NCBI GenBank assembly: GCA_963697775.1
Contig: CAVOPH010000003.1
Coordinates: 2,234 to 66,233 of the forward strand
Direction of reading: 5' to 3'
Source: an uncultured Acidobacteriota bacterium
GTDB lineage: Bacteria; Acidobacteriota; Vicinamibacteria; Vicinamibacterales; 2-12-FULL-66-21
DNA: 64,000 nucleotides
The notes under the pieces are model-generated. The model searched no databases. It saw only the letters and a program-made list of their open reading frames with translations, and was not told the DNA's origin. The position numbers and the translations under genes are program-made. Each line of letters begins with the position of its first letter. Positions within the stretch are counted from its first letter, which is position 1. Below are positions 1 to 64,000 of the stretch, piece after piece.

Positions 1-29
1 ACATTCAGCATTCAGCATTCAGCATTTCC
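1..29. repeat. Heptanucleotide tandem array (ATTCAGC)n, cut by the window edge
   Basis: Reads ACATTCAGCATTCAGCATTCAGCATTTCC. Same GCTGAAT/ATTCAGC word as the inverted arrays at 48856-48930 and 57390-57462. Lies directly 3' of the minus-strand stop codon at 30-32. Confidence 0.8.
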
Positions 30-1370
30 CTATGGCGTCGTGAATGTCGCCCGCGCTTCGATGAAATAGGCACCTGCGACCAGATCGAACGTGACGCTCG
101 CGAGGCAGTTACCGCTCGCGTCACAGTTGCCGAGCGTCACCGGCGTCGTCATCGGCGCCCCGCCCACTCGCGGTTTCACCGTGACGTTGACCGTCGTCCC
201 CGTGGGCACACCCGACGTCGTCAGGTTGATCGGTGTCTGGCCCGGTGCTGACAGCACGAGATCGATGGCGCCCGCACCGCCGCCTGGAGGCGAGGGAACA
301 GGCTGTCCGCCTACGGTCATAATGGCAACGGTCGGCGTGATTGGATTCACGATCGGTCCAGGTCCCGCGGCGCGAGAGGCGAGCGGCGTCGTGTTCCCCA
401 CGCTGAGATTGTTGTTGAGCGCCTCCAACCTGATCGAGCCTTGCTGGGCAGGGTCGCTGCCGGGGCCGCCCGAACCGGGGCGCGCGTAGATGAGTCCGTT
501 CCCATTTATCGTAGTGGCCAGGAGACGCACCGCCCCGCCGCTGCCGCCGCCACCAACGGATGAGCAGTTGGCGTTCCCCTGCCCACCGCCGCTGCCTCCG
601 TCAGCCACTATGGAGCCGTCGAGCGTAACCGTTCCGTTCGCGGCAATCAGCATGGCCCCGCCGCCGCCACCGCCGCCGCCGCCGGCGCATCCGGAACTCG
701 GAGCGGTAGAGGCACCGCCGCCGCCGCCCGACCCGCCAACCAGTGGAAGCAAGTCGGGCGCGCCAAGGAAGGTCGCGCCGGCGCCGCTGCCATTGTTGAA
801 GTAAGAGTTCGTGCCGCCGATGCCGCCGCCAGGCCCGAGGCCCGCGCCACCGAACGCGCCAAAGTTCACGAGTTGATATCCACCTTCACCGCCCCGGAAC
901 CCGCCCGGTCCTCCGAGACCGCCCCTCCCCAAGTCGTTGGTGCTCCCACCGATGCCATTCTCGCCAACGATGTTGATCGATCCATATGGAGCAATCGTTA
1001 CGTTGCCAGTCATCAGAAGCGTCACGGGCGTATTCGCGGCATTGCGGATAAACCGTACGGTAAAGCCGTAGCCGCCCACGTACGGGGGGCGCTCCCTGAT
1101 CGTCAGGTTGTTGAACACCATCACGCCGTCAGCGGGGAGCTGAATATCCATGGTGGTGCCCGATGTCACCGTGACACCCGGCGGAAGCGTCGCCGATGTA
1201 TCGCCAGTATCGAGGTTCCCTAATGTCGCCGGGTTGTTCTTGCAGCCACACACGTCGAGCTGAACCTGCGGCGAAACCACGACGCCCAGGCCGCACACAA
1301 ACAACATGCTCAGCAGCGCGACTCGCAAACGAGCCTGGCGCGCTGACCTATCCTCGTGGAACATCTCCAT
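30..1370 (-). CDS. Secreted glycine-rich protein (beta-helix-like), function unknown
   Basis: ORF 30..1403. The internal ATG at 1370 is preceded by GGAG 8 nt upstream and lies just after the upstream stop at 1381. N-terminus MEMFHEDRSARQARLRVALLSMLFVCGLGVVV is signal-like. Long Gly tracts (GGSGGGGGAS, CAGGGGGGGGGA, GGGGSGG) alternate with short hydrophobic strands (AMLIAANGTVTLDGSIVADGG, AVRLLATTINGNGLIYA). No frame break. Confidence 0.7.
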   Translation of the reverse strand: MEMFHEDRSARQARLRVALLSMLFVCGLGVVVSPQVQLDVCGCKNNPATLGNLDTGDTSATLPPGVTVTSGTTMDIQLPADGVMVFNNLTIRERPPYVGGYGFTVRFIRNAANTPVTLLMTGNVTIAPYGSINIVGENGIGGSTNDLGRGGLGGPGGFRGGEGGYQLVNFGAFGGAGLGPGGGIGGTNSYFNNGSGAGATFLGAPDLLPLVGGSGGGGGASTAPSSGCAGGGGGGGGGAMLIAANGTVTLDGSIVADGGSGGGQGNANCSSVGGGGSGGAVRLLATTINGNGLIYARPGSGGPGSDPAQQGSIRLEALNNNLSVGNTTPLASRAAGPGPIVNPITPTVAIMTVGGQPVPSPPGGGAGAIDLVLSAPGQTPINLTTSGVPTGTTVNVTVKPRVGGAPMTTPVTLGNCDASGNCLASVTFDLVAGAYFIEARATFTTP

Positions 1371-1380
1371 AACGGTTCTC

Positions 1381-2130
1381 CTACTTCTTCTCCACACCGA
1401 CAATCGGGGCTGTAATCAGCGGCAGAAGCGATGCCGGCGGCGGCCCGACGACGACGACAATTTGAACGACATCGCTGCCGGCGCGCAGCGTGAGCGTGGC
1501 CACGCCATCAATCCCCGGCAGGATCTTGATCGCGGCAATCCGGCTGCCCGTCGGAACGACGACCGGTTGTTCGACCGATGCGATATTCGGATTGCTGCTG
1601 CTGACGGTTACGACAGTCGCCGACACGGCCGCGGCAGAGAGTGCCGTGACGTTCAGGTTCGGGTGACCACCCGCTCCGGTAAAGACAGTGCCCAGCCTCC
1701 GCTCTCCAGTCAGCACGACGCCGACAGGACTCGCGATGACGGGCGGTTCTGTCCCGGCTTCAGGCGTGCCGACGACGATCGTGAGCTGCCGGCTCTCACC
1801 GCCAGCCTGGAACGTCAACGTCGCCGTTCCTTGAGCACCCGTGACAATCCTCACGTTCGCGACTCGGGCGCCTGCGGCGATCGTCACCGGATCAAAGACC
1901 GCCGCGATTCCAGGATTGCTGCTGGTGACGGTGACAGCTGTAACGGCAGCCACAGGGGTGGACACGAGTTGCAACGCCAGCACAGCTTGTCCCGCAGGCG
2001 CGGTGATGACTCGCCCAGCCGACGGCGCAGCGAGGAGCACGATCCCGACTGGCTTTGCCACGGTGGGTGGCACGACTTCCGGCGGCGGCGTTCCGACGAA
2101 GATGGTCAGCTGACGCGTCGAGGGCGCCAA
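1381..2130 (-). CDS. Giant gene 1, C-terminal fragment (Big_2-like Ig repeats)
   Basis: ORF 1381..2130. Repeats VTVTSSNPGIAAV...GAQGTATLTFQAGG and VTVSSSNPNIASV...IDGVATLTLRAG. Its N-terminal sequence continues from ORF 1892..2335 in another frame. Confidence 0.7.
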   Translation of the reverse strand: MAPSTRQLTIFVGTPPPEVVPPTVAKPVGIVLLAAPSAGRVITAPAGQAVLALQLVSTPVAAVTAVTVTSSNPGIAAVFDPVTIAAGARVANVRIVTGAQGTATLTFQAGGESRQLTIVVGTPEAGTEPPVIASPVGVVLTGERRLGTVFTGAGGHPNLNVTALSAAAVSATVVTVSSSNPNIASVEQPVVVPTGSRIAAIKILPGIDGVATLTLRAGSDVVQIVVVVGPPPASLLPLITAPIVGVEKK

Positions 2131-2192
2131 CGTGGAACGTCAGAGTTGCTGTTCCTGCGGTCCCCGTGATCACCGTGATCTCGGCAGACAGC

Positions 2193-2927
2193 TCACCAGC
2201 CGCAAGGGCAATCGGTCCGTTGACCCTGGCCACGTTGGCATCGCTGCTGGTCACGGTGACGAGGGTCGGCGTCGAAGCAGGTTCGGACAGCATCTTGACC
2301 CTGAACGTCGACTGCCCCGTCGGCGCCGCGAACACGCGGCCGACCGACAGCGGATGGGAGCACCACTACGCCAACGGGTTGAGCCAGCGTCGGCGCGATT
2401 ATTCCAGCGGCAGCGTTGCCAACGACGATGGTGAGCTGACTGATCTCGCCGCCGACACGCAGCGTGAGCGTCGCCGTGCCCTGGACCCCGGTGGTGATCA
2501 CGATGTTGGCGATTCGCGAGCCCGCCGCAATCGTCACGGTCCCATTGACCGACGCGACCGCCGGGTTGGAGCTGGTGACATCGACGGTCGTCGCCACAAT
2601 CGCTGGCGCCCCCAGAATCGGAACCGCGACAGAGGTCTGACCGTTCACCGGCGTGACGACCTGACCAAGCAATCGAGCGGGGACGACGGCGATCCCCACG
2701 GGCGAGCCATCGACGCCGATGCTCTTCGCAACCACAGGGCTGACCGACGCGACGGCCCACGTAGTCCCTCGGGCCGACGTGGCCGTGATCGTGGTGGCGC
2801 CGATGGACACGCCGGTCACCGGCACCGCTACTTCGGTTTGGCCAGCCGGCAGAACGACCGATTGGGCCGAGAGCGTGGCGATGGCGGAATCAACCACCGC
2901 CAGTTGTATGACGAGATCCGTCGTCAA
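2193..2927 (-). CDS. Giant gene 1 fragment (Big_2-like Ig repeats)
   Basis: ORF 2193..2927: VDVTSSNPAVASVNGTVTIAAGSRIANIVITTGVQGTATLTLRVGG. The last roughly 40 codons are Arg-rich off-frame read-through. Confidence 0.65.
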   Translation of the reverse strand: MTTDLVIQLAVVDSAIATLSAQSVVLPAGQTEVAVPVTGVSIGATTITATSARGTTWAVASVSPVVAKSIGVDGSPVGIAVVPARLLGQVVTPVNGQTSVAVPILGAPAIVATTVDVTSSNPAVASVNGTVTIAAGSRIANIVITTGVQGTATLTLRVGGEISQLTIVVGNAAAGIIAPTLAQPVGVVVLPSAVGRPRVRGADGAVDVQGQDAVRTCFDADPRHRDQQRCQRGQGQRTDCPCGW

Positions 2928-3738
2928 CGGAGAAGTCAGCCCAAGCCGCAGATTGCCGTGTCGTCCCCAGCGGCACGCCCAGGAGACGCGGCGCCGCGCG
3001 CAGTCCTGGCACGACCTTCACGACGACCTGATCCTGTGCGACCTGCGCACCCGATGCATTCCGGCCGGTCGCTACGATCGTGAGCGTCGGCGTGGCGCTC
3101 GCGAGCCCGACGTTGAACGTCGTGGCAAACGGCGGCCCTGCGATCGGCGGCAGTGCCTGACCGTTGACGGTGAACGTCATCGTCGCGATGTTCAACGACG
3201 AGGTCGCCTTCGCCTCGAGCAACAGCGCCGAGTTCTCGAGCACTTCGCTTCCGTTCGCCGGGCTGGTGATCCCGAACGAGCCGGTCAGGAAGGTGAAGGT
3301 CAGAGGCGTGACCAGCGACTGACCTGCTGCATCTACGAGCGCATTCTCGAATCGATCCGTGATGCCAGACGTCAGCTCGACGATGACGACGGCGTCGAAC
3401 GGCAGCGGAGCGTCAGGCCCGAAGCGCACGGTGGCATCGTCATCGAGGAAGCTGAACTGTCCGGGTATCTGGAGTCCATCGATCGTCACGCGGAACGATG
3501 CAGGCGTGATGGTGGTCCGATCGACCGGCTCCGTGAAGCTGACGCGAACATCGGTTCCAACGGGAACGTTCACGGCATTGTTAGCCGGAGCGATCGCCGT
3601 CACTCGTGGTGGGACAGTGTCCGGAGACTTGGTCTTGAACACCGACGTGCGCGATGCGGACAACGCGTTACCGTGCACGTCACGGATCTGAGTTGAGCGC
3701 GTCGATTGTGTAGTTCGTATTGAGCTTGAGCGAATCAA
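2890..3738 (-). CDS. Giant gene 1 fragment (SbsA/Big_5-like plus Ig-like)
   Basis: ORF 2890..3738: DTVPPRVTAIAPANNAVNVPVGTDVRVSFTEPVDRTTITPASFRVTIDG. In-frame sense is lost near 2950 and continues in ORF 2193..2927. Confidence 0.65.
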   Translation of the reverse strand: MIRSSSIRTTQSTRSTQIRDVHGNALSASRTSVFKTKSPDTVPPRVTAIAPANNAVNVPVGTDVRVSFTEPVDRTTITPASFRVTIDGLQIPGQFSFLDDDATVRFGPDAPLPFDAVVIVELTSGITDRFENALVDAAGQSLVTPLTFTFLTGSFGITSPANGSEVLENSALLLEAKATSSLNIATMTFTVNGQALPPIAGPPFATTFNVGLASATPTLTIVATGRNASGAQVAQDQVVVKVVPGLRAAPRLLGVPLGTTRQSAAWADFSVDDGSRHTTGGG

Positions 3739-5063
3739 CCGGCGTCAGCGTCACGGTCTGATCCGCCGTCTGCGAACGCAATCGCGAACGGCACTGCGGC
3801 GCCGTTCGTGGTCAATCGGATCGACGCGGTGGTCACACTCGACCGATCGACGGCCTCCGAGAATCGCAGGACAATCTGAACATTCGGCTCGACACTCCCT
3901 GCACCCGAGGCCGGCGTCACGAGAATGACGTCCGGCGAGACAACGTCGCGGACATTCACTGTCACCGGGGCGGAGCTGGCCAGGTTTCCGGCGCCGTCGC
4001 GAGCGGTTGCAGTCAGCGTCAGCGTCCCACCAGTCGGCGGCAGCGTCGCAAATGGAACACTGAATGTTTCGATTTGCGATGTTGCCAGGCCTGCAATCGT
4101 CCTGGTTTCACTCGTCGAAGCCACACCGGCACCAGCCACTGTGACTTGCGCCAGGCCGCCGGCATCCGACGCCGCAACGGTCACGGCAAGCGGACTCCTG
4201 GGATCCACCAGCGCACCGGCCGCGGGGCTGCTGATCGCCACCTGCGGTGCGATCGTGTCGATCCCGATGTCGGCGACGCTCGTCTGACCGGCGGTCACAG
4301 TGGCAACTCTCGATCCCTGGACCGACACGCCCTGCTGGGTCGTGGTCGCTGTGAGCGTCACCGTGCTCGGTGGCAGGAGCACGAATGCATAGCTGCCGTC
4401 GCTGGCCGTCTGCTTGCTGTACTGCGCGAACCCGTTGGTGAACTGGACACCTGCCACGACGGTTGCTCCGGCAACCGGCACACCATTGAACCGGACGATG
4501 CCCCGTGCGATCCCCGTGTTGGCGAAGACGAGGTCCAGTTGCACCGCTTGCGAGCCGTCAGCGAACTGACCCGTTGATACCGCCGGGCCAAGCGCTGACA
4601 ACGTTGGATGGTCGGCGCGCACGGTGAACGGTGCGATCGGAATCACGCGCGAGTTCCCGCCTGCGGCGAGCGAAGACGTGAAGCTAAAGGTGCCATTCGC
4701 AAGGGTCGACGCCTGATAGGTCCGGCCGAACAGGACCTGATCGCTCTGGAGTTTCACGGTCACGGCACTGACGGTCGTCGTCGCGTCCGACGCGAACACG
4801 TGACCGCTGACGCTGCCAGTCAAAGGCGGCAGCGGAGCCAGCGTGCTGTTGCCGTCGGCCGGCATCGCGAAGTTTCGAACTTCCGCGAGCTCGTCCGTGC
4901 TCAGACCGGCCAGCGCTTCAGGCGACAGCTGAATCAAACGTTCGGCTGCAGCCTGTGCCGCGGGTCTCGACGTCTGCTGCACGACGAAGTGCATGAACGC
5001 CACGGTGCCGCCGGCCGGAATCGTGACGTTCTGCCACACATACGACAGGGCTCGCGGGCCCAA
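3735..5063 (-). CDS. Giant gene 1 fragment (CarboxypepD_reg-like, Ig-like, Big_5-like)
   Basis: ORF 3735..5063. Contains GIVRFNGVPVAGATVVAGVQ...QTASDGSYAFVLLPPSTVTLTA, an Ig-like AASDAGGLAQVTV segment, and VSPDVILVTPASGAGSVEPNVQIVLRFSEAVDRSSV. Confidence 0.7.
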   Translation of the reverse strand: MGPRALSYVWQNVTIPAGGTVAFMHFVVQQTSRPAAQAAAERLIQLSPEALAGLSTDELAEVRNFAMPADGNSTLAPLPPLTGSVSGHVFASDATTTVSAVTVKLQSDQVLFGRTYQASTLANGTFSFTSSLAAGGNSRVIPIAPFTVRADHPTLSALGPAVSTGQFADGSQAVQLDLVFANTGIARGIVRFNGVPVAGATVVAGVQFTNGFAQYSKQTASDGSYAFVLLPPSTVTLTATTTQQGVSVQGSRVATVTAGQTSVADIGIDTIAPQVAISSPAAGALVDPRSPLAVTVAASDAGGLAQVTVAGAGVASTSETRTIAGLATSQIETFSVPFATLPPTGGTLTLTATARDGAGNLASSAPVTVNVRDVVSPDVILVTPASGAGSVEPNVQIVLRFSEAVDRSSVTTASIRLTTNGAAVPFAIAFADGGSDRDADAG

Positions 5064-5390
5064 ATTGATGGTCGGGTCGGCTGGCGCAAACGCCGCGGAC
5101 GTTGCCTGGTTGCGTCGCGTTCAAGCCATCAAACACAAACGATGTGGCCGGCAGCCCTCCGGCGATGAACGAATCCCCGGGCGTCACGTCGTCGATCACG
5201 ACCCAGCGATCGCGCGCCGCCGGGTCGGACACATCGAGCTGACTGTCGCCGCTCGACGTCGCGATCACGGCAGGCGCAGCAGCGGAGCCACCGGCGTTGC
5301 CCTGGATGTGGCTCGTGACGCGCAGTCCCACGGTGATCGGGCGACTGGGACGGATTCGAGACGATTTCCAGGTATCGCGCGAAATAACCA

Positions 5391-6089
5391 TCAGCCGGCA
5401 CGAACACTTTGCGGGTCACGCTGACGCCGCCGACGTCGTCCTGATGAACGACGACCTCGCGGGTCTTCTCCTCGACCGTCCCGATGTTTGCTCCGGTGAA
5501 GCGGGTCGATACGCCTCCATTGATGACGTCGAGCTGCAGCGCCACCCCAGGTCTTGCCGGCATAGACACCTGTGAACACATTGCCGCTGCCATAGAGCAC
5601 CGAGCCGTCTGGCTGCAGGTCGAACGTGAAGTTGTTGGCGTCCCACTTCGAGACCGGCAGATTGATCAGGTTGCTCTGCAGCAGGATGTCGATCGTCGGC
5701 GACGAGCCGTCCTGCTGGATCGTTCCCGTGGCTTCGCCGCGCAGTTGCAGCACCGGATTCGCGACGCTGACCGTGAAGCTGCCAACCGGGATGTCCGCCG
5801 CCGAATAGAACCCGCCGGCGTTCGTCGTTGTCGCCGGGCGGAAGCCACCGAATTCGGGGTTCAGGCTGCGCACCTGCACGCCGAGGCCGCTTGCGCTCGA
5901 TCCGTCTGGATTCAACACGCGGCCGCTGACGCTTCCGAGGCCGACGAACTTCATGCTCGTCTGGGCGACCTGATTTGGCGACGCGAGCACGATCGGATCG
6001 TTGACGTGCGCACGAACGCGGTTCTGCGCGTCGTACGCGACCAGCGTGTAGCTGCCGAAGCACCAGGTTGTCGGCGCGGAACGTGCCAT
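5391..6089 (-). CDS. Giant gene 1 fragment (CarboxypepD_reg-like)
   Basis: ORF 5391..6089: GSVSGRVLNPDGSSASGLGVQVRSLNPEFGGFRPATTTNAGGFYSAADIPVGSFTVSV. Sensible sequence spans only about 5545-6060. Confidence 0.6.
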   Translation of the reverse strand: MARSAPTTWCFGSYTLVAYDAQNRVRAHVNDPIVLASPNQVAQTSMKFVGLGSVSGRVLNPDGSSASGLGVQVRSLNPEFGGFRPATTTNAGGFYSAADIPVGSFTVSVANPVLQLRGEATGTIQQDGSSPTIDILLQSNLINLPVSKWDANNFTFDLQPDGSVLYGSGNVFTGVYAGKTWGGAAARRHQWRRIDPLHRSKHRDGRGEDPRGRRSSGRRRRRQRDPQSVRAG

Positions 6090-7104
6090 CGCTGCCGATC
6101 GGCACAGTTACGCCGCTGGCTCCATTTCCGATCGAGACGGTGCCTTCCGTAACCGGCGCGTCGTTGGGCGCTCTGACAATGCCGGCGATGCTTGCAGTCG
6201 GCTGGAGGTGGACGACCACCGGCTTCTGCTCGTTCGCGGCAAGCGATCCCGTGGTGGTTCCGCTCAGAACTCCGGAGTCCGCGCGGACGCTGAAGTTTCC
6301 GACGATGACGTGATCGACCACCACGGTGCCGTTGGCGCCAGTGACCGCGAAGAGCGTATCGCTTGCGAGCCCTGCGCCCGCAGTCACCCGCACTTGCGCA
6401 TTGGCCGCGGGAGCGCCATTCGCGGTCTGCACCGTGACGACCAGCGTGCCCTGCGCGAACAAGGTCACGTCTGCGGTCTTCGTCTGACCCTGCTGATCCA
6501 GCGTGACCTGTCCGAAACCAATGCCTCGCGAGGCCGGATCGCTCACGGAAATCGTTGACGTGCCGAGCGGCAGGAACGACAGCGCATATCGTCCCTGCGC
6601 GTCGGTCACCGTGCTGATGCTTCCGAACGCCGTAACGGTTGCGCCCGAAACCGTAGTCGTCCCGTCGGCGCGATAGACCGTTCCCTGCACGGCTCCGTAG
6701 CTCGCCAACGTCACGACTTTCGTGACTGCCGGATCGCTGGCCGTGATCGATCCCGACGCCGAGGCTGCGAGGTTGGTCGAGGGATCCCTCGCCTGCACCA
6801 GGAACGTCCCGAAGAACATGTTCTGCGCGGTGAATGTACCGGTGACTGCTGTCCCGCTGACCGGCGGCGCTGCGCCAAAGATGCTGAAGCCGAGCACCGT
6901 GACCTGCGCGCCGTTGACGAGGTTGCCCGCTCCGTTCTTGACGGTGACGGTGACGCTGCCCCGACCAAGGAAAGCGACCGGCACCGAGAGGTCCTGGCCG
7001 CTCGTAGCGATCTCGGCTGCCGCCTGTCCTCGATTCCCGTTCGTGTCGCTCGACTGCGACGATGTACTTGCCGACGGCAACCAGCGGGAATTCATAGCTG
7101 CCAT
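5416..7104 (-). CDS. Giant gene 1 fragment (tandem CarboxypepD_reg-like modules)
   Basis: ORF 5416..7104. From about 7050 down to about 6060 it reads as repeated modules (GAVQGTVYRADGTTTVSGATVTAFG...TDAQGRYALSFLPLGTSTISV). Below about 6060 it becomes Arg-rich nonsense and the sense continues in ORF 5391..6089. Confidence 0.65.
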   Translation of the reverse strand: MAAMNSRWLPSASTSSQSSDTNGNRGQAAAEIATSGQDLSVPVAFLGRGSVTVTVKNGAGNLVNGAQVTVLGFSIFGAAPPVSGTAVTGTFTAQNMFFGTFLVQARDPSTNLAASASGSITASDPAVTKVVTLASYGAVQGTVYRADGTTTVSGATVTAFGSISTVTDAQGRYALSFLPLGTSTISVSDPASRGIGFGQVTLDQQGQTKTADVTLFAQGTLVVTVQTANGAPAANAQVRVTAGAGLASDTLFAVTGANGTVVVDHVIVGNFSVRADSGVLSGTTTGSLAANEQKPVVVHLQPTASIAGIVRAPNDAPVTEGTVSIGNGASGVTVPIGSDGTFRADNLVLRQLHAGRVRRAEPRSCARQRSDRARVAKSGRPDEHEVRRPRKRQRPRVESRRIERKRPRRAGAQPEPRIRWLPPGDNDERRRVLFGGGHPGWQLHGQRRESGAATARRSHGNDPAGRLVADDRHPAAEQPDQSAGLEVGRQQLHVRPAARRLGALWQRQCVHRCLCRQDLGWRCSSTSSMEAYRPASPEQTSGRSRRRPARSSFIRTTSAASA

Positions 7105-7531
7105 TCGTCGTGAACGTGGTGCTGATCGGATCGGACGGATTGGCGAGCTCGAACAGATCGACCTTCACGCCGTCGCTGGCGAGCGTGGTCCCATCGGACA
7201 GGTAGACAGGCCCGTGCAGGAATCCAGCCGCCAGGATGACGATGTCAACGTTCAGGAATCCGTTGGGACGGTTCATGAAGCCGTGGGCAAATCCAAGGAG
7301 CCGCGTCGAGTCGTCGATATCCTTCAGCACCTTCACGGTCACATCTGGACCGACCACGCCGACGACGCGGAAGCGACCTTGTGCGTCGGTATCGGTCGTC
7401 ACCGTCGTGGGACCTGAAGTCACCGTGACCTTGGCGCCAGCGGCTGGCGACAAGTTGCGGATCGAGGACGGTGCCGCTGACGATCCCGCCCTGGACGACA
7501 ACCGTCGCGCTCGCACGCTGAACTCCATCAA
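5951..7531 (-). CDS. Giant gene 1 fragment
   Basis: ORF 5951..7531. Only about 7050-7460 looks coding (AGAKVTVTSGPTTVTTDTDAQGRFRVVGVVGPDVTVKVL...GSYEFPLVAVGKYIVAVE). The remainder is an off-frame shadow of ORF 5416..7104. Confidence 0.55.
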   Translation of the reverse strand: MMEFSVRARRLSSRAGSSAAPSSIRNLSPAAGAKVTVTSGPTTVTTDTDAQGRFRVVGVVGPDVTVKVLKDIDDSTRLLGFAHGFMNRPNGFLNVDIVILAAGFLHGPVYLSDGTTLASDGVKVDLFELANPSDPISTTFTTNGSYEFPLVAVGKYIVAVERHERESRTGGSRDRYERPGPLGAGRFPWSGQRHRHRQERSGQPRQRRAGHGARLQHLWRSAAGQRDSSHRYIHRAEHVLRDVPGAGEGSLDQPRSLGVGIDHGQRSGSHESRDVGELRSRAGNGLSRRRDDYGFGRNRYGVRKHQHGDRRAGTICAVVPAARHVNDFRERSGLARHWFRTGHAGSAGSDEDRRRDLVRAGHAGRHGADREWRSRGQCASAGDCGRRARKRYALRGHWRQRHRGGRSRHRRKLQRPRGLRSSERNHHGIACRERAEAGGRPPPADCKHRRHCQSAQRRAGYGRHRLDRKWSQRRNCADRQRWHVPRRQPGASAATRWSRTTRRTAFVRTSTIRSCSRRQIRSPRRA

Positions 7532-8024
7532 TCAACGCATTGATGAACGTCGTTCCACCTGCGACACCGTTGACTGACACCGTGGCGTTCGTCTGACCAG
7601 CGGGAACGACGATGAACGGCGTTGACGTTGCGATGGTCGGGTCGGTCGTGAAGTCGATGCGCGTACCGCCGGCCGGAGCCGGCGTCGCCAGTTGGACCGC
7701 GAGCTGGGCCGTCACGCCCGCATCGACGATGACCGACGGGCCGAAGCTGACCTCCGGCAGAGCCGTGACCGTGAGGGCAAGAGTCACCGGCGCGCTCGAA
7801 TTCCCCGCGAGGTCTATTGCCGTCGCCTGAACAGTGAAGACAGTTCCTGGCACGACGTCATTGGGAACTTGAATCGCAAACGATGCGCTTGCGGTGCCGA
7901 GCGGAGGCGCGATCGGTTTCGCAGTGGTAACCGACGAACGCGCCCGATCCCTGGAGATCGATTTCAGAGACGCCGAGGTCGTCCTCAGCGTCAACGACGA
8001 TCGTGACGCTTCGGCCACGAGCAA
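7245..8024 (-). CDS. Giant gene 1 fragment (Ig-like modules)
   Basis: ORF 7245..8024. About 7455-7925 reads FTVQATAIDLAGNSSAPVTLALTV...TPFIVVPAGQTNATVSVNGVAGGTTFINA. Confidence 0.6.
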   Translation of the reverse strand: MLVAEASRSSLTLRTTSASLKSISRDRARSSVTTAKPIAPPLGTASASFAIQVPNDVVPGTVFTVQATAIDLAGNSSAPVTLALTVTALPEVSFGPSVIVDAGVTAQLAVQLATPAPAGGTRIDFTTDPTIATSTPFIVVPAGQTNATVSVNGVAGGTTFINALIDGVQRASATVVVQGGIVSGTVLDPQLVASRWRQGHGDFRSHDGDDRYRRTRSLPRRRRGRSRCDREGAEGYRRLDAAPWICPRLHEPSQRIPER

Positions 8025-8776
8025 TGTCCAGCCGTCCGGTGTCGGTGTGGAGCGCGGTCACCGTCGGTGCGCACGTTGTCGGCGACCGGAAGGATGACGC
8101 GAGCGGCAGCACCGACGTTGCCGGCGCGATCCTCGGCGGTGGCGTCGAGGATCAAGCTCTGTGGCGGCTTCGCGCCTGCAGGCACTTGAACGGTAAACGA
8201 CGTCACGATGGACGGCTGCGCCGGATCGATGAGCCGAGTCTGGGTCGAGACCACGACGCCGGTCGCCTTGAACGTCAGCGAGCGGACGCTGCCGGCATCC
8301 TGGACCGAGACCACGACCGTGGTCTGCTGTCCGGCGCGCACCTGCGTGCCTGACGTCGCGCCGGTGATCTTCACGGTCGGAGCAACCGAATCGCGCACCG
8401 TCACCGTCACCGGTGCCGCGTCGACCAGCTGTCCCTTCGTGTCGACGACGGATGCCTGAACGGCGATGGTGGATCCGGGCGTAGCGTCGACGGGTACGAC
8501 AAATCCGAAGGCTTCCGACCGGTTCTTTGCCGGCGGCGCCACGGCTCGAGTGGCGGCATCGACCGGCTTGCCGGTCAGCGCCTTGAAGCTGACCTTCTCG
8601 ATGCCAACATCGTCGGTCGCGACGACCGTGACGTCGACGTGCTCGCCATTGCCTGCTACGAGGCTGGCGGCAGGAATCTGGATGGTCGCAACCGGCGGCA
8701 CATCGAGCAGGATTGGCACGAATGCGGTGATGGGTGGCCCACGGACGCCGGACGTATCGGTCGCGATGGCGGACAC
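7991..8776 (-). CDS. Giant gene 1 fragment (Ig-like modules with D-D-x-G-I/V motif)
   Basis: ORF 7991..8776: VVATDDVGIEKVSFKALTGKP...VQASVVDTKGQLVDAAPVTVTVRDSVAPTVKITG...SVQDAGSVRSLTFKATG. Confidence 0.65.
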   Translation of the reverse strand: MSAIATDTSGVRGPPITAFVPILLDVPPVATIQIPAASLVAGNGEHVDVTVVATDDVGIEKVSFKALTGKPVDAATRAVAPPAKNRSEAFGFVVPVDATPGSTIAVQASVVDTKGQLVDAAPVTVTVRDSVAPTVKITGATSGTQVRAGQQTTVVVSVQDAGSVRSLTFKATGVVVSTQTRLIDPAQPSIVTSFTVQVPAGAKPPQSLILDATAEDRAGNVGAAARVILPVADNVRTDGDRAPHRHRTAGHCSWPKRHDRR

Positions 8777-9083
8777 TTTGATCTGGTCGCCCGGCTTGCC
8801 GAGGAGGGCGCCAGCCTGGAAGCTGAAGACGTAGGGCGCCGCGCACCGTCGCAGAAAACACGTCGTTCAGGAAGAAATCGACAAACGCCACATCGAACGC
8901 TCCGACCGTTGCGGTCGCGCTCGTGACCGTGTTCTCGATGACGCTGCCGTTGCCGGCAACAGTCAGCTGCACGATCGACGGCGGGGTTCCGTTGGTGGTC
9001 GTGAACGAGTAGTCGAGCCCGGCTCCTTGAGCGTTGCCCGAGAGATCGACAGCCGCCGGTGCCACTAACGTGATAGCTGACAC
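8058..9083 (-). CDS. Giant gene 1 fragment
   Basis: ORF 8058..9083. Only about 8830-9070 is sensible (AITLVAPAAVDLSGNAQGAGLDYSFTTTNGTPPSIVQLTVAGNGSVIENTV). The rest is an Arg-rich shadow of ORF 7991..8776. Confidence 0.5.
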   Translation of the reverse strand: MSAITLVAPAAVDLSGNAQGAGLDYSFTTTNGTPPSIVQLTVAGNGSVIENTVTSATATVGAFDVAFVDFFLNDVFSATVRGALRLQLPGWRPPRQAGRPDQSVRHRDRYVRRPWATHHRIRANPARCAAGCDHPDSCRQPRSRQWRARRRHGRRDRRCWHREGQLQGADRQAGRCRHSSRGAAGKEPVGSLRICRTRRRYARIHHRRSGIRRRHEGTAGRRGTGDGDGARFGCSDREDHRRDVRHAGARRTADHGRGLGPGCRQRPLADVQGDRRRGLDPDSAHRSGAAVHRDVVYRSSACRREAATELDPRRHRRGSRRQRRCCRSRHPSGRRQRAHRR

Positions 9084-12000
9084 CCGGCGCCAGCGGCAGG
9101 TTGGGCGTAAACACCGCGACGGTGTTGTCGAAGAGGAAATCGAGCCGCCCAGGCACGAGTCCGCTCGGACGACGTCAGCGTCAAGGCGGCGGGCCTCTGA
9201 ACTTTGCCGGATCGATCGGTTCGTTGAACACGATCCGAATCGGGCTGAAGACGCTCACGCCAATGGTCGCCGGCAGCTGGACTCGTCTCGACGGTCGCCG
9301 GCGCGATGGTGTCAGCCGTCGTGAAGCTGCTGACGAACTCCGATCGCATCGGGTGGCCGACACGATCCTGAAGCGACTTGACCCGGATCGAATACTTCGT
9401 CTGTTCTGCGAGCGGGGCAAGCGGCCTGAAGGTCACCGTTTTGTCGCCGTTCGACTGCACGACGTCGCCTGCGATCGAGCCCGACGCGTCCGAGAGGACA
9501 ACGTTGGCTGCTATTCACGGTCGCCGGAGTGACCGGCTCGGACATGACGATCTGGATCGTCGTCGTCTTCAGGACGTTCGTGGCGGATGCCGCTGGAGTG
9601 ACCGTGCCGACAGCGGGAGCTGCCGCGTCGAGTGTGAGGTCGCCGAGATCGGCGATGCCTGCCAGCGGTGCCGACCTTGCTCGCTACGCCAGTCCCGATT
9701 GGATCCTGCAAGAGCCAGCACGTAACTGCCAAGCGGCAGGGTATCGAAATTGAACGTGCCGTCGCTTCCGGTTTCAGTAAAGAAGTGTTTGCCATTCACT
9801 ACGATTTCAGCCGTAACACCGCCGGCGCCGGCACCAGTGCTCTCGAGAACCGCACGGCCCTTCAGGGTGCCGGTTGGTTCGAGCACGATGACGACGATCC
9901 TTTGATCTCGCCGGGGTTAAGCCGGTCGCTGACGACACCCTTCGTCGTGAAGGACGGCGCGGCAGCCGCGGTAATCGTGAACGACCGTGCCGAGACGTCG
10001 GGGAATGAGAACTGACCGTTCGCGTCGGCGAAACCCTGCCGCTGAACGGCTGGAATGCCGAGGAGCGACACGCGCGCGCCCGGAGTGGGAGCGCCGTTGG
10101 AGCAGGACGACTCCCGTCAACTGGCTGATGCCGGCGAGCACGACCTGTACGTTTGCGGCGTCGCCGTCGAACTCGATCGAGGCGGTCGCGGATCCCGATC
10201 TCGACGCCGGTCTGCGGCGTCGCCACGACGAGCATACGGCCAAGCGGCAGGTGATCGAGGTGAAGGTCCCGTCAGCGGCCGCGGTCACGATCAACGAGCC
10301 CGGCTCGCACGTGCTCACACAAACCTTCGCATTGCCGGCCGGCGCGCCGTTCGCGTACGAGACAGACGCCCTCGATACTTCCGAACGACGGCCGCAGAAC
10401 GTTGACCGTCAGCGGAATGTCCACCACCTGGCCGGGCTGGGTGATCTCGTCCTTGCGCCTCGCCTCGACCCTGGACATCCGTTTTCGACGCCCTCACGTT
10501 GAACGATGCCGACCGCCGCACCGGGGAACGAGAAGCTGCCATCGACGCCGCTGGTGCGTTGTCATTCCGATCGACCGGCCGGACGGGTGGTCTGGCTGAA
10601 GGAGACCCGCCAGCCCTTGAGCGGCGTGAGCGATGCCGGCCTCGACGACTCGCCCGGTCACGACCGCGAGCGCGTCTTCGGTGACGTTCACCGGCACGCT
10701 TCTGTCCGGCCAGGAAGATCTCGTCCGCTCGCCGCGCCGTGGCCTGCGTTGGCGCCTCGAACGCGTCGATCGTGAACGGACCGAGCGGAATCAGATCCTG
10801 CGTGTAGTTGCCGGCGCCGTCGGTCACGTTGAATCCGATCGCGCCGTCGCCGTTGCTGATCACCACTGACGCGTTCGCCGCGGGCGAGCCGTCGGACCGC
10901 CGCACGCACACCGTGCACCGATCCGGTGGCGGTGGCGAGGTAGACGTTCAGCGTCACCGTCTCGCCGTCGTTGACGATCTTGCCCGATGCCGACGCCGGC
11001 GAACCCGTTCTGCTGCGTCCCGGTCGCCGTGACGACAAACGGTGCCTGCGCTGAACGCGTCGCCGCCGGTGAACCGCGCCACACCGACGCTCGTCGCCGC
11101 TCTGGCCGCTGAAGAGCACCACGCTCTCGATTCGGGTAATCGATCTGCTTGACCTGGACCTGGCGCCAGGAATCAGCGTGTGCGCATCGCTGGCGAACAC
11201 CTTCACGATCAGGTCGGCGATGCCCGGCAGCTTGATCGAGCACGTCGGCCTTCTCGCCGGCTCGGACGGACCCACGCAGCCGCGCGGTGCGGCCGGTGAA
11301 GTCGGCGTTCTCGAACGCGGTGAGCGTGTAGTTGCCGGCGTTCACGACGGCAAACAGGAACGTGCCGGTCGCGTCGGTGACGGCCATCGCTTCCTGGATG
11401 CCCTGCGGAATCGTCGTGCACGACATCTCGCCGATCGACGACTTCCGACGCAGAACGTCTTGAACTCGTCCGACTTGTATTTGACGATCACGCCCTCGCC
11501 GACCGGCGTGCCGTCTGGATTCAGGATCCTGGCCGGTGACCTGGCTCGTCGGCTGCAGCTTCAGCGTCAGGTCCAGCGTGGTGGTCGGCGCCGGCATCGT
11601 CGCCTCGAGGGCGATCGGATCGGGGCTGAACTGGCCGGCGGCCCTGAGCGTGAACGAGCCCGGCCCAGAGCCACGTCATCGCAGAAGGCGCCGGTGGCTG
11701 AAGTCGGTGTCGACGATCTTGAAGTTCTGGACGTACTGGAAATCGACGCCGACGCGGCCGCCGGCGACGACGACCTGATCGCCGGAGAGGCTGACCCGCG
11801 CCTTGATCGGCGTGTTGCTCGCGTCGACCACCGTGCCGGTCACGCCGCCGCCGCCGCCGCCGCGGAACGTGACGTCGGCCTTGACGGTCTGGCTGTTGAA
11901 CTTGACGTCGACGTACGACGAGGTTGCCGTCGCTGAAGTCGCGCTTGAAGGCCGTCAACCGGTAGTTGCCGACCGGAATGGCGGGCATCTGATAGTGACC

Positions 12001-14424
12001 GTTCGTCGTCGGAGATGGCCTGGCCGACGATTTCGATCTGCCTTGCTCGATCGGCAGCTTGTAGAGGTAGACGGCGATGCCCGGCACCGGCGTCACGCCG
12101 TCGACGCAGGAACAGGGTGCCGGCCACGCTGCCGACCGACTCGAGCACGATCGTGGCGGAGACTTCCTCGCCCGACCCGCGTGATGTCGACGGTGACGCG
12201 GCCGCTCGATGCCCAGCGCGTCGCTCACGGCGACGATCTCGCGGCGGCCGAGCGGCACGTCGGGCAGCGTGAAGTGGCCCGTCGCGTCCGTCGTCACCAG
12301 GCTCAGCCCGCCGCCGACGCGCGCGCCCGCAACGCCGGTGCCGGCGGCATCCAGCACGACGCCTTTGACGTGCCGAGGCCGCCGGAGATCACGATGTTGA
12401 CGTTGCCGGTGGCGTCGGCTGCCAGGATCAGGCTGGCCTCACCTTCCTGCAGCGTGCCTGATCGAAGGTCGTCACGCGCAAGCTGGCCCGCCGGCACGCC
12501 GGGGAACGAAACGCGCCGTCTGCATCGGTCGTGCCGAGGGCGATCGCGCATCTCCTCCGGGGATGCCCGGACAGCCGACTCCCGGCTGGCTTCCGCCGGT
12601 GTAGTAGACGACGATCGGCAGGCCGGCGAGGGAGCCAGGCCGTGCTTCGCAGCACGTGACCGGTCACCGTGCCCCGTCTTGACGACGATGGCTTTCGGAC
12701 TGTCGGCCTTCAGCAGCACGAAGTCGCGTGACGTCGTCGCGCCGGCGAACGGAATGTTCTCGCTGATCGACATCTGCGCGTTCGCCGTGGGATTCACCGC
12801 CTCGATGAAGATGTTGCCGACCGGCACGCGTGCGATGGTGAAGCGGCCGTCGGCGTCGTGGTCGCACCGTACTCGCTCTGGTCGGTCAGGCTGGTGATCC
12901 GGATCGCGGTGTCCTTCGAGCGGCGTGCCGCTTCGCCGAGCGTCCGGCCCTGCAGCGTGCCGCGGCCCAGCAACACGATGTCGACGTTCAGCCGCTGGCC
13001 GTTGCGCTGCGACGTTGAACCGCAGATCGCGGAACTCGTCGGTCTCGGGGTCGACCGCGAGGATGCGACGGCGCTGCGCAGCACGTAGTCCCACGAGTAC
13101 TTGCCGTCTGCGTCGGCGCTCTTCGAGCTGATGCCGACCCAGTGGATCTCGCCGACCGCAGCCGGGCATGGTAGAACAGCCGCACGCTCGCGAACGGAAC
13201 CGGCGAGCCCTCGGCGCGCAGCACGCGGCCGGACACGACGCCGCGCGACGTCGTCGACGGTGATTTCGATCGGCGACGTCTGCGCGCCCATCGACTGGCC
13301 GCGCAGGTCGGCGACGTCCTGAATCGTGATCGTGCGCGGCACGAACGGACCGATCGGATCGCGCAGCGCGAGGAACGCGATGCGCCCGCCCGGCTGCAGC
13401 GCCACGCCGACGACCGCGTTGCCGTCCAGCGAGTAGTGGGTGATGTCCTCGGCCGTGAACTTGTCCTGCACGCTCTGCGCGGTGACCTCTTCGCTGAACA
13501 GCACCGCGACGATGCGGCCGGCGCCCAGAGCCCGGTCGTCTTGCCGGCGTCAACGCACACCTGATCCGCCTGAACCTGCTGCACGACGCCGATGACGGAC
13601 GGGGCCGGATCGACCACCGCGAACGACGACCGGTCGCCACGCGATCGCGCCGGCGACGCCAGTCTCGACCGACAGCGCGATACGGATCCGCTGGAGCAAA
13701 TGGCAGCGCCGGGAGCCTGCGCCGGATCGACGTTCTGGAAGACGAACTGCCGCAGTGCCCTGCGCGTCGGGGACGACGACGCTGAGCGTGAACGGCAGCG
13801 GTGACATCCGGCAACGCGATCGAGCCGGATCGTGAAAGTGCCCGGATCCGGCGCCGCGATCATCGCCAACTGCGCAGTCGGCAACGGCGCTGCCGCGCCA
13901 AACGGCAGGTAGTCGCCGAACGGAATCTCCTTGATGATCTTGCCGTGCGAGCACTGCCGCCGAGCGCTGCGTCCGCTCCGTCGACGAGGGTCAGCGTCAC
14001 TCGGCAGTGGACCCGGCGCCGACGAGCAGAACCGAGATGTATGCCGGCCGGTACGAGATCTTCTCCGCGAGGTCGTGATGGAACGCGGCCGCGCCCGGCA
14101 CTGGCGAGATCGGGCTGCATCAGCGCGGCCACGGCCTGCGCGAACACGTCGCCGCGCGACGAGCGTGCGGCGCAGCTCGTCGAAGCCGGCGAAGTCGGTC
14201 CTGGCGAAGTCGAGGTCGTCCGGGTTCGTGATGCGGTCCGGGAGCCGCGCGTAGTTGCTGCCGATGAAGTCCATCGCCAGCTGCGACGCGCTGTCGCGCA
14301 GCGGCTCGTGCAGGGTGACGCGCAGGCCGGCCTCGGCGACCTCGATGGCGCGATCCCAGATCAGCTTCTTCGAGAAGCGCTGCACGTCCGTCGGCAGCGG
14401 CGGCCGCGGAGCGGTCGCCACCGC

Positions 14425-14907
14425 CTAGGCCTTGCCGAGCAGGCCGATCGCCGCAGTTCGCAGATCGATCGGCAGCGTCCCCGCTTCCTTCGGCAGCACC
14501 AGCGAGTCGGGCGACAGCGGCACGCCCAGCTCGCCGACCGCGGTCTTCAGTGCGAACCGGCCGGTGACGTTCTCGTCGGAGTCGAGCGTCGCGGCGGTCA
14601 CTTTGCCGCTGACCTTCGCGATGAGATCGAAGCTGACCGATCGCGAGTCGCCGGGCGCAATGGTCTCGATCTGGCGGGTCGGATCGCCGACGATCGTCGC
14701 GCCGCTGACGACTCGTGGATACAGATTCAGGCTGACGAAGTTCGCCGGCGAGGGGCTGGTGTTGGTGACGGTGACGTCGAGCGTGTACGGCTCGCCCGCC
14801 GTCACGACCTCTGGATGCGTGAAGGTCAGCGTGAACGTCGGGTTGCGCACCAGCACCGCGCCGGCGGCGCGGCCGCGCACCGTCACCGGGACCGATCGGC
14901 AGCCCAT
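14425..14907 (-). CDS. Giant gene 1 fragment (CARDB-like module), ends at TAG 14425-14427
   Basis: ORF 14425..14907: TFTHPEVVTAGEPYTLDVTVTNTSPSPANFVSLNLYPRVVSGATIVGDPTRQIETIAPGDSRSVSFDLIAKVSGKV. Confidence 0.65.
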   Translation of the reverse strand: MGCRSVPVTVRGRAAGAVLVRNPTFTLTFTHPEVVTAGEPYTLDVTVTNTSPSPANFVSLNLYPRVVSGATIVGDPTRQIETIAPGDSRSVSFDLIAKVSGKVTAATLDSDENVTGRFALKTAVGELGVPLSPDSLVLPKEAGTLPIDLRTAAIGLLGKA

Positions 14908-15605
14908 TCAGCGTGCCGGCAATCTCCATCTCGACGACGTGGCTGCCTTCGCGGCGGCCTTCGACCAGGAACTCCGCGTTGCCGGTCTCGCCTGGACCGA
15001 TTCCGTTGACATCGTCCGCCGTGCCGAGCTTGCCGTCCGGCCCCGGCTGCACGACCGGCTGGATGCGCGGCACTTCTCCCTGCGCCGTCCGCCCCATGCG
15101 CAAGCGGATCGTCGGGAGATCCGACCACGGTGTCTGCGCCGGGCGGCAGCACGATCTCGGCCTGCAGATCGGTGACGACCAGGTTCGAGCCGGCCGGCGC
15201 GACGTTGCCGACCATCAGCATCACGCTGAAGAACTGGTTGAGGAAGCCGATGTCGCCGGGAATGACGATGACGCCGGGAATCGGCGGCACGAAGAAGTTC
15301 TGCCCCGCCAGCTCCGGCATCTTCAGCGTGAAGCCCACGACGTTGAGGTTCGGAATCTGCGTCTGGATCCGCTTCAGCGTGTCGGGAATGATCGTTTGAA
15401 GGCTCGGCAGCCCGGCTGTGACCGATACCGGGCAGATCGACCTGCTGTTCCCGGCGTCCTCCGCGCCCTGAAGCGTGGGCAGGACGACGGTGAAATTGAT
15501 CGGGACGGTCTTGCCCTCGATCGCGAACGCCGCGGCGAAGTTGTAGGCCTGGAAGTTCGACTTGTCGAAGACGATTCCCTTCTCGCGGATTTCGGCCGCG
15601 GTCAA
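14883..15605 (-). CDS. Giant gene 1 fragment (N-terminal region, no family recognised)
   Basis: ORF 14883..15605. About 15100-15605 reads TAAEIREKGIVFDKSNFQAYNFAAAFAIEGKTVPINFTVVLPTLQ...NLVVTDLQAEIVLPPGADTVVGSPDDPL. Confidence 0.6.
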   Translation of the reverse strand: MTAAEIREKGIVFDKSNFQAYNFAAAFAIEGKTVPINFTVVLPTLQGAEDAGNSRSICPVSVTAGLPSLQTIIPDTLKRIQTQIPNLNVVGFTLKMPELAGQNFFVPPIPGVIVIPGDIGFLNQFFSVMLMVGNVAPAGSNLVVTDLQAEIVLPPGADTVVGSPDDPLAHGADGAGRSAAHPAGRAAGAGRQARHGGRCQRNRSRRDRQRGVPGRRPPRRQPRRRDGDCRHAEWAADRSR

Positions 15606-16080
15606 GCGGCCGCGCGGTCACCTGGGTGACGAGCAGTCGATCGATGACGTCGATGACGACACTTTCGGGCGTGCCGCGCAGAACGACTTCGCCGTTGCTG
15701 ATCAGCCGGATGTTGTCGAGCGTGTGCTTGCCGGCGACGGTCAGCGGCGGAATGTTGAACGGCGTGTTCGGCTTGACCGTCAGCTCGATCGGCGTCGGGA
15801 ACGTCGGGCCGCGCAGCGTGGCTTTGACGACCGCGTCGGGCGCGAACGGCGGCAGGTTCCCGGGCGTCTGCGGCGCGACGAAGATCGTGCTGACGATCGT
15901 CGCGATGTCCTTCGGGACGGTCTGCTGCGCCGGCTCGACCTTGAGGCCGAGGCCGAAGAGGATGATGTCGTCCTTCGCGAGGAAGCGATCCTTCTGCTGC
16001 GCAGACACGTGCGTCGTCCCGATGCTGGCGACGCCAAGCATCAGAGCGATCCACACGATCCGCACGCGAAGTGTTCTCAC
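14908..16080 (-). CDS. Giant gene 1, N-terminal fragment with signal peptide
   Basis: ORF 14908..16080. GTG start at 16080 with AAGGA 6 nt upstream. Signal-like MRTLRVRIVWIALMLGVASIGTTHVSAQQ. Sensible only to about 15600, after which it becomes Arg-rich. Confidence 0.65.
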   Translation of the reverse strand: MRTLRVRIVWIALMLGVASIGTTHVSAQQKDRFLAKDDIILFGLGLKVEPAQQTVPKDIATIVSTIFVAPQTPGNLPPFAPDAVVKATLRGPTFPTPIELTVKPNTPFNIPPLTVAGKHTLDNIRLISNGEVVLRGTPESVVIDVIDRLLVTQVTARPLDRGRNPREGNRLRQVELPGLQLRRGVRDRGQDRPDQFHRRPAHASGRGGRREQQVDLPGIGHSRAAEPSNDHSRHAEADPDADSEPQRRGLHAEDAGAGGAELLRAADSRRHRHSRRHRLPQPVLQRDADGRQRRAGRLEPGRHRSAGRDRAAARRRHRGRISRRSACAWGGRRREKCRASSRSCSRGRTASSARRTMSTESVQARPATRSSWSKAAAKAATSSRWRLPAR

Positions 16081-16088
16081 GCTAGTCC

Positions 16089-16874
16089 TTATGGCAAGTG
16101 ACAGTCGGCTTCGGTTCGCTGAAGCAGGTCGATCCGTATGCCGAATCTCACGGCGCTCTCACTGCTCACACGTACGGCGTAGTCGCCGTCTTCAAGGAAC
16201 TTGATCAACTTGGTTTGGAACGTGGAGTTTGCGCTGACGTCGCGCAGGTTCAGTTCGACCGTCAGAAAGCCCGTCTGCAGGCTTGTCGCTTGAACTACGT
16301 AGCATCCGCGCGACGGCGCGTGGAACCTGAAGAGCGTTCGGTTCAACAGCTTGTTGCCGCCGTCAGTGGTGAGTGATCGGTCCGAACAGATCCCGGGTCT
16401 GCAACGGCACGCCACTGAAGAAATCGCTGGCATCGGTCTCCTCTGTATGCCCGATTGGGAGAACGGTGTACAGGGACTGGCCCGTCGCCGAGTACCGTCG
16501 CCGGCACCGATGTTCTCTCCGGCGGCTAAAGTGTCAATGTCTGTCGCAGCCGCTGCATTCGCACTCTTTAGCGCCTTCAGGAAACTGAAGATGCTGGTAA
16601 AGGCCGGAGTGTTTCGCGTCGCGACAAGGGCGTCATAAATGGGACGGAAACCGAGCGCGACGTGATCCGGCGTCGCCGTTCCGTCGCTGTTCAAGTCGTT
16701 AGGATCGATGCCATCGAAGAGGTCATAGATGACCTCGCTGACGGACGCTTCCGAGTAGAAGCCGTCGGAAAGGAAGGTCGACCCCGGTATCGGCCGCAAG
16801 TGATCATCCGTGTGATCGACCTCCACGTCTGTACCAAGACCCTCCCCCCTGATGAGCGCCAGCGGTATCGACAT
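16089..16874 (-). CDS. Giant gene 2, C-terminal fragment (PPC-like terminal domain)
   Basis: ORF 16089..16874. The end reads LFRFHAPSRGCYVVQATSLQTGFLTVELNLRDVSANSTFQTKLIKFLEDGDYAVRVSS. The stretch at about 16385-16495 reads better in another frame (YSATGQSLYTVLPIGHTEETDASDFFSGVPLQTRDLFGPITH), suggesting two compensating breaks. Confidence 0.55.
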   Translation of the reverse strand: MSIPLALIRGEGLGTDVEVDHTDDHLRPIPGSTFLSDGFYSEASVSEVIYDLFDGIDPNDLNSDGTATPDHVALGFRPIYDALVATRNTPAFTSIFSFLKALKSANAAAATDIDTLAAGENIGAGDGTRRRASPCTPFSQSGIQRRPMPAISSVACRCRPGICSDRSLTTDGGNKLLNRTLFRFHAPSRGCYVVQATSLQTGFLTVELNLRDVSANSTFQTKLIKFLEDGDYAVRVSSESAVRFGIRIDLLQRTEADCHLP

Positions 16875-17632
16875 ACAAAGGATCCTTGCCCAGCCACTTC
16901 AGGACGATTCCGGCAAATGCGGTTGCGAATCCTTCGCTAAAGGCCGCCGCGGGATCCAGAATGTCTCCGTCTTCGTGCGTGCTACCGGGCGAATCGCTCC
17001 GGCTGATAACGGCATGGAGATAGTGCGCCCACTCGTGCAGAATGACGCCGTCGTCGTATTCGTCGGTGTCGTGATCCTCTGACCCGTTGAGCAGGATGCT
17101 CCCGGTGTTCGTCCCGGTGACCCTGGAATAGGCGGTGTCACCGAGATTGTTGGCAGGGCTCCAGTAGACGATGAGCGGCGGCAAGGTGATGTTGCCGACG
17201 CTCGCCCGCACGAACTTCTCGGCATCGTGAATCGTGTCGATGATTGCAAACGGCGCAGCTTCCCGTGTGCCCGAGTAGCGCCTCGCGCTGTTGTCCCAGC
17301 CAGATTGAAGTGTGATGTCTTTGGTAACGGGCGACGCACCCAGCGGCACACTGACGCGGGCGGTGTAGACGTAGCAAAGGAGATCCGTCGCGGGGCACGC
17401 AGTGGGCGCTGTGTTGTAAACCGCAACGTGCGGCTGCTTCGGATCTCCCAGCGCAGCCTTGACGGCTATCGTGACGACGGAATTGTGAGGCGCTACGAAC
17501 GAGTAGTAACCGCCATCAGTCGTGTTCGTCCTCTCGATGACATTGTCGGCCGCATCTCTCAACTCGACGACGACCCCGCGGGCTGGGAGCTGCTTTTCAT
17601 CGTCGTAGGTCAACCCCACGGTCCGATCGGCC
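16804..17632 (-). CDS. Giant gene 2 fragment: gluzincin-type zinc metallopeptidase domain
   Basis: Frame of ORF 16804..17907. HEWAH is at 17023-17037 and SEGFATAF about 30 residues downstream (about 16921-16935). There is no start codon or signal peptide of its own after the stop at 17633. The sequence continues from ...GVIKYHV of the upstream fragment if one base is removed. Confidence 0.6.
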
Positions 17633-20600
17633 TCATACGACGTGGTACTTGATGACGCCTGACAGATTGGGCGGATCGGCCGACAGCACATCGATGCCAC
17701 GTGCGTGGGCGATATACGCCAACCCACGCGCGTCATCGGACTGGAGGCCGCCGATGCCCTGTGGATAGGCGAGCTCATAAAGCTTGCGGTCGGTGCGGCT
17801 GGAGAACGGATCAGCCACATCGAAGATGAAGAAGCCTTCGCCGGCCGCTGTTCCACGGTCGCCACCAGCGAGCAGGCGCCGCCCGCCACTGGCAACCGCC
17901 AGCTCACGGATGATGCCCGGGTGATTGACGTGGCCGATGAGCATCGGGTTGTCGGGATCCGTCACGTCGAGAATGTCAATCCCGCCAATGCCCGCCACAA
18001 AGAGCAGATCGAAGATCTCGTCGGCCGTGATCTGTCCATCAGCGTTGCGGTCAACCCGGACGCCCTCAGCCGCAATCAGCCGCCGCGGCCTCACGTTCAA
18101 ACCGACCGAGGTGATGAAGGACAGGTTCGCGTCGAACACGTCCAGCGAGGCTGGCGCATCGAACGCGTTGTTCGCCCCGAACAGCCGTCCCCCAATTGCA
18201 GCGACGTCGCGGTAGTCCCCTGAATAGAGCCCTTCTGGTTGCCGCAGGTTGTAGTCGACCTCTGGAATGTTGTTGCCGATATCGACCGCCATGATCCCGA
18301 TCTCGGTCACAGCCATGTATGCGGCGACGCCGGCCGTGAGCTGAATCGTGGCGACACCGCGGGCGGCTCCCACCCCGCTGAAGGTGCCGTGCCGGTTGAA
18401 GTTGTTCAGCTCGCCCGGATTCGCCGTCAGAATCTTTGCGCCGAGCTCGCACGGCTTGGCTGGATTCGTCACGTCGATGAAGGCAATCGTCGCGTTGGCG
18501 GTGTTGTACGAGCTGACGACCGCGAGATCGCCGGCGAACTTCGTACCGAGCGGAATGTGATCGGAGCACGACGGCACGGGGAACGGCTGCCCGTTCGCCT
18601 GCTTCCTCACAGTGACGAGCGCGCTGGGGTTGATCGCGATGCGCTTCGGGACAACGTAGCTCGAAGCCTGGCCCATCTTGACCGGGTTGGCAGGGTCGGT
18701 CACGTCAACGACGTTCGCAACGGGCGCAACACCCCGAATCGAAGGAATGGCGGTCAGAGTGGTCATTGCCGATCCGGTGGCGCCGACCGGATGGGAAACC
18801 GCCAGATCGCCGAATGGCACGGGATTCCCCACCGAGTCAAAGAGCTGAAACGTGCTCAGCTTCCGGGGCGTGAACGTCGTCAGCAGTATCGACCTGGCCG
18901 CGATCGGCCGCCCGAGCAGGTCAGTCAGCCCGATGAGATTGAGCTGGTAGACGCCGTCGAGCGCCAGCGGCTTGTCGGGTACGAACGTAAGAACCTTGTC
19001 GCGTTCCGACAAGCGAACCTGTCCAGTTATCCTTTGACCCGTGGTGGCGTCGTAGACCGCGAATCGGAATACGTTCGTGTTGAGAAGAGGCGCCGAGAAC
19101 GCCAGTGTGATCGACCGGGCCGGATCGAAGTCGATGAAGCGATTGACGTCGGTCAGGAGATCCGGCACGACGCTGTCGGGCCCGTACACGTCCAGCAGCA
19201 GCGTGTCGTCCGGATAGGGAGCGGGCCCGACCAGCTGCCGTCGAACCGCCTGGGTGCTCGTGTTTTTCACCGTGACGCGGAAATTCGGCAGCGCCTGCTC
19301 GTCAACAGTTCCGTTTTCGTACTCGACCTGAACGACGAACGTGTCGGTGATGTTCGCGTCGAGGGCGAACACGAATCCGCCGGTGACGACCCGGCCTGTG
19401 TTACCGGCGGTGACGTCGAGAATGACGTCGGTGCGTACGACCGTGAGCGCACCACCAGCGCCTGGCCGCTTGGTCAGCAACTTCACCAGCTTGACGCCAG
19501 CGTTCTCGTCGAGCGCCGGCTGACCTGACGGCCGGTTCAGGTTGTATTCGATGATTTCAGCGCGAGTGGGATCGATTGCGCCGGGAACCGCACGGACCAG
19601 GAGGCTTCCGGTTCCAGAGAGATAGGCGACTGGATTGATCGGAACGACCGGCCGCTGCCCCGCCACCCCGATCGCCTGCGCCGTGTAGGTATCGGCGAGG
19701 GTCCCTTCGACAATCATCCTGACGTTCGAAGACTGGCGGCCGCCAGCAAACGCAACCGTCGCCCTGGTCTTCGTACGTGTGTTCTGGACGAGCAACGATT
19801 GATCGCCAGATAGCAACTCGGTCTTCGGGATTTCGATCACGACAAACGACCGGGGTGCGGCCTTTGTGCAATCAGCAGGAAGACCATGGGCTGCGCACTC
19901 CGCCGGCCCGAGTGTCCTCGTCGTCGTCGTGAGCACGCCGCTGATGACGGCCCGCGAGTGAACCTCGATGGCAATCGGATCCGCGTCGCTGCCCTCGATG
20001 CTGGCTGCGCCTTCAAACGGCGGATAGAAGCTCGATGTCGACTGGCGGCCCGATGCATTGTTGGTGACGACCACCTCGTCATCGTCCGGCGTCACCAACG
20101 CGGCGGGAATCGGGACGGTCACACGGTTCGGGGCAACCGTGACGCGACCGCTGAGCACCGGCAGGCAGACCCTTCTCGGAATGAGTCCGAGGACGGCTTG
20201 AATCTGTTCGTCGAGCGAAACGCCGAAAGGCAGCTGCAGCGAGGTGGACGTCTGTGCGAAGTCGTCTGCCAGCATCTGCAAGGCGTCGAGGAACCCCGAC
20301 CCGCTCGAGATCGCCGTGAACGTCACCCCCATCGGCCGCGCCGATTTCAGGAAGCCGTAGACGCCGCTGCCGGTGACGCCGGGACATGGAGGCGACGACG
20401 TGGCAATGCGGCCGTTGATGAGGCGTGCGGTATCGGCGACGTTCAGCGCGGCTGGCGCGCCGGCAAGCGTCAGGACCTGCCCGACCACCCATCGATCGAC
20501 CAACGTGTCGCTGGCGTGAGCCGGAATGCTGACGTTGATGTAGCTCGCGGGAGTCTGACCGCCGAGATCGAGCTGCAGGCCGCCGGCGTAACTGAAGACT

Positions 20601-21934
20601 TGCTTCTGTTCCGGGGTCAGTTGAACCGGGAAGTCGGCTTCAGCGACCGGCTTCACCGTAATGATGGTGCCGGACGGGAATGCGCCATCAGGCACGTCGA
20701 GCGCCACGCAGGTCGATCCCGACAGAGATCCATCACCGAGCGTCGTGCAACCTGGCCCGAGGACCCGGCCTCCGTCGCTTCCAACCGCCGTTGACAGGCT
20801 CCCGTCCGCGTTCTGACGCTGGAAGCGCGGGATGGAGACGACCGTCTGATTGCCCGCCGGGTCGGTGACGATCAACTGCAGCTTGTCGGCGAGCGACGCC
20901 GTCACGATCACCACGAACCCGCCGTTGGGATCGAGGATGACAGGCGTGATCGTCCCCTGGGTGAGGTTCCTGATGAGCACGGTGTCGTGCGCACCGGCCG
21001 TCCCTTGGGTGGCGGTGATCGTGGTCTTGAAATCGCCGCCGGGAATCGTCGCCGACATACTCCCTGCGGGAGGCGGCGGCGGGGCGACCGTGTCCAGGCT
21101 CGTGAACGTAGTGACAAATGCCGACGGCAGCGGCCTGCCGAACGGGTCCTTGACGCCTTGAGTGATCGTGAGCGTGTAGACCGTGTTGGGCTGGAGCGCG
21201 TCGACAGGGCGCAGCGTCGCGACGGTGTTGCCGGAGGTCAGTGCCAACGATGACACGGCAACGCCGGCGCTCGACGTGAGCTGGATCGTCTGAAGCGTCG
21301 CGGTCGCGGGATCGATCGCGCTGGCAAAATGGATGATGACCGGGTCCGCGAGCGCGACGTTGACGGCTCCGTTTGCTGGCGTGACGGACGTCACGGTCGG
21401 TGGCCGCGCGACGAGCGGCAGATCGAGCGGAATCACCTGTCGTGGCGTCGACGAGGCGACTTGCGCACTGACGGTGTCGGTCCTCAGAAGATCCAGCGCA
21501 TTCACGCTAACGTCGCCGAGACCAATCGTGGAGATGTAGCGGCCGGTTGACTGCGACATCGAGACGATCGCGTTCGTGTTGCTCGACACCAGCGCACCCG
21601 CAAACGGCCCATTGGATCCAGTGACGCTACCGGCCACGAAGGCGAGCGGCGTCGTGGCGCGAAGGAACACGTAACGGCCAGGCAACTGGATCCCTTCGAA
21701 CGTCACATCCGTGCCGGCGAGCACGCGAGTGGAGACCAGCCGATCGTTCGTCAGTGCGCCGAGCCCCATCAGCACGAAGCGCGTCTGTCCGCCGAGCTCC
21801 TGGAGCCGGGTCAAGAGGAAGAGATCGGTGTCGGTCGCCTGAGCGGGACGCAGAATGGAAAACGTCGCCGGTGCTGACAGTACGGTCGCAAATGAAATGG
21901 ACGTCGCGCTCACGAAGTCGAAACCAGTGGGCAA
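17633..21934 (-). CDS. Giant gene 2 fragment (1433 codons): Big_5/SbsA-like domains and C-terminal LVIVD-repeat beta-propeller
   Basis: Uninterrupted ORF 17633..21934. Big_5-like: TVTSVTPANGAVNVALADPVIIHFASAIDPATATLQTIQLT. LVIVD-type repeats: VANVVDVTDPANPVKMG, IAFIDVTNPAKPCELG, GGIDILDVTDPDNPMLIG, GFFIFDVADPFS. EF-hand-like loop: DRNADGQITADE. No signal peptide at its own N-terminus. Confidence 0.75.
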   Translation of the reverse strand: MPTGFDFVSATSISFATVLSAPATFSILRPAQATDTDLFLLTRLQELGGQTRFVLMGLGALTNDRLVSTRVLAGTDVTFEGIQLPGRYVFLRATTPLAFVAGSVTGSNGPFAGALVSSNTNAIVSMSQSTGRYISTIGLGDVSVNALDLLRTDTVSAQVASSTPRQVIPLDLPLVARPPTVTSVTPANGAVNVALADPVIIHFASAIDPATATLQTIQLTSSAGVAVSSLALTSGNTVATLRPVDALQPNTVYTLTITQGVKDPFGRPLPSAFVTTFTSLDTVAPPPPPAGSMSATIPGGDFKTTITATQGTAGAHDTVLIRNLTQGTITPVILDPNGGFVVIVTASLADKLQLIVTDPAGNQTVVSIPRFQRQNADGSLSTAVGSDGGRVLGPGCTTLGDGSLSGSTCVALDVPDGAFPSGTIITVKPVAEADFPVQLTPEQKQVFSYAGGLQLDLGGQTPASYINVSIPAHASDTLVDRWVVGQVLTLAGAPAALNVADTARLINGRIATSSPPCPGVTGSGVYGFLKSARPMGVTFTAISSGSGFLDALQMLADDFAQTSTSLQLPFGVSLDEQIQAVLGLIPRRVCLPVLSGRVTVAPNRVTVPIPAALVTPDDDEVVVTNNASGRQSTSSFYPPFEGAASIEGSDADPIAIEVHSRAVISGVLTTTTRTLGPAECAAHGLPADCTKAAPRSFVVIEIPKTELLSGDQSLLVQNTRTKTRATVAFAGGRQSSNVRMIVEGTLADTYTAQAIGVAGQRPVVPINPVAYLSGTGSLLVRAVPGAIDPTRAEIIEYNLNRPSGQPALDENAGVKLVKLLTKRPGAGGALTVVRTDVILDVTAGNTGRVVTGGFVFALDANITDTFVVQVEYENGTVDEQALPNFRVTVKNTSTQAVRRQLVGPAPYPDDTLLLDVYGPDSVVPDLLTDVNRFIDFDPARSITLAFSAPLLNTNVFRFAVYDATTGQRITGQVRLSERDKVLTFVPDKPLALDGVYQLNLIGLTDLLGRPIAARSILLTTFTPRKLSTFQLFDSVGNPVPFGDLAVSHPVGATGSAMTTLTAIPSIRGVAPVANVVDVTDPANPVKMGQASSYVVPKRIAINPSALVTVRKQANGQPFPVPSCSDHIPLGTKFAGDLAVVSSYNTANATIAFIDVTNPAKPCELGAKILTANPGELNNFNRHGTFSGVGAARGVATIQLTAGVAAYMAVTEIGIMAVDIGNNIPEVDYNLRQPEGLYSGDYRDVAAIGGRLFGANNAFDAPASLDVFDANLSFITSVGLNVRPRRLIAAEGVRVDRNADGQITADEIFDLLFVAGIGGIDILDVTDPDNPMLIGHVNHPGIIRELAVASGGRRLLAGGDRGTAAGEGFFIFDVADPFSSRTDRKLYELAYPQGIGGLQSDDARGLAYIAHARGIDVLSADPPNLSGVIKYHVV

Positions 21935-24900
21935 CGACGACGCCGAGCTCGTTCAAAGACATCGAACGAAGTTCAACTGGAACACTCGAGGGGACGCTGC
22001 CCGCACCAATGTCCAGCCGCTCCCCATTTGCACCGGTAATCGATCCACCGCCATTCCCGACCAGGGGAACCTCATGGACGGCCTCTTCGGGCGCGCGCAT
22101 CTCGACCGTGATCACCCCTTTCTCGAGGGTCAGCGGCTCGAAGACGAGCGACGGGCTCACTGGGAAGCCGGCCGCCATCACCGGAGAAGGACCGCCGGGT
22201 ATCTGATAGAGGACGAGATCCTGCTCAACCGGCTCGAGGTGCATCTCGGTCTGCGAATAGAACTGGTACGCCTCGGTGATACGCGAGTGCACAACCGTTC
22301 CGCTCGAAACCAAGACACCGGCGCCTGCAACCGTGCCGCGCACCACCGACTTCACGCCGGGCTTGTAGAACAGAACCTTGGGCTGCGGAACGACGAGTCC
22401 GGTCGCCTCGAGAGGAATCAGGAGCGGGGTCACCCCGACCACGAGTTCGCCGGGGACCGGTTGCGGCGGAACGGCCGGCGCAGCATCCGCAACGACCCAG
22501 GCGTACTGACCCGTGCCCGGAATGCTTCCTGTGAGCAGTGCCTTGTCGGATGGGAGCGCGTTCGTGGCGAGCGCTCGCCACGCGCGTGACTGTTCGTCCC
22601 ACTGTACGAACGTCACCAGCCTGCCCGCCTTGAGATTCAACGCGTTCGGTGATGCGAGCGACGCCGGCGTCGCGAACGGGATCCCGTGCGGGCCAATGTC
22701 GATGATGTCTATTGGCGTCCATCCAGGAGGCAGCAGTCCCGGCAGCGATTGACGACTGAGCGGCGTCATCGTCACGTCAGCGCTCGACGCGAGAGCCCCG
22801 GCCGGAATCGTCAGCGTGACGTCGGGTCCGCCAAGGGCCACGTTGCCAAGCGAGGGATCCTCAGCGGCCGAGACTTCCCGCTGCCATGCCTCCAGGAACG
22901 TCGCGCGGTCACCTGTGATCGTTGCACCCGACAGTCCGTCAACATGAGCGCTCGCGGCCGCTGCCGTAATTCGTGCATCGACAACTTCGATGGCGGTATC
23001 CGGCTTGATGACCGCCGGTCTGTTGAGCACCGACCAGCCAGCCTTGGCAATCTGAACGATCGCCGTCCCTTCGGTTCCATGAATGACGTAGCGGCCTCGG
23101 GCATCCGAAAGGGCGGACTGCGAATACGGGACGCCACGTGAATCCGTCCCCACGAGCGATGCCGTCGCGCCCTCGACAGGCAGGCCGCTGTTGTCGTCGT
23201 ACACCTCACCCGTCAGGACGCCTTCGCCGGGTGCGATGACCTGAACGTCCCTGGCGTCGATCGCTTCCAATCCTGCGAAGTCGAGCGCCCGCGCTTCGAC
23301 GTGGAGCCGACTGCCCCCCACCGCGCCAGGCGCGACAGCCACCGTCGTCTGGTACGGCGGATCGATGAGCGTCGCGATGCGCTTCCCATCGACAAAAAAG
23401 CGGACAGACGCGACGCCTCCCAAATCCGACACGGTGGCTGAGACGGGCACCGTCGTGCCCGCGTGAGCCGCGGCAGGAGCCGTCAGGCTGAGCGACGGCG
23501 GAATCGTGTCTGGGGTCTGAACGATCTCGATTGATGCGGTCGCGGTTGCCCGGTTGTTCGATCCATCAACGGCCTGAGCCGAGACCGGCAACATTGAACC
23601 CACGACTGCACTCAGCGGAATGACGTAGGTCGCCTCGTAGGGGGGCGCCGTCAGCGATCCGATGGTGACCGAGTTTGCGCCAAGGATCACAGTTGCGACG
23701 CCCACGTTGTCCGTGGCCGTGGCCACGACCTGGAGCACGGTTCCCGGCGCAGCCTGCGCGGGCGCCTTGACGTTGACGATGGGCTTTTCGGTGTCAGGCT
23801 CGGAGACGATCGTGATGGTCGCCGCCGCGGTTCCGACGTTCCCGGCCGCGTCGCGGGCAGAGGCGCCGACCTTCACCGTAGTTCCTGGAGCGACGAGATC
23901 AGGAACATTAATGATTCGCTGGTATGGTGCGCTCGGCAGTTCGATCGGATCGGTGTCGTTGACGTCGAGCGTCACCGACTGAACGCCGATGTTGTCGGTC
24001 GCCTCGGCCGTCATCGTGACGTGCGCACCGGGCAGCGCTTCTTTGGGTCCGCTGAGCGTCACAACCGGTGGCGCACGATCGGGCGCGGCGGCAATCGTCG
24101 CAGTCGTTGCCGCGGCGTCCGATACGGCGCCGTGCGAGTCGGTCACAACCAGGGTGACGGTGAATACGCCGACGCTCTGGTAGACGTGAAACGGTTTGCG
24201 ATCCGTGCTGGTCGTCTGATCGCCGAACGACCACGCGAAGGTGAGTACGTCATTATCGGGGTCGCTCGAGCCGCTGCCGTCGAAGGTCAGGCCAACACCT
24301 ACATCAGCTGACTGCGCGGGACCAGCCTGCGCGACCGGAGAATGATTCACTGCCGCGACAACCGTGATGGTGACGTCCGCGCTGCTCGAGAGGAGCGAAT
24401 CGCTGGCGGTCAGCCGCAGGACGTAGGTGCCGGGTTGAGTGAATGTCGCGGTCGTGCCGGGTGCACCGGCGCTGCTGAACGTCACCGTCCCCGGACCGCT
24501 GAATTTCGTCCACAAGATCGTCAGCGTTCCCCCAGCCGGCAGGCCGTCGTCGGTTGCGGTCCCGGTCAACGCCGCGGTGTTGGGTAGCGTAATCGTCTGC
24601 GGATCGCCGGCGCCGACGACTGGCTTTTGATTGACCGGTGGAGGCGGAGCGGTGACGGTGACCGACGCGGGCGCGGTCGCGCTGCCGCCGTGGCCGTCGG
24701 TGACGGTCAGCGTCGCGGTGAACGGGCCAGCAGTCGAGTACGCGTGCGTCGGCGAAGCGCCCACCCCCGTTGCACCGTCGCCGAAGTTCCACGTGAACGA
24801 CAGCGTGTCGCCCGCATCGGGATCGGAGCCGCTGCCGCTGAAGGAAATCGCTGCACCGGTCAACCCGGAATACGGACCGCCCGCTGATGCCGTCGGGTTG

Positions 24901-25127
24901 TGATTCGGCGAAGGCGGCGCGGTGACAGTGACCGACGCGGTGGCCGTCGCGCTGCCGCCGTGGCCGTCGGTGACGGTCAACGTCGCGGTAAACGGACCAG
25001 CAGTCGAGTACATGTGCGTCGGCGAAGTGCCCACTCCCGTTGCACCATCGCCGAAGTTCCACGCGATACGACAGCGTGTCGCCAGCATCGGGATCGGAGC
25101 CGCTGCCGCTGAAGGAAATCGCGGCAC
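21627..25127 (-). CDS. Giant gene 2 fragment: PKD domains, Ig-like domains, CarboxypepD_reg-like domain
   Basis: ORF 21627..25127. PKD signature WNFGDGATGVG.SPTH.Y...G.FTATLTVTDGHG. Four Ig-like modules with ATDN(I/V)GV or SDLGGV. GEVYDDNSGLPVEGATASLVGTD...SDARGRYVI. Below about 21935 it turns Arg-rich and the sense continues in ORF 17633..21934. Confidence 0.7.
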   Translation of the reverse strand: MPRFPSAAAAPIPMLATRCRIAWNFGDGATGVGTSPTHMYSTAGPFTATLTVTDGHGGSATATASVTVTAPPSPNHNPTASAGGPYSGLTGAAISFSGSGSDPDAGDTLSFTWNFGDGATGVGASPTHAYSTAGPFTATLTVTDGHGGSATAPASVTVTAPPPPVNQKPVVGAGDPQTITLPNTAALTGTATDDGLPAGGTLTILWTKFSGPGTVTFSSAGAPGTTATFTQPGTYVLRLTASDSLLSSSADVTITVVAAVNHSPVAQAGPAQSADVGVGLTFDGSGSSDPDNDVLTFAWSFGDQTTSTDRKPFHVYQSVGVFTVTLVVTDSHGAVSDAAATTATIAAAPDRAPPVVTLSGPKEALPGAHVTMTAEATDNIGVQSVTLDVNDTDPIELPSAPYQRIINVPDLVAPGTTVKVGASARDAAGNVGTAAATITIVSEPDTEKPIVNVKAPAQAAPGTVLQVVATATDNVGVATVILGANSVTIGSLTAPPYEATYVIPLSAVVGSMLPVSAQAVDGSNNRATATASIEIVQTPDTIPPSLSLTAPAAAHAGTTVPVSATVSDLGGVASVRFFVDGKRIATLIDPPYQTTVAVAPGAVGGSRLHVEARALDFAGLEAIDARDVQVIAPGEGVLTGEVYDDNSGLPVEGATASLVGTDSRGVPYSQSALSDARGRYVIHGTEGTAIVQIAKAGWSVLNRPAVIKPDTAIEVVDARITAAAASAHVDGLSGATITGDRATFLEAWQREVSAAEDPSLGNVALGGPDVTLTIPAGALASSADVTMTPLSRQSLPGLLPPGWTPIDIIDIGPHGIPFATPASLASPNALNLKAGRLVTFVQWDEQSRAWRALATNALPSDKALLTGSIPGTGQYAWVVADAAPAVPPQPVPGELVVGVTPLLIPLEATGLVVPQPKVLFYKPGVKSVVRGTVAGAGVLVSSGTVVHSRITEAYQFYSQTEMHLEPVEQDLVLYQIPGGPSPVMAAGFPVSPSLVFEPLTLEKGVITVEMRAPEEAVHEVPLVGNGGGSITGANGERLDIGAGSVPSSVPVELRSMSLNELGVVVAHWFRLRERDVHFICDRTVSTGDVFHSASRSGDRHRSLPLDPAPGARRTDALRADGARRTDERSAGLHSRARRHGCDVRRDPVAWPLRVPSRHDAARLRGR

Positions 25128-25980
25128 CAGTCAACCCGGAATACGGACCTCCCGCTGATGCCGTCGGGTTGTGATTCGGTGGAGGCGGTGCGGTGACTGG
25201 TGACCGACGCGGTCGCCGTCGCGCTGCCGCCGTGACCGTCGGTGACGGTCAGCGTCGCGGTGAACGGACCCGCCGTCGAGTACGCGTGCGTCGGCGAAGT
25301 GCCCACTCCCGTTGCACCATCGCCGAAGTTCCACGCGAACGACAGCGTGTCGCCAGCATCGGGATCGGAGCCGCTGCCGCTGAAGGAAATCGCGGTACTG
25401 GTCAAGCCGGAATACGGACCACCAGCCGATGCCGTCGGGTTGTGATTCGGTGGAGGCGGGGCGGTGACTGTGACCGATGCCGTGGCCGTTGCGCTACCAC
25501 CGTGACCATCGCTCACAGTGAGCGTCGCGGTGAACGGACCCGCCGTCGAGTACGCGTGCGTCGGCGTTGCGCCGACTCCCGTCGCACCATCGCCGAAGTT
25601 CCATGCGAACGACAGCGTGTCGCCCGCATCGGGATCGGAGCCGCTGCCGCTGAAGGAAATCGCGGCGCCGGTCTGGCCGGAATACGGACCGCCGGCAGAT
25701 GCCGTCGGATTGTGATTCGGTGGAGGCGGTGCAGTGATAGTGACCGCTGCGGTCGCCGTCGCGCTGCCGCCGTGGCCATCGCTCACAGTCAGCGTCGCGG
25801 TGAACGGACCGGCCGTCGCGTACGAGTGAGTCGGCGAAGCCCCGACTCCCGTCCCACCATCGCCGAAGTTCCATGCGAACGACAGCGTGTCGCCAGCATC
25901 GGGGTCCGAGCCGCTGCCGCCGAAAGAAATCGCGGCCGCGGTGAAGCCGGAATATGGACCGCCGGCCGATGCCGTCGGGT
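24628..25980. repeat. Tandem 270-bp DNA repeat (5 units, roughly 90 percent alike by eye) encoding the PKD array
   Basis: The unit boundary word TTGTGATTCGG recurs at 24898, 25169, 25440 and 25710, with variants at 24628 and 25980. Spacings are 271, 271, 270 and 270 nt. The two 271-nt units each carry one extra base relative to their neighbours (GCGATACGACAG vs GCGAACGACAG near 25068; GTGACTGGTGACC vs GTGACTGTGACC near 25198). Confidence 0.8.
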
Positions 25981-26677
25981 TGTGATTGGTGGATCCACCG
26001 CCGGACGTGATCGTGAAAGCGCCTGGAAGGATGGCAATCTGCGCGCTGGTCACCTGCACGGTGCGGACGCTCGCCGCCGTGGTCGCGGGTATGGAAATGT
26101 TCGCGAGCAGCGTCGTGTCGGACTGCACGGTGACCTTGTTGACCGTCACCCCTGTTCCAAATGTGACTTGCGTGTTTCCGGCAACGAAGTGTGTGTTCGC
26201 TGAGCCAGTAATGCGGACGTCCTGATTCACGGCGCCCGCAGGCAAGGAAGCGATCCCAGGCAGCGAGATCGCGATCACATCGAGCGACTTGCCGTCGCTG
26301 AAGCTCCCGGTGGTCACATTTCGGACACGAAGCGCCGTGACTCCAACGGGCAATCCAGCCGGAACCTTGACGGTCAGCCGGCGCGAGCCCGCTGTGGCGT
26401 CAACGGTCGCGATAGCGCTCGGAACAGCAGTAAGTGCGGGGCCACTCGCAGGGATGAAGGAGACTTCGTTCTTGGACGCGGTCGGATCGAAGCCGGTGCC
26501 GACGATGTTGATGGTCGCGAGGGTGGAGGCACCGGTTGGCGTGACCGACGTCAGCAGCCCGGACTGCGCGCTCGAGATCGCCCCAACCATCAGGACGAGC
26601 AGCAGTGCGCCCGCGCGGACGCCGGATCGCCTGGAGGTCAACGAAGCGGCGATTGATACGGTCCAGGGCCGGGGCAC
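24977..26677 (-). CDS. Giant gene 2, N-terminal fragment: signal peptide, two IPT/TIG-like domains, PKD repeats
   Basis: ORF 24977..26677 starts at GTG 26677. An alternative TTG at 26641 overlaps the PEP-CTERM gene stop as TTGA. Signal-like SRRSGVRAGALLLVLMVGAISSAQS. INIVGTGFDPTASKNEVSFIP, then three PKD copies. Sensible only down to about 25198. Confidence 0.7.
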   Translation of the reverse strand: MPRPWTVSIAASLTSRRSGVRAGALLLVLMVGAISSAQSGLLTSVTPTGASTLATINIVGTGFDPTASKNEVSFIPASGPALTAVPSAIATVDATAGSRRLTVKVPAGLPVGVTALRVRNVTTGSFSDGKSLDVIAISLPGIASLPAGAVNQDVRITGSANTHFVAGNTQVTFGTGVTVNKVTVQSDTTLLANISIPATTAASVRTVQVTSAQIAILPGAFTITSGGGSTNHNPTASAGGPYSGFTAAAISFGGSGSDPDAGDTLSFAWNFGDGGTGVGASPTHSYATAGPFTATLTVSDGHGGSATATAAVTITAPPPPNHNPTASAGGPYSGQTGAAISFSGSGSDPDAGDTLSFAWNFGDGATGVGATPTHAYSTAGPFTATLTVSDGHGGSATATASVTVTAPPPPNHNPTASAGGPYSGLTSTAISFSGSGSDPDAGDTLSFAWNFGDGATGVGTSPTHAYSTAGPFTATLTVTDGHGGSATATASVTSHRTASTESQPDGISGRSVFRVDWCRDFLQRQRLRSRCWRHAVVSRGTSAMVQREWALRRRTCTRLLVRLPRR

Positions 26678-27259
26678 TGAGGAGCACTCTTGGGTGAACG
26701 AATCCGACGCCGCAGAGCCGCCACGATGACGCCGCTGGCGAGCAGGGCGATAGAACTGGGCTCAGGCACCGACTCGAACTTGGGATCCAGGTAGATGGTC
26801 GCCAGTGAATCGGTCGCAGTGAGGGGACCTGAGAGAAACAAGGAGCCGTAGTCAGCGAAGTTGCCACCGGTGAAGGTAAGCGTCGCGAGAGCGGCAGAAG
26901 CGAAATACGTCCCGACGAGCGCCGTTGGCGACAGCACGGACTCTCCCCCACCGAGAAATCCGTTACCGGAAAAGTCGATGAATTCCAGCGCGGCAGCGCC
27001 CAAATCCACGGTCGCGAAGAATGTCAGGCCACCGTAAAGCGGATCGCTGGTATCGAGATCGTTGGTCAGCGAGAAGTACCTCGAGGCTCTCACAGAAAGG
27101 ATCGATGTCTGAATCGCACTGCTCGACGACGAAATTGAACGTGCCGACAAGGACTGGAGAGGTTGGGTCGATTGCGTCGGCTGACGCCGTCGTGACGCTG
27201 CCGAGTACGAAGACGACGAGGGCGACGAGCGCAAGAGCGGTATGAGACAGGAGTTTCAT
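26638..27259 (-). CDS. PEP-CTERM sorting-domain protein (one frame break near 27085)
   Basis: ATG at 27259 preceded by AAGGTGA. Signal-like MKLLSHTALALVALVVFVLGSVTTASA in the frame of ORF 26963..27475. Sense then continues in ORF 26638..27234 and ends ...KFESVPEPSSIALLASGVIVAALRRRIRSPKS plus about 15 more residues. Confidence 0.7.
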
Positions 27260-27620
27260 GGCATCACCTTGCCCTGATCGGCGAGCGCCGAGCAAGCCGG
27301 CGGCCATCTGGAAGTACCGAAAGTCCCGCTCATTCTCATCGTGACCGCGAAAAGGTTGTCCAACGTCAGACTTTGCGCATCGGCCAAACCGACTATTCAA
27401 ACAGCCGCGCGACTTCGTAAAGCGTTTCGACATAGAGGTAATCGCGCAAGGTTCCGATAACCGCGCACCATGCATTACGGATGAACGATCGCGGATGGAA
27501 GAAGGGGAAAGAGGCGAGTGAAAATTGTTGGGAGGAAGTACCTTGTTGGCTGCTGGCGGCTGGCCGCTCGAACCGGAAGCCCTTCGACTCGCGCGAATCT
27601 CGCGCTCGCTCAGGGTATGG

Positions 27621-27650
27621 CTGGAAACTGGAAACTGGAGACTGGTAACT
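27621..27650. repeat. Heptamer tandem array (CTGGAAA/CTGGAGA/CTGGTAA)
   Basis: CTGGAAACTGGAAACTGGAGACTGGTAACTG followed by ATTTTT, immediately 3' of the CHAT gene stop (27656). No inverted partner seen nearby. Confidence 0.75.
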
Positions 27651-27655
27651 GATTT

Positions 27656-30397
27656 TTAAAACGGCTCTCCGATCAGCACGTAGCCGGCCCAGTAGAACGG
27701 GCGCGCATCCAGGCGGACGTTGCCCAGCGGAGTGCGAACCACCATTGAACCGCTCCGAAGCTTTTGCAGCAGATCGAGCTGAGCGCGTCTGAGAGCCGCT
27801 CGTTTGTCGAGCCCCGCAAGCCAGTGCGTGTAGAACCCTTTCATGATCGCGGCGCTCGGTTGATCGGCAACATCCCAGAGCGTCGCTACGACGGTGGGCG
27901 TGCCGGCATAAAACAACGCTCTCGCCATCCCGGAGATCCCGTCGCCCGACGGCTTGCCCGTGGCGGTTCCGCATGCGCTCAACACCACGATCTCTGACGA
28001 GAGAGAGAGCTCGTACACCTCCCGGACCGTGAGGTGGCCATCCGACTCTGGACGGTCGCCGCTCTCGCCGAGCGCCAGGTAGGAATCGAGCGGCTCGTCA
28101 TCCCGAATCACGGCGTGTGTCGCGAAGTGAATGACGCGCTTGTCGGTCAGTTCCCGGCGCACATCCTTCTCGAGCGCCTGGGTCCTCGCGAGCACGCTGG
28201 TTCGGCCGCGGCCGAATACGTCTCTGATTGCAGCGGCTTCTCCGATCGCGGCAGACAGCGATGGAAGCGGCGCCTGGCCGGGCGGCGTGGAGATTGGTGC
28301 GGGATCAGCCACCACGAGAGAACTGCCCGACGAATTCGATCGGGACTGTCGCGCCAGGCGTTCGGTAAACGCAAAAGCGGACGCGGATGGAGCGTAGGCG
28401 ATCGCGTAACGCTCCACCAGGTAGGTTCCAGCCGGGTCCACAAGCGCCGCGAACGACAGGCGAAACAACGGCCCGTGCGGCAGGATCGTCAGGGCGCTCC
28501 CGTCAGGAGGCAGCCACTTCGCTACGGGCCCCACCAGCAACGTGTACAGGCGGCGGAACGCGGTCGCCTCGGACGAGTCCGGCTTGGGGACAGCAGCCTG
28601 CACCATGCGCTCGAGCGTGGCGCGGCTCACCACGATGCGTGCGCTCCGGACGGGGTGCCCTGGTTGGATCACCCACGCAAAGACTTCTTCGTCGTTGACC
28701 CAGTAGGCGACCACGGTGGTGCGGAGCCGGGCTGCCGTGGTCGCGATCTCGTCGGCCGAAGCGGTCTTCGAAGAGGCGTAACTGCTCAGCGTCAAATCGT
28801 CACGACGGGAAGCTGCGACCGGCCTGTTGAGGCCGCCTCGAGTCTCCAACCCGGATGGCGCCGGGTCGAGCGCCGGAAGCAATGAGGACGACGACGCCGG
28901 CGGCGGCGCATCCGGCTTCGGTGGTGACGCGATCAGCGCTTTGCCCGCCAGCAGATCGAGGAACGCGCGGGCGCGCGCCTGTTCGCTGACGATCAGCGCC
29001 TGCTCCGGCTGACCCCGTTGAATCATCAGCGCCAGCGTCAGGCCGTACAGTGACTGATGGACTTCGCTGAACCCTCGCTTCATGAAGTCCAGCGGCACGA
29101 GCCTGGACCTGATCTCTTCGACGCGTCGCACCGCTTCACGGGCATCATCCAGCGCGGCGTCGATTCGGCCGGCCGCGCGATTGATCGAGGCCCGCTGATG
29201 AAACAGATCGACGAGATAGTCGCGGTTGGCGGATCGAAGGCCGTACTCGATCGATCGATCCGCATGCTGCAGCGCCGTGTCGTACTGCTGCTGCTCCAGA
29301 TAATTCATGGCCAGATTGCCATGGCGATAGGCCAGCAGGTACGGATCCGTTTCGCGCGTGATGACATCTTCGAGCAGCCGGATGGCGCCCGGCACATCGC
29401 CACTGGCCGCGTAGGCAGCCGCCAGATTCCCCTGCTGAAAGTTCACGATCCGCTCGGAACCGGTCTTGCGCGCGAGCGCGAGCGCACGTTCGTATGCCAC
29501 GCGCGACTCGGCCGTTCGGCCGAGCAGTCCCAGCGCGATGGCTTTCGAGTTCAGGCTCTGCACGAGGCCTCGAATATCGCCGATCCGTTCCTGGACCTTC
29601 CCGGCCTGGTCGTAGAATTCGAGGGCCCGTTCGGGTTGTCCATGGACCCGATACATCCGCCCGACACTGACGTAGGCGTCAGCCAGGCTGGCAGGCCTAT
29701 CGGCTTCCTTGAATTTGTCGATCGCCAGATTCAAATCCGCAATGGCATCGTCGAATCGTCCGGCCCCGAATGCGTGGTCGGCCCGCAGATGAAGCGCTCG
29801 TGCTTCCAGGCCGGCAGAAGGGATGCGGCGCGCAAGTAGCAACGCTTCGTCGATCAATCGCGCTTCCTCCGGGTCGCCGCTTGGCAGCGCGTAGCATAAG
29901 TTGATGAGCGTCGATGCCCGATCCGCATCGTCGCCAATCTCCGTGAACACGGCCAGAGACGTCTCGAACTGCCGGCGGGCGCCAGGCAGATCGCCCTTTG
30001 CCATGGCGACAAACCCCAGCACGTCCGCGGCATGGGCTTCCTGACGGCGATCGCCCAGGGTCTGCGCCAAGTCACGCGCGCGAACACCCTCGGCCACCGC
30101 GGTGTCGTAGTCGCTGAGGTGGTACGACGCGAGCGCAGAGCCAACCCGCGCCTGCAGTTCGGTCACGCGATCGGCGCTGGCAATGGCCAGCCGAAGAGCC
30201 TGGTCGAAGCACGGCTTCGCTGGACCATTTTGCTCTAACGTCGCAAGGCGCTGGCCTTCTTTGAGGAGATCCGGAACGGACGAGGAGGAACTACAGCTGG
30301 TCGACGACGGATCAGTCGACTGGGCGGCTGGCGCCGCGACGAGAACGCCCGTCCAGAGCACGAGCGTCAGCGAGCATAGGTGTCGTGACCCTGCCAC
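27656..30397 (-). CDS. Exported TPR-repeat CHAT-domain (caspase-fold) protease
   Basis: ORF 27656..30655. The most plausible start is GTG 30397, giving MAGSRHLCSLTLVLWTGVLVAAPAAQS (signal-like). Long TPR-like helical repeat region. C-terminal CHAT-type block with candidate dyad His in VIHFATHAV (codon 28115-28117) and Cys in VVLSACGTA (codon 27971-27973). No frame break. The start is uncertain and overlaps the 3' end of the anti-sigma ORF. Confidence 0.8.
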   Translation of the reverse strand: MAGSRHLCSLTLVLWTGVLVAAPAAQSTDPSSTSCSSSSSVPDLLKEGQRLATLEQNGPAKPCFDQALRLAIASADRVTELQARVGSALASYHLSDYDTAVAEGVRARDLAQTLGDRRQEAHAADVLGFVAMAKGDLPGARRQFETSLAVFTEIGDDADRASTLINLCYALPSGDPEEARLIDEALLLARRIPSAGLEARALHLRADHAFGAGRFDDAIADLNLAIDKFKEADRPASLADAYVSVGRMYRVHGQPERALEFYDQAGKVQERIGDIRGLVQSLNSKAIALGLLGRTAESRVAYERALALARKTGSERIVNFQQGNLAAAYAASGDVPGAIRLLEDVITRETDPYLLAYRHGNLAMNYLEQQQYDTALQHADRSIEYGLRSANRDYLVDLFHQRASINRAAGRIDAALDDAREAVRRVEEIRSRLVPLDFMKRGFSEVHQSLYGLTLALMIQRGQPEQALIVSEQARARAFLDLLAGKALIASPPKPDAPPPASSSSLLPALDPAPSGLETRGGLNRPVAASRRDDLTLSSYASSKTASADEIATTAARLRTTVVAYWVNDEEVFAWVIQPGHPVRSARIVVSRATLERMVQAAVPKPDSSEATAFRRLYTLLVGPVAKWLPPDGSALTILPHGPLFRLSFAALVDPAGTYLVERYAIAYAPSASAFAFTERLARQSRSNSSGSSLVVADPAPISTPPGQAPLPSLSAAIGEAAAIRDVFGRGRTSVLARTQALEKDVRRELTDKRVIHFATHAVIRDDEPLDSYLALGESGDRPESDGHLTVREVYELSLSSEIVVLSACGTATGKPSGDGISGMARALFYAGTPTVVATLWDVADQPSAAIMKGFYTHWLAGLDKRAALRRAQLDLLQKLRSGSMVVRTPLGNVRLDARPFYWAGYVLIGEPF

Positions 30398-31277
30398 TCG
30401 GTAATCTCCAGCCGATCCGCGGCGCAAGGAGAGTACCCAGGGCCGCACACGCTTGTTCTCGTCGCGACTCACCCGTCCCGCAGATCTCGGTGAGTACGAT
30501 CGCGGCCGCATCGCGGCGGCCAACCCGCTCGAGAGCAACGGCAAGATACCACGAGGCATCAAGGCGCAGCCACGTGTTCGCCGTCCCGTCAGTTCGTGCC
30601 CGTTCCAGCGGGGCCACCGCATCTGCGGCTTGCCCGGCCAGCAGGTACGAGACACCGAGGTAGTAGCTCACAAACGGTTCGTTCGGGTGGCTTGACTGGA
30701 GTGCAGCGAGCTTCTGTATAGCCCCGGGATAGTCATCACGCCGGAACGGCGCGAGCGCGCCGCTGAGCGCTGTTGCATACGGGTCAGCCCCTCGACTCCG
30801 CAAGACGAGCGCGCTCGGCGGCAACTCAACTTCGGGCTTCTCCAGCGTGAGCACGAAAGCGGACCCAGCACGCGGGGATGCTCCGACAGGGACGCCGGGT
30901 GCCGAAGGCATGACGGAATCCTGGTGGTCGAACTGCGCCAGCCAACCTGCACCAACTGCGATCGTGATGACCGCTGCGGCGGCAACGGGCCGCCACCACG
31001 CTCGTGACGTTCGTCCGGCGTTCTTCACCCTGGACTGAATCCGCTTCGACTCCTCGACGGTCGGCTCCGAACACTCGGGCGACGCCTGTGCCTCGGCAAG
31101 CATCCGGCAGACGGCGCAATGCTCCATGTGCGAGAGGATTCGTCCCCGTAGCGGTTCCGGCAGCGTCCCCTCCATCGCGGGCAGGAGCGTCTCGGGCGCC
31201 GGACACGACACCGTCTGAGCGCGCTCGAACGCGTCCCTTTCCGAGGGGTCCAAATCAGCTGGCACGGGCCGCATCAT
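30312..31277 (-). CDS. Anti-sigma factor (zf-HC2 N-terminus, one TM span, TPR-like extracytoplasmic domain)
   Basis: ATG 31277 overlaps the sigma gene stop (ATGA). H-x3-C-x2-C motif LSHMEHCAVCRM at about 31101-31136. Hydrophobic span WWRPVAAAAVITIAVGAGWLAQF. C-terminal helical repeats (YYLGVSYLLAGQAADAVAPLERA...). Confidence 0.75.
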   Translation of the reverse strand: MMRPVPADLDPSERDAFERAQTVSCPAPETLLPAMEGTLPEPLRGRILSHMEHCAVCRMLAEAQASPECSEPTVEESKRIQSRVKNAGRTSRAWWRPVAAAAVITIAVGAGWLAQFDHQDSVMPSAPGVPVGASPRAGSAFVLTLEKPEVELPPSALVLRSRGADPYATALSGALAPFRRDDYPGAIQKLAALQSSHPNEPFVSYYLGVSYLLAGQAADAVAPLERARTDGTANTWLRLDASWYLAVALERVGRRDAAAIVLTEICGTGESRREQACAALGTLLAPRIGWRLPSGRVTTPMLADARALDGRSRRGASRPVD

Positions 31278-31738
31278 GGCTTTTCGCTCAACTCCTTGCG
31301 CAACAGTTGATGGGCGTATTGCAAGTAACCCTTGACCTGGATTTCCGACAATCCGAGGCGCCCTGCGATCGCGGTCCGCTCCAGACCGTGCACGTATCTC
31401 AAGATCAGGCAGGCGCGATGCACAGGCTTCAATGCCGGCGCCGCATCCAGCCACTCCTCGATACCGCTCTCGGACTCGGCCTTCGGCTCGGGATCCAACC
31501 CGGCGCTGTATTTTCGTTCCAGCGCGTTCCTTCGCCAGAAGTCCGTGGCGCGATTCTTGACCACGGTGAACAGCCAGCCGGGCAGGAGCCCCGGATCGAT
31601 CCGATCGAACGTGTTATAGAGCGCAACGAACGCTTCGGCGGTAATCTCCTCGGCGATTTCGCGGCGCCCGACACATTTCACGGCATACCGGAAAACCGAC
31701 GTCAGATGCTCCCGGTAGGCATCGTCGAAATCTGTCAT
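31274..31738 (-). CDS. ECF-type RNA polymerase sigma factor (sigma-70 regions 2 and 4)
   Basis: 154 aa. Region 2-like: FRYAVKCVGRREIAEEITAEAFVALYNTFDRIDPGLLPGWLFTVVKNRATDFWRR. Region 4-like: RACLILRYVHGLERTAIAGRLGLSEIQVKGYLQYAHQLLR. Confidence 0.85.
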   Translation of the reverse strand: MTDFDDAYREHLTSVFRYAVKCVGRREIAEEITAEAFVALYNTFDRIDPGLLPGWLFTVVKNRATDFWRRNALERKYSAGLDPEPKAESESGIEEWLDAAPALKPVHRACLILRYVHGLERTAIAGRLGLSEIQVKGYLQYAHQLLRKELSEKP

Positions 31739-31805
31739 TGAGCACTACGGACGGGGGATTGAGGATGGAAGAATGGCAACGGCAGAAATCCGTGATCGGG
31801 GATCA

Positions 31806-31830
31806 TACGGCGAAACGCCCTAACAGTTCA
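31806..31830 (-). promoter_or_regulatory. Candidate ECF-type promoter (GAAC-N16-CGT) upstream of the sigma factor gene
   Basis: The minus strand reads TGAACTGTTAGGGCGTTTCGCCGTATGATC about 70-90 nt upstream of ATG 31738. GAAC and CGT are separated by 16 nt, and TATGAT could equally be a housekeeping -10. Motif match by eye only. Confidence 0.3.
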
Positions 31831-32526
31831 GCGCGACCGTCCGACCGCCGCGAGCGCGTCGGCTTCGGCCTGGCCGAGCGACTCGGACAGGGCCGCCTGG
31901 CCTCGATCGAGGTGCTCCTGTTCGGTTCCGCCAACCACTACAGGCGGACGGATCGCCAACGCCACGGTGCTGAATGGCTTCGGCACCATCGTCCGGTCCC
32001 AGCTGCTGGTCGTCCAGGAACGACTGGCCTCTGAATGGAGGGGTAACAGCGGATTCCCGGTCGCACCAGCCAACCACACGGCACCCGGCTGTGCGATGCG
32101 GGCCGGGCCGCGTGGTCCGTCCAGCGCCAGCGCCGCCGGATGGCCCTGTTCGACCTCGTGCTTCATCGCAATCAACGCGCGCGCGCCGCCATGCGAGGTT
32201 GAACCTGCGACCGTACGGTTGCCAAGGCGCTCGATGATCCTCGCGATCCACTGTCCATCGAAATTCTCGCTCGCCATGACGACGACGCCGCGATTGCGGA
32301 ACACCCAGATCGCCGGCAGAATCCGGCCATGCCAAACGGCGAAAATGGGGACCCGACCGGATCGGATGATGTCGTCGAAATGATGGATGCCTTCGACCTT
32401 CCAGGTGATCGTGCGGCAGAGACCGCTGATGAGGGGAGAAGCAGTGGCCGCGATCAGGCGCGTCTGCAGGCGTTGCGAAGAGGTCAGCTGCCGGGTATCT
32501 TGGACCACTCGGTCATCTTTTATCAC
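31828..32526 (-). CDS. DUF374-domain protein (lysophospholipid acyltransferase-like)
   Basis: 232 aa, GTG start. IFAVWHGRILPAIWVFRNRGVVVMASENFDGQWIARIIERLGNRTVAGSTSHGGARAL...ALDGPRGPA matches my recollection of the DUF374 family. Confidence 0.7.
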   Translation of the reverse strand: MIKDDRVVQDTRQLTSSQRLQTRLIAATASPLISGLCRTITWKVEGIHHFDDIIRSGRVPIFAVWHGRILPAIWVFRNRGVVVMASENFDGQWIARIIERLGNRTVAGSTSHGGARALIAMKHEVEQGHPAALALDGPRGPARIAQPGAVWLAGATGNPLLPLHSEASRSWTTSSWDRTMVPKPFSTVALAIRPPVVVGGTEQEHLDRGQAALSESLGQAEADALAAVGRSR

Positions 32527-32553
32527 TGCTCGCGGGGCCCCATTTCTCTTGTT

Positions 32554-32578
32554 GCGCCTGGGGCCCCGCCCCAGGCGC
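32554..32578. other. GC-rich perfect hairpin GCGCCTGGGGC-CCC-GCCCCAGGCGC
   Basis: 11-bp perfect stem in the ETF-QO / DUF374 spacer. Same GGGGC-N3-4-GCCCC core as the hairpins at 54913-54932 and inside each 131-bp repeat unit. No U-run on the transcribed strand. Confidence 0.7.
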
Positions 32579-32659
32579 AGCCGACTCGCGCGTTCGCGCT
32601 CGCCGGGGCTGAAGGCTCTCGCTCGGTCTCGCTTCTAACTTGCTAACTCTTTTAACGTT

Positions 32660-34327
32660 CTACATCCCCTCATACTGCGGTCCCCCACCCCCTTCAGGGG
32701 GGACCCAATCAATCAACTGATACGGATCCATGATGTCGCACGTCTTGCAATGGACACAGTTGGAGGCGTTGATCTGGAGCCGCTTCGTGCCATCGCCCGC
32801 ATCGACCATTTCGTAGACATTCGCAGGACAGAATCGCGTGCACGGGTTGCCGTATTCCGTACGACACCGAGTCCGGCAGACCTCGGCATCGTGCACGATC
32901 AGATGCGAGGGCTGATCTTCCGGATGACGGGTTCCCGAGTAATGAACGTTTGTCAGCTTGTCGAACGTGAGCTGACGATCGATCCTGACCGGTCGAATCG
33001 GTGAATCGGGATCCGGCCGGCTCGACGGATAGTACTCGTCCAGCTTCGCGACCCGCTCGTAGCCCGCATGCGCCGGCATCGGGTCGCGATACCACCAGCC
33101 GCCGGTCACGAGCGACAGACCGGAATACGCAAGACCCGCCATCAGGCCGTAGCTGAAGCTCTGATGGATGTTTCGAACCGGGAACAGCTCGCGGCGGACG
33201 TCGCTCCGATCGATCGCATCGGCATAGTTCTTCAGTCGCGCCGCAGTCGTGTCGCCGGCACGCACGGCATCGAACGCACTCTCGGCGGCGAGCATGCCGG
33301 TACGCATCGCGAGGTGGATGCCCTTGAGACGCAGTGAATTCAGGAACCCGCCAGCATCCCCGGCGATGAGAACACCATCGGCATAGACACGCGGGATCGT
33401 GTGCCAACCGCCTTCGGGCAGCGCCTTTGCGCCATAACGAACGAGCTGCCCCTTGTCGAGGAGCGACGCGACAAACGGGTGCTGCTTGAAATGCTGAAAG
33501 GCGATATGGGGATCGAACATCGGATCGCGGTAGTCGAGCCCGCTGACGAAGCCGATCGACGCCAGGCCGTCGGGCATCACGTATATGAAGGCGCCGCCGA
33601 ACTCCTCCTGGCGCAGCGGATATCCCATGGTGTGCATCACCGTGCCGGCGGGGACGCGGTCCTTTGGAATCTCCCAGAGCTCCTTGATCCCGATTGCATA
33701 AAGTTGCGGCAAACGCCCCGCGTCGAGCGCGAGGCGACGCACCACCGACTTGGTCAGATTGCCGCGCACGCCGTCGGTGAGGATCGTCACCTTCGCGTGA
33801 ATATCGACGCCGGGCTCGAACGTCGATTTGCGCTCGCCGTGCTTGCCGATGCCGCGATCGCCGGTCCGAACGCCGGCAACACGATCGCCGTCGTAGAGAA
33901 CCTCGACGCCCGGGAAACCCGTGAAGATATCCACCCCTTCGCTCTCGACGAGGCCACCCAGCCATTTCACAAAGCGACTGAGCGAGATGATGTAGTTACC
34001 GTGATTTCTCAGCGGCGGCGGAATGATCGGAAACTTCAGCTTCCCCGTGCGGGTGAAGTAAAACACCTGGTCGTGATGGACTTCGGATGCGAGCGGAGCG
34101 CCCTTGGCCTTGAAGTCGGGGATGAGCGCGGCGAGGGCTGACGGATCGAGAACGGCGCCCGACAGCATGTGCGCGCCCACCTCGCGCGCCTTCTCGAGGA
34201 CGGCGATCGTGAGCGGCTCGCCCCCCTTCTCCTTCTGCAGTTGGGTCAGCCTGAGGGCAGCCGACATTCCGGCGGGACCGCCGCCTACGATCAGAACGTC
34301 GACTTCAAGAGTCTCGCGTGTTGACAA
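32660..34327 (-). CDS. Electron-transfer flavoprotein:ubiquinone oxidoreductase (ETF-QO)
   Basis: 555 aa. FAD motif VLIVGGGPAGMSAALRL. C-terminal 4Fe-4S ferredoxin-like CPANVYE...NCVHCKTCDI. Adjacent to etfA and etfB. Confidence 0.9.
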   Translation of the reverse strand: MSTRETLEVDVLIVGGGPAGMSAALRLTQLQKEKGGEPLTIAVLEKAREVGAHMLSGAVLDPSALAALIPDFKAKGAPLASEVHHDQVFYFTRTGKLKFPIIPPPLRNHGNYIISLSRFVKWLGGLVESEGVDIFTGFPGVEVLYDGDRVAGVRTGDRGIGKHGERKSTFEPGVDIHAKVTILTDGVRGNLTKSVVRRLALDAGRLPQLYAIGIKELWEIPKDRVPAGTVMHTMGYPLRQEEFGGAFIYVMPDGLASIGFVSGLDYRDPMFDPHIAFQHFKQHPFVASLLDKGQLVRYGAKALPEGGWHTIPRVYADGVLIAGDAGGFLNSLRLKGIHLAMRTGMLAAESAFDAVRAGDTTAARLKNYADAIDRSDVRRELFPVRNIHQSFSYGLMAGLAYSGLSLVTGGWWYRDPMPAHAGYERVAKLDEYYPSSRPDPDSPIRPVRIDRQLTFDKLTNVHYSGTRHPEDQPSHLIVHDAEVCRTRCRTEYGNPCTRFCPANVYEMVDAGDGTKRLQINASNCVHCKTCDIMDPYQLIDWVPPEGGGGPQYEGM

Positions 34328-34338
34328 TGTGCTCGAAT

Positions 34339-34434
34339 CAGTTACCAGTTTCCAGTTTCCAGTTACCAGTAGGCTCTCTGCACCGTTTTCTCAACTGGAA
34401 ACTGGGCACTGAACTGAAACTGAAACTGGAAACT
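34339..34434. repeat. Inverted pair of heptamer arrays (CCAGTTT/CCAGTTA vs AACTGGA/AACTGAA)
   Basis: Left arm 34339-34370: CAGTTACCAGTTTCCAGTTTCCAGTTACCAGT. Right arm 34393-34434: CAACTGGAAACTGGGCACTGAACTGAAACTGAAACTGGAAACT. Fills the etfA / ETF-QO spacer. Confidence 0.85.
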
Positions 34435-35392
34435 ATTTTTTCAACTCCGCTATCAGTGCAGGAACCACTTCGAACAGATCTCCGGCGATGCCGTAGTCGG
34501 CGATCTCGAAAATCGGCGCTTCGGGGTCCTTGTTGATTGCGACGATCGTTCGCGATCCCTTCATCCCGACCAGGTGCTGAATCGCCCCGGAGATACCGAG
34601 CGCCACGTAAAGCTTCGGCGCGACGGTCTGCCCAGAACTGCCGATCTGACGGTCCATGGGCAACCATCCGGCGTCGCAGATGGGCCGCGACGCGGCGAGC
34701 TCTGCGCCGAGCGCCTTGGCTAGCTCCTCGGCAATCTTGACGTGCTCCTGTCCCTTGATTCCGCGGCCGACCGAGACAATCCGCTCGGCCTGCGACAGAT
34801 CGACGGCTTGCTTCGCCTCCTGAAAGGGTGCCTCGGGCTTCTGACGAATCGCTGCCGCATCGACGGCAACGCTCACCTTGCGAATCGGAGCCGGAGAGGC
34901 GCCGCGCTTCGCGGCGTCGGCGCGAAAGGCGCCGATCTGAATCGTCACCAGATGGGGTGAAGGGCCGAGCGCTTCCACGTCGGCATTCAGTTTTCCCTGA
35001 AACACTGGACGGACGTAAACAGTGCTGTCGCCGGACTTCCTGATCGCGGTCACGTCCGTGACCAGCGACCGGCCGATGCGGGTCGCAAGGGCGGGCGCGA
35101 AATCACGGGTCTGGTACGTGTGCGAAAAGAAGACGGACGAAGGCTTCTCCTGGTCGATGAAAGACGTCAAGGCAAGAACGTAGCCGTCTGCGGTGTACTC
35201 CGCGAGCGCGGTAGCTTCGAGAACAATGACCTCTGCTACCGCCGCCGCAGCGATTTCTGTCGCCGCAGCGTCTGCACCCGACCCGAGCAGCGCAATCTTG
35301 ACGGGCTCCTCACTCTGCTGAGCGGCCGCGACGGCTTCCCACGTCGCGCGATTCAATTTCCCACCACGCTGTTCGCCAACGACAACAGGCAT
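34433..35392 (-). CDS. etfA: Electron transfer flavoprotein alpha subunit
   Basis: 319 aa. C-terminal FAD-binding signature ...IVSVGRGIKGQEH...ASRPICDAGWLPMDRQIGSSGQTVAPKLYVALGISGAIQHLVGM. Confidence 0.9.
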   Translation of the reverse strand: MPVVVGEQRGGKLNRATWEAVAAAQQSEEPVKIALLGSGADAAATEIAAAAVAEVIVLEATALAEYTADGYVLALTSFIDQEKPSSVFFSHTYQTRDFAPALATRIGRSLVTDVTAIRKSGDSTVYVRPVFQGKLNADVEALGPSPHLVTIQIGAFRADAAKRGASPAPIRKVSVAVDAAAIRQKPEAPFQEAKQAVDLSQAERIVSVGRGIKGQEHVKIAEELAKALGAELAASRPICDAGWLPMDRQIGSSGQTVAPKLYVALGISGAIQHLVGMKGSRTIVAINKDPEAPIFEIADYGIAGDLFEVVPALIAELKK

Positions 35393-35426
35393 TGTTAGAT
35401 CACCCTCGCTTCGTCTCGCAGCCGTT

Positions 35427-36155
35427 TCACCAGATCTTTGGCGGCGTCTGCAGGGGATCCGGGATCATCTGTGTCTGCTTGGATTTTTCAGGGAAGTGCA
35501 CACCGAGAATGCGGCTGGTGGATTCGGTCGCTCCCGCCGGTGTGACCTTTCGAATCTCTTTCTTCTTCGCCGCCATGATCCCCTTCAGCGTCGCGTAGCG
35601 AAGCTGATTGATGCCGCTCTGGATGGTGAGGAGGGCAGGCATCGGCAGCGAGATCCACTGGAACCAGCCACCCTCGAGTTCCCGCTTCACGCGAAGACCT
35701 GATTCAGAAGCCTGGACCTCCATGATGATCGTCGCATGAGGCATCGCCAGCTTTTCGGCGAGGACGACGCCGACCTGGCCAAAGCCCTGGTCGTCGGACT
35801 GAAGGCCGGTCAGCACGAGATCGAATTTTTCTTCGCGGACGGCGGTCGCAATCGCCTCGGCGACGCTGACCGCGTCAGCGGTCGCGAGCGCGTCCGATTC
35901 GATGTGAATCGCACGGTCCGCGCCACGAGCGAGCGCCTCACGAATCACCTGCGACGCGCGGGCCGGACCTGCCGAGACGACGACGACCTCGCCGGTGTGC
36001 TTTTCTTTCAGCCGCAGCGCTTCCTCGAGCGCGTAGGCATCCGGCTCGTTGAGCTCGAAACTCGCATCCTGATCGCGAATCCAGGTCTTCGCATCGTTGA
36101 TGCGGAGCTGCCACTCCCTGGTGACAACCTGTTTGATGCAAACGGCGATTTTCAT
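35427..36155 (-). CDS. etfB: Electron transfer flavoprotein beta subunit
   Basis: MKIAVCIKQVV... start at ATG 36155. The 12 upstream codons of ORF 35427..36191 lie in the heptamer array. Typical EtfB length of about 242 aa. Confidence 0.9.
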   Translation of the reverse strand: MKIAVCIKQVVTREWQLRINDAKTWIRDQDASFELNEPDAYALEEALRLKEKHTGEVVVVSAGPARASQVIREALARGADRAIHIESDALATADAVSVAEAIATAVREEKFDLVLTGLQSDDQGFGQVGVVLAEKLAMPHATIIMEVQASESGLRVKRELEGGWFQWISLPMPALLTIQSGINQLRYATLKGIMAAKKKEIRKVTPAGATESTSRILGVHFPEKSKQTQMIPDPLQTPPKIW

Positions 36156-36158
36156 TGT

Positions 36159-36313
36159 AGCTTCCAGCTGCCAGCTACCAGCTTCCAGCATGAGGAGCTT
36201 CCAGCTACCAGCTTGAAATCAAGTTCGACCGCGCGTGAAAAGCGCCACTCAAAGCACCCCGGTCCTCGCAAACTTGAACTGAGCGGGAAGCTGGAAGCAG
36301 GAAGCTGGAAGCT
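36159..36313. repeat. Inverted heptamer arrays (CCAGCTN / NAGCTGG)
   Basis: Left arm 36159-36215: AGCTTCCAGCTGCCAGCTACCAGCTTCCAGC...AGCTTCCAGCTACCAGCTTG. Right arm 36286-36313: GGGAAGCTGGAAGCAGGAAGCTGGAAGCT. Spacer between the fabF stop and the etfB start. Confidence 0.85.
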
Positions 36314-37553
36314 ATTCATCAAACTTTTTGAACAACAGCGCCCCGTTCGTGCCGCCGAAGCCAAAAGAATTCGACAGGGCGTACTGGATGGCTGCCGGCC
36401 GTTTGACGTTCGGCACGTAATCGAGATCGCACTCCGGGTCGGGCGCCTCGAGATTAATCGTCGGCGGGATCATCTGATGGCGGATCGCCAGGACGGTGAT
36501 GCCCGCCTCCAGGCCGCCGGCGGCGCCGAGCAGATGACCGGTCATCGACTTGGTGGACGAGATCGCCAGCGTGCGGGCGTGATCGCCGAAGAGCCGTTTG
36601 ATCGCGAGCGTTTCGAGCTTGTCGTTATACGGGGTGGAGGTGCCATGGGCGTTGATGTAATCGACCTTGGCGGGCGCGACCCCGGCCTGCTTGATCGCCG
36701 CCTGCATGACGCGCATGCCGCCGTCGCCGTCTTCCGAGGGGGCGGTGATGTGGTACGCGTCCGCGCTCATGCCGTAGCCGACGAGCTCGGCGTAGATTTG
36801 CGCGCCGCGCCGGCGGGCGAACTCGAGTTCTTCGAGAATGATGACCCCCGCGCCCTCGCCCATCACAAAGCCGTCGCGGTCCTTGTCGAACGGGCGGCTC
36901 GCTCGCTCGGGATCGTCGTTACGCGTGGACAACGCGCGCATGGCGGCAAAGCCGCCGACACCCATCGGCGTGATCGCCGCCTCGGAGCCGCCGGCAATCA
37001 TGACGTCGGCATCGTTACGGCGGATGATCTCGAACGCATCGCCGATCGCGTGAGCGGAGGCTGAACAGGCCGTGCACGTCGCGGAATTGGGCCCCTTGGC
37101 CCCGAAGCGAATGGAAACCTGGCCGGCAGCGAGATTGATGATGGCGGCTGGAATGAAGAAGGGAGAAATCCGCCGCGGACCGCCTTCGAGCAGCGCCTTG
37201 TGCTCGCGCTCGATCGTGCTGAACCCGCCGATCCCCGACGCGATGAACACGCCCGTCCGTGTGGCCCATTCCGGGCTCACCTTCAGCTTCGCATCGGCCA
37301 TGGCGAAATCCGCCGCGGCGATCGCCAGCTGGATGAAGACGTCCATCTTCTTGACGTCTTTCTTGTCCACGAACTGCAGTGGATCGAACTGCTTGACCTC
37401 GCCGGCAATTCGCGCGGAGAACTGCGTCGCGTCAAACCGCGTAATCGGTCCGATCCCGCTCTGCCCGGCGCAGAGTGCTTCCCAGTTCGTTTGGGTCCCT
37501 ATGCCGAGTGGCGACACGAGGCCGACACCCGTCACGACGACTCGCCTGCTCAA
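36312..37553 (-). CDS. fabF: 3-oxoacyl-ACP synthase II
   Basis: [15 protein letters not shown]..., active-site region [15 protein letters not shown]-terminal [11 protein letters not shown]. Start taken as TTG 37553 (GGGGAGG 5 nt upstream). The ORF track extends to 37574. Confidence 0.9.
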
Positions 37554-37588
37554 ACCGCCTCCCCTGGGAGGCAACCCGAAGGGCTGCC

Positions 37589-37828
37589 CTACTTCTTCTT
37601 GCTATGAGACTCGATGTATTCGACCGCTTCCTTCACCCGCGTGATCTTCTCGGCATCCTCGTCGGGAATCTCAATCCCGAATTCCTCTTCGAACGCCATG
37701 ACCAGCTCCACGGTATCGAGCGAGTCCGCGCCGAGGTCGTCCACAAACGACGCATCTGGAGTCACTTCTTCTTCATCGACTCCCAGCTGCTCCACGATGA
37801 TGCCCTTCACTTTGTCTGCAACCGCCAT
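37589..37828 (-). CDS. acpP: Acyl carrier protein
   Basis: 79 aa with the [19 protein letters not shown] phosphopantetheine-attachment motif. Confidence 0.95.
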
Positions 37829-37866
37829 TCAGTCCTCCATCACGGCTTTCAACAGAAAACGCCGCG

Positions 37867-38608
37867 CTAGGTATACATCCCGCCATTGACCGCCAGCACG
37901 TGCCCCGTAATATACGACGCCTCGTCTGACGCAAGAAAGCAAACAGCCGACGCGATATCGGCGGGTGTGCCCAGGCGCCGCAGCGGAATCTTCGACGCCC
38001 ATTCATCACGCGCCTGCTCGGTCAACGCGCGTGTCATATCCGTTTCGATCAACCCCGGCGCAACGACGTTCGCCGTGATGCCGCGCGACGCCACTTCGAG
38101 CGCCAGCGCTTTGGTAAAGCCGATCAGCCCGGCCTTCGACGCCGCGTAGTTCGCCTGACCGGCATTGCCGCTCTGCCCGACAACCGAGCTGATGGAGATG
38201 ATTCGGCCGCCGCGCTGACGAATCATCGGCTTCAGCACCGCCTGGGACAACGCGAACGCGGCGGTCAGGTTCGTTGCGATCACCGCGTCCCAGTCAGCGC
38301 GCTTCATCCGCAACAGCAGCTGATCGCGCGCGATCCCGGCATTGTTCACCAGGATGTCGATGCGCGAATGCCGCTCGACCGTGTCCGCCACGAGTCGCTC
38401 AGCCGCTCCGGCCTCGGTGACGTCCAGGCTGACCGCCTCTGCACGTCCACCCGCAGCCACGAATCTCGTCCACCACCGGCCGCGCGTTCTCGCCGCGCGC
38501 CGCCGCCACGACCACCGCGCCCTGCCCCGCCAGCTGCTGCGCAATCGCTCGCCCGATGCCACGGGACGCTCCCGTCACGATCGCGACTCGATCGCTCAGA
38601 TCAATCAT
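37867..38608 (-). CDS. fabG: 3-oxoacyl-ACP reductase, interrupted by a single extra base near 38457
   Basis: The N-terminus [23 protein letters not shown]...VVDEIR is in ORF 38399..38608. The rest ([17 protein letters not shown]...NNAG...YAASKAG...) is in ORF 37867..38562. The span is 742 nt, which is 247 codons plus 1 nt. The junction CGT-G-GCT-GCG has one surplus G. Confidence 0.85.
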
Positions 38609-38614
38609 ATTCGC

Positions 38615-38653
38615 AGCTTCCAGCTTCCGGCTACCAGCTTCCAGCTCTCAGCC
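38615..38653. repeat. Heptamer array (CCAGCTT/CCGGCTA/CCAGCTC)
   Basis: AGCTTCCAGCTTCCGGCTACCAGCTTCCAGCTCTCAGCC. It begins 7 nt upstream of the fabG ATG and contains the fabD stop codon. The last fabD residues LRAGSW are encoded by the array. Confidence 0.8.
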
Positions 38654-39569
38654 AGTCCTCGAACCCCTTCTCGTCCTCGATGCTCATCACGTTCACACCG
38701 CGATTGATCTTCTTGATGAGACCTGCAAGCACCGAGCCCGGTCCCAGTTCCACGAAGGTCGTCGCGCCTTCCGCGATCAGGCGCTGCACGACCTGTTCCC
38801 ACCTCACCGGCGACGACACCTGGCGTATCAGTGCCTCGATCGCCGCGCCGGCGTCGCGCTTGGGCTCGGCGTCCACGTTGGCAACCACTGGAATCTTTGG
38901 ATCCGACGTCGGGAGCGCGCGCAGTTCCGGCGCCAGACGATCCTCGGCAGGCTTCATCAGCGCGCAGTGGAAGGGAGCGCTGACCGCGAGCGGGATCGCA
39001 CGCTTCGCACCGAGCTCTTTCGCACGCTCGCTGGCCTTCGCGACCGCGTCAGCGTGTCCGGCGATGACGACCTGTCCCGGCGCATTGAGGTTTGCTGGAG
39101 AGACGACACGGCCCGCGAGCGCCGTCATCGTTTCTGCGCAGGCGCTTGACACCGTCTCGGCATCGAGGCCGAGAATGGCAGCCATCGCCCCTTCGCCTAC
39201 CGGGACGGCTTCCTGCATATATCGCCCGCGACGCCGCACAGTTCGAAGGGCATCCGCGAAGGATAGCGTACCGGCAGCGACGTGCGCCGCATACTCGCCG
39301 AGACTGTGACCTGCGGCGAACGATGCTCGGACACCGCGGGATTCGACCAGCCGCAGGACCGCGACGCTCATCGCGAGAATGGCCGGCTGCGTGTTTTCGG
39401 TCAGGAGGAGCCTCTCGTCCGGACCTTCGAAACACAGCGTGCTCAGCGACTCTCCGAGTGCGGCATCAGCCTCGGCAAACGCGTCGCGGCACACGGGAAA
39501 GTTTTCCGCGAGCGATTTCCCCATCCCGACCTTTTGCGCGCCCTGGCCGGGAAAGACGAATGCAATCAT
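38631..39569 (-). CDS. fabD: Malonyl-CoA:ACP transacylase
   Basis: 312 aa. [16 protein letters not shown], active-site GHSLGEY. Confidence 0.9.
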
Positions 39570-40582
39570 CGGATGTGACCTTCTGACGTCGTCGAAGCGA
39601 CCTGTCGTGACAGCTGATCGATCAATCCCTGGCTGACGAAACGTGCCGCCATGGCGACGCCGTTGCGAACCGCCTTGGCAGACGATCGGCCGTGACCGAC
39701 GATGCAGAGGCCATTGAGGCCGACGAGCGGGGCGCCGCCATATTCGGATGGATCGACGCGTCGGCGGAACCTGCGGAATGCCTGACGCGACAGAAGATAT
39801 CCAACTCGCGTTCCAAACGTCGACGACAGCTCCTCGTGCAGGATCGTCTGCACGGCGTCGACGAGCCCTTCGCTGATCTTCAGCGTCACGTTTCCGGTGA
39901 AACCGTCACAGACGATGACGTCGACGTCGCCGGCAAACACATGGCGCCCTTCGACATTGCCGGCAAAGTCGATTGGGGCGGTCTTGAGCAGCTGATGAGC
40001 CTCGCGCGTCAGGTCGTTTCCCTTGCTCTCCTCTTCGCCCACCGACAGCAACCCGACCCGCGGCGAGCGGCAGCCGAGCGCCACACGCGCGTAAGCCGCA
40101 CCCATGATTGCGAACTGCACCAGATGCTGCGGCCGGCATTCGACCGTCGCGCCAGAATCCAGGAGCACGGCGGGTTGCCTGCGCGTCGGCACAATGGTGG
40201 CCAGCGCCGGTCGATCGACGCCAGGCAGCCTGCCGAACGCACCGATCGCCGCCATGACCGACGCGCCCGTGTGTCCGGCGCTGAAGACCGCCGCGGCATC
40301 GCCACGGTGTACCGCCTCGGCTGCCAGCCGGATCGAGGCCCGCGGCTTGCGCCGCAGCGCCGTCGTCGCCGATTCGCTCATGGCAATGGATTCGGGCGTC
40401 TCGAGGATCTCGAGATCGAGGGCTGCTCTGCGGGGATGCCGCGCGAGCTCGCGTTCAATCGTCGCGCGATCGCCCACGAGCAGCAATCCGATCTGCAGAT
40501 GGCGGGCCGCGACCAGGGAGCCGTCAATGATGGTTCCCGGCCCTTCGTCGCCGCCCATCACATCGATGGCGATGCGCATCAT
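39566..40582 (-). CDS. plsX: Phosphate acyltransferase
   Basis: 338 aa. MMRIAIDVMGGDEGP...GFTGNVTLK. Its TGA overlaps the fabD ATG (ATGA). Confidence 0.9.
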   Translation of the reverse strand: MMRIAIDVMGGDEGPGTIIDGSLVAARHLQIGLLLVGDRATIERELARHPRRAALDLEILETPESIAMSESATTALRRKPRASIRLAAEAVHRGDAAAVFSAGHTGASVMAAIGAFGRLPGVDRPALATIVPTRRQPAVLLDSGATVECRPQHLVQFAIMGAAYARVALGCRSPRVGLLSVGEEESKGNDLTREAHQLLKTAPIDFAGNVEGRHVFAGDVDVIVCDGFTGNVTLKISEGLVDAVQTILHEELSSTFGTRVGYLLSRQAFRRFRRRVDPSEYGGAPLVGLNGLCIVGHGRSSAKAVRNGVAMAARFVSQGLIDQLSRQVASTTSEGHIR

Positions 40583-40587
40583 CTTTC

Positions 40588-40732
40588 AGGTTCTGCGAGG
40601 TTCTACAGGGTTCTACCAGGTTCTGCGGGGTTCGTTCAGGTTCTGCCGGGTTCCGCGCGCCGAACCTTCTAGAACCGGAACGAACCTTGTAGAACCAAGT
40701 AGAACCCAGTAGAACCTTGTAGAACCTGGTTT
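40588..40732. repeat. Long imperfect palindrome built from about 6+7 decamer units with a GGTTC / GAACC core
   Basis: Left arm: GGTTCTGCGA GGTTCTACAG GGTTCTACCA GGTTCTGCGG GGTTCGTTCA GGTTCTGCCG GGTTCC. Centre: GCGCGCC. Right arm: GAACCTTCTA GAACCGGAAC GAACCTTGTA GAACCAAGTA GAACCCAGTA GAACCTTGTA GAACC. Fills the plsX / rpmF spacer. Confidence 0.85.
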
Positions 40733-40734
40733 CG

Positions 40735-40917
40735 TTAGGCTTCGTCTATCGGACGGACCTGGCGGCCCTTGTAGTAACCGCAGTGCGGGCAAACCTGATG
40801 CGGCGCCTTCGACTCGCGACACTGGGGACACGTTCCCACGGGCACCGGACTCAACGCGTCGTGCGTGCGCCGCTTGGCTGTCCGCGTCTTGGAATGGCGG
40901 CGTTTAGGATTCGGCAC
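40735..40917 (-). CDS. rpmF: 50S ribosomal protein L32
   Basis: GTG 40917. (M)PNPKRRHSKTRTAKRRTHDAL...CPQCRESKAPHQVCPHCGYYKG, 60 aa. The long ORF 40735..41259 is an upstream read-through in the same frame. Confidence 0.85.
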   Translation of the reverse strand: MPNPKRRHSKTRTAKRRTHDALSPVPVGTCPQCRESKAPHQVCPHCGYYKGRQVRPIDEA

Positions 40918-40919
40918 GT

Positions 40920-41450
40920 CTAGTTCTCCTTCTCTCGATTCAACAGTTCCTTCAGCGTCTCGAGCCGGGGATCGACCCACTTCGGTCTGCACTCGCAGGC
41001 GGCGCGATTCAAGTTGGCGCCGCACTCGGGGCACAAGCCGCGGCACGATTCCGCGCACAACGGCTTCATCGGCAGCGCGAGCTGAAACTGCTCGCGCAGC
41101 ATCTCGATCACGTCCAGCGCTCCCTCCCTGTAAAAGGAGGTCGTCAAGTCGTCTTCGCCGATCTCGTCTTCGGCTGCAGCCGTGTCCGGTTGGGGCACAT
41201 ACCGCAGCTCGAACCGGGCATCCACGGGCACTTCGAACTCGTCGAGGCAGCGGCCGCACTCCATCTGGAGCCGCGTGGCCGCCCGGCCTGTGACCCGGAA
41301 TACTCCGTCACCAGCTTTCTCGATATCAATCGCGACATCGACCGGTGACGCCACCCGATAATCCTCGTCCGGCGGTTCAAATGCGGACGGCTGGAACGTC
41401 CGCTCGAAGTGCTCTCGCTGGCCGCGAAGCTTGCTGAGATCGAGGAGCAT
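40920..41450 (-). CDS. DUF177 / YceD-family protein
   Basis: 176 aa. Acidic, with a C-terminal CAESCRGLCPECGANLNRAACEC motif. Conserved position upstream of rpmF-plsX. Confidence 0.8.
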   Translation of the reverse strand: MLLDLSKLRGQREHFERTFQPSAFEPPDEDYRVASPVDVAIDIEKAGDGVFRVTGRAATRLQMECGRCLDEFEVPVDARFELRYVPQPDTAAAEDEIGEDDLTTSFYREGALDVIEMLREQFQLALPMKPLCAESCRGLCPECGANLNRAACECRPKWVDPRLETLKELLNREKEN

Positions 41451-41588
41451 GGGTCTCTACGCGCCCACCCCGGATGGGCGCGAACCTCCGATTATACCTT
41501 AGAAAACCCTCGTTCCTGGCGGCTCCCGGCTTCCGGCTCCTGGCCTGCCCTGAGCGAGCGTACGGTTCGCGCGAGTCGAAGGGATCAC

Positions 41589-41620
41589 TTTTTACTTTTA
41601 ACTTTTAACTTTTAACTTTC
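41589..41620. repeat. Heptamer array (TTTTAAC)n
   Basis: TTTTACTTTTAACTTTTAACTTTTAACTTTC abutting the stop of the dGTPase-like gene. A second short array, GGCTCCCGGCTTCCGGCTCCTGGCC, lies at about 41521-41545. Confidence 0.8.
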
Positions 41621-42679
41621 TCACCGTTCCTCCCCTCCGCCCACCCACGATTTCGGGATGAACAGCTGCTCGTAGAGGCTGACGGCGTAGCGGTCGGTCA
41701 TGCCGGCCAGGAAGTCGCGGGCCGCGGCGTCGAGGCCCTCTTCGTCAATCGTCCGCGTGTCCAGGAACTCGGCCGGACGCTCGCGCACCTTCTCCCACAA
41801 CCCGCCGAGGATGCCGCCGGCCTTCTTGAATTCGGCGGTCGCCACCTCGTTTTCGTAGACCGCCTCGAACAGGAAACTGCGCAGCCCGACGGTCGCATCG
41901 AGAATGCGATCGCTCATTCGAATCTCGCCAAGACCGCCTTCGAGACTCTGGACCACGACATCGGTGACCATGCGGCCAATGCGCTCGGAAGAACTGGCGC
42001 CGAGGACCTCCACGCGATTCGACGGCAGATCCTCTTCCTTCAGCAGACCCGCCCTCACCGCATCGTCGATGTCGTGATTCACGTAGGCAATGATGTCGGC
42101 GACTCGTGCAATCTGCCCTTCGATCGTGCTGGCGCGATGCTCCGGATCCGCGCCGACAGGCATGCCGCTCTTTCCCTTCGAATGGCGGGCAATCCCGTCG
42201 CGGACCTCCCATGTCAGGTTCAGACCGGCGCGATCCTTCTCGAGCACGTCGACGATCCGCAGGCTCTGTTCGTAATGATTGAACCCGCCCGGGATGAGAT
42301 CGCTGAGCACGCGTTCCCCGGCGTGACCAAACGGCGTGTGACCCAGATCGTGCCCAAGCGCGATCGCCTCGGTCAGCTCTTCGTTCAAGCGCAGCACCTT
42401 CGCGATGCTCCGCGCGATTTGCGACACTTCGAGCGTGTGGGTCAATCGGGTCCGATAGTGATCGCCGGTCGGCGCAAAGAACACCTGGGTCTTGTGCTTC
42501 AACCGTCGAAAGGCCTTGCAGTGGATGACGCGATCGCGATCGCGCTGAAAGGCCGGGCGGATCGGATCCTCGGGCTCGGGTCGCAGCCGGCCCCGCGTAT
42601 CGCCGCTCTTGGCCGCCTGCGGCGCGAGGATTTGACGTTCGCGCTCCTCGAGTTGTTCACGAATGTTAACCGGCGACAT
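41621..42679 (-). CDS. Deoxyguanosinetriphosphate triphosphohydrolase-like HD-domain protein
   Basis: 352 aa. FRRLKHKTQVF...THTLEVSQIARSIA...LGHDLGHTPFGHAGE. Confidence 0.85.
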   Translation of the reverse strand: MSPVNIREQLEERERQILAPQAAKSGDTRGRLRPEPEDPIRPAFQRDRDRVIHCKAFRRLKHKTQVFFAPTGDHYRTRLTHTLEVSQIARSIAKVLRLNEELTEAIALGHDLGHTPFGHAGERVLSDLIPGGFNHYEQSLRIVDVLEKDRAGLNLTWEVRDGIARHSKGKSGMPVGADPEHRASTIEGQIARVADIIAYVNHDIDDAVRAGLLKEEDLPSNRVEVLGASSSERIGRMVTDVVVQSLEGGLGEIRMSDRILDATVGLRSFLFEAVYENEVATAEFKKAGGILGGLWEKVRERPAEFLDTRTIDEEGLDAAARDFLAGMTDRYAVSLYEQLFIPKSWVGGGEER

Positions 42680-42727
42680 TGCTCTCTCGGACGACAGCCA
42701 CGTTCACGCTGCATTGACACAAAGTGA

Positions 42728-42947
42728 AAACAGGAGAAATGAGAAAGGAGAACATTACAAGTGGTTTCATAACCTGCTCCGGTTCGCACTAGCTCTCACG
42801 CCAAGATCGCACAGCGTTTTCGCAGCGCGCGCCGAAAACCATCTCGCGCAGAGATCGCTGAGGACGCGGAGAAGAAAAGGTGCTGCGGGCTCTGCGTCCT
42901 CTGCGCGAGCCTGACTATTGATTCTCCTTTCTCCCTTCTCCTGTTTG
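42728..42947. repeat. Inverted pair of heptamer arrays (AGGAGAA / TTCTCCT) flanking about 170 bp
   Basis: 42728-42753: AAACAGGAGAAATGAGAAAGGAGAAC. 42923-42947: TTCTCCTTTCTCCCTTCTCCTGTTT. The second arm encodes the last residues (EQTGEGRKE) of the deoB ORF. Confidence 0.75.
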
Positions 42948-44138
42948 CTCTTTGGCAAGAAGGATCGATCGAAGAAAGCTGGATCCATGGTCAAGGTGTG
43001 CAACGCCTAGCGCTTCGGCGATGGTCTGCCCCAGATCGGCAAACGTCTTCCGCGTACCGATGTCCACACCGGAACGAACCAAGTGCCCGGCCAAAAACAC
43101 GGGCACGTACTCGCGCGCGTGGTCGGTACTCGGCGTCGTCGGATCGTTGCCGTGATCCGCGGTCACCACGAGGAGGTCCCGCGGCTGGAGCTGAGTCAGC
43201 ACCTCGCCGAGCCGGGCGTCTGCGCGCTCGAGATTCGCGGCATATCCAGCAACGTCGTTGCGGTGCCCGTATTGCGTGTCGAAATCTACGAGGTTCGTGA
43301 AAACCAGGCCGCGGGGCGTCGTCGTCATCGCCCTGAGCACCTCGTCCATCCCGTGATCGTCATTCGTTGTGTGCGTCGCCGCCGTGATCCCACGACCAGC
43401 AAAGAGATCTTCGATCTTGCCAATCGCGACGACCGGCAGGCCTGCGTCCTTGACTCGATCGAGCAACGTCGGCGCCGGCGGCGTCAACGCGAAATCGCGA
43501 CGATTGGCCGTGCGCTGGAATGATCCTGGTGACCCGATGAACGGCCGGGCGATCACACGACCCACGCCAAGACCTCGTCCGGCCAGATCGAACGCGATTT
43601 CACACCATCGATAGAGTTCTCCGACCGGCACGACATCTTCGTGAGCGGCAATCTGAAACACACTGTCGGCCGAGGTGTAGACGATCGGCTTGCCGGTGCG
43701 CACGTGCTCCGCGCCAAGCTCCTCGATGATCACCGTACCGCTCGCCGCCTTGTTGGCCAGCGTGCCGCGGCCAATGCGACGCTCGAATTCGTCCATCAGG
43801 TCGCGCGGGAATCCGTGAGGAAATACCGGAAACGCCTGCTCGAGCACGAGGCCGCTGATCTCCCAGTGGCCGGTCACTGAGTCTTTACCGGGAGAGGCCT
43901 CCGCCATGCGGCCGAAAGCTCCGATCGGATCGGGCTCGGCCTGGAGGCGATTCACGTTCGCGACCCGGCTGAGACCCAGGCGGCGCAGGTTCGGAACGAT
44001 GAGCGGGACGCGTCGCGCGATGTTGCCGAGGGTGTCGCTGCCCGTGTCGCCGTAGTCGCCAGCGTCTGGCAACTCGCCACAGCCCATGCTGTCGAACACG
44101 ATCAGGATGACGCGGTCTGGAACGGCCGGCGTGCTCAA
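42915..44138 (-). CDS. deoB: Phosphopentomutase
   Basis: 407 aa. RVILIVFDSMGCGELPDAGDYGDTGSDTLGNI...TADHGNDPT. TTG start directly after the hfq stop. Confidence 0.9.
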   Translation of the reverse strand: MSTPAVPDRVILIVFDSMGCGELPDAGDYGDTGSDTLGNIARRVPLIVPNLRRLGLSRVANVNRLQAEPDPIGAFGRMAEASPGKDSVTGHWEISGLVLEQAFPVFPHGFPRDLMDEFERRIGRGTLANKAASGTVIIEELGAEHVRTGKPIVYTSADSVFQIAAHEDVVPVGELYRWCEIAFDLAGRGLGVGRVIARPFIGSPGSFQRTANRRDFALTPPAPTLLDRVKDAGLPVVAIGKIEDLFAGRGITAATHTTNDDHGMDEVLRAMTTTPRGLVFTNLVDFDTQYGHRNDVAGYAANLERADARLGEVLTQLQPRDLLVVTADHGNDPTTPSTDHAREYVPVFLAGHLVRSGVDIGTRKTFADLGQTIAEALGVAHLDHGSSFLRSILLAKEQTGEGRKENQ

Positions 44139-44402
44139 TCAGGAATCGTGCGAAGAGTAGTAGTTGCTCATCGGCCGCGGCGATTTGATCGTGGCAATGG
44201 CGTGCTTGAAAATCATGTGGTCCGCGCCGCTGTGCTCGACGATGACCGCGAAACGATCGAAATTCTTCACCCGCCCTTCCAGATCGGTCCCATCCATGAG
44301 GCGGATCTGTACGGCGAGCTTTTCGCGGCGCGCGTAATTCAGAAACACGTCCTGAATGTTGGGCTGCGCGGAGGCGGGGCGAGACTCACGGGTTGTCGGC
44401 AT
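44139..44402 (-). CDS. hfq: RNA chaperone Hfq
   Basis: ATG 44402. IQDVFLNYARREKLAVQIRLMDGTDLEGRVKNFDRFAVIVEHSGADHMIFKHAIATI (Sm1/Sm2 motifs). Classical miaA-hfq order. Confidence 0.9.
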   Translation of the reverse strand: MPTTRESRPASAQPNIQDVFLNYARREKLAVQIRLMDGTDLEGRVKNFDRFAVIVEHSGADHMIFKHAIATIKSPRPMSNYYSSHDS

Positions 44403-45339
44403 CGCGGCTGATCTCCAGGGCCGCGAGGACACGAGCGACTTCCTCCGTAGTCGACTCGAGTTGGCCAGCGGCGTGAATCCATTGTAGATTAGGCTCTTTC
44501 CGGAACCAGATCAACTGCCGGCGTGCGTACTTGCGATTCTCCCTCGCGATGAGCTCGCGGGTCGCCGGTTCGTCGCGCACGCCGTGCAGGTGGTCGAGCG
44601 CTTGACGATAGACGAGGCCCGTGAAGGGGTGGGCCGTCTCCGGAATCCCCGACGCGAGGATCCCCCGAATCTCGTCCAGCAGCCCCTGCTCGAACTGCGC
44701 GTCCACACGCGCCGCGACGCGCGCCGCCGTCAGCTCGGGGGCAATCTGCAGCGCGAACGCTACGACCTCGTATTCAGGCAGCGGGGCCTCGGTCTCGGCG
44801 AAATGTGTCGTTAACGGACGCCGGGTGAGAACGTAGACTTCCAGGGCACGGACCAGCCGCTTTCGATCGTGGGCGTGAATCCGTGCCGCGGATTCGGGGT
44901 CGACGCGGCGAAGCAGCGTCTGAAGACGCTCCACTCCCTTTCGATTGGCAATCCGCTCCAGCCTGGCGCGTGTGGCCGTATCCCGCGCCGGTCCTGGAAA
45001 GAATCCACGCGTCAGAGCGCGGTAATACAGCCCGGTTCCGCCGACGACAATCGGCAGCCTCCCACGCGCGGTGATGTCGCGGATGGTCGCCGCTGCCTCA
45101 CGGGCGTAGCGAGCGGCGGAGTACTCCTCGGTCGGGTCGGCGACGTCAATCAGATGGTGTGGAACTCCTTGCCGTCCGGCCAGCGGCACTTTATCGGTCC
45201 CGATATCGAACCGGCGGTAGACCGCGGTTGAATCGCAGCTGACGACTTCCCCATTGAAGCGGTGCGCGAGCGCAATCGCGAGCGCGCTCTTGCCGGTCGC
45301 GGTTGGACCGACAATCGCCACGACCCGCGGGCGCGGCAT
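44386..45339 (-). CDS. miaA: tRNA dimethylallyltransferase
   Basis: ATG 45339. MPRPRVVAIVGPTATGKSALAIALA...VVSCDSTAVYRRFDIGTDK. The 76-codon extension in ORF 44386..45567 is Arg/Pro-rich and was discarded. Confidence 0.9.
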   Translation of the reverse strand: MPRPRVVAIVGPTATGKSALAIALAHRFNGEVVSCDSTAVYRRFDIGTDKVPLAGRQGVPHHLIDVADPTEEYSAARYAREAAATIRDITARGRLPIVVGGTGLYYRALTRGFFPGPARDTATRARLERIANRKGVERLQTLLRRVDPESAARIHAHDRKRLVRALEVYVLTRRPLTTHFAETEAPLPEYEVVAFALQIAPELTAARVAARVDAQFEQGLLDEIRGILASGIPETAHPFTGLVYRQALDHLHGVRDEPATRELIARENRKYARRQLIWFRKEPNLQWIHAAGQLESTTEEVARVLAALEISRDADNP

Positions 45340-45430
45340 CAGAGGTGCGTCATGACGCGCGCCAGCGCCAGCACGACCAGCGCGGCAAGCGCGAACAGCA
45401 GCCCGATCTGTTGCGTCTCGGTCGGGCGAA

Positions 45431-46378
45431 TCATTGCCCGGGATTCTCGTTGAAGTAGAAGGTGACGGTGAAAAACGCGCGGTCGTCGGGATACTCGGGC
45501 GGCAGCGGCTGCGTGGGATTCGAGGCGGCCAGGGCGTTGAACGCCGAATTGTTGAACGAGCCAACATCGGAAGGCCTCAACACTTTCAGCTCGGTAATGC
45601 GTCCATCCTTGCCGACATAAAACGTGATGACGACGTGCCCCTTCTGGAACATCGCGGCTTCGGGGATGAACCAGTTGCGGCGAATCTGGGCGATGAACCG
45701 CCGGAGCCAGGGGCCGAACTCCACGCCCTTCGTGTCGAACTGAATCGCTGGCCCGAATTCCTGATCGCCCCCGCCCTGCGGGTTGGAGTATGAATCGCGC
45801 GGAGCGTACTTCTGGACGTTGCGGATGGCATCCGCGATTACTCCAGCCGACGGACCGCGTTTCGGGAGATCGACCCCCTTGGGCTGCGCGCCAGTCGGAG
45901 ACTCCGGGAGCGTCATGGCCTGGCTGTCTGCCTTTGGCTGCGGCTCTGGCTGGGGAGTCTCGTTCGCGCGCGCCTCCGGTGCGGGCGGTGCGCCTTCAAC
46001 CCGCTCGAATGTATTCCCACGCGAGAACGGCATGTTGTTGGTTGGATTGGGCGCACGCTCAACCGTTCGAGCTTTTCGATCGAGATCCGACAGGTCTGCC
46101 TTCGGTGGAGGCTTTGGTGCCTGGATGTCGACCCGCGGCTGCACGAACACGAATCGCGCGCTTTCACGCTGCCGCCTGAGTTCCTCCTCCTGCAGCTTCA
46201 CAATCTCCTGCTGCCGCTCCGCCTCCCATCGTTTCACGAAGTCAAAGTGCGGCCAGACGAGGATCAGAATGACGACCGAGAGGTAGAAGACAACCGTCAG
46301 CAGCGCGACTTCGAGGCGCGTCAGCGACCGAGGTAGTGTCGGTGTATCCGGCCGAAAGTCCTCGAAGTTGAAGTACAT
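45431..46378 (-). CDS. TonB-family energy transducer
   Basis: 315 aa. N-terminal TM span LLTVVFYLSVVILILVW, Pro-rich spacer (PKPPPKAD, PQPEPQPKAD), C-terminal TonB-like domain GHVVITFYVGKDGRITELKVLRPSDVGSFNNSAFNAL. Confidence 0.75.
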   Translation of the reverse strand: MYFNFEDFRPDTPTLPRSLTRLEVALLTVVFYLSVVILILVWPHFDFVKRWEAERQQEIVKLQEEELRRQRESARFVFVQPRVDIQAPKPPPKADLSDLDRKARTVERAPNPTNNMPFSRGNTFERVEGAPPAPEARANETPQPEPQPKADSQAMTLPESPTGAQPKGVDLPKRGPSAGVIADAIRNVQKYAPRDSYSNPQGGGDQEFGPAIQFDTKGVEFGPWLRRFIAQIRRNWFIPEAAMFQKGHVVITFYVGKDGRITELKVLRPSDVGSFNNSAFNALAASNPTQPLPPEYPDDRAFFTVTFYFNENPGQ

Positions 46379-46399
46379 CAGGGAGTTAACAATTGTAGC

Positions 46400-46625
46400 A
46401 GGTTCGACGAGGTTCTACGGGGTCCTGCTGGGTTCTACAAGGTTCGTTCGGGGTCCTACAAAGTTCACAGACGGTGCCACGCGCAAACTCAGCACTGCCG
46501 GCAGCTGGTAAAACTTGCAGGACAGCGGAACCGGAACGAACCCATCGGAGTCGGAACGAACCCAGCAGAACCCCGAACGAACCCAGCAGAACCCTGTAGA
46601 ACCTTGTAGAACCTGGCAGAACCTT
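46400..46625. repeat. Second decamer-unit palindrome with a GGTTC / GAACC core
   Basis: Left arm at about 46400-46470: AGGTTCGACG AGGTTCTACG GGGTCCTGCT GGGTTCTACA AGGTTCGTTC GGGGTCCTAC. Right arm at about 46535-46625: GGAACGAACCCATCGGAGTCGGAACGAACCCAGCAGAACCCCGAACGAACCCAGCAGAACCCTGTAGAACCTTGTAGAACCTGGCAGAACC. TonB / ubiE spacer. Confidence 0.8.
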
Positions 46626-47342
46626 TTAACTTCGCCGCTCGGCAACAAACAGATAGACGATCCCGAGGGTGAGAGGGACGGCCCGCACATGTGAAAAACC
46701 TGTGGCAGCAATGGTGCGTGAGAACTCGGATGGGGGCGGAAAGGTACCGACTGAGGCAGGAAGGTACGAGTAGGCGCTCTGGTGCCTCGAGACGAAGCGG
46801 CCGACTAGCGGCAGCAGGTAGCGGAAATACCACGCGTACAGCGTGCGAACCCCGGGAATGCGCGGCTGACCGAATTCCAGAATCGCCAGCCGTCCGCCCG
46901 GCCGCATCACGCGTGCGATCTCGGATAACGCGTGTTCAGGCTCGGCCACGTTTCTGATCCCGAACGCAATCGTCGCGGCGTCGCACGACTGATCGGCAAG
47001 CGGGATCCGGGCGGCATCTCCGCGAATCATCCGGATGCGGCGATCGAGGCCCGCGCCGCGTATCTTGCCCAGGCCAAGGCGCAGCATTTCCGCCGCGAAG
47101 TCCACGCCGACGACGGTCGCACCGGGAGTTCGAGTGACGGTCGCGATCGCAAGGTCGGCCGTCCCCGTGCACAGATCGAGCACTCGTGCGTCGTTGGGAA
47201 GCGACAAGGCATCGACCGCCCGATTGCGCCAACCGCGATCCATACCCACACTGAGGAAGTGATTGAGGAAGTCGTAGCGCGGCGCGATCGCGTCGAACAT
47301 GTTCGCGATGCGCGCGGGGCTCTTGTCAGGCGGTTGGCTCAT
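46626..47342 (-). CDS. ubiE: Demethylmenaquinone / ubiquinone C-methyltransferase
   Basis: ATG 47342. MSQPPDKSPARIANMFDAIAPRYDFLNHFLSVGMDRGWR...VLDLCTGTADLA. The upstream 180 codons of ORF 46626..47882 are an antisense-like Arg-rich extension overlapping ubiX. Confidence 0.9.
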   Translation of the reverse strand: MSQPPDKSPARIANMFDAIAPRYDFLNHFLSVGMDRGWRNRAVDALSLPNDARVLDLCTGTADLAIATVTRTPGATVVGVDFAAEMLRLGLGKIRGAGLDRRIRMIRGDAARIPLADQSCDAATIAFGIRNVAEPEHALSEIARVMRPGGRLAILEFGQPRIPGVRTLYAWYFRYLLPLVGRFVSRHQSAYSYLPASVGTFPPPSEFSRTIAATGFSHVRAVPLTLGIVYLFVAERRS

Positions 47343-47365
47343 GAATTCGTGGTCGCGCGAGAGTC

Positions 47366-47986
47366 TCACCCCTTCCACGCCGGGTAGAGCTCGTGCTCGA
47401 AGCCGAGCGCACTGAGGATCTTTCCGGCCATGAAGTCCGCAAGGTCGTCGAGCGTCTGTGGCATCTGGTAGAACGCCGGCATGGCGGGCATGATCATCGC
47501 GCCGGCCTCGGCACAGAGCACCATGTTCCTCAGCTGCGGCAGACTCATCGGCGTTTCGCGCGGGACGATGATCAGCGGACGACGCTCTTTCAGCATGACG
47601 TCGGCGGCCCGCTCGACGAGATTGCGCGACAGGCCGTGCGCGATACCGGCCAGCGTCTTCATCGAGCACGGCACGACGACCATGCCCTGACAGTCCTGGC
47701 TCCCGCTGGCGATCGTGGCCCCGAGATCCTTGTTGCTGTGGAGCGTCGACGTTCCGTTCCTGACGCCGTTGCCGTAGCGCGCGACGAGATAGTCGGAGAG
47801 CTTGTCCGCCGACGCCGTCTCTCCAAGCTCGTCCCGCAGCAGTCGTCGTCCGTAGTCGGAAATCACCAGCTCCAGGTGGCATCCGCGCTCGAGCAGCGCA
47901 GCCATCGTGCGCGTCGCGTAGATGGCGCCGCTCGCGCCCGTGATCGCCAGCGCGATTGAACGCCTGGTCTTGACCTCAGTGGACAT
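47366..47986 (-). CDS. ubiX: Flavin prenyltransferase UbiX (MqnM-equivalent)
   Basis: ATG 47986. SIALAITGASGAIYATRTMAALLERGCHLELVISDYG...VVVPCSMKTLAGIAHG. Confidence 0.9.
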   Translation of the reverse strand: MSTEVKTRRSIALAITGASGAIYATRTMAALLERGCHLELVISDYGRRLLRDELGETASADKLSDYLVARYGNGVRNGTSTLHSNKDLGATIASGSQDCQGMVVVPCSMKTLAGIAHGLSRNLVERAADVMLKERRPLIIVPRETPMSLPQLRNMVLCAEAGAMIMPAMPAFYQMPQTLDDLADFMAGKILSALGFEHELYPAWKG

Positions 47987-48843
47987 ACATCGACGCCGCC
48001 GTGGCGGCAAGATACAGGATACCGACGTAACCGTTGAGATCGAACGCGCGCTTCACCTGGGAGAGGTCGTCCGCGCGGACGAGGGATTGTTCGTACACCG
48101 AGCAGCACCGCGACCCCAGCGACTCCAGCGAGATAGATCGGACCGAGATCGGCGATCGGCCCGAGGAGCGCAAGACACACGATCGTGATCACGTGCATGA
48201 CGCGCGAGATCACGAGCGAACGCGCCACGCCGAAGTGAACCGGAATCGAGCGCAGCCCGTGGGCCTGGTCGAATGCGAGATCCTGACAGGCGTAAAGGAC
48301 GTCAAATCCGCCCACCCACGTGCCGATCGCCAACCCGAGCAGCCAGGGCTCGACTCCCGATCGGCCGCCGGCCGCCAGCCACCCGCCGACGGGCGCGACC
48401 GCCATCGCCAAGCCGAGGAACAACTGCGTGTAGGTCGTAAACCGCTTGGCGAGCGAGTACCAGAAAACAATGGCAAGCGCCACGGGGGCAAGCGCGAGAC
48501 AAAGGGGGCCCAGTTTCCACGCCGCGAACATGAACAGGATTGAAAAGACGGACACAAAAACCGCGGCCTCAGCGCGGCTCATCAGGCCGCGGGGCAGTTC
48601 GCGCATGGCGGTCCGCGGATTCAGCGCGTCGTGCGTCGCGTCGGCCAGTCGATTGAATCCCATTGCCGCACTACGCGCGGCAACCATCGCCACCATGATC
48701 CAGCCGAAGCGGCGGACCATCATCGTGCCGGTCCAGTCAGCCGTCCGATGCAGCGCCAGCAACGCACCGGTCAGCGCAAACGGCAGCGCAAACACCGAAT
48801 GACTGAACCGGACGAACGAGGCGTAGGTGCGGAGTCGATTCAT
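47976..48843 (-). CDS. UbiA-family aromatic prenyltransferase (MqnP-like), interrupted by one extra base near 48103
   Basis: ATG 48843. MNRLRTYASFVRFSHSVFALPFALTGALLA...NRLADATHDALNPRT. After ...GVAGVAVLL the sense moves to ORF 47976..48173 (VYEQSLVRADDLSQVKRAFDLNGYVGILYLAATAASMYVH). The junction CTG-CTC-G-GTG-TAC has one surplus G. Confidence 0.8.
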
Positions 48844-48855
48844 GATGGATCCGTG

Positions 48856-48930
48856 AAATGCTGAATGTTGAGTGCTGCTGAATGAAAACTCGTTCCTCAT
48901 TCAGCAATCAGCATTCAGCAATCAGCATTT
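48856..48930. repeat. Hairpin of heptamer words (GCTGAAT / ATTCAGC)
   Basis: AAATGCTGAATGTTGAGTGCTGCTGAATGA - loop - CATTCAGCAATCAGCATTCAGCAATCAGCATTT, between the amidohydrolase stop and the prenyltransferase start. Confidence 0.8.
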
Positions 48931-50189
48931 CATTCGGTGTCGAGCCATCTGATCGCATCAGGCTCGATACCGCCCACCAGGTATTGTTCCACATCATCGA
49001 TGCCGCGAGGGACTCGGACGGCAATCAGCTCGGCGCGCTTCCCCTTTTCAATCGTGCCGAATTCATCGGCGAAACCAAGCGCCTGCGCGCCGGCAATTGT
49101 GGCGCTTTCGAGAAGCCGTGCGGCCGGAACGTGTGGCGCAAGACGGTGCATGTGCGCGACTTCCGTAAACAGGTTCAAATCGTCGACGCTGGCGAGGCTG
49201 TCGGTGCCGATGGCCACGCGCACGCCCGATTCGTAGAAATCCTGGATCGGTGGCGTTCCCGCGCCGGTCCAGCGGTTACTGCGCGGGCAGGCCACCAGCG
49301 TCGCCCGCGCGACGGCGAGCCGCGCGAGTTCCGGTTGCTGCAGCTGCGTGCCATGGACAGCCAGAAGCCGATCGTTCACGAGTCCAAGCCGTTCGAGATA
49401 TTCCACGGGACCGCAGCCCGGGGGTCGCCATTGTTCGTTCCACGCACCGATCCGGCCCAGTAGCTCACGCCAGGCGCCCGTTCCATTCTGGAGAAACTCC
49501 ATCTCCTCCCCCGACTCCCCGAGATGGACGCTGACGGGGTAATCCCCGGCAGCCTTTCCGATGGCGTGAAAGAGTTCTGGCGAAACGGAAAACGGCGCGT
49601 GCGGCACGATCGATCGACGCCAGGCATCCCGCGGGGTCAAGCGGTCGAGGGACGTCTGCGCCGCTTCGACCTGACGCTGCGGCGAAGGCGAGTTGAAGCC
49701 GAGGAGCTCGAGAAAGATGGCGCCCCCGAGGCGGCTGTCGGAGACGAGGTCGTACGCAGCAAGGGTATTCGTCACGTCGCCGACCAGCGCCGTCCCCGCC
49801 GCACGCGACTCGCGGATGGCAGCGGCGATCGGCGCGGGCGGATCGTTCCCCTGCTCGCGTCGAAGAGCCATGAGCCTCGACGCCCACACCGGCATTGAGT
49901 CTGAGGGCGGAATCCGGTTGCGCATCCACGACAGCTCGAGGTGCGTGTGCGCGTTGACCAGGCCCGGAAGAATCGCGACGTCGCCGAGATCGATGGTTTC
50001 GATGTGCGTGTCGGACTCGGATTCGAACGACCGAGCTGCGCCGTCAGCTGCATCTGTTGCGATCAGGCCGCGCCCATCGTCGAAGGCCGCCGACACTGCC
50101 ACAACACGCGCGTCACGCGTGAGTACACCCCCGTTTCGAATGGGCGGGCCTGAGATCGGCAGAACCCAGGCGGCGCGGTAGAGGATCAC
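48930..50189 (-). CDS. Amidohydrolase-superfamily deaminase (candidate aminofutalosine deaminase)
   Basis: GTG 50189 overlaps the upstream stop (GTGA). VILYRAAWVLPISGPPIRNGGVL...LPGLVNAHTHLELSWM (metal-binding HxH). The function is inferred from its position next to mqnA and the MqnC/E gene. Confidence 0.7.
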   Translation of the reverse strand: MILYRAAWVLPISGPPIRNGGVLTRDARVVAVSAAFDDGRGLIATDAADGAARSFESESDTHIETIDLGDVAILPGLVNAHTHLELSWMRNRIPPSDSMPVWASRLMALRREQGNDPPAPIAAAIRESRAAGTALVGDVTNTLAAYDLVSDSRLGGAIFLELLGFNSPSPQRQVEAAQTSLDRLTPRDAWRRSIVPHAPFSVSPELFHAIGKAAGDYPVSVHLGESGEEMEFLQNGTGAWRELLGRIGAWNEQWRPPGCGPVEYLERLGLVNDRLLAVHGTQLQQPELARLAVARATLVACPRSNRWTGAGTPPIQDFYESGVRVAIGTDSLASVDDLNLFTEVAHMHRLAPHVPAARLLESATIAGAQALGFADEFGTIEKGKRAELIAVRVPRGIDDVEQYLVGGIEPDAIRWLDTE

Positions 50190-51394
50190 TGTCCGGTCAG
50201 GCGCGCCTTTTTCTCGGCGGCGCTGCGGGCAGCGTACTGGCTCAGTTCGGGCGCGCGCGACGAGTCCCCTTCGGCGCGGGCCACTGCCAGTTCCAGCATG
50301 CGGGGCACCTCGCGCTCGCGGAAGATCGGATCGCCCTGCAGCTCGTAGTGCATGTTCCGTCGCTTGGCGATGAAACCTGCGTTCTCGATGTTGCGGACGA
50401 TCTCGATTTCGTCCATGCAGTACGCCGCACCGGCGGCGCGGACAACGTTTTCCTCGATCATCACGCTGCCCATGTCGTTGGCGCCAAAGGCCAGGCTCAG
50501 CTGCCCGACTTTTCCGCCCTGCGTGACCCACGACGCCTGCAGGTTGTCGAAGTTATCGAGCACGAGACGCGCGAGGGCGAGCGTCCGGAGGTAGTCGATT
50601 CCGGTGGCCTCCGAGCCACCAAGCTCCGTGTGCTCGGGCTGGTAACTCCACGTGATGAACGCGGTGAATCCGCCCATCTCGTCCTGCAGTTCCCGCAGGC
50701 GGAACAGGTGTTCGAGCCGCTCTTCCAGCGTTTCGACGGTTCCATACATCATCGTCGCGGTCGTGCGGAGGCCGGCACGATGAGCGTGACGCATCACGTC
50801 GAGCCATTCGTCGGCGGTGGCCTTGCCGTAGCAGTTCAACAGCTTACGGACGCGATCTACGAGAATCTCGGCGCCCCCGCCGGGAACGCTGTCGAGCCCG
50901 GCTGCGATCAGGCGGTCGAGTACCAGCGCCACCGGCAGCCTGGACAGACGCGAAAGATGGATGATTTCCGGCGGCGACAACGCGTGGAGCTTGAAGCGCG
51001 GATATTTCTGCTTCACCGTCTTGAAGAGATCTTCGTACCACTCCAGCGGCAGGTCAGGGTTGTGCCCCCCCTGAAGCAGCAACTGACCTCCGCCGAGGCC
51101 GATCGTCTCGTCTATCTTGCGAAAGATCTCCTCGAACCCGAGGACATATCCCTCGGTCGAGCCCACCGGACGGTAGAACGCGCAGAAGTTGCACCGCGCC
51201 ACGCAGACGTTCGTGTAGTTGACGTTGCGATCGATGATGTAGGTGACGATGCCATCGGGGTGCTTGCGCGCACGGACCTCGTTGGCAAGCTCGCCGAGGA
51301 GCGTCGTCGAAGCGCGTACGTACAGTTCGATCGCATCGGCCCGATCGAGCCGTTTGCCATTGCGCACGTCGGTGGCCAGTTTCTCTACACCCAT
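50186..51394 (-). CDS. Radical SAM enzyme of the MqnC/MqnE (CofH-like) family
   Basis: ATG 51394. NVNYTNVCVARCNFCAFYR (CxxxCxxC), GGGQLLLQGGHNPDL, FGANDMGSVMIEENVV. The 80-codon N-terminal extension in the ORF track lies in the 131-bp repeats. I cannot separate MqnC from MqnE by eye. The neighbouring deaminase favours MqnE. Confidence 0.8.
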   Translation of the reverse strand: MGVEKLATDVRNGKRLDRADAIELYVRASTTLLGELANEVRARKHPDGIVTYIIDRNVNYTNVCVARCNFCAFYRPVGSTEGYVLGFEEIFRKIDETIGLGGGQLLLQGGHNPDLPLEWYEDLFKTVKQKYPRFKLHALSPPEIIHLSRLSRLPVALVLDRLIAAGLDSVPGGGAEILVDRVRKLLNCYGKATADEWLDVMRHAHRAGLRTTATMMYGTVETLEERLEHLFRLRELQDEMGGFTAFITWSYQPEHTELGGSEATGIDYLRTLALARLVLDNFDNLQASWVTQGGKVGQLSLAFGANDMGSVMIEENVVRAAGAAYCMDEIEIVRNIENAGFIAKRRNMHYELQGDPIFREREVPRMLELAVARAEGDSSRAPELSQYAARSAAEKKARLTGQ

Positions 51395-51401
51395 CAAGTC
51401 G

Positions 51402-51795
51402 CTCCGAGGGGCTTCGCCCCTCGGACTCCCCAACACGCGCTCTCGCTCGCCGCTTCGCCGGCTCGCTCCGATCGCGTGGCTCACTCGCGCGCTCGTTCGC
51501 CGAGCGCCCCGTGCTCGGTTTTGAAACCAGTCACTCCGAGGGCTTCGCCCCTCGGACTCCCCAACACGCGCTCTCGCTCGCCGCTTCGCCGGCTCGCTCC
51601 GATCGCGTGGCTCACTCACGCGCTCGTTCGCCAAGCGCCCCGTGCTCGGTTTTGAAACCAGTCACTCCGAGGGCTTCGCCCCTCGGACTCCCCAACACGC
51701 GCTCTCGCTCGCCGCTTCGCCGGCTCGCTCCGATCGCGTGGCTCACTCGCGCGCTCGTTCGCCAAGCGCCCCGTGCTCGGTTTTGAAACCAGTTC
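51402..51795. repeat. Three tandem copies of a 131-132-bp unit, each with a GC-rich hairpin
   Basis: The unit start word CTCCGAGGG recurs at 51402, 51534 and 51665. Each unit contains CCGAGGG(G)CTTCGCCCCTCGG and ends ...CCCCGTGCTCGGTTTTGAAACCAGT. Copies differ at only a few positions. Fills the mqnA / MqnC/E spacer. Confidence 0.9.
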
Positions 51796-51799
51796 TAGT

Positions 51800-52585
51800 C
51801 TAGTAGAACAGCGGCGGCACGAGCGGATTCACGACTCCGGAACGCTCGGCGAGCTCGTAGTACTTGATCAACCCCGCCTCCTCGCGCTCTCCCATCGTGT
51901 ATAGGATATTTTCTCTCAAATAGGACCGCGCGCGCTCGGCGCGTTCTGGGCCGCAGTACGCCGCGGCAACCTCGTCTGACTTGGCCACCCCGCCGTCCCG
52001 CGCCGCAACCAGCGCCGCCACCGCCTCTCGCGACAGCGCGTCACGGCGGCCAGCCCAGAATGCCCAGACAAACGGGAGATCGGTCAGCGACTTCCATTGC
52101 TCTCCGAGATCGATCTTCTCGACGCCAAGCCGCCCGTGATCGAGAAACAGCGCCGGATCGCCAATGATGAGCGCCGCGTCACACCGTCGCAGCATCTGCT
52201 CCGGTTTGGGTGGCATCGGCTGAAAATCCGGATCGATGCCGAATCGCTCGAGGCACAGAACCCTCAGCAGGGCATACGACGTCCTGGAACTTGTGTCTGC
52301 CGCGATCGATCGGATTTTCTCGACTGGAATCTTGGAGAACAGAGCCACCGACGCGACCGGACCGTCCGAGATAATGCCAACACCAGGAACGATGCGATAG
52401 TCACGTCCGCGTTCATACTCGATCGACGGGATCATCCCGACGTCGATCGATCGTTCGTGAAGAAGCGCCGCGCATTTGGACGGCAGGTCGAATCGGAGTG
52501 AGAAGAGATCCGTGCGGAGCTCCAGGCCGTAAACGAGAGGCCGCGCGTTCAGGTAATCCACTGCCCCAAGGCGCGCCACCCCCAT
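51800..52585 (-). CDS. mqnA: Chorismate dehydratase (futalosine pathway)
   Basis: 261 aa. MGVARLGAVDYLNARPLVYGL...DVGMIPSIEY...FVWAFWAGRRD. Confidence 0.85.
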   Translation of the reverse strand: MGVARLGAVDYLNARPLVYGLELRTDLFSLRFDLPSKCAALLHERSIDVGMIPSIEYERGRDYRIVPGVGIISDGPVASVALFSKIPVEKIRSIAADTSSRTSYALLRVLCLERFGIDPDFQPMPPKPEQMLRRCDAALIIGDPALFLDHGRLGVEKIDLGEQWKSLTDLPFVWAFWAGRRDALSREAVAALVAARDGGVAKSDEVAAAYCGPERAERARSYLRENILYTMGEREEAGLIKYYELAERSGVVNPLVPPLFY

Positions 52586-53427
52586 CAGCCAATCGCCTCG
52601 AAGCGCGCGTTCCGCTCAACCGGCTCCAGCCCGGCTGCCCGGATATTCCCGCGAATCTCCTCAATCGGACTGCGGCGCGTGCCCAGAATCCCGGGATCGA
52701 CGGCCGCCACGCCGTCCACATCATCCGCGCCAATGGTCAAGGCAAATTGCGCCAGCTTGGGCCCATACAGCTGCCAGTCAACCTGGATGGACGGGATGTT
52801 GTCAGCCACCAGCCGCGTCAACGCAATCTGCTTCACATCGTCGTACCCGGTCGTCGGTGCCGAGATGGAGATGGTTCGCGGCAGCGGAGCGAATGCGTGA
52901 AAGCCACCCAGCGTTGACTGGAGAGCGCGCGCACGATGCGCGAGCGCGATCCGATCGTCGGGACGCTGAACGTTGACGGTCAGTCTCGTGACCGACAGTC
53001 CGGCGCCACGTGCGGCGGCGATGGCGGCTTCGGCGTTGTCGAGGAGGTCGAGAGGCGCCTCTGAGATCGCTTCGAGACCCGCTTGGCGCAAGGCCGTCAG
53101 GACGTCAGCTAGCGACGATAGGCCTTCGAGCGTGACGAGATCGGCGAGCGAAAACCCGGTCAGCGGAGCGGCAGCCGCGAGGCTTCGGCCGCCGCGAACA
53201 GCGACGATTGCCGCCTCGAGCGAACTGGCCGAACCCACGATCCTGAATTCTCCAGCCGATGTTCGCGCGGGCAGCGACGTCACCGGCGCATCGACGTGAA
53301 TCTCCAACACCCGCACGAAGGTCGTCCGCGCTCCGTGCAGCCGACGCCTGACCTCGTCGGCCTTCATTCCGATCGCGATGAGGTCCCTGCTTCCAAGCAG
53401 CTCCTGCGCTTCAGTCTCCGAAATCAT
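52585..53427 (-). CDS. MqnC/MqnE-like paralog lacking the radical SAM cysteine motif
   Basis: ATG 53427 overlaps the UbiD-type stop (ATGA); an alternative ATG lies at 53433. About 280 aa with no cysteine at all. The C-terminus LAQFALTIGADDVDGVAAVD...IEEIRGNIRAAGLEPVERNARFE parallels FGANDMGSVMIEEN...IVRNIENAGFIAKRRNMHYE of the neighbouring radical SAM enzyme. Confidence 0.6.
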   Translation of the reverse strand: MISETEAQELLGSRDLIAIGMKADEVRRRLHGARTTFVRVLEIHVDAPVTSLPARTSAGEFRIVGSASSLEAAIVAVRGGRSLAAAAPLTGFSLADLVTLEGLSSLADVLTALRQAGLEAISEAPLDLLDNAEAAIAAARGAGLSVTRLTVNVQRPDDRIALAHRARALQSTLGGFHAFAPLPRTISISAPTTGYDDVKQIALTRLVADNIPSIQVDWQLYGPKLAQFALTIGADDVDGVAAVDPGILGTRRSPIEEIRGNIRAAGLEPVERNARFEAIG

Positions 53428-54875
53428 TTCCATCCTGGTCGAATCTTCTCCCACAGGGCTTCCGCTTTTCTGGCCGCGGCCGGGCTGGTGGCGATCCTGG
53501 TGGGCCATTGCCGCTTGAACCCTTCCGACGGCCACTTACGCGTCGCGTCTATCCCCATCTTGCTGCCAAGCGCGGGCAGATCGCTTGCGTCCTCGAGATC
53601 ATCCACCGGGCCCCTGGTGAACTGGATGTCGCGCTCCGGATCGTAGTGCGTGCCGACAATCCACGCGACCTCAGCTTCGTTCTGCACATCAACGTCCTTG
53701 TCGACGACGATAATCGTCTTCGAGAACATCAACTGCCCAAGGCCCCAGAAGGCGTTCATGATCTTCCTGGCGTGGCCGGGATATCGCTTGTCGATCGAAA
53801 CGAGCACGAGATTGTGAAAGATACCGGCGGCCGGGAAATGCATGTCGACGATTTCCGGCAGCGTCTTGCGGATGAGCGGCAGAAAAATGCGCTCGCTCGC
53901 CTTCCCGAGGTAGTAGTCCTCCATCGGTGGAATGCCGACGATCGTCGTGAGATAAACCGGCCGCTTCCGCCGCGTGATACACGTCAGGTGAAACACCGGA
54001 TAGTCATCGGGATGCGAATAAAACCCGGTGTGGTCACCGAATGGCCCTTCGCGACGACGTTCGAGAGGCTCGACGTAACCCTCCAGGACGATCTGGGCAT
54101 TAGCGGGCACCTCCAGATCCACCGTGACACACTTCACCAGCTCGACGCGCTCACGCCGCAGAAAGCCCGCGAGCATCAGCTCGTCCAGACCTTCGGGCAT
54201 CGGAGCGGTCGCCGAGTACGCGAGCGCAGGATCGGGACCAAGCGCGACGGCCACCGGCATCCGCTTCCCGAGGCGTTCGGCCACGCGATAGTGCTGAGCG
54301 CCGCCCTTGTGGCGCTGCCAGTGCATCCCGGTCGTTCGCGCGTCGTACACCTGCATGCGATAGGTGCCGATGTTGCGCGCGCCAGTCTCCGGATCTTTCG
54401 TAAACACGAGCGGCAGCGTGATATACCGTCCGCCGTCTTCCGGCCAGCACTTCAGAATCGGCAGCGATTCGAGCGACCCATCGCGCTCGACGACCTCCTG
54501 ACACGGCGCGTCGGAGACCGTCTTCGGCATCAGATCGCGCAAGCGGCCGATCATCGGCAGCATCTTGATCGCGTCGAACATCCCCGCGGGGATCTTCGGC
54601 GTGGCCAGTTCCTCAATCTCGCGCGCGAGATCGTCGAGCTTCGACACGCCAAGCGCCATGCAGATGCGGTTCATCGAGCCAAACAGGTTCAGGGCGACGG
54701 GCACGTCAAACCCCGACGGCCGCTCGAAGAGCAGTCCGGGACCGCCACCGGGCGACTTCGAGACGCGGTCCGTCACCGCGCAGATCTCGAGGTCAGGGCT
54801 CACCGGATCGGTGATGCGCGCCAGTTCGCGGGCTTTGTCGAGGGCGGCGATGAACTCGTTGAGATCTTTGAACAA
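53424..54875 (-). CDS. UbiD-family decarboxylase (MqnL-like)
   Basis: 483 aa, TTG start. FKDLNEFIAALDKARELARITDPVSPDLEICAVTDR...GGRYITLPLVFTKDPETGARNIGTYRMQV. Confidence 0.9.
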   Translation of the reverse strand: MFKDLNEFIAALDKARELARITDPVSPDLEICAVTDRVSKSPGGGPGLLFERPSGFDVPVALNLFGSMNRICMALGVSKLDDLAREIEELATPKIPAGMFDAIKMLPMIGRLRDLMPKTVSDAPCQEVVERDGSLESLPILKCWPEDGGRYITLPLVFTKDPETGARNIGTYRMQVYDARTTGMHWQRHKGGAQHYRVAERLGKRMPVAVALGPDPALAYSATAPMPEGLDELMLAGFLRRERVELVKCVTVDLEVPANAQIVLEGYVEPLERRREGPFGDHTGFYSHPDDYPVFHLTCITRRKRPVYLTTIVGIPPMEDYYLGKASERIFLPLIRKTLPEIVDMHFPAAGIFHNLVLVSIDKRYPGHARKIMNAFWGLGQLMFSKTIIVVDKDVDVQNEAEVAWIVGTHYDPERDIQFTRGPVDDLEDASDLPALGSKMGIDATRKWPSEGFKRQWPTRIATSPAAARKAEALWEKIRPGWK

Positions 54876-54876
54876 A

Positions 54877-54909
54877 AGCTTCCAGCTCCCAGCTGCCAGC
54901 TTCCGGCTC
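54877..54909. repeat. Heptamer array (CCAGCTN)
   Basis: AGCTTCCAGCTCCCAGCTGCCAGCTTCCGGCTC starting 2 nt upstream of the UbiD-type start codon. On the coding strand it reads ...GGGAGCTGGAAGCTT-TTG, placing GGAG-like words at Shine-Dalgarno distance. Confidence 0.8.
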
Positions 54910-54952
54910 AGACGCGGGGCTCAAGCCCCGCGCTACGGGTGTCTGTGAGGCC

Positions 54953-55003
54953 AGTCGCGCCGAAGCGGCGGAGCCGCGAAGGCGGACGAACCGCGAACTG
55001 CGA
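54953..55003 (+). repeat. Dispersed GC-rich element, copy A
   Basis: CAGTCGCGCCGAAGCGGCGGAGCCGCGAAGGCGGACGAACCGCGAACTG. A near-identical inverted copy lies at 58749-58791 and a partial direct copy at 58927-58952. Confidence 0.7.
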
Positions 55004-55012
55004 ATCGCGAAA

Positions 55013-55951
55013 TTAGCCCCGCCCCATCGTCTCCGCCACTCGCGTAGCCAACTCCAGCGCGCGCCGGCCCGCGACCCCGTCCACCAGCGGCGACGAAGAG
55101 GTCCGCACCGCGCGGACGAAATCGGCGATCTCGCGGCGCAACGGTTCGTCACGTTCGACTGGCAGCGCCCCACCCTGAATCGACGGACGGGTGCCGTCGC
55201 CGCGCACGAGCCGCCATCCCTCGACCTCCTGCGCAGCGTAATCGATCGAGATGTAGGCGTCGGGCTGAAAGAAGCGGATCTTGCGTACACGCTCCTTGCT
55301 GATCCGGCTGGCGGTCACATTCGCGATGCAGCCCGACGCAAACTTCAGCCGCGCGTTGGCGATGTCGTACTTGGAGGTCAGCACCGGTACGCCAACCGCT
55401 TCAATCGACGCGACCTCGGATCGCACGAGCGCGAGGATGATGTCGAGGTCGTGAATCATCAGATCGAACACGACATCGATGTCCAGGCTGCGGTCGGGAA
55501 AGGCGCCCAGCCGATGCACTTCGATGAAACGCGGCGACGTCACCAGCGGAAGCACCGCGGCAACCGCCGGGTTGTAGCGTTCGGTGTGTCCCACCCCGAG
55601 CACCGCACCCGACGCTCGTGCGGCGTCCACGAGTTCGTCCGCCTCGCCCAGCGATCGCGCGATGGGCTTCTCGACCAGCGCCGACACGCCGGTCTGAAGA
55701 AACGGCAGCGCGATGTCCCGGTGCAGCTCGGTCGGCACCGCAATCGACACCGCATCGACTGAATCCAGCACGTCGCGAAAGTCCGCAAGCGCCGGCGCGC
55801 CCGTCGCCGACGACACAGCGGCCGCGCGCTCCGCGTTGGTATCGACGACGGCGACGAGTTCCACCCCCTCGAGTGCGCTGAGGATCCTGGCGTGGTGCCT
55901 GCCGAGGTGTCCGACGCCGATCACCGCGACTCGCAGGCGATCAACCGGCAC
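55013..55951 (-). CDS. Gfo/Idh/MocA-family NAD-dependent oxidoreductase (GnnA-like position in a lipid A cluster)
   Basis: GTG 55951. [19 protein letters not shown] Rossmann motif. ...[16 protein letters not shown]...GHTERYNPA. Confidence 0.75.
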
Positions 55952-56777
55952 GCTGCTGGCTCCGCGGTCGTCCGACAATGGTGATGCCAGCCTCGTTGGC
56001 GGACTTGAACACGTGCTCGCCGTCGAGGACGAGCGTCCGTTCGGCATCGACCGACAGCGCCGACGCTCCGGCGACGCGCATCGCCTGGATGGTCGCGATG
56101 CCGATGACCGGCACGTCGAACCGCATGTCCTGATTGGGCTTCGCGACCTTCACGATTCGCGCGCCGGGTCCGGCGAGGTAGCCCGCACGCCCGATGACTT
56201 CGTCCGTGCCTTCCATCGCCTCGACGGCAACGACGGCCTTGTGCTTGACCGCAATCGTCTGACCGATATCCAGGGCGGCAATGGCGTCGGCCATCCGGTA
56301 GCCGAAGACGAAATCGTCGTGCTCCTGCTCGCTCGGCATGCGATCGGTCAGCGTCCCGGGTCGCGCCAGCAACGGCTGCAGGAACGTGGTCGAATCGAGC
56401 AGTTCAATACCCTCGTCCCGCATCACCTCGGCCACCGCTGAAATCAATGCGTCGGTGTTGCGCGCCTTCAGTCGCTTCAACACGGACAGCAGCGTGAAGT
56501 CCGGAATAATGCCAGAAAAGATCTTGACGTGCTTGACCTGGCCGGCCATCACGGCCTGAGAAACGCCGGCGCTCTTCAGAAGCTTGATGCACTTTCCGAG
56601 CTGCCCGAGCGACACCCAGTGGAAATCCGCTTTCGCCTCGCGGGCATTTCCCTCGAGATCGGGAAATGCCTCCTCCTTGATCGCCACGATCGTCACGTCG
56701 TGGCCGAGATTGCGCGCGCCCTGGAGCACCAGAAAGGGAAACCGCCCGTTGCCAGCAATGAGACCGATTCTGCTCAT
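55941..56777 (-). CDS. lpxI: UDP-2,3-diacylglucosamine pyrophosphatase LpxI (DUF1009)
   Basis: 278 aa. [37 protein letters not shown]...[26 protein letters not shown]...RFDVPVIG. Confidence 0.8.
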
Positions 56778-56955
56778 GCACCAAAGTGAAGCAGTCTATC
56801 AGATGCCCGGCGCCGCTCCTTGTCGTCCCCGATTGGTGTCACAGCTATCCCCGTTTGAAGACCGCGGAAGGGGCAGTTACGTCGTATCATTAGATCAGCG
56901 AGCGGAACAGCTGTTGCTTGGAAGCTCGAGTTTCTGGATTTTTCAAGGAGAGGAA

Positions 56956-57387
56956 ATGCGCCGTTTGTTCCCGGGTATCCTGCTGCTCGCGCTCGCAACG
57001 AGTGTGGCCGGATGCAACGACAGCACCACGAATACCCCGACGACCCCGACGACCCCGACGACCCCGAACACGCCGGCGACCACCGAAACGTTCACAGGGA
57101 CGCTGCATCTGAACGGAGCCGAGACGTATAACTTTACCGCCGCCACGGGCGGAACCGTCGTCATTACCCTGACAGGGCTCCCTGATGGCACGCCGCCCGT
57201 CGGCCTGAGCCTCGGCACATGGACCGGATCCGCGTGCCAGATTGTCATCGACAACTCCAACGCGGCGCAATCCGCCATCGTCACCGGCACGGTCACCTCC
57301 GCAGCCAGCCTGTGCGCCCGAGTCTACGACGCGCACGGCACGATTGCGACGCCGGCCGATTTCACCCTCACAGCTGCGCATCCGTAA
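56956..57387 (+). CDS. Small lipoprotein with a Thr/Pro-rich linker (only plus-strand gene)
   Basis: ATG 56956 preceded by AAGGAGAGG. Lipobox LLLALATSVAG-C. Linker TPTTPTTPTTPNTPATT. 143 aa. Confidence 0.75.
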   Translation: MRRLFPGILLLALATSVAGCNDSTTNTPTTPTTPTTPNTPATTETFTGTLHLNGAETYNFTAATGGTVVITLTGLPDGTPPVGLSLGTWTGSACQIVIDNSNAAQSAIVTGTVTSAASLCARVYDAHGTIATPADFTLTAAHP

Positions 57388-57389
57388 AC

Positions 57390-57462
57390 AATGCTGAATT
57401 CTGAATGCTGATTAATAGCTGAATGCTCTTCATTCAGCATTCAACACTCAACATTCAGCATT
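57390..57462. repeat. Hairpin of GCTGAAT / ATTCAGC words between convergent genes
   Basis: AATGCTGAATTCTGAATGCTGATTAATAGCTGAATG-CTCTT-CATTCAGCATTCAACACTCAACATTCAGCATT. The inner stem GCTGAATG/CATTCAGC is perfect. Could act as a bidirectional terminator, but there is no clear U-run. Confidence 0.75.
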
Positions 57463-58728
57463 CTAGTCGTCCGCGACTTCCTCGAGCCGGCGGCTTGGGC
57501 GCCGCAGGCCGACGCCGCGGCTCGACGTGCGGATGAAGTCGACGACGTACTGCACTTCGTCGCACTTCAGCGTCGGGTCGCGTTCGATCTGGGCGAGGGC
57601 GCGGCTGGTATTCGAGTGCAACAGGTGACGGTAGGCGCGGCGAAGCTTGGCGATGGAATCCGACGAGAACTTCCGCCGCACCAGCCCGATCGTGTTCAGG
57701 CCGTAAATGCGCGCGCGGTTGCCGACCGTTTTCGCATACGGCAACGCGTCCTTCGTGATGACCGAGAACCCGCCGATGAACGCGTGTTGGCCGACGCGGC
57801 AGAACTGATGCACCCCTGAAAACGCGCTGATCGTCGCGTAGTCTTCGACGGTCACGTGGCCGCCGAGCGTTGCGCCGTTACCGAAAATCGTGTGGTTGCC
57901 GACGTGGCAATCGTGCGCGATGTGCGCGTAGGCCATGAACACATTGTGATCGCCGATCTCGGTGACACCCCCGCCGCCGGCGGTGCCGCGATGGATCGTG
58001 ACGAACTCGCGAAACACATTCCGATTCCCGACCACGAGCTTCGTGGGCTCGCCGCGGAATTTCAAGTCCTGCGGGATCAGGCCGACCGACGCGAGCGGAA
58101 AAATCTCGTTGCCGTCGCCAAACTCCGATGGTCCCTCGACGACCGCCGACGCGCCGACGCGGCAATGGCGACCCAGCCGGACGTGATCGCCGACCACGGC
58201 ATGCGGACCGATGACGCTGCCGTCGCCGATGACAGCCCCGGAGTGCACGACGGCGCTCGGATCGATGGTGACGCCGGGCCGCGCGCCCGGATGAGGCTCG
58301 GCGACCACCGCGAGCAGCAGCTCCGCTTCGGCCGCGATGTTCTCTCCAATGAACGCCCGCGCGTGCGCACGCGCCAGCCGCGCACGCCGCGGCCCCATCG
58401 TCACCTCGAGCCGCAGGCGATCGCCGGGCACCACCGGCAGGCGAAACTTCGCGTGGTCCACCCCACGCAGATACGCACCCGTCGCCGCGCCGGCGTCCGC
58501 CGAGTGCGTCAGGAGAATCGTCGCCACCTGCGCGAGCGCTTCGATCATCAGTACGCCCGGCATCAGCGGCGCGCCAGGAAAGTGCCCCTGAAAGAACTCC
58601 TCGCTGACGGTCACGTTCTTGTACGCCACCAGCCGGTGGCCAGGCTCGTGCTCGGCAATCGCATCCACAAGCGCGGACGGGTAGCGGTAGAAAAGGCGGT
58701 CAAGGGACGCTGGGATGTTGATCGACAC
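57463..58728 (-). CDS. Fused 3-hydroxyacyl-ACP dehydratase (FabZ) and UDP-GlcNAc O-acyltransferase (LpxA)
   Basis: A single 421-aa ORF. Residues 1 to about 150 are FabZ-like (YPSALVDAI...FFQGHFPGAPLMPGVLMIEALAQ). A short linker AEPHPGARPG follows, then LpxA-like hexapeptide repeats and C-terminal domain (IHRGTAGGGGVTEIGDHNVFMAYAHIAHDCHVGN...VHQFCRVG...GLNTIGLVRRKFS). Confidence 0.8.
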   Translation of the reverse strand: MSINIPASLDRLFYRYPSALVDAIAEHEPGHRLVAYKNVTVSEEFFQGHFPGAPLMPGVLMIEALAQVATILLTHSADAGAATGAYLRGVDHAKFRLPVVPGDRLRLEVTMGPRRARLARAHARAFIGENIAAEAELLLAVVAEPHPGARPGVTIDPSAVVHSGAVIGDGSVIGPHAVVGDHVRLGRHCRVGASAVVEGPSEFGDGNEIFPLASVGLIPQDLKFRGEPTKLVVGNRNVFREFVTIHRGTAGGGGVTEIGDHNVFMAYAHIAHDCHVGNHTIFGNGATLGGHVTVEDYATISAFSGVHQFCRVGQHAFIGGFSVITKDALPYAKTVGNRARIYGLNTIGLVRRKFSSDSIAKLRRAYRHLLHSNTSRALAQIERDPTLKCDEVQYVVDFIRTSSRGVGLRRPSRRLEEVADD

Positions 58729-58748
58729 TGACTGGGAGTTTAGCAGAC

Positions 58749-58791
58749 AGTCGCGGTTCGTCCGCCTCCGCGGCTTTCGCCGCTTCGGCGA
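58749..58791 (-). repeat. Dispersed GC-rich element, inverted copy B
   Basis: CAGTCGCGGTTCGTCCGCCTCCGCGGCTTTCGCCGCTTCGGCG is the reverse complement of copy A with a few mismatches. Confidence 0.7.
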
Positions 58792-58852
58792 GACAGGCTG
58801 TGGGCCGTCCAGCGCATGCGCGATGTGAATAGGCTCATACAGCCTGGTGCAC

Positions 58853-58889
58853 GAAAAGAAAGGCCGCGTCGTCCAAGAACGACGCGACC
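58853..58889 (-). terminator. Candidate rho-independent terminator downstream of skp
   Basis: The minus strand reads GGTCGCGTCGT-TCTTGG-ACGACGCGGCC followed by TTTCTTTTCG (11-bp stem with one mismatch, then a T-rich tail), about 65 nt after the skp stop. Confidence 0.5.
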
Positions 58890-58952
58890 TCTCGACGAGA
58901 ACGAAGCTTGTCTCGCCGTAGCGCGTGAGCGCGAAGGCGGACGAACTGCGAG

Positions 58953-59621
58953 TTATTTCTTCACTGGCGTCTTTCCCGCTGAATCGAACCGCTTGATGAG
59001 TTCGCTCGACAGATCGAGGCCGGGCTCGGCGGCAACGACACCTGCGTCGCGGATGCTGAAGATCATCAGCAGCCCTTTCTCGACCCGCAGCTGCTCGATG
59101 ACCGGATTGAGCTTCTCCTGGAAGTCTCCCTGGAGTGAATTGGTGAGATCCTGCACCTCGGTCTGCGCATCCTGTTGTGCAAACTGGAGGTCGCGCTGCG
59201 CCTTCTCGATGTCCTTGTCGAGCTGCGCACGAGCCGCATCGCTCAAGACCGAGCCACCGGACTGCTGCTTGTCCTGCATCGCTTTGAGGGCGTTGCTCTT
59301 CGCGAGCAGTTCCGCGTTCTTCTTCTTCCGCAGCTCATCGAGCTTGGCCGTGGCAGCCTTGCCTTCCGAGGAATTGCTGGCGATCGCCTGGATGTCGATG
59401 AAGGCGAATTTCGCACCCTCGGGAAACGGCGCCGGAGGCTTCGGCGCGGGGGCCGGCGCAGCCGCCGCCGGCGGCGGGGGCGTCGCGGGCTTTTGCTGCT
59501 CGGTCGGCGCCGGCGTCGCGGGCTTCTGCTGTTGCGGCGCAGGTGTCTGTGAATAGCCCGGCGTCGCGACAAGCAGCATGCTCATCGCGCTAGTCACAAT
59601 CATCATCTTCAACAATTTCAT
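58953..59621 (-). CDS. skp: Periplasmic chaperone Skp/OmpH
   Basis: ATG 59621 with AAGGGGA upstream. Signal peptide MKLLKMMIVTSAMSMLLVATPGYSQ. Pro/Ala-rich spacer, then a coiled-coil OmpH-like region (LDELRKKKNAELLAKSNALKAMQDKQQ...). Located between bamA and fabZ-lpxA. Confidence 0.8.
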   Translation of the reverse strand: MKLLKMMIVTSAMSMLLVATPGYSQTPAPQQQKPATPAPTEQQKPATPPPPAAAAPAPAPKPPAPFPEGAKFAFIDIQAIASNSSEGKAATAKLDELRKKKNAELLAKSNALKAMQDKQQSGGSVLSDAARAQLDKDIEKAQRDLQFAQQDAQTEVQDLTNSLQGDFQEKLNPVIEQLRVEKGLLMIFSIRDAGVVAAEPGLDLSSELIKRFDSAGKTPVKK

Positions 59622-59642
59622 TCGAACAGTCCCCTTAATAAT

Positions 59643-59797
59643 AGTTTCCAGTTTCAAGTTCCCAGTTTCCAGTTTTCCGCTTATTACAAATTGCCGCTGC
59701 AGTTTACGTGCACGTCCCAGCCAGCAGCCCGTCTCGTTCGCCGCAGGAGTGCATAAAACCCCCAGCACTGGGAACTGGAGACCGGAGACTGGAAACT
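59643..59797. repeat. Inverted pair of heptamer arrays (CCAGTTT / AAACTGG type)
   Basis: 59643-59678: AGTTTCCAGTTTCAAGTTCCCAGTTTCCAGTTTTCC. 59771-59797: GGAACTGGAGACCGGAGACTGGAAACT. bamA / skp spacer. Confidence 0.8.
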
Positions 59798-59801
59798 TCC
59801 T

Positions 59802-62555
59802 TTAGAATGTCGAGCCCACCGCGAACCGGAACTTGTATTTCTTCTCCGGCTGCAGATTGTTGTCGAGCACGTTCCCGCGCGACGGATTCATCGCAAAAAT
59901 CAGCCGGAACGGCACGTTCAGGACCGGCATGAAGAAGCGGATTTCCGCCCCGGTCGATGCCTTGAACGCCGCCGTTTGTCCGATGATATCGGTCTGCATC
60001 GGCAACGCCACCCCAGCCAATGGATTCGTGATTATACCAACGGTGTCGATAAACGTCGGGTACAAGCTGCCTGGCGTCGTCCTGCGGTAAATCGGCTCGT
60101 TCCACGAGAAGTGCTCACCGATGTTGCGCACCTGACCGGCGTCGGCGAACAGCACCAGGCGAACCGGTCCGGCAATGTGAATGAGATACTCGGCGTTGAA
60201 CAGCAGGCTCTTGTTGCCGCCGACCGGGACACCGGAGACTTCGTCGCGCGGGGAAACCGACCGGATGTCGAAACCGCGGATACTGTATTCACCACCCAGG
60301 AAAATCTTCTGGAAGATTGGGAGCACCCTCGTGTCGCCGTACGGCCGCAGATACTCCCACGCGGCGCGGAATCCGAACGACGTCCGCTTGGTCTGCGGGA
60401 AATACCAGATGCCCTCGGTCCTGGGATTGATGAAGCTCGTGTTCCCGCCGATGCCCGCCACATCGAAGGACAACGAGTAGCGCTTGCCCTGGGTCGGGAA
60501 GATCGGATTGTCGACCGTGTTGTAGACGTAGCTCGGGCCGATCTTGCTGATGATTCGCTTCCCGCCCTGCTGGGTGAGCAGCGAGTCGGCGAGCAGCGGG
60601 TTGCCTCTGAGGATCTGCGGGTCATTGAACAGCGGATTCAGATCCTTGATCTCGACGTTCTCGTAGCTGTAATTGACGAACATCCGGGCGAAATCCTGCA
60701 CCTGGAAGCCGTAGACGATGTTGCCGCCTTGCGACCGCTGGGTGTAGAGCCCGATGTACTGCAGCTCGCGGATGAACAGGTCCACGCCAGCCGTCATCGG
60801 CTTGTCGAAGAGGAACGGCTCGCTGAACGCGAGCTGATAGTTCGTGGCCCGGCTGCCCTGCTGCGCTGACACCGTAAAGGTTTCGCCGCGGCCCAGGAAG
60901 TTGGAAGTCTGGAATGCGAGCTGACCGAAGAACCCGTCGTACTGCGACACGCCGGCGCCGAAGGTCAGCTGGTTGCGGTTCTGCTCCTCGAACTTCAGCT
61001 TGATGTCGACCTTGTTGTCTACCCCGGCAACCTTGTCGACCCCGATCGCCTCACCTTCAAGCGGCTTGAAGTAGCCAAGCTGGTTCAACCGCTTGATGCT
61101 GTATTTCAACGCTTCGGTGTTGAACGGGCCGGTCTCGATGAGCCGGATCTCGCGCCGGATGACGTTGTCGCGAGTGGTCGTGTTGCCGGCGAACGTGATT
61201 CGATTGACGAAGTACTGCTTGCCCTCCTGCACCCGCAGCGTCACGTCGACGATGGGAGGACCGTTCGGCGCCGCCGCCGGGGCCGCGGGACCGGAGGGAT
61301 CGGGACTGCCGTTACCATTGCCGTTGCCGTTCGCGTTGGCCGCACCGCGCGGGGCAAGGTCGGGGTAGCCGGTGAAATCCATGTAGCCACCGGTTCCATA
61401 CACTTCCTTCGCTTTTTCAAACCCCTTGCGGATCAGCTTCTCGCTGTAGATCTCTCCCTCCTGGATCTTGAACAACGGCCGAAGCCCTCTCGAGTCGACA
61501 ATCTTGTTGCCGTCGAACTCAATCTTGCCGATGCGGTATTGCAGACCCTCGGTAACCGGAATCTTCAGTTCGACGAACCGGGTCTTGCTGTCCTTGGAGT
61601 CCTCGAGGATCTTCAGTTCCGGCTGGCCGACGCGAGCCTCGATGTAGCCGCGGTCGCGATAGTAGGCGACCACCTTGTCGGCATCTTCTTCAAACTTGTC
61701 GGCCTTGTAGGTGCCGTTCCCGAGGATGAACTTGAACATGCCACCGCCCTTGTTCTCCTTCATCTGCTTGGCAAGCTTGCCATCCTTGATGGCGTTGTTG
61801 CCGACGAAGTCGACTGAGCGGATCTTGACCTTCGGCCCCTCGGTGATGTGGAACGTGACGTTGACCAGCTTGGGCCCGCCTTCGATCGGCTTGATCTCCG
61901 GCTTGACCTCCACGAACTCGTAGCCCTTCTCCGCGTAGACGTCGTGAACGACGCCGCTGACGCGACGGATCAGTCCGGGATCGATGAACGAATCGAGCCG
62001 GATGGAAATCTGCTTGTCCTTCAGGGCCTCTTCGATCTTCGACGTGTCGACCTTTTCGGTGCCGACGTAATCGACGATCTTGACGCGCTGGCGCTCCTCC
62101 ATGTTGTAGACGATCACCTTGCCGAGCACGCCATTGGCGTATCGGACATCGCGCACCTCGATCGCGAGGTCGTCGAGGAAGTTCGTCGCTATCAGCCGCT
62201 TGAAATCGGCGATGGCCACCTGCTGGACGCTGTCGTCGAACTTGATCCACTCGTTCAGCGACGGACGGCTGCCCTTCGCCTGCATGTAATAGAGGTAGGT
62301 GTTGGCTTCAACAATCGGGCTGCCGCCCTGCTTCTCGAAGCACAGCATGACCGCGGTCACGACGGGACCGGCGTTGGCTGGTGGGAGCCGCGCCGGTTCG
62401 GGGACCTGCTGGTCACAAATCGTGGCGGGAAGCGTCGGCGCTTCGACCGCCGGCAAGGGCGCCTGCGCGGGCGCAGGTGGCGCCACCTGTGCCCTCGCCA
62501 CGGTGGGCCATGCGACCGCCGCGAGGGTCACGAACAACAGAGCAAAAACACGCAT
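59802..62555 (-). CDS. bamA: Outer membrane protein assembly factor BamA
   Basis: ATG 62555 gives the signal peptide MRVFALLFVTLAAVAWPTVARAQ. POTRA-like repeats (IRSVDFVGNNAIKDGKL, IGKIEFDGNKIV, VNRITFAGNTTTRDNVIRREI). C-terminal beta-barrel ending ...YKFRFAVGSTF. Confidence 0.9.
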   Translation of the reverse strand: MRVFALLFVTLAAVAWPTVARAQVAPPAPAQAPLPAVEAPTLPATICDQQVPEPARLPPANAGPVVTAVMLCFEKQGGSPIVEANTYLYYMQAKGSRPSLNEWIKFDDSVQQVAIADFKRLIATNFLDDLAIEVRDVRYANGVLGKVIVYNMEERQRVKIVDYVGTEKVDTSKIEEALKDKQISIRLDSFIDPGLIRRVSGVVHDVYAEKGYEFVEVKPEIKPIEGGPKLVNVTFHITEGPKVKIRSVDFVGNNAIKDGKLAKQMKENKGGGMFKFILGNGTYKADKFEEDADKVVAYYRDRGYIEARVGQPELKILEDSKDSKTRFVELKIPVTEGLQYRIGKIEFDGNKIVDSRGLRPLFKIQEGEIYSEKLIRKGFEKAKEVYGTGGYMDFTGYPDLAPRGAANANGNGNGNGSPDPSGPAAPAAAPNGPPIVDVTLRVQEGKQYFVNRITFAGNTTTRDNVIRREIRLIETGPFNTEALKYSIKRLNQLGYFKPLEGEAIGVDKVAGVDNKVDIKLKFEEQNRNQLTFGAGVSQYDGFFGQLAFQTSNFLGRGETFTVSAQQGSRATNYQLAFSEPFLFDKPMTAGVDLFIRELQYIGLYTQRSQGGNIVYGFQVQDFARMFVNYSYENVEIKDLNPLFNDPQILRGNPLLADSLLTQQGGKRIISKIGPSYVYNTVDNPIFPTQGKRYSLSFDVAGIGGNTSFINPRTEGIWYFPQTKRTSFGFRAAWEYLRPYGDTRVLPIFQKIFLGGEYSIRGFDIRSVSPRDEVSGVPVGGNKSLLFNAEYLIHIAGPVRLVLFADAGQVRNIGEHFSWNEPIYRRTTPGSLYPTFIDTVGIITNPLAGVALPMQTDIIGQTAAFKASTGAEIRFFMPVLNVPFRLIFAMNPSRGNVLDNNLQPEKKYKFRFAVGSTF

Positions 62556-62728
62556 AACAGGGGGTTGAGGCGGCCGGCCTGCTCTCCAGGGTGTATTCCT
62601 GGAGAGAGGCCAAGCCATGAGTTTACTGGATCTTAGACGTGCAAGGCTACCCACTGGCCTTTCCCGGACCGTAGCCGGGTCAACGCCACGATGATTGCGC
62701 CGGCGACAGGCAGGACCTGTCGCGCGGA

Positions 62729-64000
<1,272 letters not shown>

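Follow-up and report, generated by a model that had tools for sequence, protein, structure and literature searches.

Pseudogenisation commonly strikes large surface-protein genes. The 64,000-nt stretch of DNA analysed here (the window) comes from the metagenome-assembled genome (MAG; assembly G000) of a soil member of the Vicinamibacterales (Acidobacteriota) and holds a giant gene whose product can be followed only by hopping between reading frames. The locus raises the question whether this gene is decaying in the organism or was broken in the assembly. A previous reading of the letters by themselves (the sequence-only reading) had offered three explanations: a decaying pseudogene, uncorrected consensus errors, and collapsed strain variation. 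The evidence favours the second, and we put the probability at about 0.9 that the shattering reflects consensus errors of the assembly and that gene decay is not the cause. This judgement draws together the indel spectrum, the intact selective constraint, the intact orthologs, the breaks across the genome, a control of the detector, and a patch of indels that crosses a gene boundary.

A giant secreted protein and its homologs

It had been claimed that one protein can be traced by frame hopping from a GTG at 16080 to a stop at 1381, and this stands: by GC3 tracking, the coding frame of the minus strand changes ∼50 times from one point to the other, and 92 frameshifting indels were assigned to G000. 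When these indels are read through, guided by the alignment to the ortholog in the relative G015, the frame is open from start to stop and the gene measures ∼14,649 nt (4,882 codons, one of them a nonsense codon). The proposed start, signal peptide and stop are consistent with the homologs, whose consensus start coincides with that of the giant gene. In the AF2 model of one homolog (P0002), residues 10-27 form an N-terminal helix and beta domains come after it. The C-terminal 2,324 aa of the read-through align end to end with an intact ORF of the genome G013 at 64% identity, and the N-terminal 967 aa match Vicinamibacterales MAG proteins with 99-100% coverage and 65-67% identity. The gene is real and almost certainly functional, with ∼4,882 codons for a secreted giant protein of beta-sandwich repeats.

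Pfam matches in the giant protein are CARDB, at least five CarboxypepD_reg, SpaA-like, Big_5 and Big_7. The predicted protein starts with a signal peptide, is very poor in cysteine and contains beta-sandwich domains by the dozen; in these respects it resembles the giant bacterial multi-beta-sandwich surface proteins built from CarboxypepD_reg (transthyretin-like), Big_5 (SbsA-like Ig) and Big_7 repeats. The N-terminal module (∼970 aa) had no sequence match in Pfam, NCBIfam or the PDB. In Foldseek searches with this module, A2ML1, C3, CD109 and TEP1 were among the best matches (E-values 4.5e-9 to ∼1e-5), with TM-scores of at most 0.12; generic multi-Ig proteins score alike. The likeness to MG-domain proteins of the A2M and complement type is looser, and the giant protein differs from them in that its helical domain has only ∼140 residues and in that the CxEQ thioester motif is absent from the G000 and G015 read-throughs, as from P0002 and P0003. 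An alpha-2-macroglobulin identity of the module was set aside because of TM-scores of 0.1 or less and the missing motif. The giant protein belongs to an uncharacterised, widespread family of secreted proteins in which the N-terminal module is conserved. Its gene is clustered with those of PKD-repeat, PEP-CTERM and other Big_5 proteins.

Table 1. Features of the locus, in window coordinates.
Feature	Position	Strand	Remarks
Giant secreted beta-sandwich-repeat protein gene	1381..16080	(-)	14,700 nt as assembled
GTG start and Sec-type signal peptide	15994..16080	(-)	Translation; inferred cleavage site between MRTLRVRIVWIALMLGVASIGTTHVSA and QQ
Dense patch of probable errors	9065..15604	.	79 G000 indels (one of 2 bp, the others of 1 bp); 11.9/kb
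Sparser part of the giant gene	1381..9064	.	13-15 G000 indels, ∼1.7/kb
Sole G000-specific in-frame stop from a substitution	14425..14427	(-)	TAG vs TAT (Tyr) in G015
Upstream neighbour, large Big_5-containing protein with HEWAH motif	16089..21934	(-)	Pfam Big_5 in 17633..21934
Downstream Gly-rich gene, 457 aa, intact	30..1403	(-)	ORF

Frameshifts within the gene

The closest relative used as alignment reference was G015, with 87% nucleotide identity. Alignment of the two orthologs revealed 109 indel events inside the giant gene, and the 92 assigned to G000 comprise 69 insertions and 23 deletions. All but two of the 92 are of 1 bp, and the two largest are of 2 bp. The G000 sites are not common to G015. 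Indel density drops ∼7-fold within the gene near 9.0 kb. The indels of the dense patch are Poisson-spaced (CV 0.99; KS p 0.8 vs exponential), and the 5-kb bin that holds this stretch ranks highest of 1,082 bins in a frame-switch scan of the genome. Breaks at such a density greatly exceed what chance would give. The mean spacing of the 79 indels, 84 nt or ∼28 codons, fits the short frame segments that had been noticed between 9.2 and 15.6 kb. In the sparser part the density is still ∼4 times the genome average, and 12 frame changes separate it from the intact G013 ORF over 8368..1384. Where 15 breaks had been traced between 2.1 and 9.2 kb, we counted 16-17, made up of 13 G000 indels below 9.0 kb and 3-4 between 9.0 and 9.2 kb.

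Sequence context was scored within an uninterrupted 2,008-aa ORF of G015, which covers most of the dense stretch (window ∼15400-9370) and takes in 55 insertions and 25 deletions. The inserted bases mirror base composition (C 19, G 18, A 9, T 9), and the insertions are spread uniformly over the codon phases (20/20/15). Homopolymer slippage was rejected, since few events match a neighbouring base (9 of the 55 insertions, 10 of the 25 deletions). Methylation-motif basecalling errors were rejected as well: a GATC-like context had been noticed, but no 4-mer was enriched at the indel sites (256 tests; best p 9e-4). Events of 1 bp that strike at random positions, whatever the codon phase, form a spectrum of technical error. 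Against this reading, the excess of insertions outside homopolymers departs from the residual errors classically left in polished nanopore assemblies.

The stop created by substitution falls on codon 315 of the alignment to the G015 ORF (codon 551 of the read-through) and terminates ORF 14425..14907. An apparent ‘shared stop’ at codon 3548 was traced, by tblastn with the G013 ORF, to the mis-assignment of two close indels (window 5538 and 5338).

Orthologs, neighbours and the wider genome

Comparison with relatives, which the sequence-only reading had proposed, turned up intact orthologs. The G015 frame is open over most of the dense patch, with a few breaks of its own elsewhere; in G013, 2,325 aa are open. 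All 14 loci checked on metagenome contigs (58-87% amino-acid identity) are open for 730-2,870 codons, each up to the end of the fetched DNA, and 11 of the 14 for at least 2,100 codons across the region. The closest sequences found were G015 and metagenome contigs with 87% amino-acid identity, and none is from the same strain.

The neighbours of the giant gene had been described as intact, which holds only in part. The downstream Gly-rich gene is unbroken: one HSP, with 69% identity and no frame change, covers its alignment to a G013 ORF (L012_-4127_447), and it adjoins the giant gene in G013 too. Its product has no match to a Pfam or NCBIfam family. Within the window, 19.9-64 kb is otherwise clean as well, with about one frameshift-like break, at 48098. 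The upstream neighbour, on the other hand, is broken in its 3' third at ∼17.6, 16.84 and 16.4-16.5 kb. An open G015 frame matches it by tblastn in pieces lying in frames -1, -2, -3 and -2, and the HMM places frame switches at 16493 and 16862. The probable error patch therefore reaches past the giant gene and ignores gene boundaries. Elsewhere in the window, two PKD ORFs (21627..25127 and 24977..26677) overlap suspiciously.

The G000 assembly consists of 17 contigs and has a completeness of 67%. A codon-usage Viterbi scan detected ∼2,400 frameshift-like switches in it. Their counts per 5 kb are over-dispersed (variance 8.6 around a mean of 2.2), and they define 135 patches amounting to 28% of the genome, with 1.34 switches per kb inside and 0.08 per kb elsewhere. 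The damage had been framed as peculiar to the giant gene, which is wrong; it is most likely one patch of a genome-wide artefact. Among 39 conserved genes tested, 14 are broken (24 frame changes in 51 kb). Other patches shatter COX1, dapB together with dapA, and the gene of an FGGY kinase; the short-read MAGs G013 and G016 both have an intact COX1. The same scan, run as a control of the detector, gave 0.44 switches per kb in G000, 0.19 in contig C12 of G015, 0.017 in G013, and no break in 115 kb of metagenome contigs that carry orthologous giant genes.

Several local causes of the patches were weighed. The consensus-error explanation had come with two subsidiary ideas, that polishing had repaired conserved genes and that repetitiveness had shielded errors in the giant gene. 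The first gets no support, COX1, dapA and dapB being shattered. The second fares no better: there are no strong internal DNA repeats in the giant gene, only weak ones (60-74%, 30-50 nt), the clearest of which sit in the sparse C-terminal part, and internal repeats as an obstacle to short-read polishing were accordingly rejected. The patch over the giant gene falls within the initial 20 kb of contig C3, yet bins near contig ends are not enriched for switches genome-wide, and a general contig-end effect was also rejected. Breaks correlate with GC content to varying degrees (rho 0.38 in the HMM scan, 0.61 within the gene, 0.06 for an alignment-based count outside the gene), and part of this signal may reflect detector power.

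Origin of the frameshifts

Indel errors in long-read assemblies were reportedly described by Watson and Warr (2019, Nat Biotechnol) as truncating predicted proteins. The shattering is most likely not a real biological feature, and we picture its origin as follows. The assembly is highly contiguous but probably rich in errors, as expected of a long-read or hybrid draft, with uncorrected one-base consensus indels remaining in patches of ∼7-11 kb. One such patch (window ∼2.1-17.6 kb, densest at 9.07-15.6 kb) would span the giant gene and run into the 3' end of the gene upstream of it, and every spurious base would shift the frame, leaving the protein traceable only by frame hopping. The patch itself may stem from a local failure of polishing or from low effective depth, and the reads would be expected not to back the indels. 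That such errors truncate predicted proteins in long-read or hybrid (meta)genome assemblies has been documented (proovframe preprint, 10.1101/2021.08.23.457338; Polypolish, PMC8812927; Sereika et al., PMC9262707). G000 resembles these cases in being highly contiguous with low marker-gene completeness, in its thousands of ORF-splitting 1-bp indels, in the apparent survival of errors through polishing in some regions, and in having intact short-read orthologs. It differs in that the errors are mostly insertions outside homopolymers and are strongly patchy, 28% of the genome carrying most of them.

Collapsed strain variation would mean that reads of several co-existing strains, differing in this variable surface gene, were merged in a single consensus, or that polishing failed because the short reads belonged to a different strain. 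It is itself a sub-type of artefact, distinct only as to what directly caused the patch. The gene family does break short-read assemblies, most database homologs being labelled ‘partial’ and the G013 contig ending inside the gene, and synonymous divergence of G000 from G015 peaks in the dense patch (dS 0.376, against 0.215-0.258 over the remainder of the gene). With indels removed, however, substitutions fall at codon positions 1, 2 and 3 in the numbers 157/104/477, 65% of them at position 3, whereas the insertions are not tied to third positions. Because their phase is uniform, the indels do not resemble SNP alleles that the consensus recorded one after the other. The plain Poisson spacing and the patches in highly conserved housekeeping genes (COX1, dapA, dapB) also argue against strain variation as the local cause of the poor consensus, which we consider unlikely.

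Decay of a giant adhesin gene through the accumulation of ∼92 frameshifts has precedents of a kind. The shdA, ratB and sivH genes of Salmonella Typhi exemplify the giant adhesin or surface-protein pseudogenes of host-restricted bacteria, and here too a very large surface gene is interrupted while many neighbours are intact; the breaks are present in the deposited sequence, and the nonsense codon at 14425 looks real. True pseudogenes, however, carry few and mixed lesions (nonsense codons, larger deletions, IS elements, homopolymer slips) and show relaxed constraint. The giant gene combines ∼92 one-base indels with one nonsense codon, has no deletion above 2 bp, no deletion bias and few homopolymer slips, and its 3:1 ratio of insertions to deletions, with homopolymers avoided, is the reverse of natural bacterial indel spectra. 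Selective constraint on the gene is preserved. Between G000 and G015, dN/dS amounts to 0.158 for the dense patch, with values of 0.08-0.25 over other parts of the gene. In the shattered part, 15-28 amino-acid changes are specific to G000 and 31-69 to G015, so the G000 lineage has no excess of amino-acid change in this gene. Like damage in essential genes, spread over 135 patches, and a patch that ignores gene boundaries further count against decay, and a true pseudogene is very unlikely.

It is more improbable still that the indels are real, which would require a living Vicinamibacterales population in which 28% of the genome, the giant surface gene and essential genes included, had been hit by random one-base insertions in showers of kilobase scale; if true, this would imply a hitherto unknown localised indel-mutagenic process or a way to tolerate such indels. 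Programmed frameshifting, or local indel showers from an error-prone polymerase, by which the locus would be expressed or diversified in spite of its breaks, can practically be dismissed, given the lack of slippery or repeated motifs at the indel sites, the lack of shared sites in the 87%-identical relative, the same pattern in unrelated housekeeping genes, and a number of sites (∼92 in one gene) far beyond any programmed frameshifting known to us.

Consensus errors as the preferred reading have consequences for the use of this genome. G000 is a species representative, yet about one third of its genes would be split by spurious frameshifts, and whoever takes pseudogene calls, gene counts, completeness estimates or protein-family surveys from it should probably expect mistakes in the patches. 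The same caution extends to the similar, highly contiguous, low-completeness relatives G002, G014 and G012, and less so to G015. Given accurate sequence, the giant-protein family may deserve a study of its own; its N-terminal module is also found in proteins labelled Verrucomicrobiota, Myxococcota and Chloroflexota.

Frame breaks in the giant gene

The giant gene on the minus strand, from a GTG at 16080 to a stop at 1381, had been described in a sequence-only reading as one that can be followed only by hopping between frames. This observation is real, since the best coding phase changes ~50 times along the gene by GC3 tracking, the ORF list consists of overlapping minus-strand pieces with translations resembling genuine protein, and the pieces have Pfam matches to Big_5, Big_7, CarboxypepD_reg, and CARDB. 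With a probability of about 0.9, the shattering comes from consensus indels that were left uncorrected over one patch of an error-rich, long-read-type draft. Both the long-read platform and what made the errors patchy are inferred here; candidate causes would be polishing that failed locally, low effective depth, or strain heterogeneity. Drafts broken by indels, with some regions hard to polish, are a described class of artefact (10.1101/2021.08.23.457338, PMC8812927, PMC9262707).

In the closest relative, a genome of the same genus (G015), the ortholog is collinear with that of the genome under study (G000), a single 18-kb blastn HSP (87.4% identity, 155 gaps) spanning window positions 9-17996. 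Its open pieces are far longer than those in G000, and a 2,008-aa ORF extends over most of the part that is most broken up in G000. When indels were assigned by dynamic programming along the entire gene, 109 events separated the two genomes; 92 were placed in G000 (69 insertions and 23 deletions, 1 bp each except two of 2 bp) and about 16 in G015, where four are compensating pairs. When its own indels are bridged, G000 reads through 4,882 codons from start to stop, and a TAG at 14425-14427 (TAT in G015) is the sole in-frame stop specific to it. Another stop, at codon 3548 and seemingly common to both genomes, was rejected as a product of indel assignment.

Within the 2,008-aa ORF, G000 carries 57 insertions and 25 deletions, of exactly 1 bp in 80 of 82 cases. 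The inserted bases (C19, G18, A9, T9) fit base composition, only 9 of 55 single-base insertions are identical to an adjacent base, and insertions after codon positions 1, 2, and 3 occur as 20:20:15. The 79 G000 indels at 9065-15604 (11.9 per kb) are exponentially spaced (CV 0.99, KS p = 0.8), and the remainder of the gene has 1.7 per kb, a step of about 7-fold within one gene. Neither an enriched 4-mer at the G000 indel sites nor strong internal DNA repeats were found in the giant gene.

Intact orthologs, which the sequence-only reading had proposed to look for, were found in relatives. The short-read MAG G013 holds an unbroken 2,325-aa frame that leaves the contig at its end and aligns end to end, at 64% identity, with the C-terminal half of the G000 read-through; against it, G000 has 12 frame changes and G015 has 4, at positions differing from those of G000. 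A scan of metagenome contigs gave 25 related loci, and in all 14 that were checked (58-87% amino-acid identity) the frame that starts at the N-terminus stays unbroken as far as the fetched DNA extends. Eleven of these are open for 2,100-2,870 codons, enough to span the entire region shattered in G000. Relative to the G013 frame, indels of G000 (+1) and G015 (-1) lie within a few bases of one site at ~5338; this is probably a coincidence, as about 0.9 such pairs are expected from the event densities.

True decay, in which the giant gene would have drifted for long enough to gather about 90 frameshifts, is not supported by the evidence seen: relaxed constraint and a deletion bias would be expected, along with several nonsense codons and larger deletions, and none was observed. 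With indels taken out, substitutions between G000 and G015 number 157, 104, and 477 at codon positions 1, 2, and 3. dN/dS is 0.249 in the first 160 codons, 0.158 in the dense patch, and 0.081 and 0.166 in two sparse segments. A relative-rate test of the two genomes with three outgroup homologs gave 15-28 lineage-specific amino-acid changes for G000 and 31-69 for G015 in the shattered part, and balanced numbers (14 vs 11 and 35 vs 28) in the C-terminal half.

Frame breaks across the genome

The G000 assembly comprises 5.46 Mb in 17 contigs, with about 65% G+C and a marker-gene completeness of just 67%; the window corresponds to positions 2234-66233 of its contig C3. When the entire genome was scanned with a codon-usage Viterbi model, 2,947 frame switches on the same strand were detected, and about 2,400 lie >30 nt from the stop of the old frame. 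With this detector, also run on other sequences as a control, frameshift-like breaks per kb amounted to 0.44 in G000, 0.19 in contig C12 of G015, 0.017 in 117 kb of G013, and 0 in 115 kb of metagenome contigs with orthologous giant genes. Comparison by tblastn with 39 G013 ORFs gave 24 frame changes per 51 kb of aligned coding sequence (0.47 per kb), with 14 of the 39 orthologs broken in G000.

Breaks are strongly over-dispersed among the 1,082 bins of 5 kb (mean 2.17, variance 8.6; no breaks in 453). The highest count, 15, belongs to the bin of the giant gene, and about 40 bins hold at least 10. Two-state Poisson segmentation delimited 135 'dirty' patches (median 7 kb, maximum 76 kb) that make up 28% of the genome and contain 1.34 detected breaks per kb, vs 0.08 elsewhere. 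Enrichment at contig ends was not general in these bins, and the association with GC was modest, part of which may reflect detector power.

Other patches hit COX1 (4 breaks across the last 271 residues), dapB and dapA (5 breaks), and an FGGY kinase (4 breaks), all confirmed by Pfam. In G013 and G016, both short-read MAGs, COX1 is an intact ORF of 543-555 aa; G000 has it in 5 or more pieces, and G015 has it broken twice. The giant gene had been taken as a special case, and this view did not hold up: the same breaks occur genome-wide, housekeeping genes included. From these sequence patterns, its shattering is very probably an assembly artefact and not a gene-specific phenomenon, and its value is as a warning on data quality.

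Three further same-genus species representatives (G002, G012, and G014) resemble G000 in having few contigs (3-60) and low completeness (57-70%), and frameshift-laden drafts may be common among reference genomes of this genus. An intergenic stretch of G000 (contig C7, 759031-759210; locus L036, 1031-1210) contains an array of GGTTCGC-type heptamers together with a palindromic element, GC-rich and about 105 nt long. By blastn, the stretch has 155 HSPs in G000 and many others in G015. It is no tRNA and matches nothing in Rfam; it may represent a dispersed repeat, REP- or MITE-like, in this genus.

Extent of the patch and neighbouring genes

The neighbours had been called intact, which nearly holds for 19.9-64 kb, where about one frameshift-like break (at 48098) was detected, but not for the adjoining upstream gene. 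There, an open G015 frame passes through G000 frames -1, -2, -3, and -2, switching near 17.6, 16.84, and 16.4-16.5 kb, and the alignment of the two genomes is very gappy at 16.09-17.64 kb. Since the upstream gene is broken too, the error patch ignores gene boundaries, running from about 2.1 to 17.6 kb. Over 150 kb of synteny between contig C3 of G000 and C12 of G015, most bins have 0-6 frameshifting differences per 2 kb, and C3:10-18 kb has 11-25. At 18.9-21.8 kb (G015 C12, about 141-145 kb), G015 is itself dense in indels, with at least 8 additional single bases across the stretch (18892-21764) in which a 1,433-aa ORF of G000 is open. G015 thus has an error patch of its own, placed elsewhere, and this suggests that it is also an indel-prone draft.

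Neighbours of the giant gene in the window
Feature	Position	Strand	Description
Upstream neighbour	16089-21934	-	Apparently one gene, about 1,950 aa; Big_5 domains, HEWAH metalloprotease-like motif
PKD-repeat ORFs (two)	21627..25127 and 24977..26677	-	150-nt overlap
PEP-CTERM protein	26638..27234	-	Adjoins large surface-protein genes
TPR-CHAT protein	27656..30655	-	Adjoins large surface-protein genes

An extra G is present at 25064 in G000 relative to G015. The two PKD-repeat ORFs may belong to one protein of about 1,680 aa that a further spurious insertion has cut in two. Products of the neighbouring genes are Big_5, PKD-repeat, PEP-CTERM, and CHAT-TPR proteins. With its PEP-CTERM and TPR-CHAT genes beside those of the large surface proteins, the stretch at 26638-30655 resembles a surface-protein island for which an exosortase may be needed.

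The encoded protein

The giant protein begins with a Sec-type signal peptide, followed by a conserved ~970-aa module (about 13200-16080); searches of Pfam, NCBIfam, and PDB sequences matched the module only through one CARDB-like domain. Homologs of the module comprise 101 database proteins, the closest being Vicinamibacterales MAG proteins (65-67% identity); others carry the labels Verrucomicrobiota, Myxococcota, and Chloroflexota. E169, E379, E435, N445, and N452 are among its invariant residues, and H386 and H427 come close to invariance. An AF2 model of the homolog P0002 (pLDDT 81) has beta-sandwich domains, a ~140-residue helical bundle, and more beta-sandwiches. A2ML1, C3, CD109, and TEP1 are among its top Foldseek matches, but with TM-scores of 0.1 or less, and no CxEQ motif was found in the giant protein; the alpha-2-macroglobulin/complement-like match may serve as a lead, not as membership. 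The remainder is made up of CarboxypepD_reg, SpaA-like, Big_5, and Big_7 repeats and, toward the C-terminus, four repeats of about 108 aa. By domain content alone, the product is likely a cell-surface or extracellular protein with a structural or adhesive role.

Follow-up and report, generated by a model that had tools for sequence, protein, structure and literature searches.

Two bodies of work bear on the locus described here. Genomes of the same genus were obtained in the Microflora Danica project by a Nanopore-only workflow of Flye and Medaka (PMC12313526), and Nanopore indels have been treated separately (PMC9262707). On the protein side, zinc proteases carrying PKD and pre-peptidase-type accessory domains are described in Vibrio PrtV (M6) and in clostridial-type collagenases (M9) (PMC2613228, PMC4356367). 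Giant "PKD domain-containing proteins" are on record in Vicinamibacterales and other Acidobacteriota (MEO8677869.1, 4,031 aa; the "PKD repeat proteins" of JGI, 3,528–3,584 aa), none of them characterised. In the 64,000-nucleotide stretch analysed here (the window), an ordinary artefact hides a real gene of this kind, and an uncurated family of thermolysin-fold zincins emerged as a by-product.

Bridging seven single-base breaks by conceptual editing joins positions 26677 to 16089 of the minus strand into a single protein (Table 1), with no internal stop over 3,527 aa. Six of the breaks are surplus bases and one is a missing base. The codon-position GC signal of this strand switches frame around 25100–25000, 21950, 17620 and 16900, with a brief excursion at 16500–16350, and in three-frame translation the sense carries on past each junction. 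The five open reading frames joined by the sequence-only reading are all present where it placed them. Together they make up a single real gene, some 3,530 codons long, whose product is predicted to be a giant secreted surface protein with a C-terminal thermolysin-like zinc-protease domain. We consider it very probable that the full reading holds, i.e., a single gene, a predicted surface or extracellular protein, and breaks that are long-read consensus errors. The fragmented annotation that had been foreseen is found in the public gene calls of the contig, which include proteins of 295 aa (P0168) and 245 aa (P0192).

Table 1. Features of the reconstructed gene and its seven junctions (J1–J7), in window coordinates
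Feature	Position	Strand	Basis or remark
Whole gene, conceptual	16089..26677	-	GTG start 26677; stop 16089-16091; 3,527 residues
Signal-peptide-like N-terminus (…LLLVLMVGAISSAQ/SG)	26564..26677	-	By eye; same N-terminus in P0001 and the G013 orthologue
Five tandem 270-bp units (271 bp for units 3 and 4), one PKD domain each	24636..25993	-	Tandem repeat finder
Three Big_7 bacterial Ig domains, limits approximate	23207..24074	-	Big_7 E=4e-14, 3 stretches
Big_5 (SbsA-type) Ig-like domain	21101..21406	-	Big_5 E=1e-24
Second, weaker Big_5	18896-19129	-	23.8 bits
LVIVD-repeat region, presumed beta-propeller	17657..18721	-	PF08309, 22.2 bits (cut-off 20.2)
Beta-sandwich resembling CarboxypepD_reg, SdrD_B or transthyretin domains	17335..17577	-	Sub-threshold Pfam; model strands 21-97
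HExxH domain, thermolysin-like fold	16518..17265	-	Conservation, AlphaFold2 model, Foldseek
C-terminal beta-rich domain, weakly PPC-like	16092..16361	-	Match in relative G020 below cut-off
J1, surplus A (GTCACC-A-GTCACC)	25198	-	Not in 4 sibling PKD units
J2, surplus A (TCGT-A-TCGCG)	25067	-	Sibling units have TCGTTCGC
J3, 1 surplus base within GTTGCCCACTGG, exact base ambiguous	21925..21935	-	G013, G033 and G023 frames uninterrupted
J4, 1 surplus base within CACGTCGTATGA	17636..17645	-	G015, G020 and G002 frames continuous
J5, 1 surplus G in G6 run (CATCAGGGGGGAGGG)	16844..16849	-	Comparison with relatives
J6, 1 missing base (GGCGACG^GTACTCGG)	16493..16497	-	G015 has uninterrupted DEYSATGKSLY
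J7, 1 surplus base (CACCAC-T-GACGGC)	16362..16368	-	Earlier frame restored

That the fragments are one protein is best seen in the relatives, whose uninterrupted frames bridge every junction. The alignment to relatives that had been proposed as a check yielded uninterrupted orthologues: P0001 (3,246 aa) matches residues 493–3525 at 70% identity in one blastp HSP that crosses six of the seven junctions, and other relatives cover parts of the region in single frames. The G013 frame (2,398 aa, with its own signal peptide) spans J1–J3, those of G033 (4,313 aa) and G023 (2,995 aa) span J3, and that of G015 (1,115 aa) spans J4–J7, while G020 and G002 run continuously from the propeller through the HExxH domain to the C-terminus. 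Six more uninterrupted giants of 3,100–4,031 aa bear the same C-terminal module; one giant with the shared C-terminus is listed at NCBI as [quoted passage not shown]. In none of the relatives compared does a start or a signal peptide fall at a junction.

An operon of separate genes, encoding surface proteins and a small protease, would suit the fact that a stand-alone C-terminal module of 520–700 aa is the commonest form elsewhere. However, the single-frame orthologues cross every junction and so refute it, and only the first fragment has a signal-peptide-like start while the later ones begin mid-domain without any, both as previously claimed. We hold this reading to be highly improbable.

For the single gene, the lesions map to about 25198, 25067, 21930, 17641, 16849, 16495 and 16365. 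Earlier estimates of 25198, 25068, 21935 and 16495 stand, but 17633 and 16870 are ends of open reading frames some 8–21 nt away from the likely lesions; of a compensating pair proposed at 16495 and 16385, the second member was about 20 nt off. At J1 and J2, one extra A each turns a 270-bp PKD unit into one of 271 bp; the surplus base at J4 generates the TGA that terminates a 1,433-aa fragment, and J6 opens a 110-nt out-of-frame stretch. Most lesions (five of the seven, all surplus bases) lie in a non-homopolymer context.

At J1–J5 and J7, dropping either of two adjacent unlike bases leaves a sensible codon. At J1 (ACC/ACA) and J2 (Phe/Tyr) the alternative is seen in sibling repeats or orthologues.

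On statistical and comparative grounds, the seven breaks are almost certainly not mutations of the organism but one-base mistakes made in a noisy long-read metagenome assembly. Counting same-strand frame switches with a GC3- and stop-aware HMM over the 5.46-Mb genome gave 1,095 frameshift-like events, i.e., 20 per 100 kb, 782 of them (71%) of the surplus-base type. The control contig of a clean relative (G033:C64) has 1.5 per 100 kb, a rate about 13 times lower, and the figure for G015, a sister MAG assembled from Nanopore data in the Microflora Danica project, is 11. The genome consists of 17 contigs with a marker completeness of 67%, and the contig's first 20 kb contain 15 of the events. Essential genes are hit as well: secA (C11, 25.4–27.9 kb) is split over three reading frames and gyrA (C16, 95.8–98.3 kb) lies in seven pieces over five reading frames. 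Breaks in G015 are at other sites, J4–J7 being intact there, and the nearest relatives (63–91% identity, all other species) lack the lesions. Past each break the codon-position bias is undiminished in the new frame, and at both J1 and J2 a lone extra base interrupts a repeat unit that is otherwise conserved. By analogy with MAGs of the same genus, we infer that this genome probably also stems from Nanopore reads.

The distribution of breaks is uneven. Positions 1–31 kb of the window are far denser in them than 32–64 kb, the second half being nearly break-free, and rpoB and rpoC are intact, which indicates that the errors are patchy. The same unevenness could be taken to mean that the breaks are real and that this gene, together with the equally broken giant gene downstream, is a recent pseudogene in the population; loss or variation is common in giant surface-protein genes. 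We find this unlikely, since secA and gyrA suffer the same type of break, the genome-wide rate is elevated, codon bias persists after every break and none is common to the closest relative. Moreover, the lesions are all one-base indels, strongly one-directional, and the 10.6 kb hold neither nonsense substitutions nor larger deletions. Ancient pseudogenisation was likewise rejected.

The one-directionality itself, with six of the seven shifts going the same way, might also suggest programmed +1 ribosomal frameshifting or transcriptional slippage that yields a full-length protein. We give this next to no credence: the junction sites have no motif in common, slippery or stimulatory; all orthologues lack the shift sites, their corresponding residues being read from one frame; J6 shifts in the opposite direction; and the identical bias pervades the genome, housekeeping genes included.

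Taking the gene as intact in the organism, its product starts with the putative signal peptide, followed by an unassigned beta-rich stretch of about 200 residues and an array of PKD and K319L-like PKD domains (PKD_4 E=2e-64 and 1e-60; K319L-like PKD E=4e-24). At the DNA level, the tandem units in this array have a period of 270, with 5.0 copies and 90% matches. Three Big_7 domains come next, then about 1,300 residues of Big_5 and unassigned modules, the LVIVD repeats, a beta-sandwich directly preceding the catalytic domain, the HExxH domain and a weakly PPC-like end. The LVIVD repeats that had been noticed near the C-terminus score above the Pfam cut-off when the 503-aa segment is scanned alone, as opposed to 15.7 bits on the whole fragment, and six or more motifs of the type (I/V)D(V/I)(T/S)(D/N)P occur within the region. 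The proposed PPC-like end is weaker, with no match in the window's own C-terminus and a PF04151 score of 22.1 bits (cut-off 25.9) in the G020 homologue. A protease attached to some 3,000 residues of adhesin-type modules had been called unusual; it is a recurrent architecture in the Vicinamibacterales-type lineage and not unusual there.

The HEWAH motif was correctly located at 17023–17037, and SEGFA is present as well, but at 16924–16938 instead of about 16921–16935. Among 96 homologues, His200, His204 and Glu234, the candidate metal ligands, are invariant, and Glu201 is conserved in at least 90%. An AlphaFold2 model built from these sequences (pLDDT 88.6, pTM 0.91), which superseded an earlier one from nine sequences (pLDDT 70), has helices at 195–210 and 228–247 carrying these residues. 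Searched against the PDB with Foldseek, it returned M4 peptidases for all of its top 19 matches (E 1.6e-6 to 4.3e-4), among them thermolysin, gentlyase, ProA, aureolysin, vibriolysin, protealysin and pseudolysin; the similarity is moderate (TM 0.46–0.62, 10–13% identity).

A domain scan had been suggested for the repaired protein. Pfam scans recovered PKD, Big_7, Big_5 and LVIVD but no peptidase: none (Peptidase_M4 and M4_C included, E<=0.1) matched the repaired C-terminus, a relative or eight stand-alone homologues, where only sub-threshold beta-sandwich families appeared. NCBIfam had nothing relevant for the domain, the sole match of a nine-sequence profile among PDB sequences was a chance match to a beta-sandwich, and comparing the 96-sequence profile with 12 M4 enzymes of relatives in hhalign gave a negative result (probability 8.6%). 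Genuine M4 genes were found with PF02868 in 31 of 40 relatives, none at giant-gene loci; these enzymes read HELTH-x19-NESxSD, whereas the domain reads HExxH-x29-E with its Glu in AFxEGFA, so that the M4 pattern of a Glu about 20 residues on, within NExxSD, does not apply. Literature searches for HEWGH, HEWAH or HEWSH returned unrelated matches plus CLCA, a different zincin, and a further one found no paper on PKD metallopeptidases of Vicinamibacterales.

Since the domain is matched by fold and by no sequence model, its assignment to a peptidase family holds at the structural level only. Conservation and the model place a HExxH helix and a Glu on the next helix, both conserved, as would be expected of a gluzincin (clan MA(E)); the gluzincin peptidase of the earlier reading is thus borne out by fold and invariant residues but not by any curated sequence model. 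The evidence supports a thermolysin-fold zincin, predicted to be a zinc metalloprotease. A gene intact in vivo could nevertheless encode a metal-dependent binding domain or another non-proteolytic zincin-like domain, which would agree with the lack of a peptidase-family model, with the wider Glu spacing and with the fact that no counterpart of thermolysin His231 can be assigned. We regard this as rather unlikely, though to be taken seriously, given the invariant H, H and E, the conserved general-base Glu and a fold search that returned only active metalloproteases.

Export by the Sec pathway is predicted for the giant protein, with a site of action on the cell surface or in the extracellular space. 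We hypothesize that its long stalk of Ig-like domains, together with the presumed propeller, would hold or position the predicted zinc metalloprotease at or beyond the surface, with the beta-sandwich, the putative HExxH-x29-E zinc-binding domain and the small beta domain forming a C-terminal effector module. Its substrates may be extracellular proteins to be degraded or surface proteins to be processed.

This module is widespread: 1,227 clusters match at E<=1e-30, the majority of them proteins of 520–700 aa, labelled merely "hypothetical" or "carboxypeptidase regulatory-like". A separate search for related loci drew a blank with the single protein and succeeded with the alignment as query. The alignment consensus of the stand-alone proteins has an N-terminal L-x-x-C-G-G-G that resembles a lipoprotein signal. 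Members come mainly from Gammaproteobacteria, and also from Alphaproteobacteria, Campylobacterota, Planctomycetota and Acidobacteriota. Some belong to cultured strains (Ponticaulis koreensis DSM 19734, Microbulbifer yueqingensis CGMCC 1.10658, Pleionea litopenaei, with WP_309200935.1, and Arenicella xantha), which makes activity directly testable. We tentatively suggest, as a possibility still short of an even chance, that the module represents a large uncurated family of thermolysin-fold zinc metalloproteases (beta-sandwich, HExxH-x29-E, small beta domain) recruited in Vicinamibacterales to serve as enzymatic head in surface proteins 3,000–4,000 residues long.

The gene calls of this record cannot be trusted: they render a 3,500-codon gene as several hypothetical fragments, and essential genes are likewise broken. 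Any pseudogene count or inference of "gene loss" drawn from MAGs of this kind would be wrong. The gene itself is one further member of the unstudied giant surface proteins of Acidobacteriota, whose conserved C-terminal domain appears, from the model, to be a thermolysin-fold HExxH domain of a family without a curated model.

Compared with known systems, the breaks resemble the indel fragmentation of Nanopore MAGs: single-base indels split conserved genes, essential ones too, high contiguity goes with low marker completeness, and the breaks are patchily distributed, with more of them near a contig end. They differ in being mostly surplus bases outside homopolymers, while homopolymer deletions are the classical lesion. 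Apart from its seven frame breaks, the gene follows the giant Acidobacteriota proteins, with PKD, Big_7, Big_5, propeller-like region and C-terminal HExxH module in the same order; its last 516 residues are 33–67% identical to theirs. With P0001 the identity is 70% over 3,000 residues, and two PKD units there correspond to the tandem array of five.

The HE[YW]xHY motif with its distant EG glutamate resembles M9, and the module has no Pfam match to M6 or M9. With M4 thermolysins, the domain has in common a predicted HExxH on one helix and glutamate on the following one, and a two-lobe fold (best match at E=1.6e-6, probability 1.00), M36 fungalysins coming next. M4 enzymes are likewise secreted, as predicted for the window protein, and often continue into PPC or PKD domains. 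The domain departs from them in matching no M4 model, profile–profile comparison included, in a spacing of 29 residues from the second His to the Glu, instead of 19 as in relatives' M4, in an xEGFA motif in place of NExxSD, in having no FTP/PepSY propeptide and in a preceding beta-sandwich. PrtV and the collagenases, like the window protein, combine a protease with PKD and pre-peptidase-type domains; there, the protease forms the N-terminal part and has one or two accessory domains, whereas here it is C-terminal, behind some 3,000 residues.

All five minus-strand ORFs that the sequence-only reading had joined into one giant gene (26677..16089) are present in the window. The sequence is 64% G+C and carries a strong third-codon-position G+C signal, whose frame shifts at ~25.1-25.0, 21.95, 17.62 and 16.9 kb, with a brief excursion at 16.5-16.35 kb. 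In three-frame translations, domain-like sequence continues from frame to frame at every break, and two crossings (…ASVT into VTAPPPPNHNPTAS… and …DTLS into FAWNFGDG…) fall within PKD units. Once seven single bases are edited (J1-J7, numbered 5′→3′ along the gene), one frame runs for 3,527 codons (10,584 nt) with zero internal stops. In the PKD part, five DNA units of 270 bp repeat in tandem; units 3 and 4 measure 271 bp, with one extra A each, absent from four sibling units.

Frame breaks, putative metal-site motifs and downstream gene (window coordinates)
Feature	Position	Strand	Description
J1	~25198	minus	surplus base
J2	~25067	minus	surplus base
J3	~21930	minus	surplus base
J4	~17641	minus	surplus base
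J5	~16849	minus	surplus base, in G6 run
J6	~16495	minus	missing base, the sole one among the seven
J7	~16365	minus	surplus base
HEWAH	17023-17037		motif of the HExxH domain
SEGFA	16924-16938		motif of the HExxH domain
Second giant gene	1381-16080	minus	directly downstream; start 16080, signal peptide MRTLRVRIVWIALMLGVASIGTTHVSAQ…

The one-gene reading stands because the frames of relatives are continuous, and no junction coincides with a start codon or a signal peptide in any relative compared (40 related genomes formed the comparison set). In G013, a 2,398-aa frame (65% identity) with its own signal peptide at the start spans J1-J3, and J3 is also crossed by a 4,313-aa ORF in G033 and a 2,995-aa frame in G023. 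The closest relative, G015 (63-91% identity), has one 1,115-aa frame running from the propeller through J4, J5, J6 and J7, while G002 and G020, the latter a 98%-complete assembly of short-read style, have unbroken frames from propeller to HExxH domain to a homologous C-terminus. Uninterrupted full-length relatives also exist in the protein database: P0001 (3,246 aa; 67% identity over the last 516 residues), which the repaired protein matches in a single HSP (residues 493-3525, 70% identity), and six more of 3,100-4,031 aa, among them MEO8677869.1 (NCBI), named 'MAG: PKD domain-containing protein [Vicinamibacterales bacterium]'. The giant gene joins these giant acidobacterial PKD proteins, a class already deposited and uncharacterised. 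Public gene calls on the same contig are 295-aa and 245-aa pieces (P0168, P0192), the fragmented annotation that had been predicted.

The frame breaks are very probably assembly artefacts. The genome (G000; 17 contigs, 5.46 Mb) has a marker completeness of only 67%, and few contigs with low completeness are typical of contiguous, indel-rich assemblies. Codon-position base frequencies were trained on long ORFs and a seven-state Viterbi model, with in-frame stops forbidden, was run over all contigs; an event was a direct same-strand frame switch with the upstream frame open >30 nt beyond it. The whole genome yielded 1,095 events (20 per 100 kb), 782 (71%) being of the surplus-base type. The control, a 137-kb contig of a 100%-complete, 110-contig relative (G033:C64), gave 2 marginal events (1.5 per 100 kb), and a 160-kb contig of a sister MAG (G015:C12) gave 18 (11 per 100 kb). 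Events in G000 are over-dispersed (per 20 kb, mean 4.1, variance 10.5): 15 fall in the first 20 kb of the contig, where the window begins, and window 32-64 kb holds one frameshift-like event only, so errors are very patchy. Essential genes are affected: secA (G000:C11:25462-27862) lies in four pieces and three frames and gyrA (G000:C16:95861-98279) in seven pieces and five frames; rpoB and rpoC are unbroken. Gene calls throughout this record are unreliable.

The G015 orthologue (L011, G015:C12:132000-151999) is intact at J4-J7 and has breaks of its own elsewhere: at its stop and, counted along the 1,433-aa fragment, near residues 56-58, 553-588 and 952-956. G015, a Microflora Danica Nanopore MAG, and G002 are both MAGs named 'MFD…', and we infer the same source for G000. 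That the breaks are genuine and the gene a real pseudogene seems unlikely; its 10.6 kb showed no nonsense substitution and no larger deletion, and codon bias is unchanged downstream of every break. Programmed frameshifting is highly improbable as an account of the same breaks. Under assembly error, the surplus bases may come from a consensus that sets the two alleles of a strain polymorphism next to each other; if true, this would account for their one-direction bias, for their clustering in a surface-protein locus that varies between strains, and for the non-homopolymer context found at five of the seven sites. Both J1 (ACC/ACA, each occurring in sibling units) and J2 (TTC/TAC; one P0001 unit has Tyr there) are compatible with such doubling. 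The 'hidden' state of the giant gene is, in all likelihood, equally a product of the assembly.

The gene belongs to a single-strand surface-protein locus, with putative ECF sigma, anti-sigma, CHAT and PEP-CTERM genes upstream. A 999-aa ORF upstream and its neighbour (27656-31454, minus strand) show another frameshift-like switch at ~30473. The second giant gene is also frame-broken, with 14 switches at 2.1-15.6 kb, 12 of surplus-base type in the HMM. In G020 and G002 a conserved counterpart of its N-terminus immediately follows the orthologue of the first giant gene, and the two giant genes are therefore a conserved pair.

Pfam domains recognised are PKD_4, PKD and K319L-like PKD (E down to 2e-64), Big_5 (E=1e-24) and three copies of Big_7; ~1,300 residues carry no domain assignment. 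A scan confined to the 503 residues that end the 1,433-aa fragment recovered the proposed LVIVD repeats at 22.2 bits against a cut-off of 20.2, and at least six (I/V)D(V/I)(T/S)(D/N)P-type motifs lie between 18721 and 17657. Pfam matches in the C-terminal 516 residues are to beta-sandwiches (CarboxypepD_reg, SdrD_B), all sub-threshold, with no peptidase family; the PPC model has no match in the window's own C-terminus and reaches 22.1 bits, below the required 25.9, in the G020 homologue. The protein combines a signal-peptide-like N-terminus, a long Ig-like array and LVIVD repeats. It may be exported via Sec and retained at, or released from, the cell surface, where stalk and presumed propeller could bind polymers or particles, or span a capsule, and the C-terminal enzyme might cut extracellular proteins for nutrition or process surface proteins.

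Searched with a profile of the C-terminal module, 1.84 billion representatives yielded 6,619 proteins at E<=1e-3, of which 1,227 reached E<=1e-30; most of the 150 best-scoring matches listed have 520-700 aa. They are labelled 'hypothetical protein', 'carboxypeptidase regulatory-like domain-containing protein' or 'SdrD B-like domain-containing protein'. Among matches listed, hosts are mainly Gammaproteobacteria (Thiotrichaceae, Woeseiaceae, Cellvibrionaceae, Steroidobacteraceae), with others in Ponticaulis, Henriciella, Planctomycetota, Lentisphaeria and Acidobacteriota; cultured carriers include Ponticaulis koreensis DSM 19734 and Microbulbifer yueqingensis CGMCC 1.10658. The consensus N-terminus of 96 stand-alone homologues (alignment A2), L-x-x-C-G-G-G with Cys in at least 90%, resembles a lipoprotein signal and so suggests that most stand-alone members are lipoproteins. 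P0008 (2,016 aa, ENA metagenome) carries beta-sandwich, HExxH domain and C-terminal module behind upstream parts of quite another kind: a legumain-like domain (Peptidase_C13) and several occurrences of bacterial TSP3 calcium-binding repeats. The module therefore appears to behave as a mobile C-terminal cassette.

The HEWAH motif was found where it had been claimed. The HExxH domain was read as P0009 (379 aa, window 17634..16497, one four-letter step across J5). For the C-terminal part, NCBIfam and a PDB sequence profile search came up empty. Nine giant-type sequences share invariant D-T-D-E-x-D, H-E-x-x-H-Y, a further His, L-D and E-G-x-A; all of 96 diverse homologues keep His200, His204 and Glu234, and at least 90% keep Glu201. 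Structure modelling from nine sequences first gave a mediocre result (pLDDT 70) whose best match was thermolysin (E=2.6e-5); the 96-sequence model is confident (pLDDT 88.6, pTM 0.91) and places the HExxH motif within helix 195-210 and the Glu within helix 228-247. Foldseek ranks 1-19 against the PDB are M4 peptidases only (thermolysin, gentlyase, ProA, Bacillus cereus neutral protease, aureolysin, vibriolysin, protealysin, pseudolysin; E 1.6e-6 to 4.3e-4, probability 1.00, TM up to 0.62), followed by M36 fungalysins. The C-terminal head is thus conserved and zincin-like, with a predicted thermolysin fold, and the wider interest lies in the large HExxH family of this predicted fold to which it belongs and which no curated model covers.

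By the Peptidase_M4_C model, 31 of the 40 relatives searched have genuine M4 genes, none of which lies at a giant-gene locus; hhalign of the family profile against the relatives' M4 enzymes gives a probability of 8.6%. His-to-Glu spacing is 29 residues in the HExxH domain and 19 in the relatives' M4 enzymes, and the glutamate motif is AFxEGFA whereas that of M4 is NExxSD. Model search, hhalign, spacing and motif together rule out M4 membership by sequence. With a modelled thermolysin fold outside the M4 sequence family, the domain would act, with presumed catalysis, like a thermolysin-type gluzincin.

Follow-up and report, generated by a model that had tools for sequence, protein, structure and literature searches.

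The locus analysed here raises the question of whether an exported CHAT-domain protein, encoded beside an ECF sigma factor and its membrane anti-sigma factor, belongs to their signalling unit and could be the protease that releases the sigma factor. A preliminary description of the window (the whole 64,000-nucleotide stretch of DNA that was analysed) had raised both this possibility and that of a maturase for giant secreted proteins encoded downstream. A cassette of sigma factor, anti-sigma factor and exported CHAT protein is widespread, yet unstudied, in soil Acidobacteriota, and appears to switch on neighbouring surface-protein genes. The features of the locus are collected in Table 1. The lack of a strand switch along it was confirmed but is not distinctive of the locus, since every long ORF of the 64 kb whose third-position GC gives a coding-like profile lies on the minus strand.

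Table 1. Features of the cassette and its neighbouring genes, in positions of the window.
Feature	Positions	Strand	Description
ECF sigma factor	31274-31738	-	154 aa, group IV (assigned from sequence)
Anti-sigma factor	30312-31277	-	321 aa, CHCC zinc, single TM helix, 3-TPR outer domain (predicted)
Exported TPR-CHAT protein (predicted)	27656-30397	-	913 aa, GTG-30397 start
PEP-CTERM gene, small secreted product	26638-27259	-	frameshifted by one extra G
Giant secreted PKD / Big_7 / Big_5 repeat protein	17633-26677	-	~3,000 aa, three frames
P1, ECF-type promoter (predicted)	31746-31775	-	-35 TTCTTCC, 17-nt spacer, -10 CGTA
P2, second motif copy	27476-27505	-	CCTTCTTCC-N17-CGTA, CHAT/PEP-CTERM gap
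Leader, P2 to PEP-CTERM start codon	27260-27475	-	~215 nt, conserved in DNA alignment

First, both regulators correspond to what had been read from the DNA. The sigma factor, described as a sigma-70 r2/r4 protein, matches Sigma70_r2 (residues 8-72, E 1.6e-12) and r4_2 (residues 95-140, E 3.3e-6) in Pfam and passes the TIGR02937 sigma70-ECF model with 61.4 bits (cut-off 42.9). With regions 2 and 4 only, a small size and a superfamily HMM pass, it is assigned from its sequence to the group IV sigma factors; none of the group-specific NCBIfam models attained its cut-off. Its orthologues are 46-96% identical, with conservation beginning at residue 1. The anti-sigma factor, for which an H-x3-C-x2-C motif, one TM span and a helical-repeat outer domain had been noted, is predicted to combine a cytoplasmic N-terminal CHCC zinc domain (C25...H50-x3-C54-x2-C57), a single hydrophobic span forming the TM helix (residues ~98-116, preceded by N-terminal helices in the AF2 model) and a small, helical, periplasmic 3-TPR domain (residues 166-284) with invariant C266 and C277. 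A disordered linker (~117-140) lies beyond the TM helix, the segment ALVLR[GS] is conserved with R160 invariant, and the tail is also disordered. The ligands C25, H50, C54 and C57 are invariant across the 14 closest homologues, and the H-x3-C-x2-C motif with a fourth ligand and an adjacent sigma gene is that of class I zinc-binding anti-sigma factors (ZAS). The Pfam model zf-HC2 (PF13490) gives the window protein 16.3 bits (E 0.011), under the cut-off of 22.2, and matches 23 of 27 family members at E<=1 (best E 3.5e-7); the family itself, collected at E<=1e-30 and clustered at 50% identity, counts 513 cluster representatives.

Second, the TPR-CHAT protein is predicted to be Sec-exported and to carry an intact caspase-type His/Cys dyad. 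Its GTG start is backed by GGAG 9 nt upstream, and orthologue N-termini align from this codon onward. The predicted signal peptide (residues 1 to ~26) is followed by a TPR superhelix (~41-490), a disordered loop (491-536) and the CHAT caspase-fold domain (~545-913); the CHAT match to PF12770 reaches 233 bits (cut-off 24; E 6.5e-69), the Pfam TPR matches are many, and the AF2 model has a pLDDT of 87.7. The predicted catalytic dyad H761/C809 aligns with H862/C907 of DdvA (numbering taken from PMC11506125) and with the His/Cys pair of Csx29, and the HMM pass with both residues in place assigns the domain to the clan CD caspase-fold CHAT domains. Homology to DdvA is seen in sequence and fold alike: among PDB entries, the CHAT-domain profile matches DdvA best (8rot_B, E 8e-9, His and Cys aligned), Csx29 being the next closest solved structure in sequence, and the top Foldseek match of the AF2 model is again DdvA (8rot_A, E 1.2e-16), above separase and Csx29, the latter ranking fourth behind two DdvA entries and one separase entry. 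A signal-peptide-like N-terminus was found in 39 of 46 called CHAT homologues; because of these N-termini and the conserved Cys pairs in both outer domains (Cys35/Cys63 in the TPR-CHAT protein), a periplasmic location is likely. The dyad is invariant in 133 sequences (46 homologues and 87 distinct locus ORFs), which shows the predicted proteolysis by the CHAT protein to be under selection. Thus, the signal-like segment, the TPR repeats and the intact His/Cys pair of the preliminary description were all recovered, and the export signal and dyad on which its proposal depended are both in place.

Third, the three genes travel together. Among the 45 CHAT relatives with at least 3.4 kb of upstream DNA, both the sigma and the anti-sigma genes lie upstream in 42, so that the synteny in relatives that the proposal called for exists. 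The trio, found in loci L001-L006, L009 and L010, is retained down to 31-34% anti-sigma identity and ~40% CHAT identity, with gene order and strand fixed and coding regions that overlap or abut. The sigma TGA overlaps the anti-sigma ATG as ATGA (gccATGAtg), exactly as first noted, and the CHAT gene shares 86 nt with the 3' end of the anti-sigma gene, both in the window and in L001, the junction in the other loci being an overlap or a gap of a few to 53 nt; this packing suggests co-translation. The anti-sigma factor and the TPR-CHAT protein are encoded by two genes divided by a stop codon, and the same split was found in all relatives examined. CHAT-TPR proteins are abundant in soil bacteria, and a common CHAT paralogue might therefore chance to follow an ECF pair; however, the synteny counts, at such low identities and with order, strand and packing preserved, effectively refute this explanation, which is left with a negligible probability. 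Given the synteny and the promoter statistics, the sigma/anti-sigma/CHAT arrangement is far beyond chance, and the sequence comparisons support the CHAT protein as part of the sigma/anti-sigma signalling unit. In two loci, L007 and L008, the sigma factor, the anti-sigma factor and the cargo promoter are kept with no CHAT gene adjacent, and CHAT is therefore not indispensable in cis.

The output of this unit is suggested by a shared promoter motif. Of 42 distinct sigma-upstream regions, 41 have TCTTCC-N17-CGTA directly ahead of the start codon and, because autoregulation is usual among ECF sigma factors, we infer that the cassette sigma factor reads such promoters, whose -35 element is without the common AAC core. 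The window contains two exact matches (0.18 expected), one before the sigma gene and one before the PEP-CTERM and giant genes; with a promoter model (PWM) trained on the sigma-upstream sites, P1 scores 26.8 and P2 25.2, and every other site of the window scores 16.6 or less. The CGTA of P1 ends 7 nt ahead of the sigma ATG, and the sigma mRNA is therefore probably leaderless. P2 is kept at the same position in L001, L009, L011 and L012, and the leader behind it is conserved relative to L009 and L001; a search of this leader against Rfam gave zero matches. A further 46 sites occur across 800 kb of loci, compared with 0-2 in shuffled sequence: 19 just after CHAT, 17 divergent from sigma, and 2 after the anti-sigma gene in CHAT-less loci. 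The motif connects the regulatory genes with the downstream genes. DdvA, the closest characterised relative, controls a CBASS/CRISPR island (PMC11506125), and the cassette could likewise be a phage-sensing switch whose true targets are defence genes elsewhere. We consider this highly improbable: a defence-model search of the three cassette proteins returned only generic TPR matches, the motif copies, without exception in the window and with few exceptions in the loci, stand beside the cassette before genes for secreted or surface proteins, and, according to the DdvA authors, only a subset of DdvA-like pairs is found near defence genes.

The downstream genes themselves differ from their first description in several respects. 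The small protein, taken to be of roughly 200 aa and to end in RRR, does carry a PEP-CTERM motif (26.0 against 20.7 in Pfam; 24.9 against 16 for TIGR02595), but its gene has one extra G at 27079/27080 when aligned with the DNA of two relatives (L009 and L001), its signal peptide (ATG 27259) is out of frame with the PEP-CTERM end, and the repaired product of 206 aa runs 21 residues beyond the RRR cluster; the L001 orthologue is intact at 218 aa. What had been counted as two giant secreted genes directly downstream begins with a single gene in three frames, as the window ORFs 24977-26677, 21627-25127 and 17633-21934 form one ORF in L001 (3,035 aa) and in L012, the frame analysis placing the switches near 25,020-25,190 and 21,915-21,934; Pfam matches of the giant protein are the three repeat types listed in Table 1. 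The HExxH peptidase ascribed to a giant gene comes down to a bare HEWAH in ORF 16804-17907, which gave no peptidase HMM match. If the frameshifts in the cargo genes are real, the output arm is decaying in the window. Across the loci the cargo varies: PEP-CTERM genes occur in ~6 of 56 and same-strand giant genes in ~11 of 56, while many carry instead unrelated secreted proteins (~580 aa) or divergently transcribed genes. These counts bear on the idea that the CHAT protein matures what the regulon secretes (the PEP-CTERM and giant Ig-repeat proteins) and sits in the sigma operon merely for co-induction. CHAT and secreted cargo are co-located in the window, L001, L003, L009, L012 and L017, and CHAT is predicted to be exported to the compartment of the cargo; however, CHAT is constant while the cargo changes, the trio occurs without a giant gene in L004 and L005, and the PEP-CTERM and giant gene pair occurs without CHAT in L007 and L008. 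The variable cargo therefore argues that CHAT serves the regulators, and a maturase is disfavoured as improbable.

Herein, we propose, tentatively and with a confidence that stops a little short of even, that the locus is a three-gene ECF cassette with a local regulon, in which the CHAT protein acts as a trans site-1 protease of the anti-sigma factor (a "split DdvA"). At rest, the sigma factor would be held at the membrane by the anti-sigma factor. An extracytoplasmic cue, probably proteinaceous, would be sensed through the TPR superhelix and would activate the CHAT protease, which would clip the anti-sigma factor in the stretch that separates the TM helix from the 3-TPR domain, with either the ALVLR160 segment, which is conserved, or the disordered linker as candidate cut site. 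This cut would be followed by intramembrane (RseP-type) and cytoplasmic proteolysis, and the freed sigma factor would act at TCTTCC-N17-CGTA promoters. From P1 it would drive its own leaderless operon, a positive feedback that would also supply more anti-sigma factor and CHAT protein, and from P2 the PEP-CTERM protein and the giant Ig-repeat surface protein; in other words, the cassette would control cell-surface proteins instead of phage defence genes. Of the first proposal that CHAT releases the sigma factor, membership in the signalling unit thus stands on the synteny, the export signals and the dyad, and we infer the cleavage of the anti-sigma factor itself. The CHAT protein is probably either a trans site-1 protease or a sensor for the anti-sigma factor. 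In the second case, the TPR-CHAT protein would be an RseB-like, non-cutting sensor or co-regulator acting on the 3-TPR domain, or would direct its protease activity at an incoming protein, foreign or self, with the anti-sigma factor sensing the product or the conformational change, and another enzyme would be the site-1 protease. The synteny, export signals and TPR content fit this equally well, both outer domains are TPR protein-binding modules, the DdvA authors likewise propose that a protein signal docks on TPR-CHAT (PMC11506125), and L007 and L008 work with no CHAT gene next to them. Nevertheless, the selection on proteolysis itself, and the fact that the sigma-linked TPR-CHAT protein Csx29 has a sigma inhibitor as its known substrate (PMC10028731), speak against this alternative, and we regard it as unlikely, although to be taken seriously. 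The wider form of the protease model, for a large, unstudied family of ECF cassettes with at least 500 anti-sigma clusters (50% identity) in which a free periplasmic CHAT protein is a signal-activated trans site-1 protease acting on a zinc anti-sigma factor and the freed sigma factor transcribes the leaderless operon and adhesin or PEP-CTERM neighbours, is possible but somewhat doubtful. If true, it would provide the first clan CD protease shown to initiate regulated intramembrane proteolysis and, for the DdvA mechanism, which is unproven, a model whose parts can be separated genetically.

Single-pass anti-sigma factors whose site-1 cut licenses a site-2 protease are known from RseA/DegS/RseP (E. 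coli sigmaE) and RsiW/PrsW/RasP (B. subtilis sigmaW), and for SigW, as predicted for the cassette, the ECF promoter is autoregulated and has a -10 element of the CGTA type. In those systems the site-1 cut is made by the serine protease DegS or the membrane metalloprotease PrsW, whereas it would be made by a putative clan CD cysteine protease here, and neither DegS nor PrsW has a fixed place as third gene in the sigma operon. The view that no such module had been characterised is out of date, given DdvS-DdvA (PMC11506125), Csx29/Csx30 (PMC10028731) and the mention of ECF54 in a review (PMC8999054). ECF54 resembles the cassette in having a CHAT-domain gene beside the ECF sigma gene, together with subtilase and carboxypeptidase genes, and in a proposed proteolytic regulation; it is described as actinobacterial and without an anti-sigma factor (PMC8999054), whereas the zinc anti-sigma factor is always present here. 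In craspase (Cas7-11/Csx29/Csx30/CASP-sigma), cleavage of the sigma inhibitor Csx30 by the TPR-CHAT protein Csx29 has been demonstrated (PMC10028731), so that a TPR-CHAT protein controls an ECF-like sigma factor by cutting its inhibitor, as would be the case here, and the sigma factor then acts on promoters in its own locus. Unlike the window cassette, craspase works in the cytoplasm and is switched on by an RNA-guided CRISPR complex, and Csx30 does not belong to the zinc anti-sigma membrane proteins (PMC10028731); the neighbouring genes, in the window as in the loci, include no Cas7-11 (gRAMP), Csx30, Csx31 or cas genes. The closest counterpart is DdvS-DdvA of M. xanthus, an ECF/anti-sigma pair whose periplasmic TPR-CHAT is proposed as site-1 protease (PDB 8ROT/8RW5; PMC11506125, PMC6061681). 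DdvA holds the zinc anti-sigma domain, the TM helix and the periplasmic TPR-CHAT in a single protein, and removal of its TPR-CHAT permits RseP cleavage; the action of CHAT on the anti-sigma part is a hypothesis there, dyad mutants have no phenotype in unstimulated cells, and a three-helix active-site motif is missing (PMC11506125). Shared with the cassette are the ECF sigma factor, the CHCC zinc domain with a single TM helix, the periplasmic TPR-CHAT with its conserved dyad, an autoregulated operon with further sigma-dependent promoters nearby (predicted here) and a CHAT protein proposed to act ahead of RseP. The systems differ in promoter (TCTTCC-N17-CGTA here, GTAA-N16-CGT for DdvS), in regulon (predicted surface and secreted proteins here, CBASS/CRISPR there) and in hosts (Acidobacteriota and other soil lineages here, Myxococcota and one Comamonas for fused DdvA-like proteins). 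They also differ in architecture, as two polypeptides are encoded here and the TPR-CHAT has its own signal peptide. Since DdvA fuses an anti-sigma factor to TPR-CHAT, the separate proteins of the window can be linked by a Rosetta-stone argument. The window cassette is thus a two-protein version of DdvA, although for the anti-sigma half by analogy, because its small 3-TPR domain resembles generic 3-TPR modules and not the DdvA scaffold.

Several features of this locus have been revealed in the present analysis. First, the four genes named in the preliminary description, encoding an ECF sigma factor, a zinc anti-sigma factor, an exported TPR-CHAT protein and a PEP-CTERM protein, were all found, and all lie on the minus strand. 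The trio of sigma, anti-sigma and TPR-CHAT is syntenic in relatives. Among seven neighbourhoods inspected, six carry these genes in this order, down to 31-34% anti-sigma identity, and one of the six has a second CHAT gene. In one organism (related loci L007 and L008), a small PEP-CTERM-type gene and a giant gene come immediately after sigma and anti-sigma, without CHAT; the cargo promoter is retained at this CHAT-less pair (L007:765-12089 and L008), together with a gene of 190 aa and one for a giant He_PIG/Big_5 protein. In the reverse test, an alignment of the CHAT domain led to 80 metagenome loci at 39-79% identity, of 226 matches, which were scored with HMMs built from the family; when only CHAT genes with at least 3.4 kb of upstream DNA were counted, 42 of 45 had a same-strand sigma and anti-sigma gene upstream. 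The downstream genes vary, with a PEP-CTERM gene in about 6 of 56 loci, a same-strand giant gene in about 11 of 56 and assorted genes in the rest. An anti-sigma profile matched 513 representatives of 50%-identity clusters (E<=1e-30), over nearly the full length among the 150 matches listed. Since the upstream regulators are constant, the downstream genes variable and the anti-sigma clusters many, the conserved unit is the trio, and it is common.

Main features of the cassette and its surroundings (window numbering)
Feature	Position	Strand	Description
Sigma	31274-31738	minus	154 aa; Sigma70_r2 and r4_2; passes the ECF superfamily model
Anti-sigma	30312-31277	minus	321 aa; C25...H50-x3-C54-x2-C57
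TPR-CHAT	27656-30397	minus	
P1	31746-31772		promoter motif before sigma; weight matrix score 26.8
P2	27476-27502		second motif copy, between CHAT and PEP-CTERM gene; weight matrix score 25.2
Giant PKD/Big_7/Big_5 gene	17633-26677	minus	three frames in the window; one 3,035-aa ORF in related locus L001

The nearest genome record is an uncultured Acidobacteriota MAG (sigma 96% and anti-sigma 87% identical), and a distant copy was observed in a Bryobacteraceae MAG. The anti-sigma homologues came from metagenomes and MAGs only; the genome collection search returned only two loci, and with the search pattern applied the family is almost missing from species-representative genomes. Tandem cassettes at L006:1882-8496 and L089:3-2592, in the order CHAT, sigma, anti-sigma (then CHAT), suggest that the module was duplicated locally; the 190-aa sigma of L006 has diverged too far to be matched by the family HMM. 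Upstream of the cassette, genes for DUF374, ETF-ubiquinone oxidoreductase, and ETF alpha and beta were found in both the window (31828-37600) and L001 (341-7109), and L001 additionally has FabF, ACP and FabG. The upstream gene order is common to the window, L001, L008 and L009, and thus the cassette occupies a fixed chromosomal place in the lineage of the window.

Second, domains and topology signals were identified in the products of the trio. The sigma stop codon overlaps the anti-sigma start codon (ATGA). The four-ligand spacing of the anti-sigma factor is of the CHCC zinc anti-sigma type, comparable with C6/H28/C32/C35 of DdvA, the Myxococcus xanthus anti-sigma factor fused to a TPR-CHAT; the window protein falls slightly under the Pfam zf-HC2 cut-off, and 23 of 27 family members match zf-HC2. 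One hydrophobic span was observed (residues about 98-116), and the AF2 model (mean pLDDT 72.5) contains N-terminal helices, the TM helix, a disordered linker, a 3-TPR domain at 166-284, which is its confident part, and a disordered tail. Both C266 and C277 are invariant in the outer domain. The DdvA scaffold was not recovered by a fold search with the anti-sigma factor, and therefore no homology to DdvA is claimed for this half of the system.

For the CHAT gene, the best start is GTG-30397 (913 aa), with GGAG 9 nt 5' of it and orthologue N-termini aligning from this position on. The alternative start at GTG-30655 (999 aa) was rejected, as its first 86 codons are the overlap with the anti-sigma gene and relatives match there through shared DNA only. 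The product contains a CHAT domain (E 6.5e-69) and numerous TPRs, and three residues, H757, H761 and C809, do not vary among 46 database homologues and 87 distinct locus ORFs. A signal-peptide-like start was found in 39 of the 46 called homologues, and several of the others (e.g. P0055) resemble truncated gene calls. Just past the signal peptide, the Cys pair C35/C63 is kept in about 60% of homologues; this pair and C266/C277 of the anti-sigma factor are consistent with an oxidising compartment.

The AF2 model of the CHAT protein is confident (pLDDT 87.7, pTM 0.85) and comprises a TPR superhelix (about 41-490) and a caspase-like alpha/beta domain, with a disordered loop (491-536) between them. 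The loop (window 28790-28927) has 46 residues rich in Pro, Ser and Ala, is modelled with very low confidence and is poorly conserved; it could act as a flexible hinge or, like a segment in separase, in self-cleavage or inhibition. A PDB fold search with this model returned DdvA (8ROT) as the best match (E 1.2e-16), followed by separase and Csx29, the TPR-CHAT of craspase. DdvA was also the best match of a CHAT-domain profile against PDB (E 8e-9), and the catalytic His and Cys of the two coincide in the alignment. DdvA, Csx29 and separase were reached by sequence only with the profile restricted to this domain; phmmer with the single protein sequence returned TPR proteins only from PDB, and the full-length profile was dominated by TPR matches.

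Third, the regulators and the downstream genes share a promoter motif. When the 160 nt 5' of the sigma start were aligned, 41 of 42 distinct loci showed TCTTCC and CGTA separated by 17 nt (rarely 16 nt). In the window (31739-31775) and in the sigma-upstream regions of 40 loci, only 3-7 nt separate the end of CGTA from the start codon, no Shine-Dalgarno sequence was found, and the sigma protein is conserved from its first residue on; these sequence features suggest a probably leaderless mRNA for the sigma operon throughout the family. P1 is probably a typical autoregulated ECF promoter with CGTA as its -10 element. Two exact copies of the motif are present in the window versus 0.18 expected, and the next best site by weight matrix scores 16.6. 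A weight matrix scan of 800 kb of loci at a score of at least 19 gave 91 sites, versus 0-2 in shuffles: 45 before sigma, 19 just past the CHAT stop, 17 divergent from sigma, 8 elsewhere nearby and 2 just past the anti-sigma gene in CHAT-less loci. These shared sites tie the regulators to the downstream surface genes by a dedicated promoter, beyond mere position. The sigma-70 promoter and terminator scan returned nothing on the minus strand. The non-sigma sites typically precede genes whose products begin with signal peptides, which argues against a DdvA-like defence role for the cassette; such a role is unlikely, PADLOC also having given generic TPR matches only.

The divergent motif copies lie 50-250 nt upstream of sigma on the minus strand in 17 loci (L005, L017, L026, L035, L061, L075-L078 and others) and precede secreted-protein genes, among them a PEP-CTERM-like one in L078 and run-off ORFs of >1,600 aa in L017 and L076. 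In L028, L041, L048 and L060, a minus-strand gene after the motif, a few kb from the cassette, encodes a secreted protein of ~575-590 aa ending ...AAKAV(A/E)KAL..KK, which is probably a further regulon member. Between P2 and the PEP-CTERM start lies a leader of ~215 nt (27260-27475) with blocks conserved in L009 and L001, and an ATG 5 nt past the CGTA of P2 begins an ORF of 24 codons, a length also found in L009; Rfam gave no match in window 26000-32500, which includes this leader.

Fourth, the downstream region differs from its preliminary description. The PEP-CTERM motif is present, above both curated cut-offs, but the protein does not end at RRR (21 residues follow). Its signal peptide (ATG 27259) and C-terminus are in different frames, with an extra G at 27079/27080 (GAGG in the window versus GAG in L009 and L001) that is either a homopolymer-type sequencing error or the mark of a real pseudogene; frame repair gives a product of 206 aa. 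The two giant genes described earlier were replaced by one frameshifted gene, as ORFs 24977-26677, 21627-25127 and 17633-21934 form a single ~3,000-aa protein in L001 and L012; the frame switches lie near 25,020-25,190 and 21,915-21,934. Frame breaks were also observed in L009, a close MAG relative, e.g. inside its anti-sigma gene (L009:10776-10840), and thus assembly error is as likely as gene decay. For the supposed HExxH peptidase, only the motif itself was seen, as HEWAH at residue 291 of ORF 16804-17907, and no HMM supports it; this ORF overlaps the giant gene end and gave no peptidase family match, only weak SdrD_B and CarboxypepD_reg matches. The lack of a strand switch tells little, since the minus strand carries every long coding-like ORF of the 64 kb. 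Further downstream (30-16080), minus-strand ORFs with CarboxypepD_reg, Big_5 and Big_7 in overlapping frames, and a Gly-rich ORF (30-1403; 21% Gly), probably represent at least one more large surface protein, which may be frame-broken as well; no copy of the promoter motif precedes the ORFs of this region. That the CHAT protein serves as a maturase of the secreted cargo seems improbable, because the downstream cargo is variable and loci exist with cargo but without CHAT.

On the observed basis of domain content, topology signals, synteny, the invariant dyad, relatedness to DdvA and the shared promoter motif, we propose a mechanism for the cassette. The anti-sigma factor would sequester sigma. 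The exported TPR-CHAT would sense an outside cue and cut the anti-sigma factor between the TM helix and the 3-TPR domain, RseP-type and cytoplasmic proteases would complete its breakdown, and sigma would then drive P1 and P2. This mechanism as a whole is put forward tentatively, at somewhat less than an even chance. Many clan CD enzymes prefer Arg or Lys, and the conserved ALVLR[GS] segment, in which R160 is invariant, is on this ground a speculative candidate cut site, as is the disordered linker. The main rival, in which TPR-CHAT would be a non-cleaving sensor or co-regulator, is regarded as less likely.

To our knowledge, the route of anti-sigma inactivation is known for few of the many ECF groups. 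For DdvA, the only studied TPR-CHAT case, cutting of the anti-sigma factor by CHAT could not be settled, since a single protein is at once protease and substrate and no signal is known. In the present cassette the two are separate, and cleavage is therefore directly testable with purified parts and catalytic mutants, which gives easier experimental access to the question whether anti-sigma proteolysis begins with a cut by a periplasmic CHAT protease. The sharply defined TCTTCC-N17-CGTA promoter with its putatively leaderless sigma offers a ready reporter and regulon predictor. The family is abundant in soil metagenomes, and its predicted output includes giant Ig-repeat adhesins, PEP-CTERM proteins and other secreted proteins; taken together, this abundance and predicted output suggest that the cassette may be a common Acidobacteriota route for surface remodelling on outside cues.

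Each part of the cassette is of a kind known already, and for the cassette logic a related system has been studied. In M. xanthus, the zinc anti-sigma factor DdvA spans the membrane and has a TPR-CHAT as its periplasmic part; without this part it becomes exposed to RseP, and its authors proposed, but could not demonstrate, a site-1 step in which CHAT would cut the linker in trans (PMC11506125). In craspase, the TPR-CHAT Csx29 cleaves Csx30, an inhibitor of an ECF-like sigma (PMC10028731), and CHAT genes have been noted near ECF54 sigmas, which are without an anti-sigma factor (PMC8999054). The main text of the ECF classification paper does not mention CHAT, and the literature search found no paper on a separately encoded exported TPR-CHAT as the fixed third gene of an ECF/zinc anti-sigma operon. 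The split architecture, the abundance in soil lineages, the surface-protein regulon and the leaderless autoregulated promoter, as predicted here, appear to be undescribed. DdvA-like fusions were reported from Myxococcota and one Comamonas only (PMC11506125), and whereas protease and substrate are one protein in DdvA, they are two co-encoded proteins in the present family.
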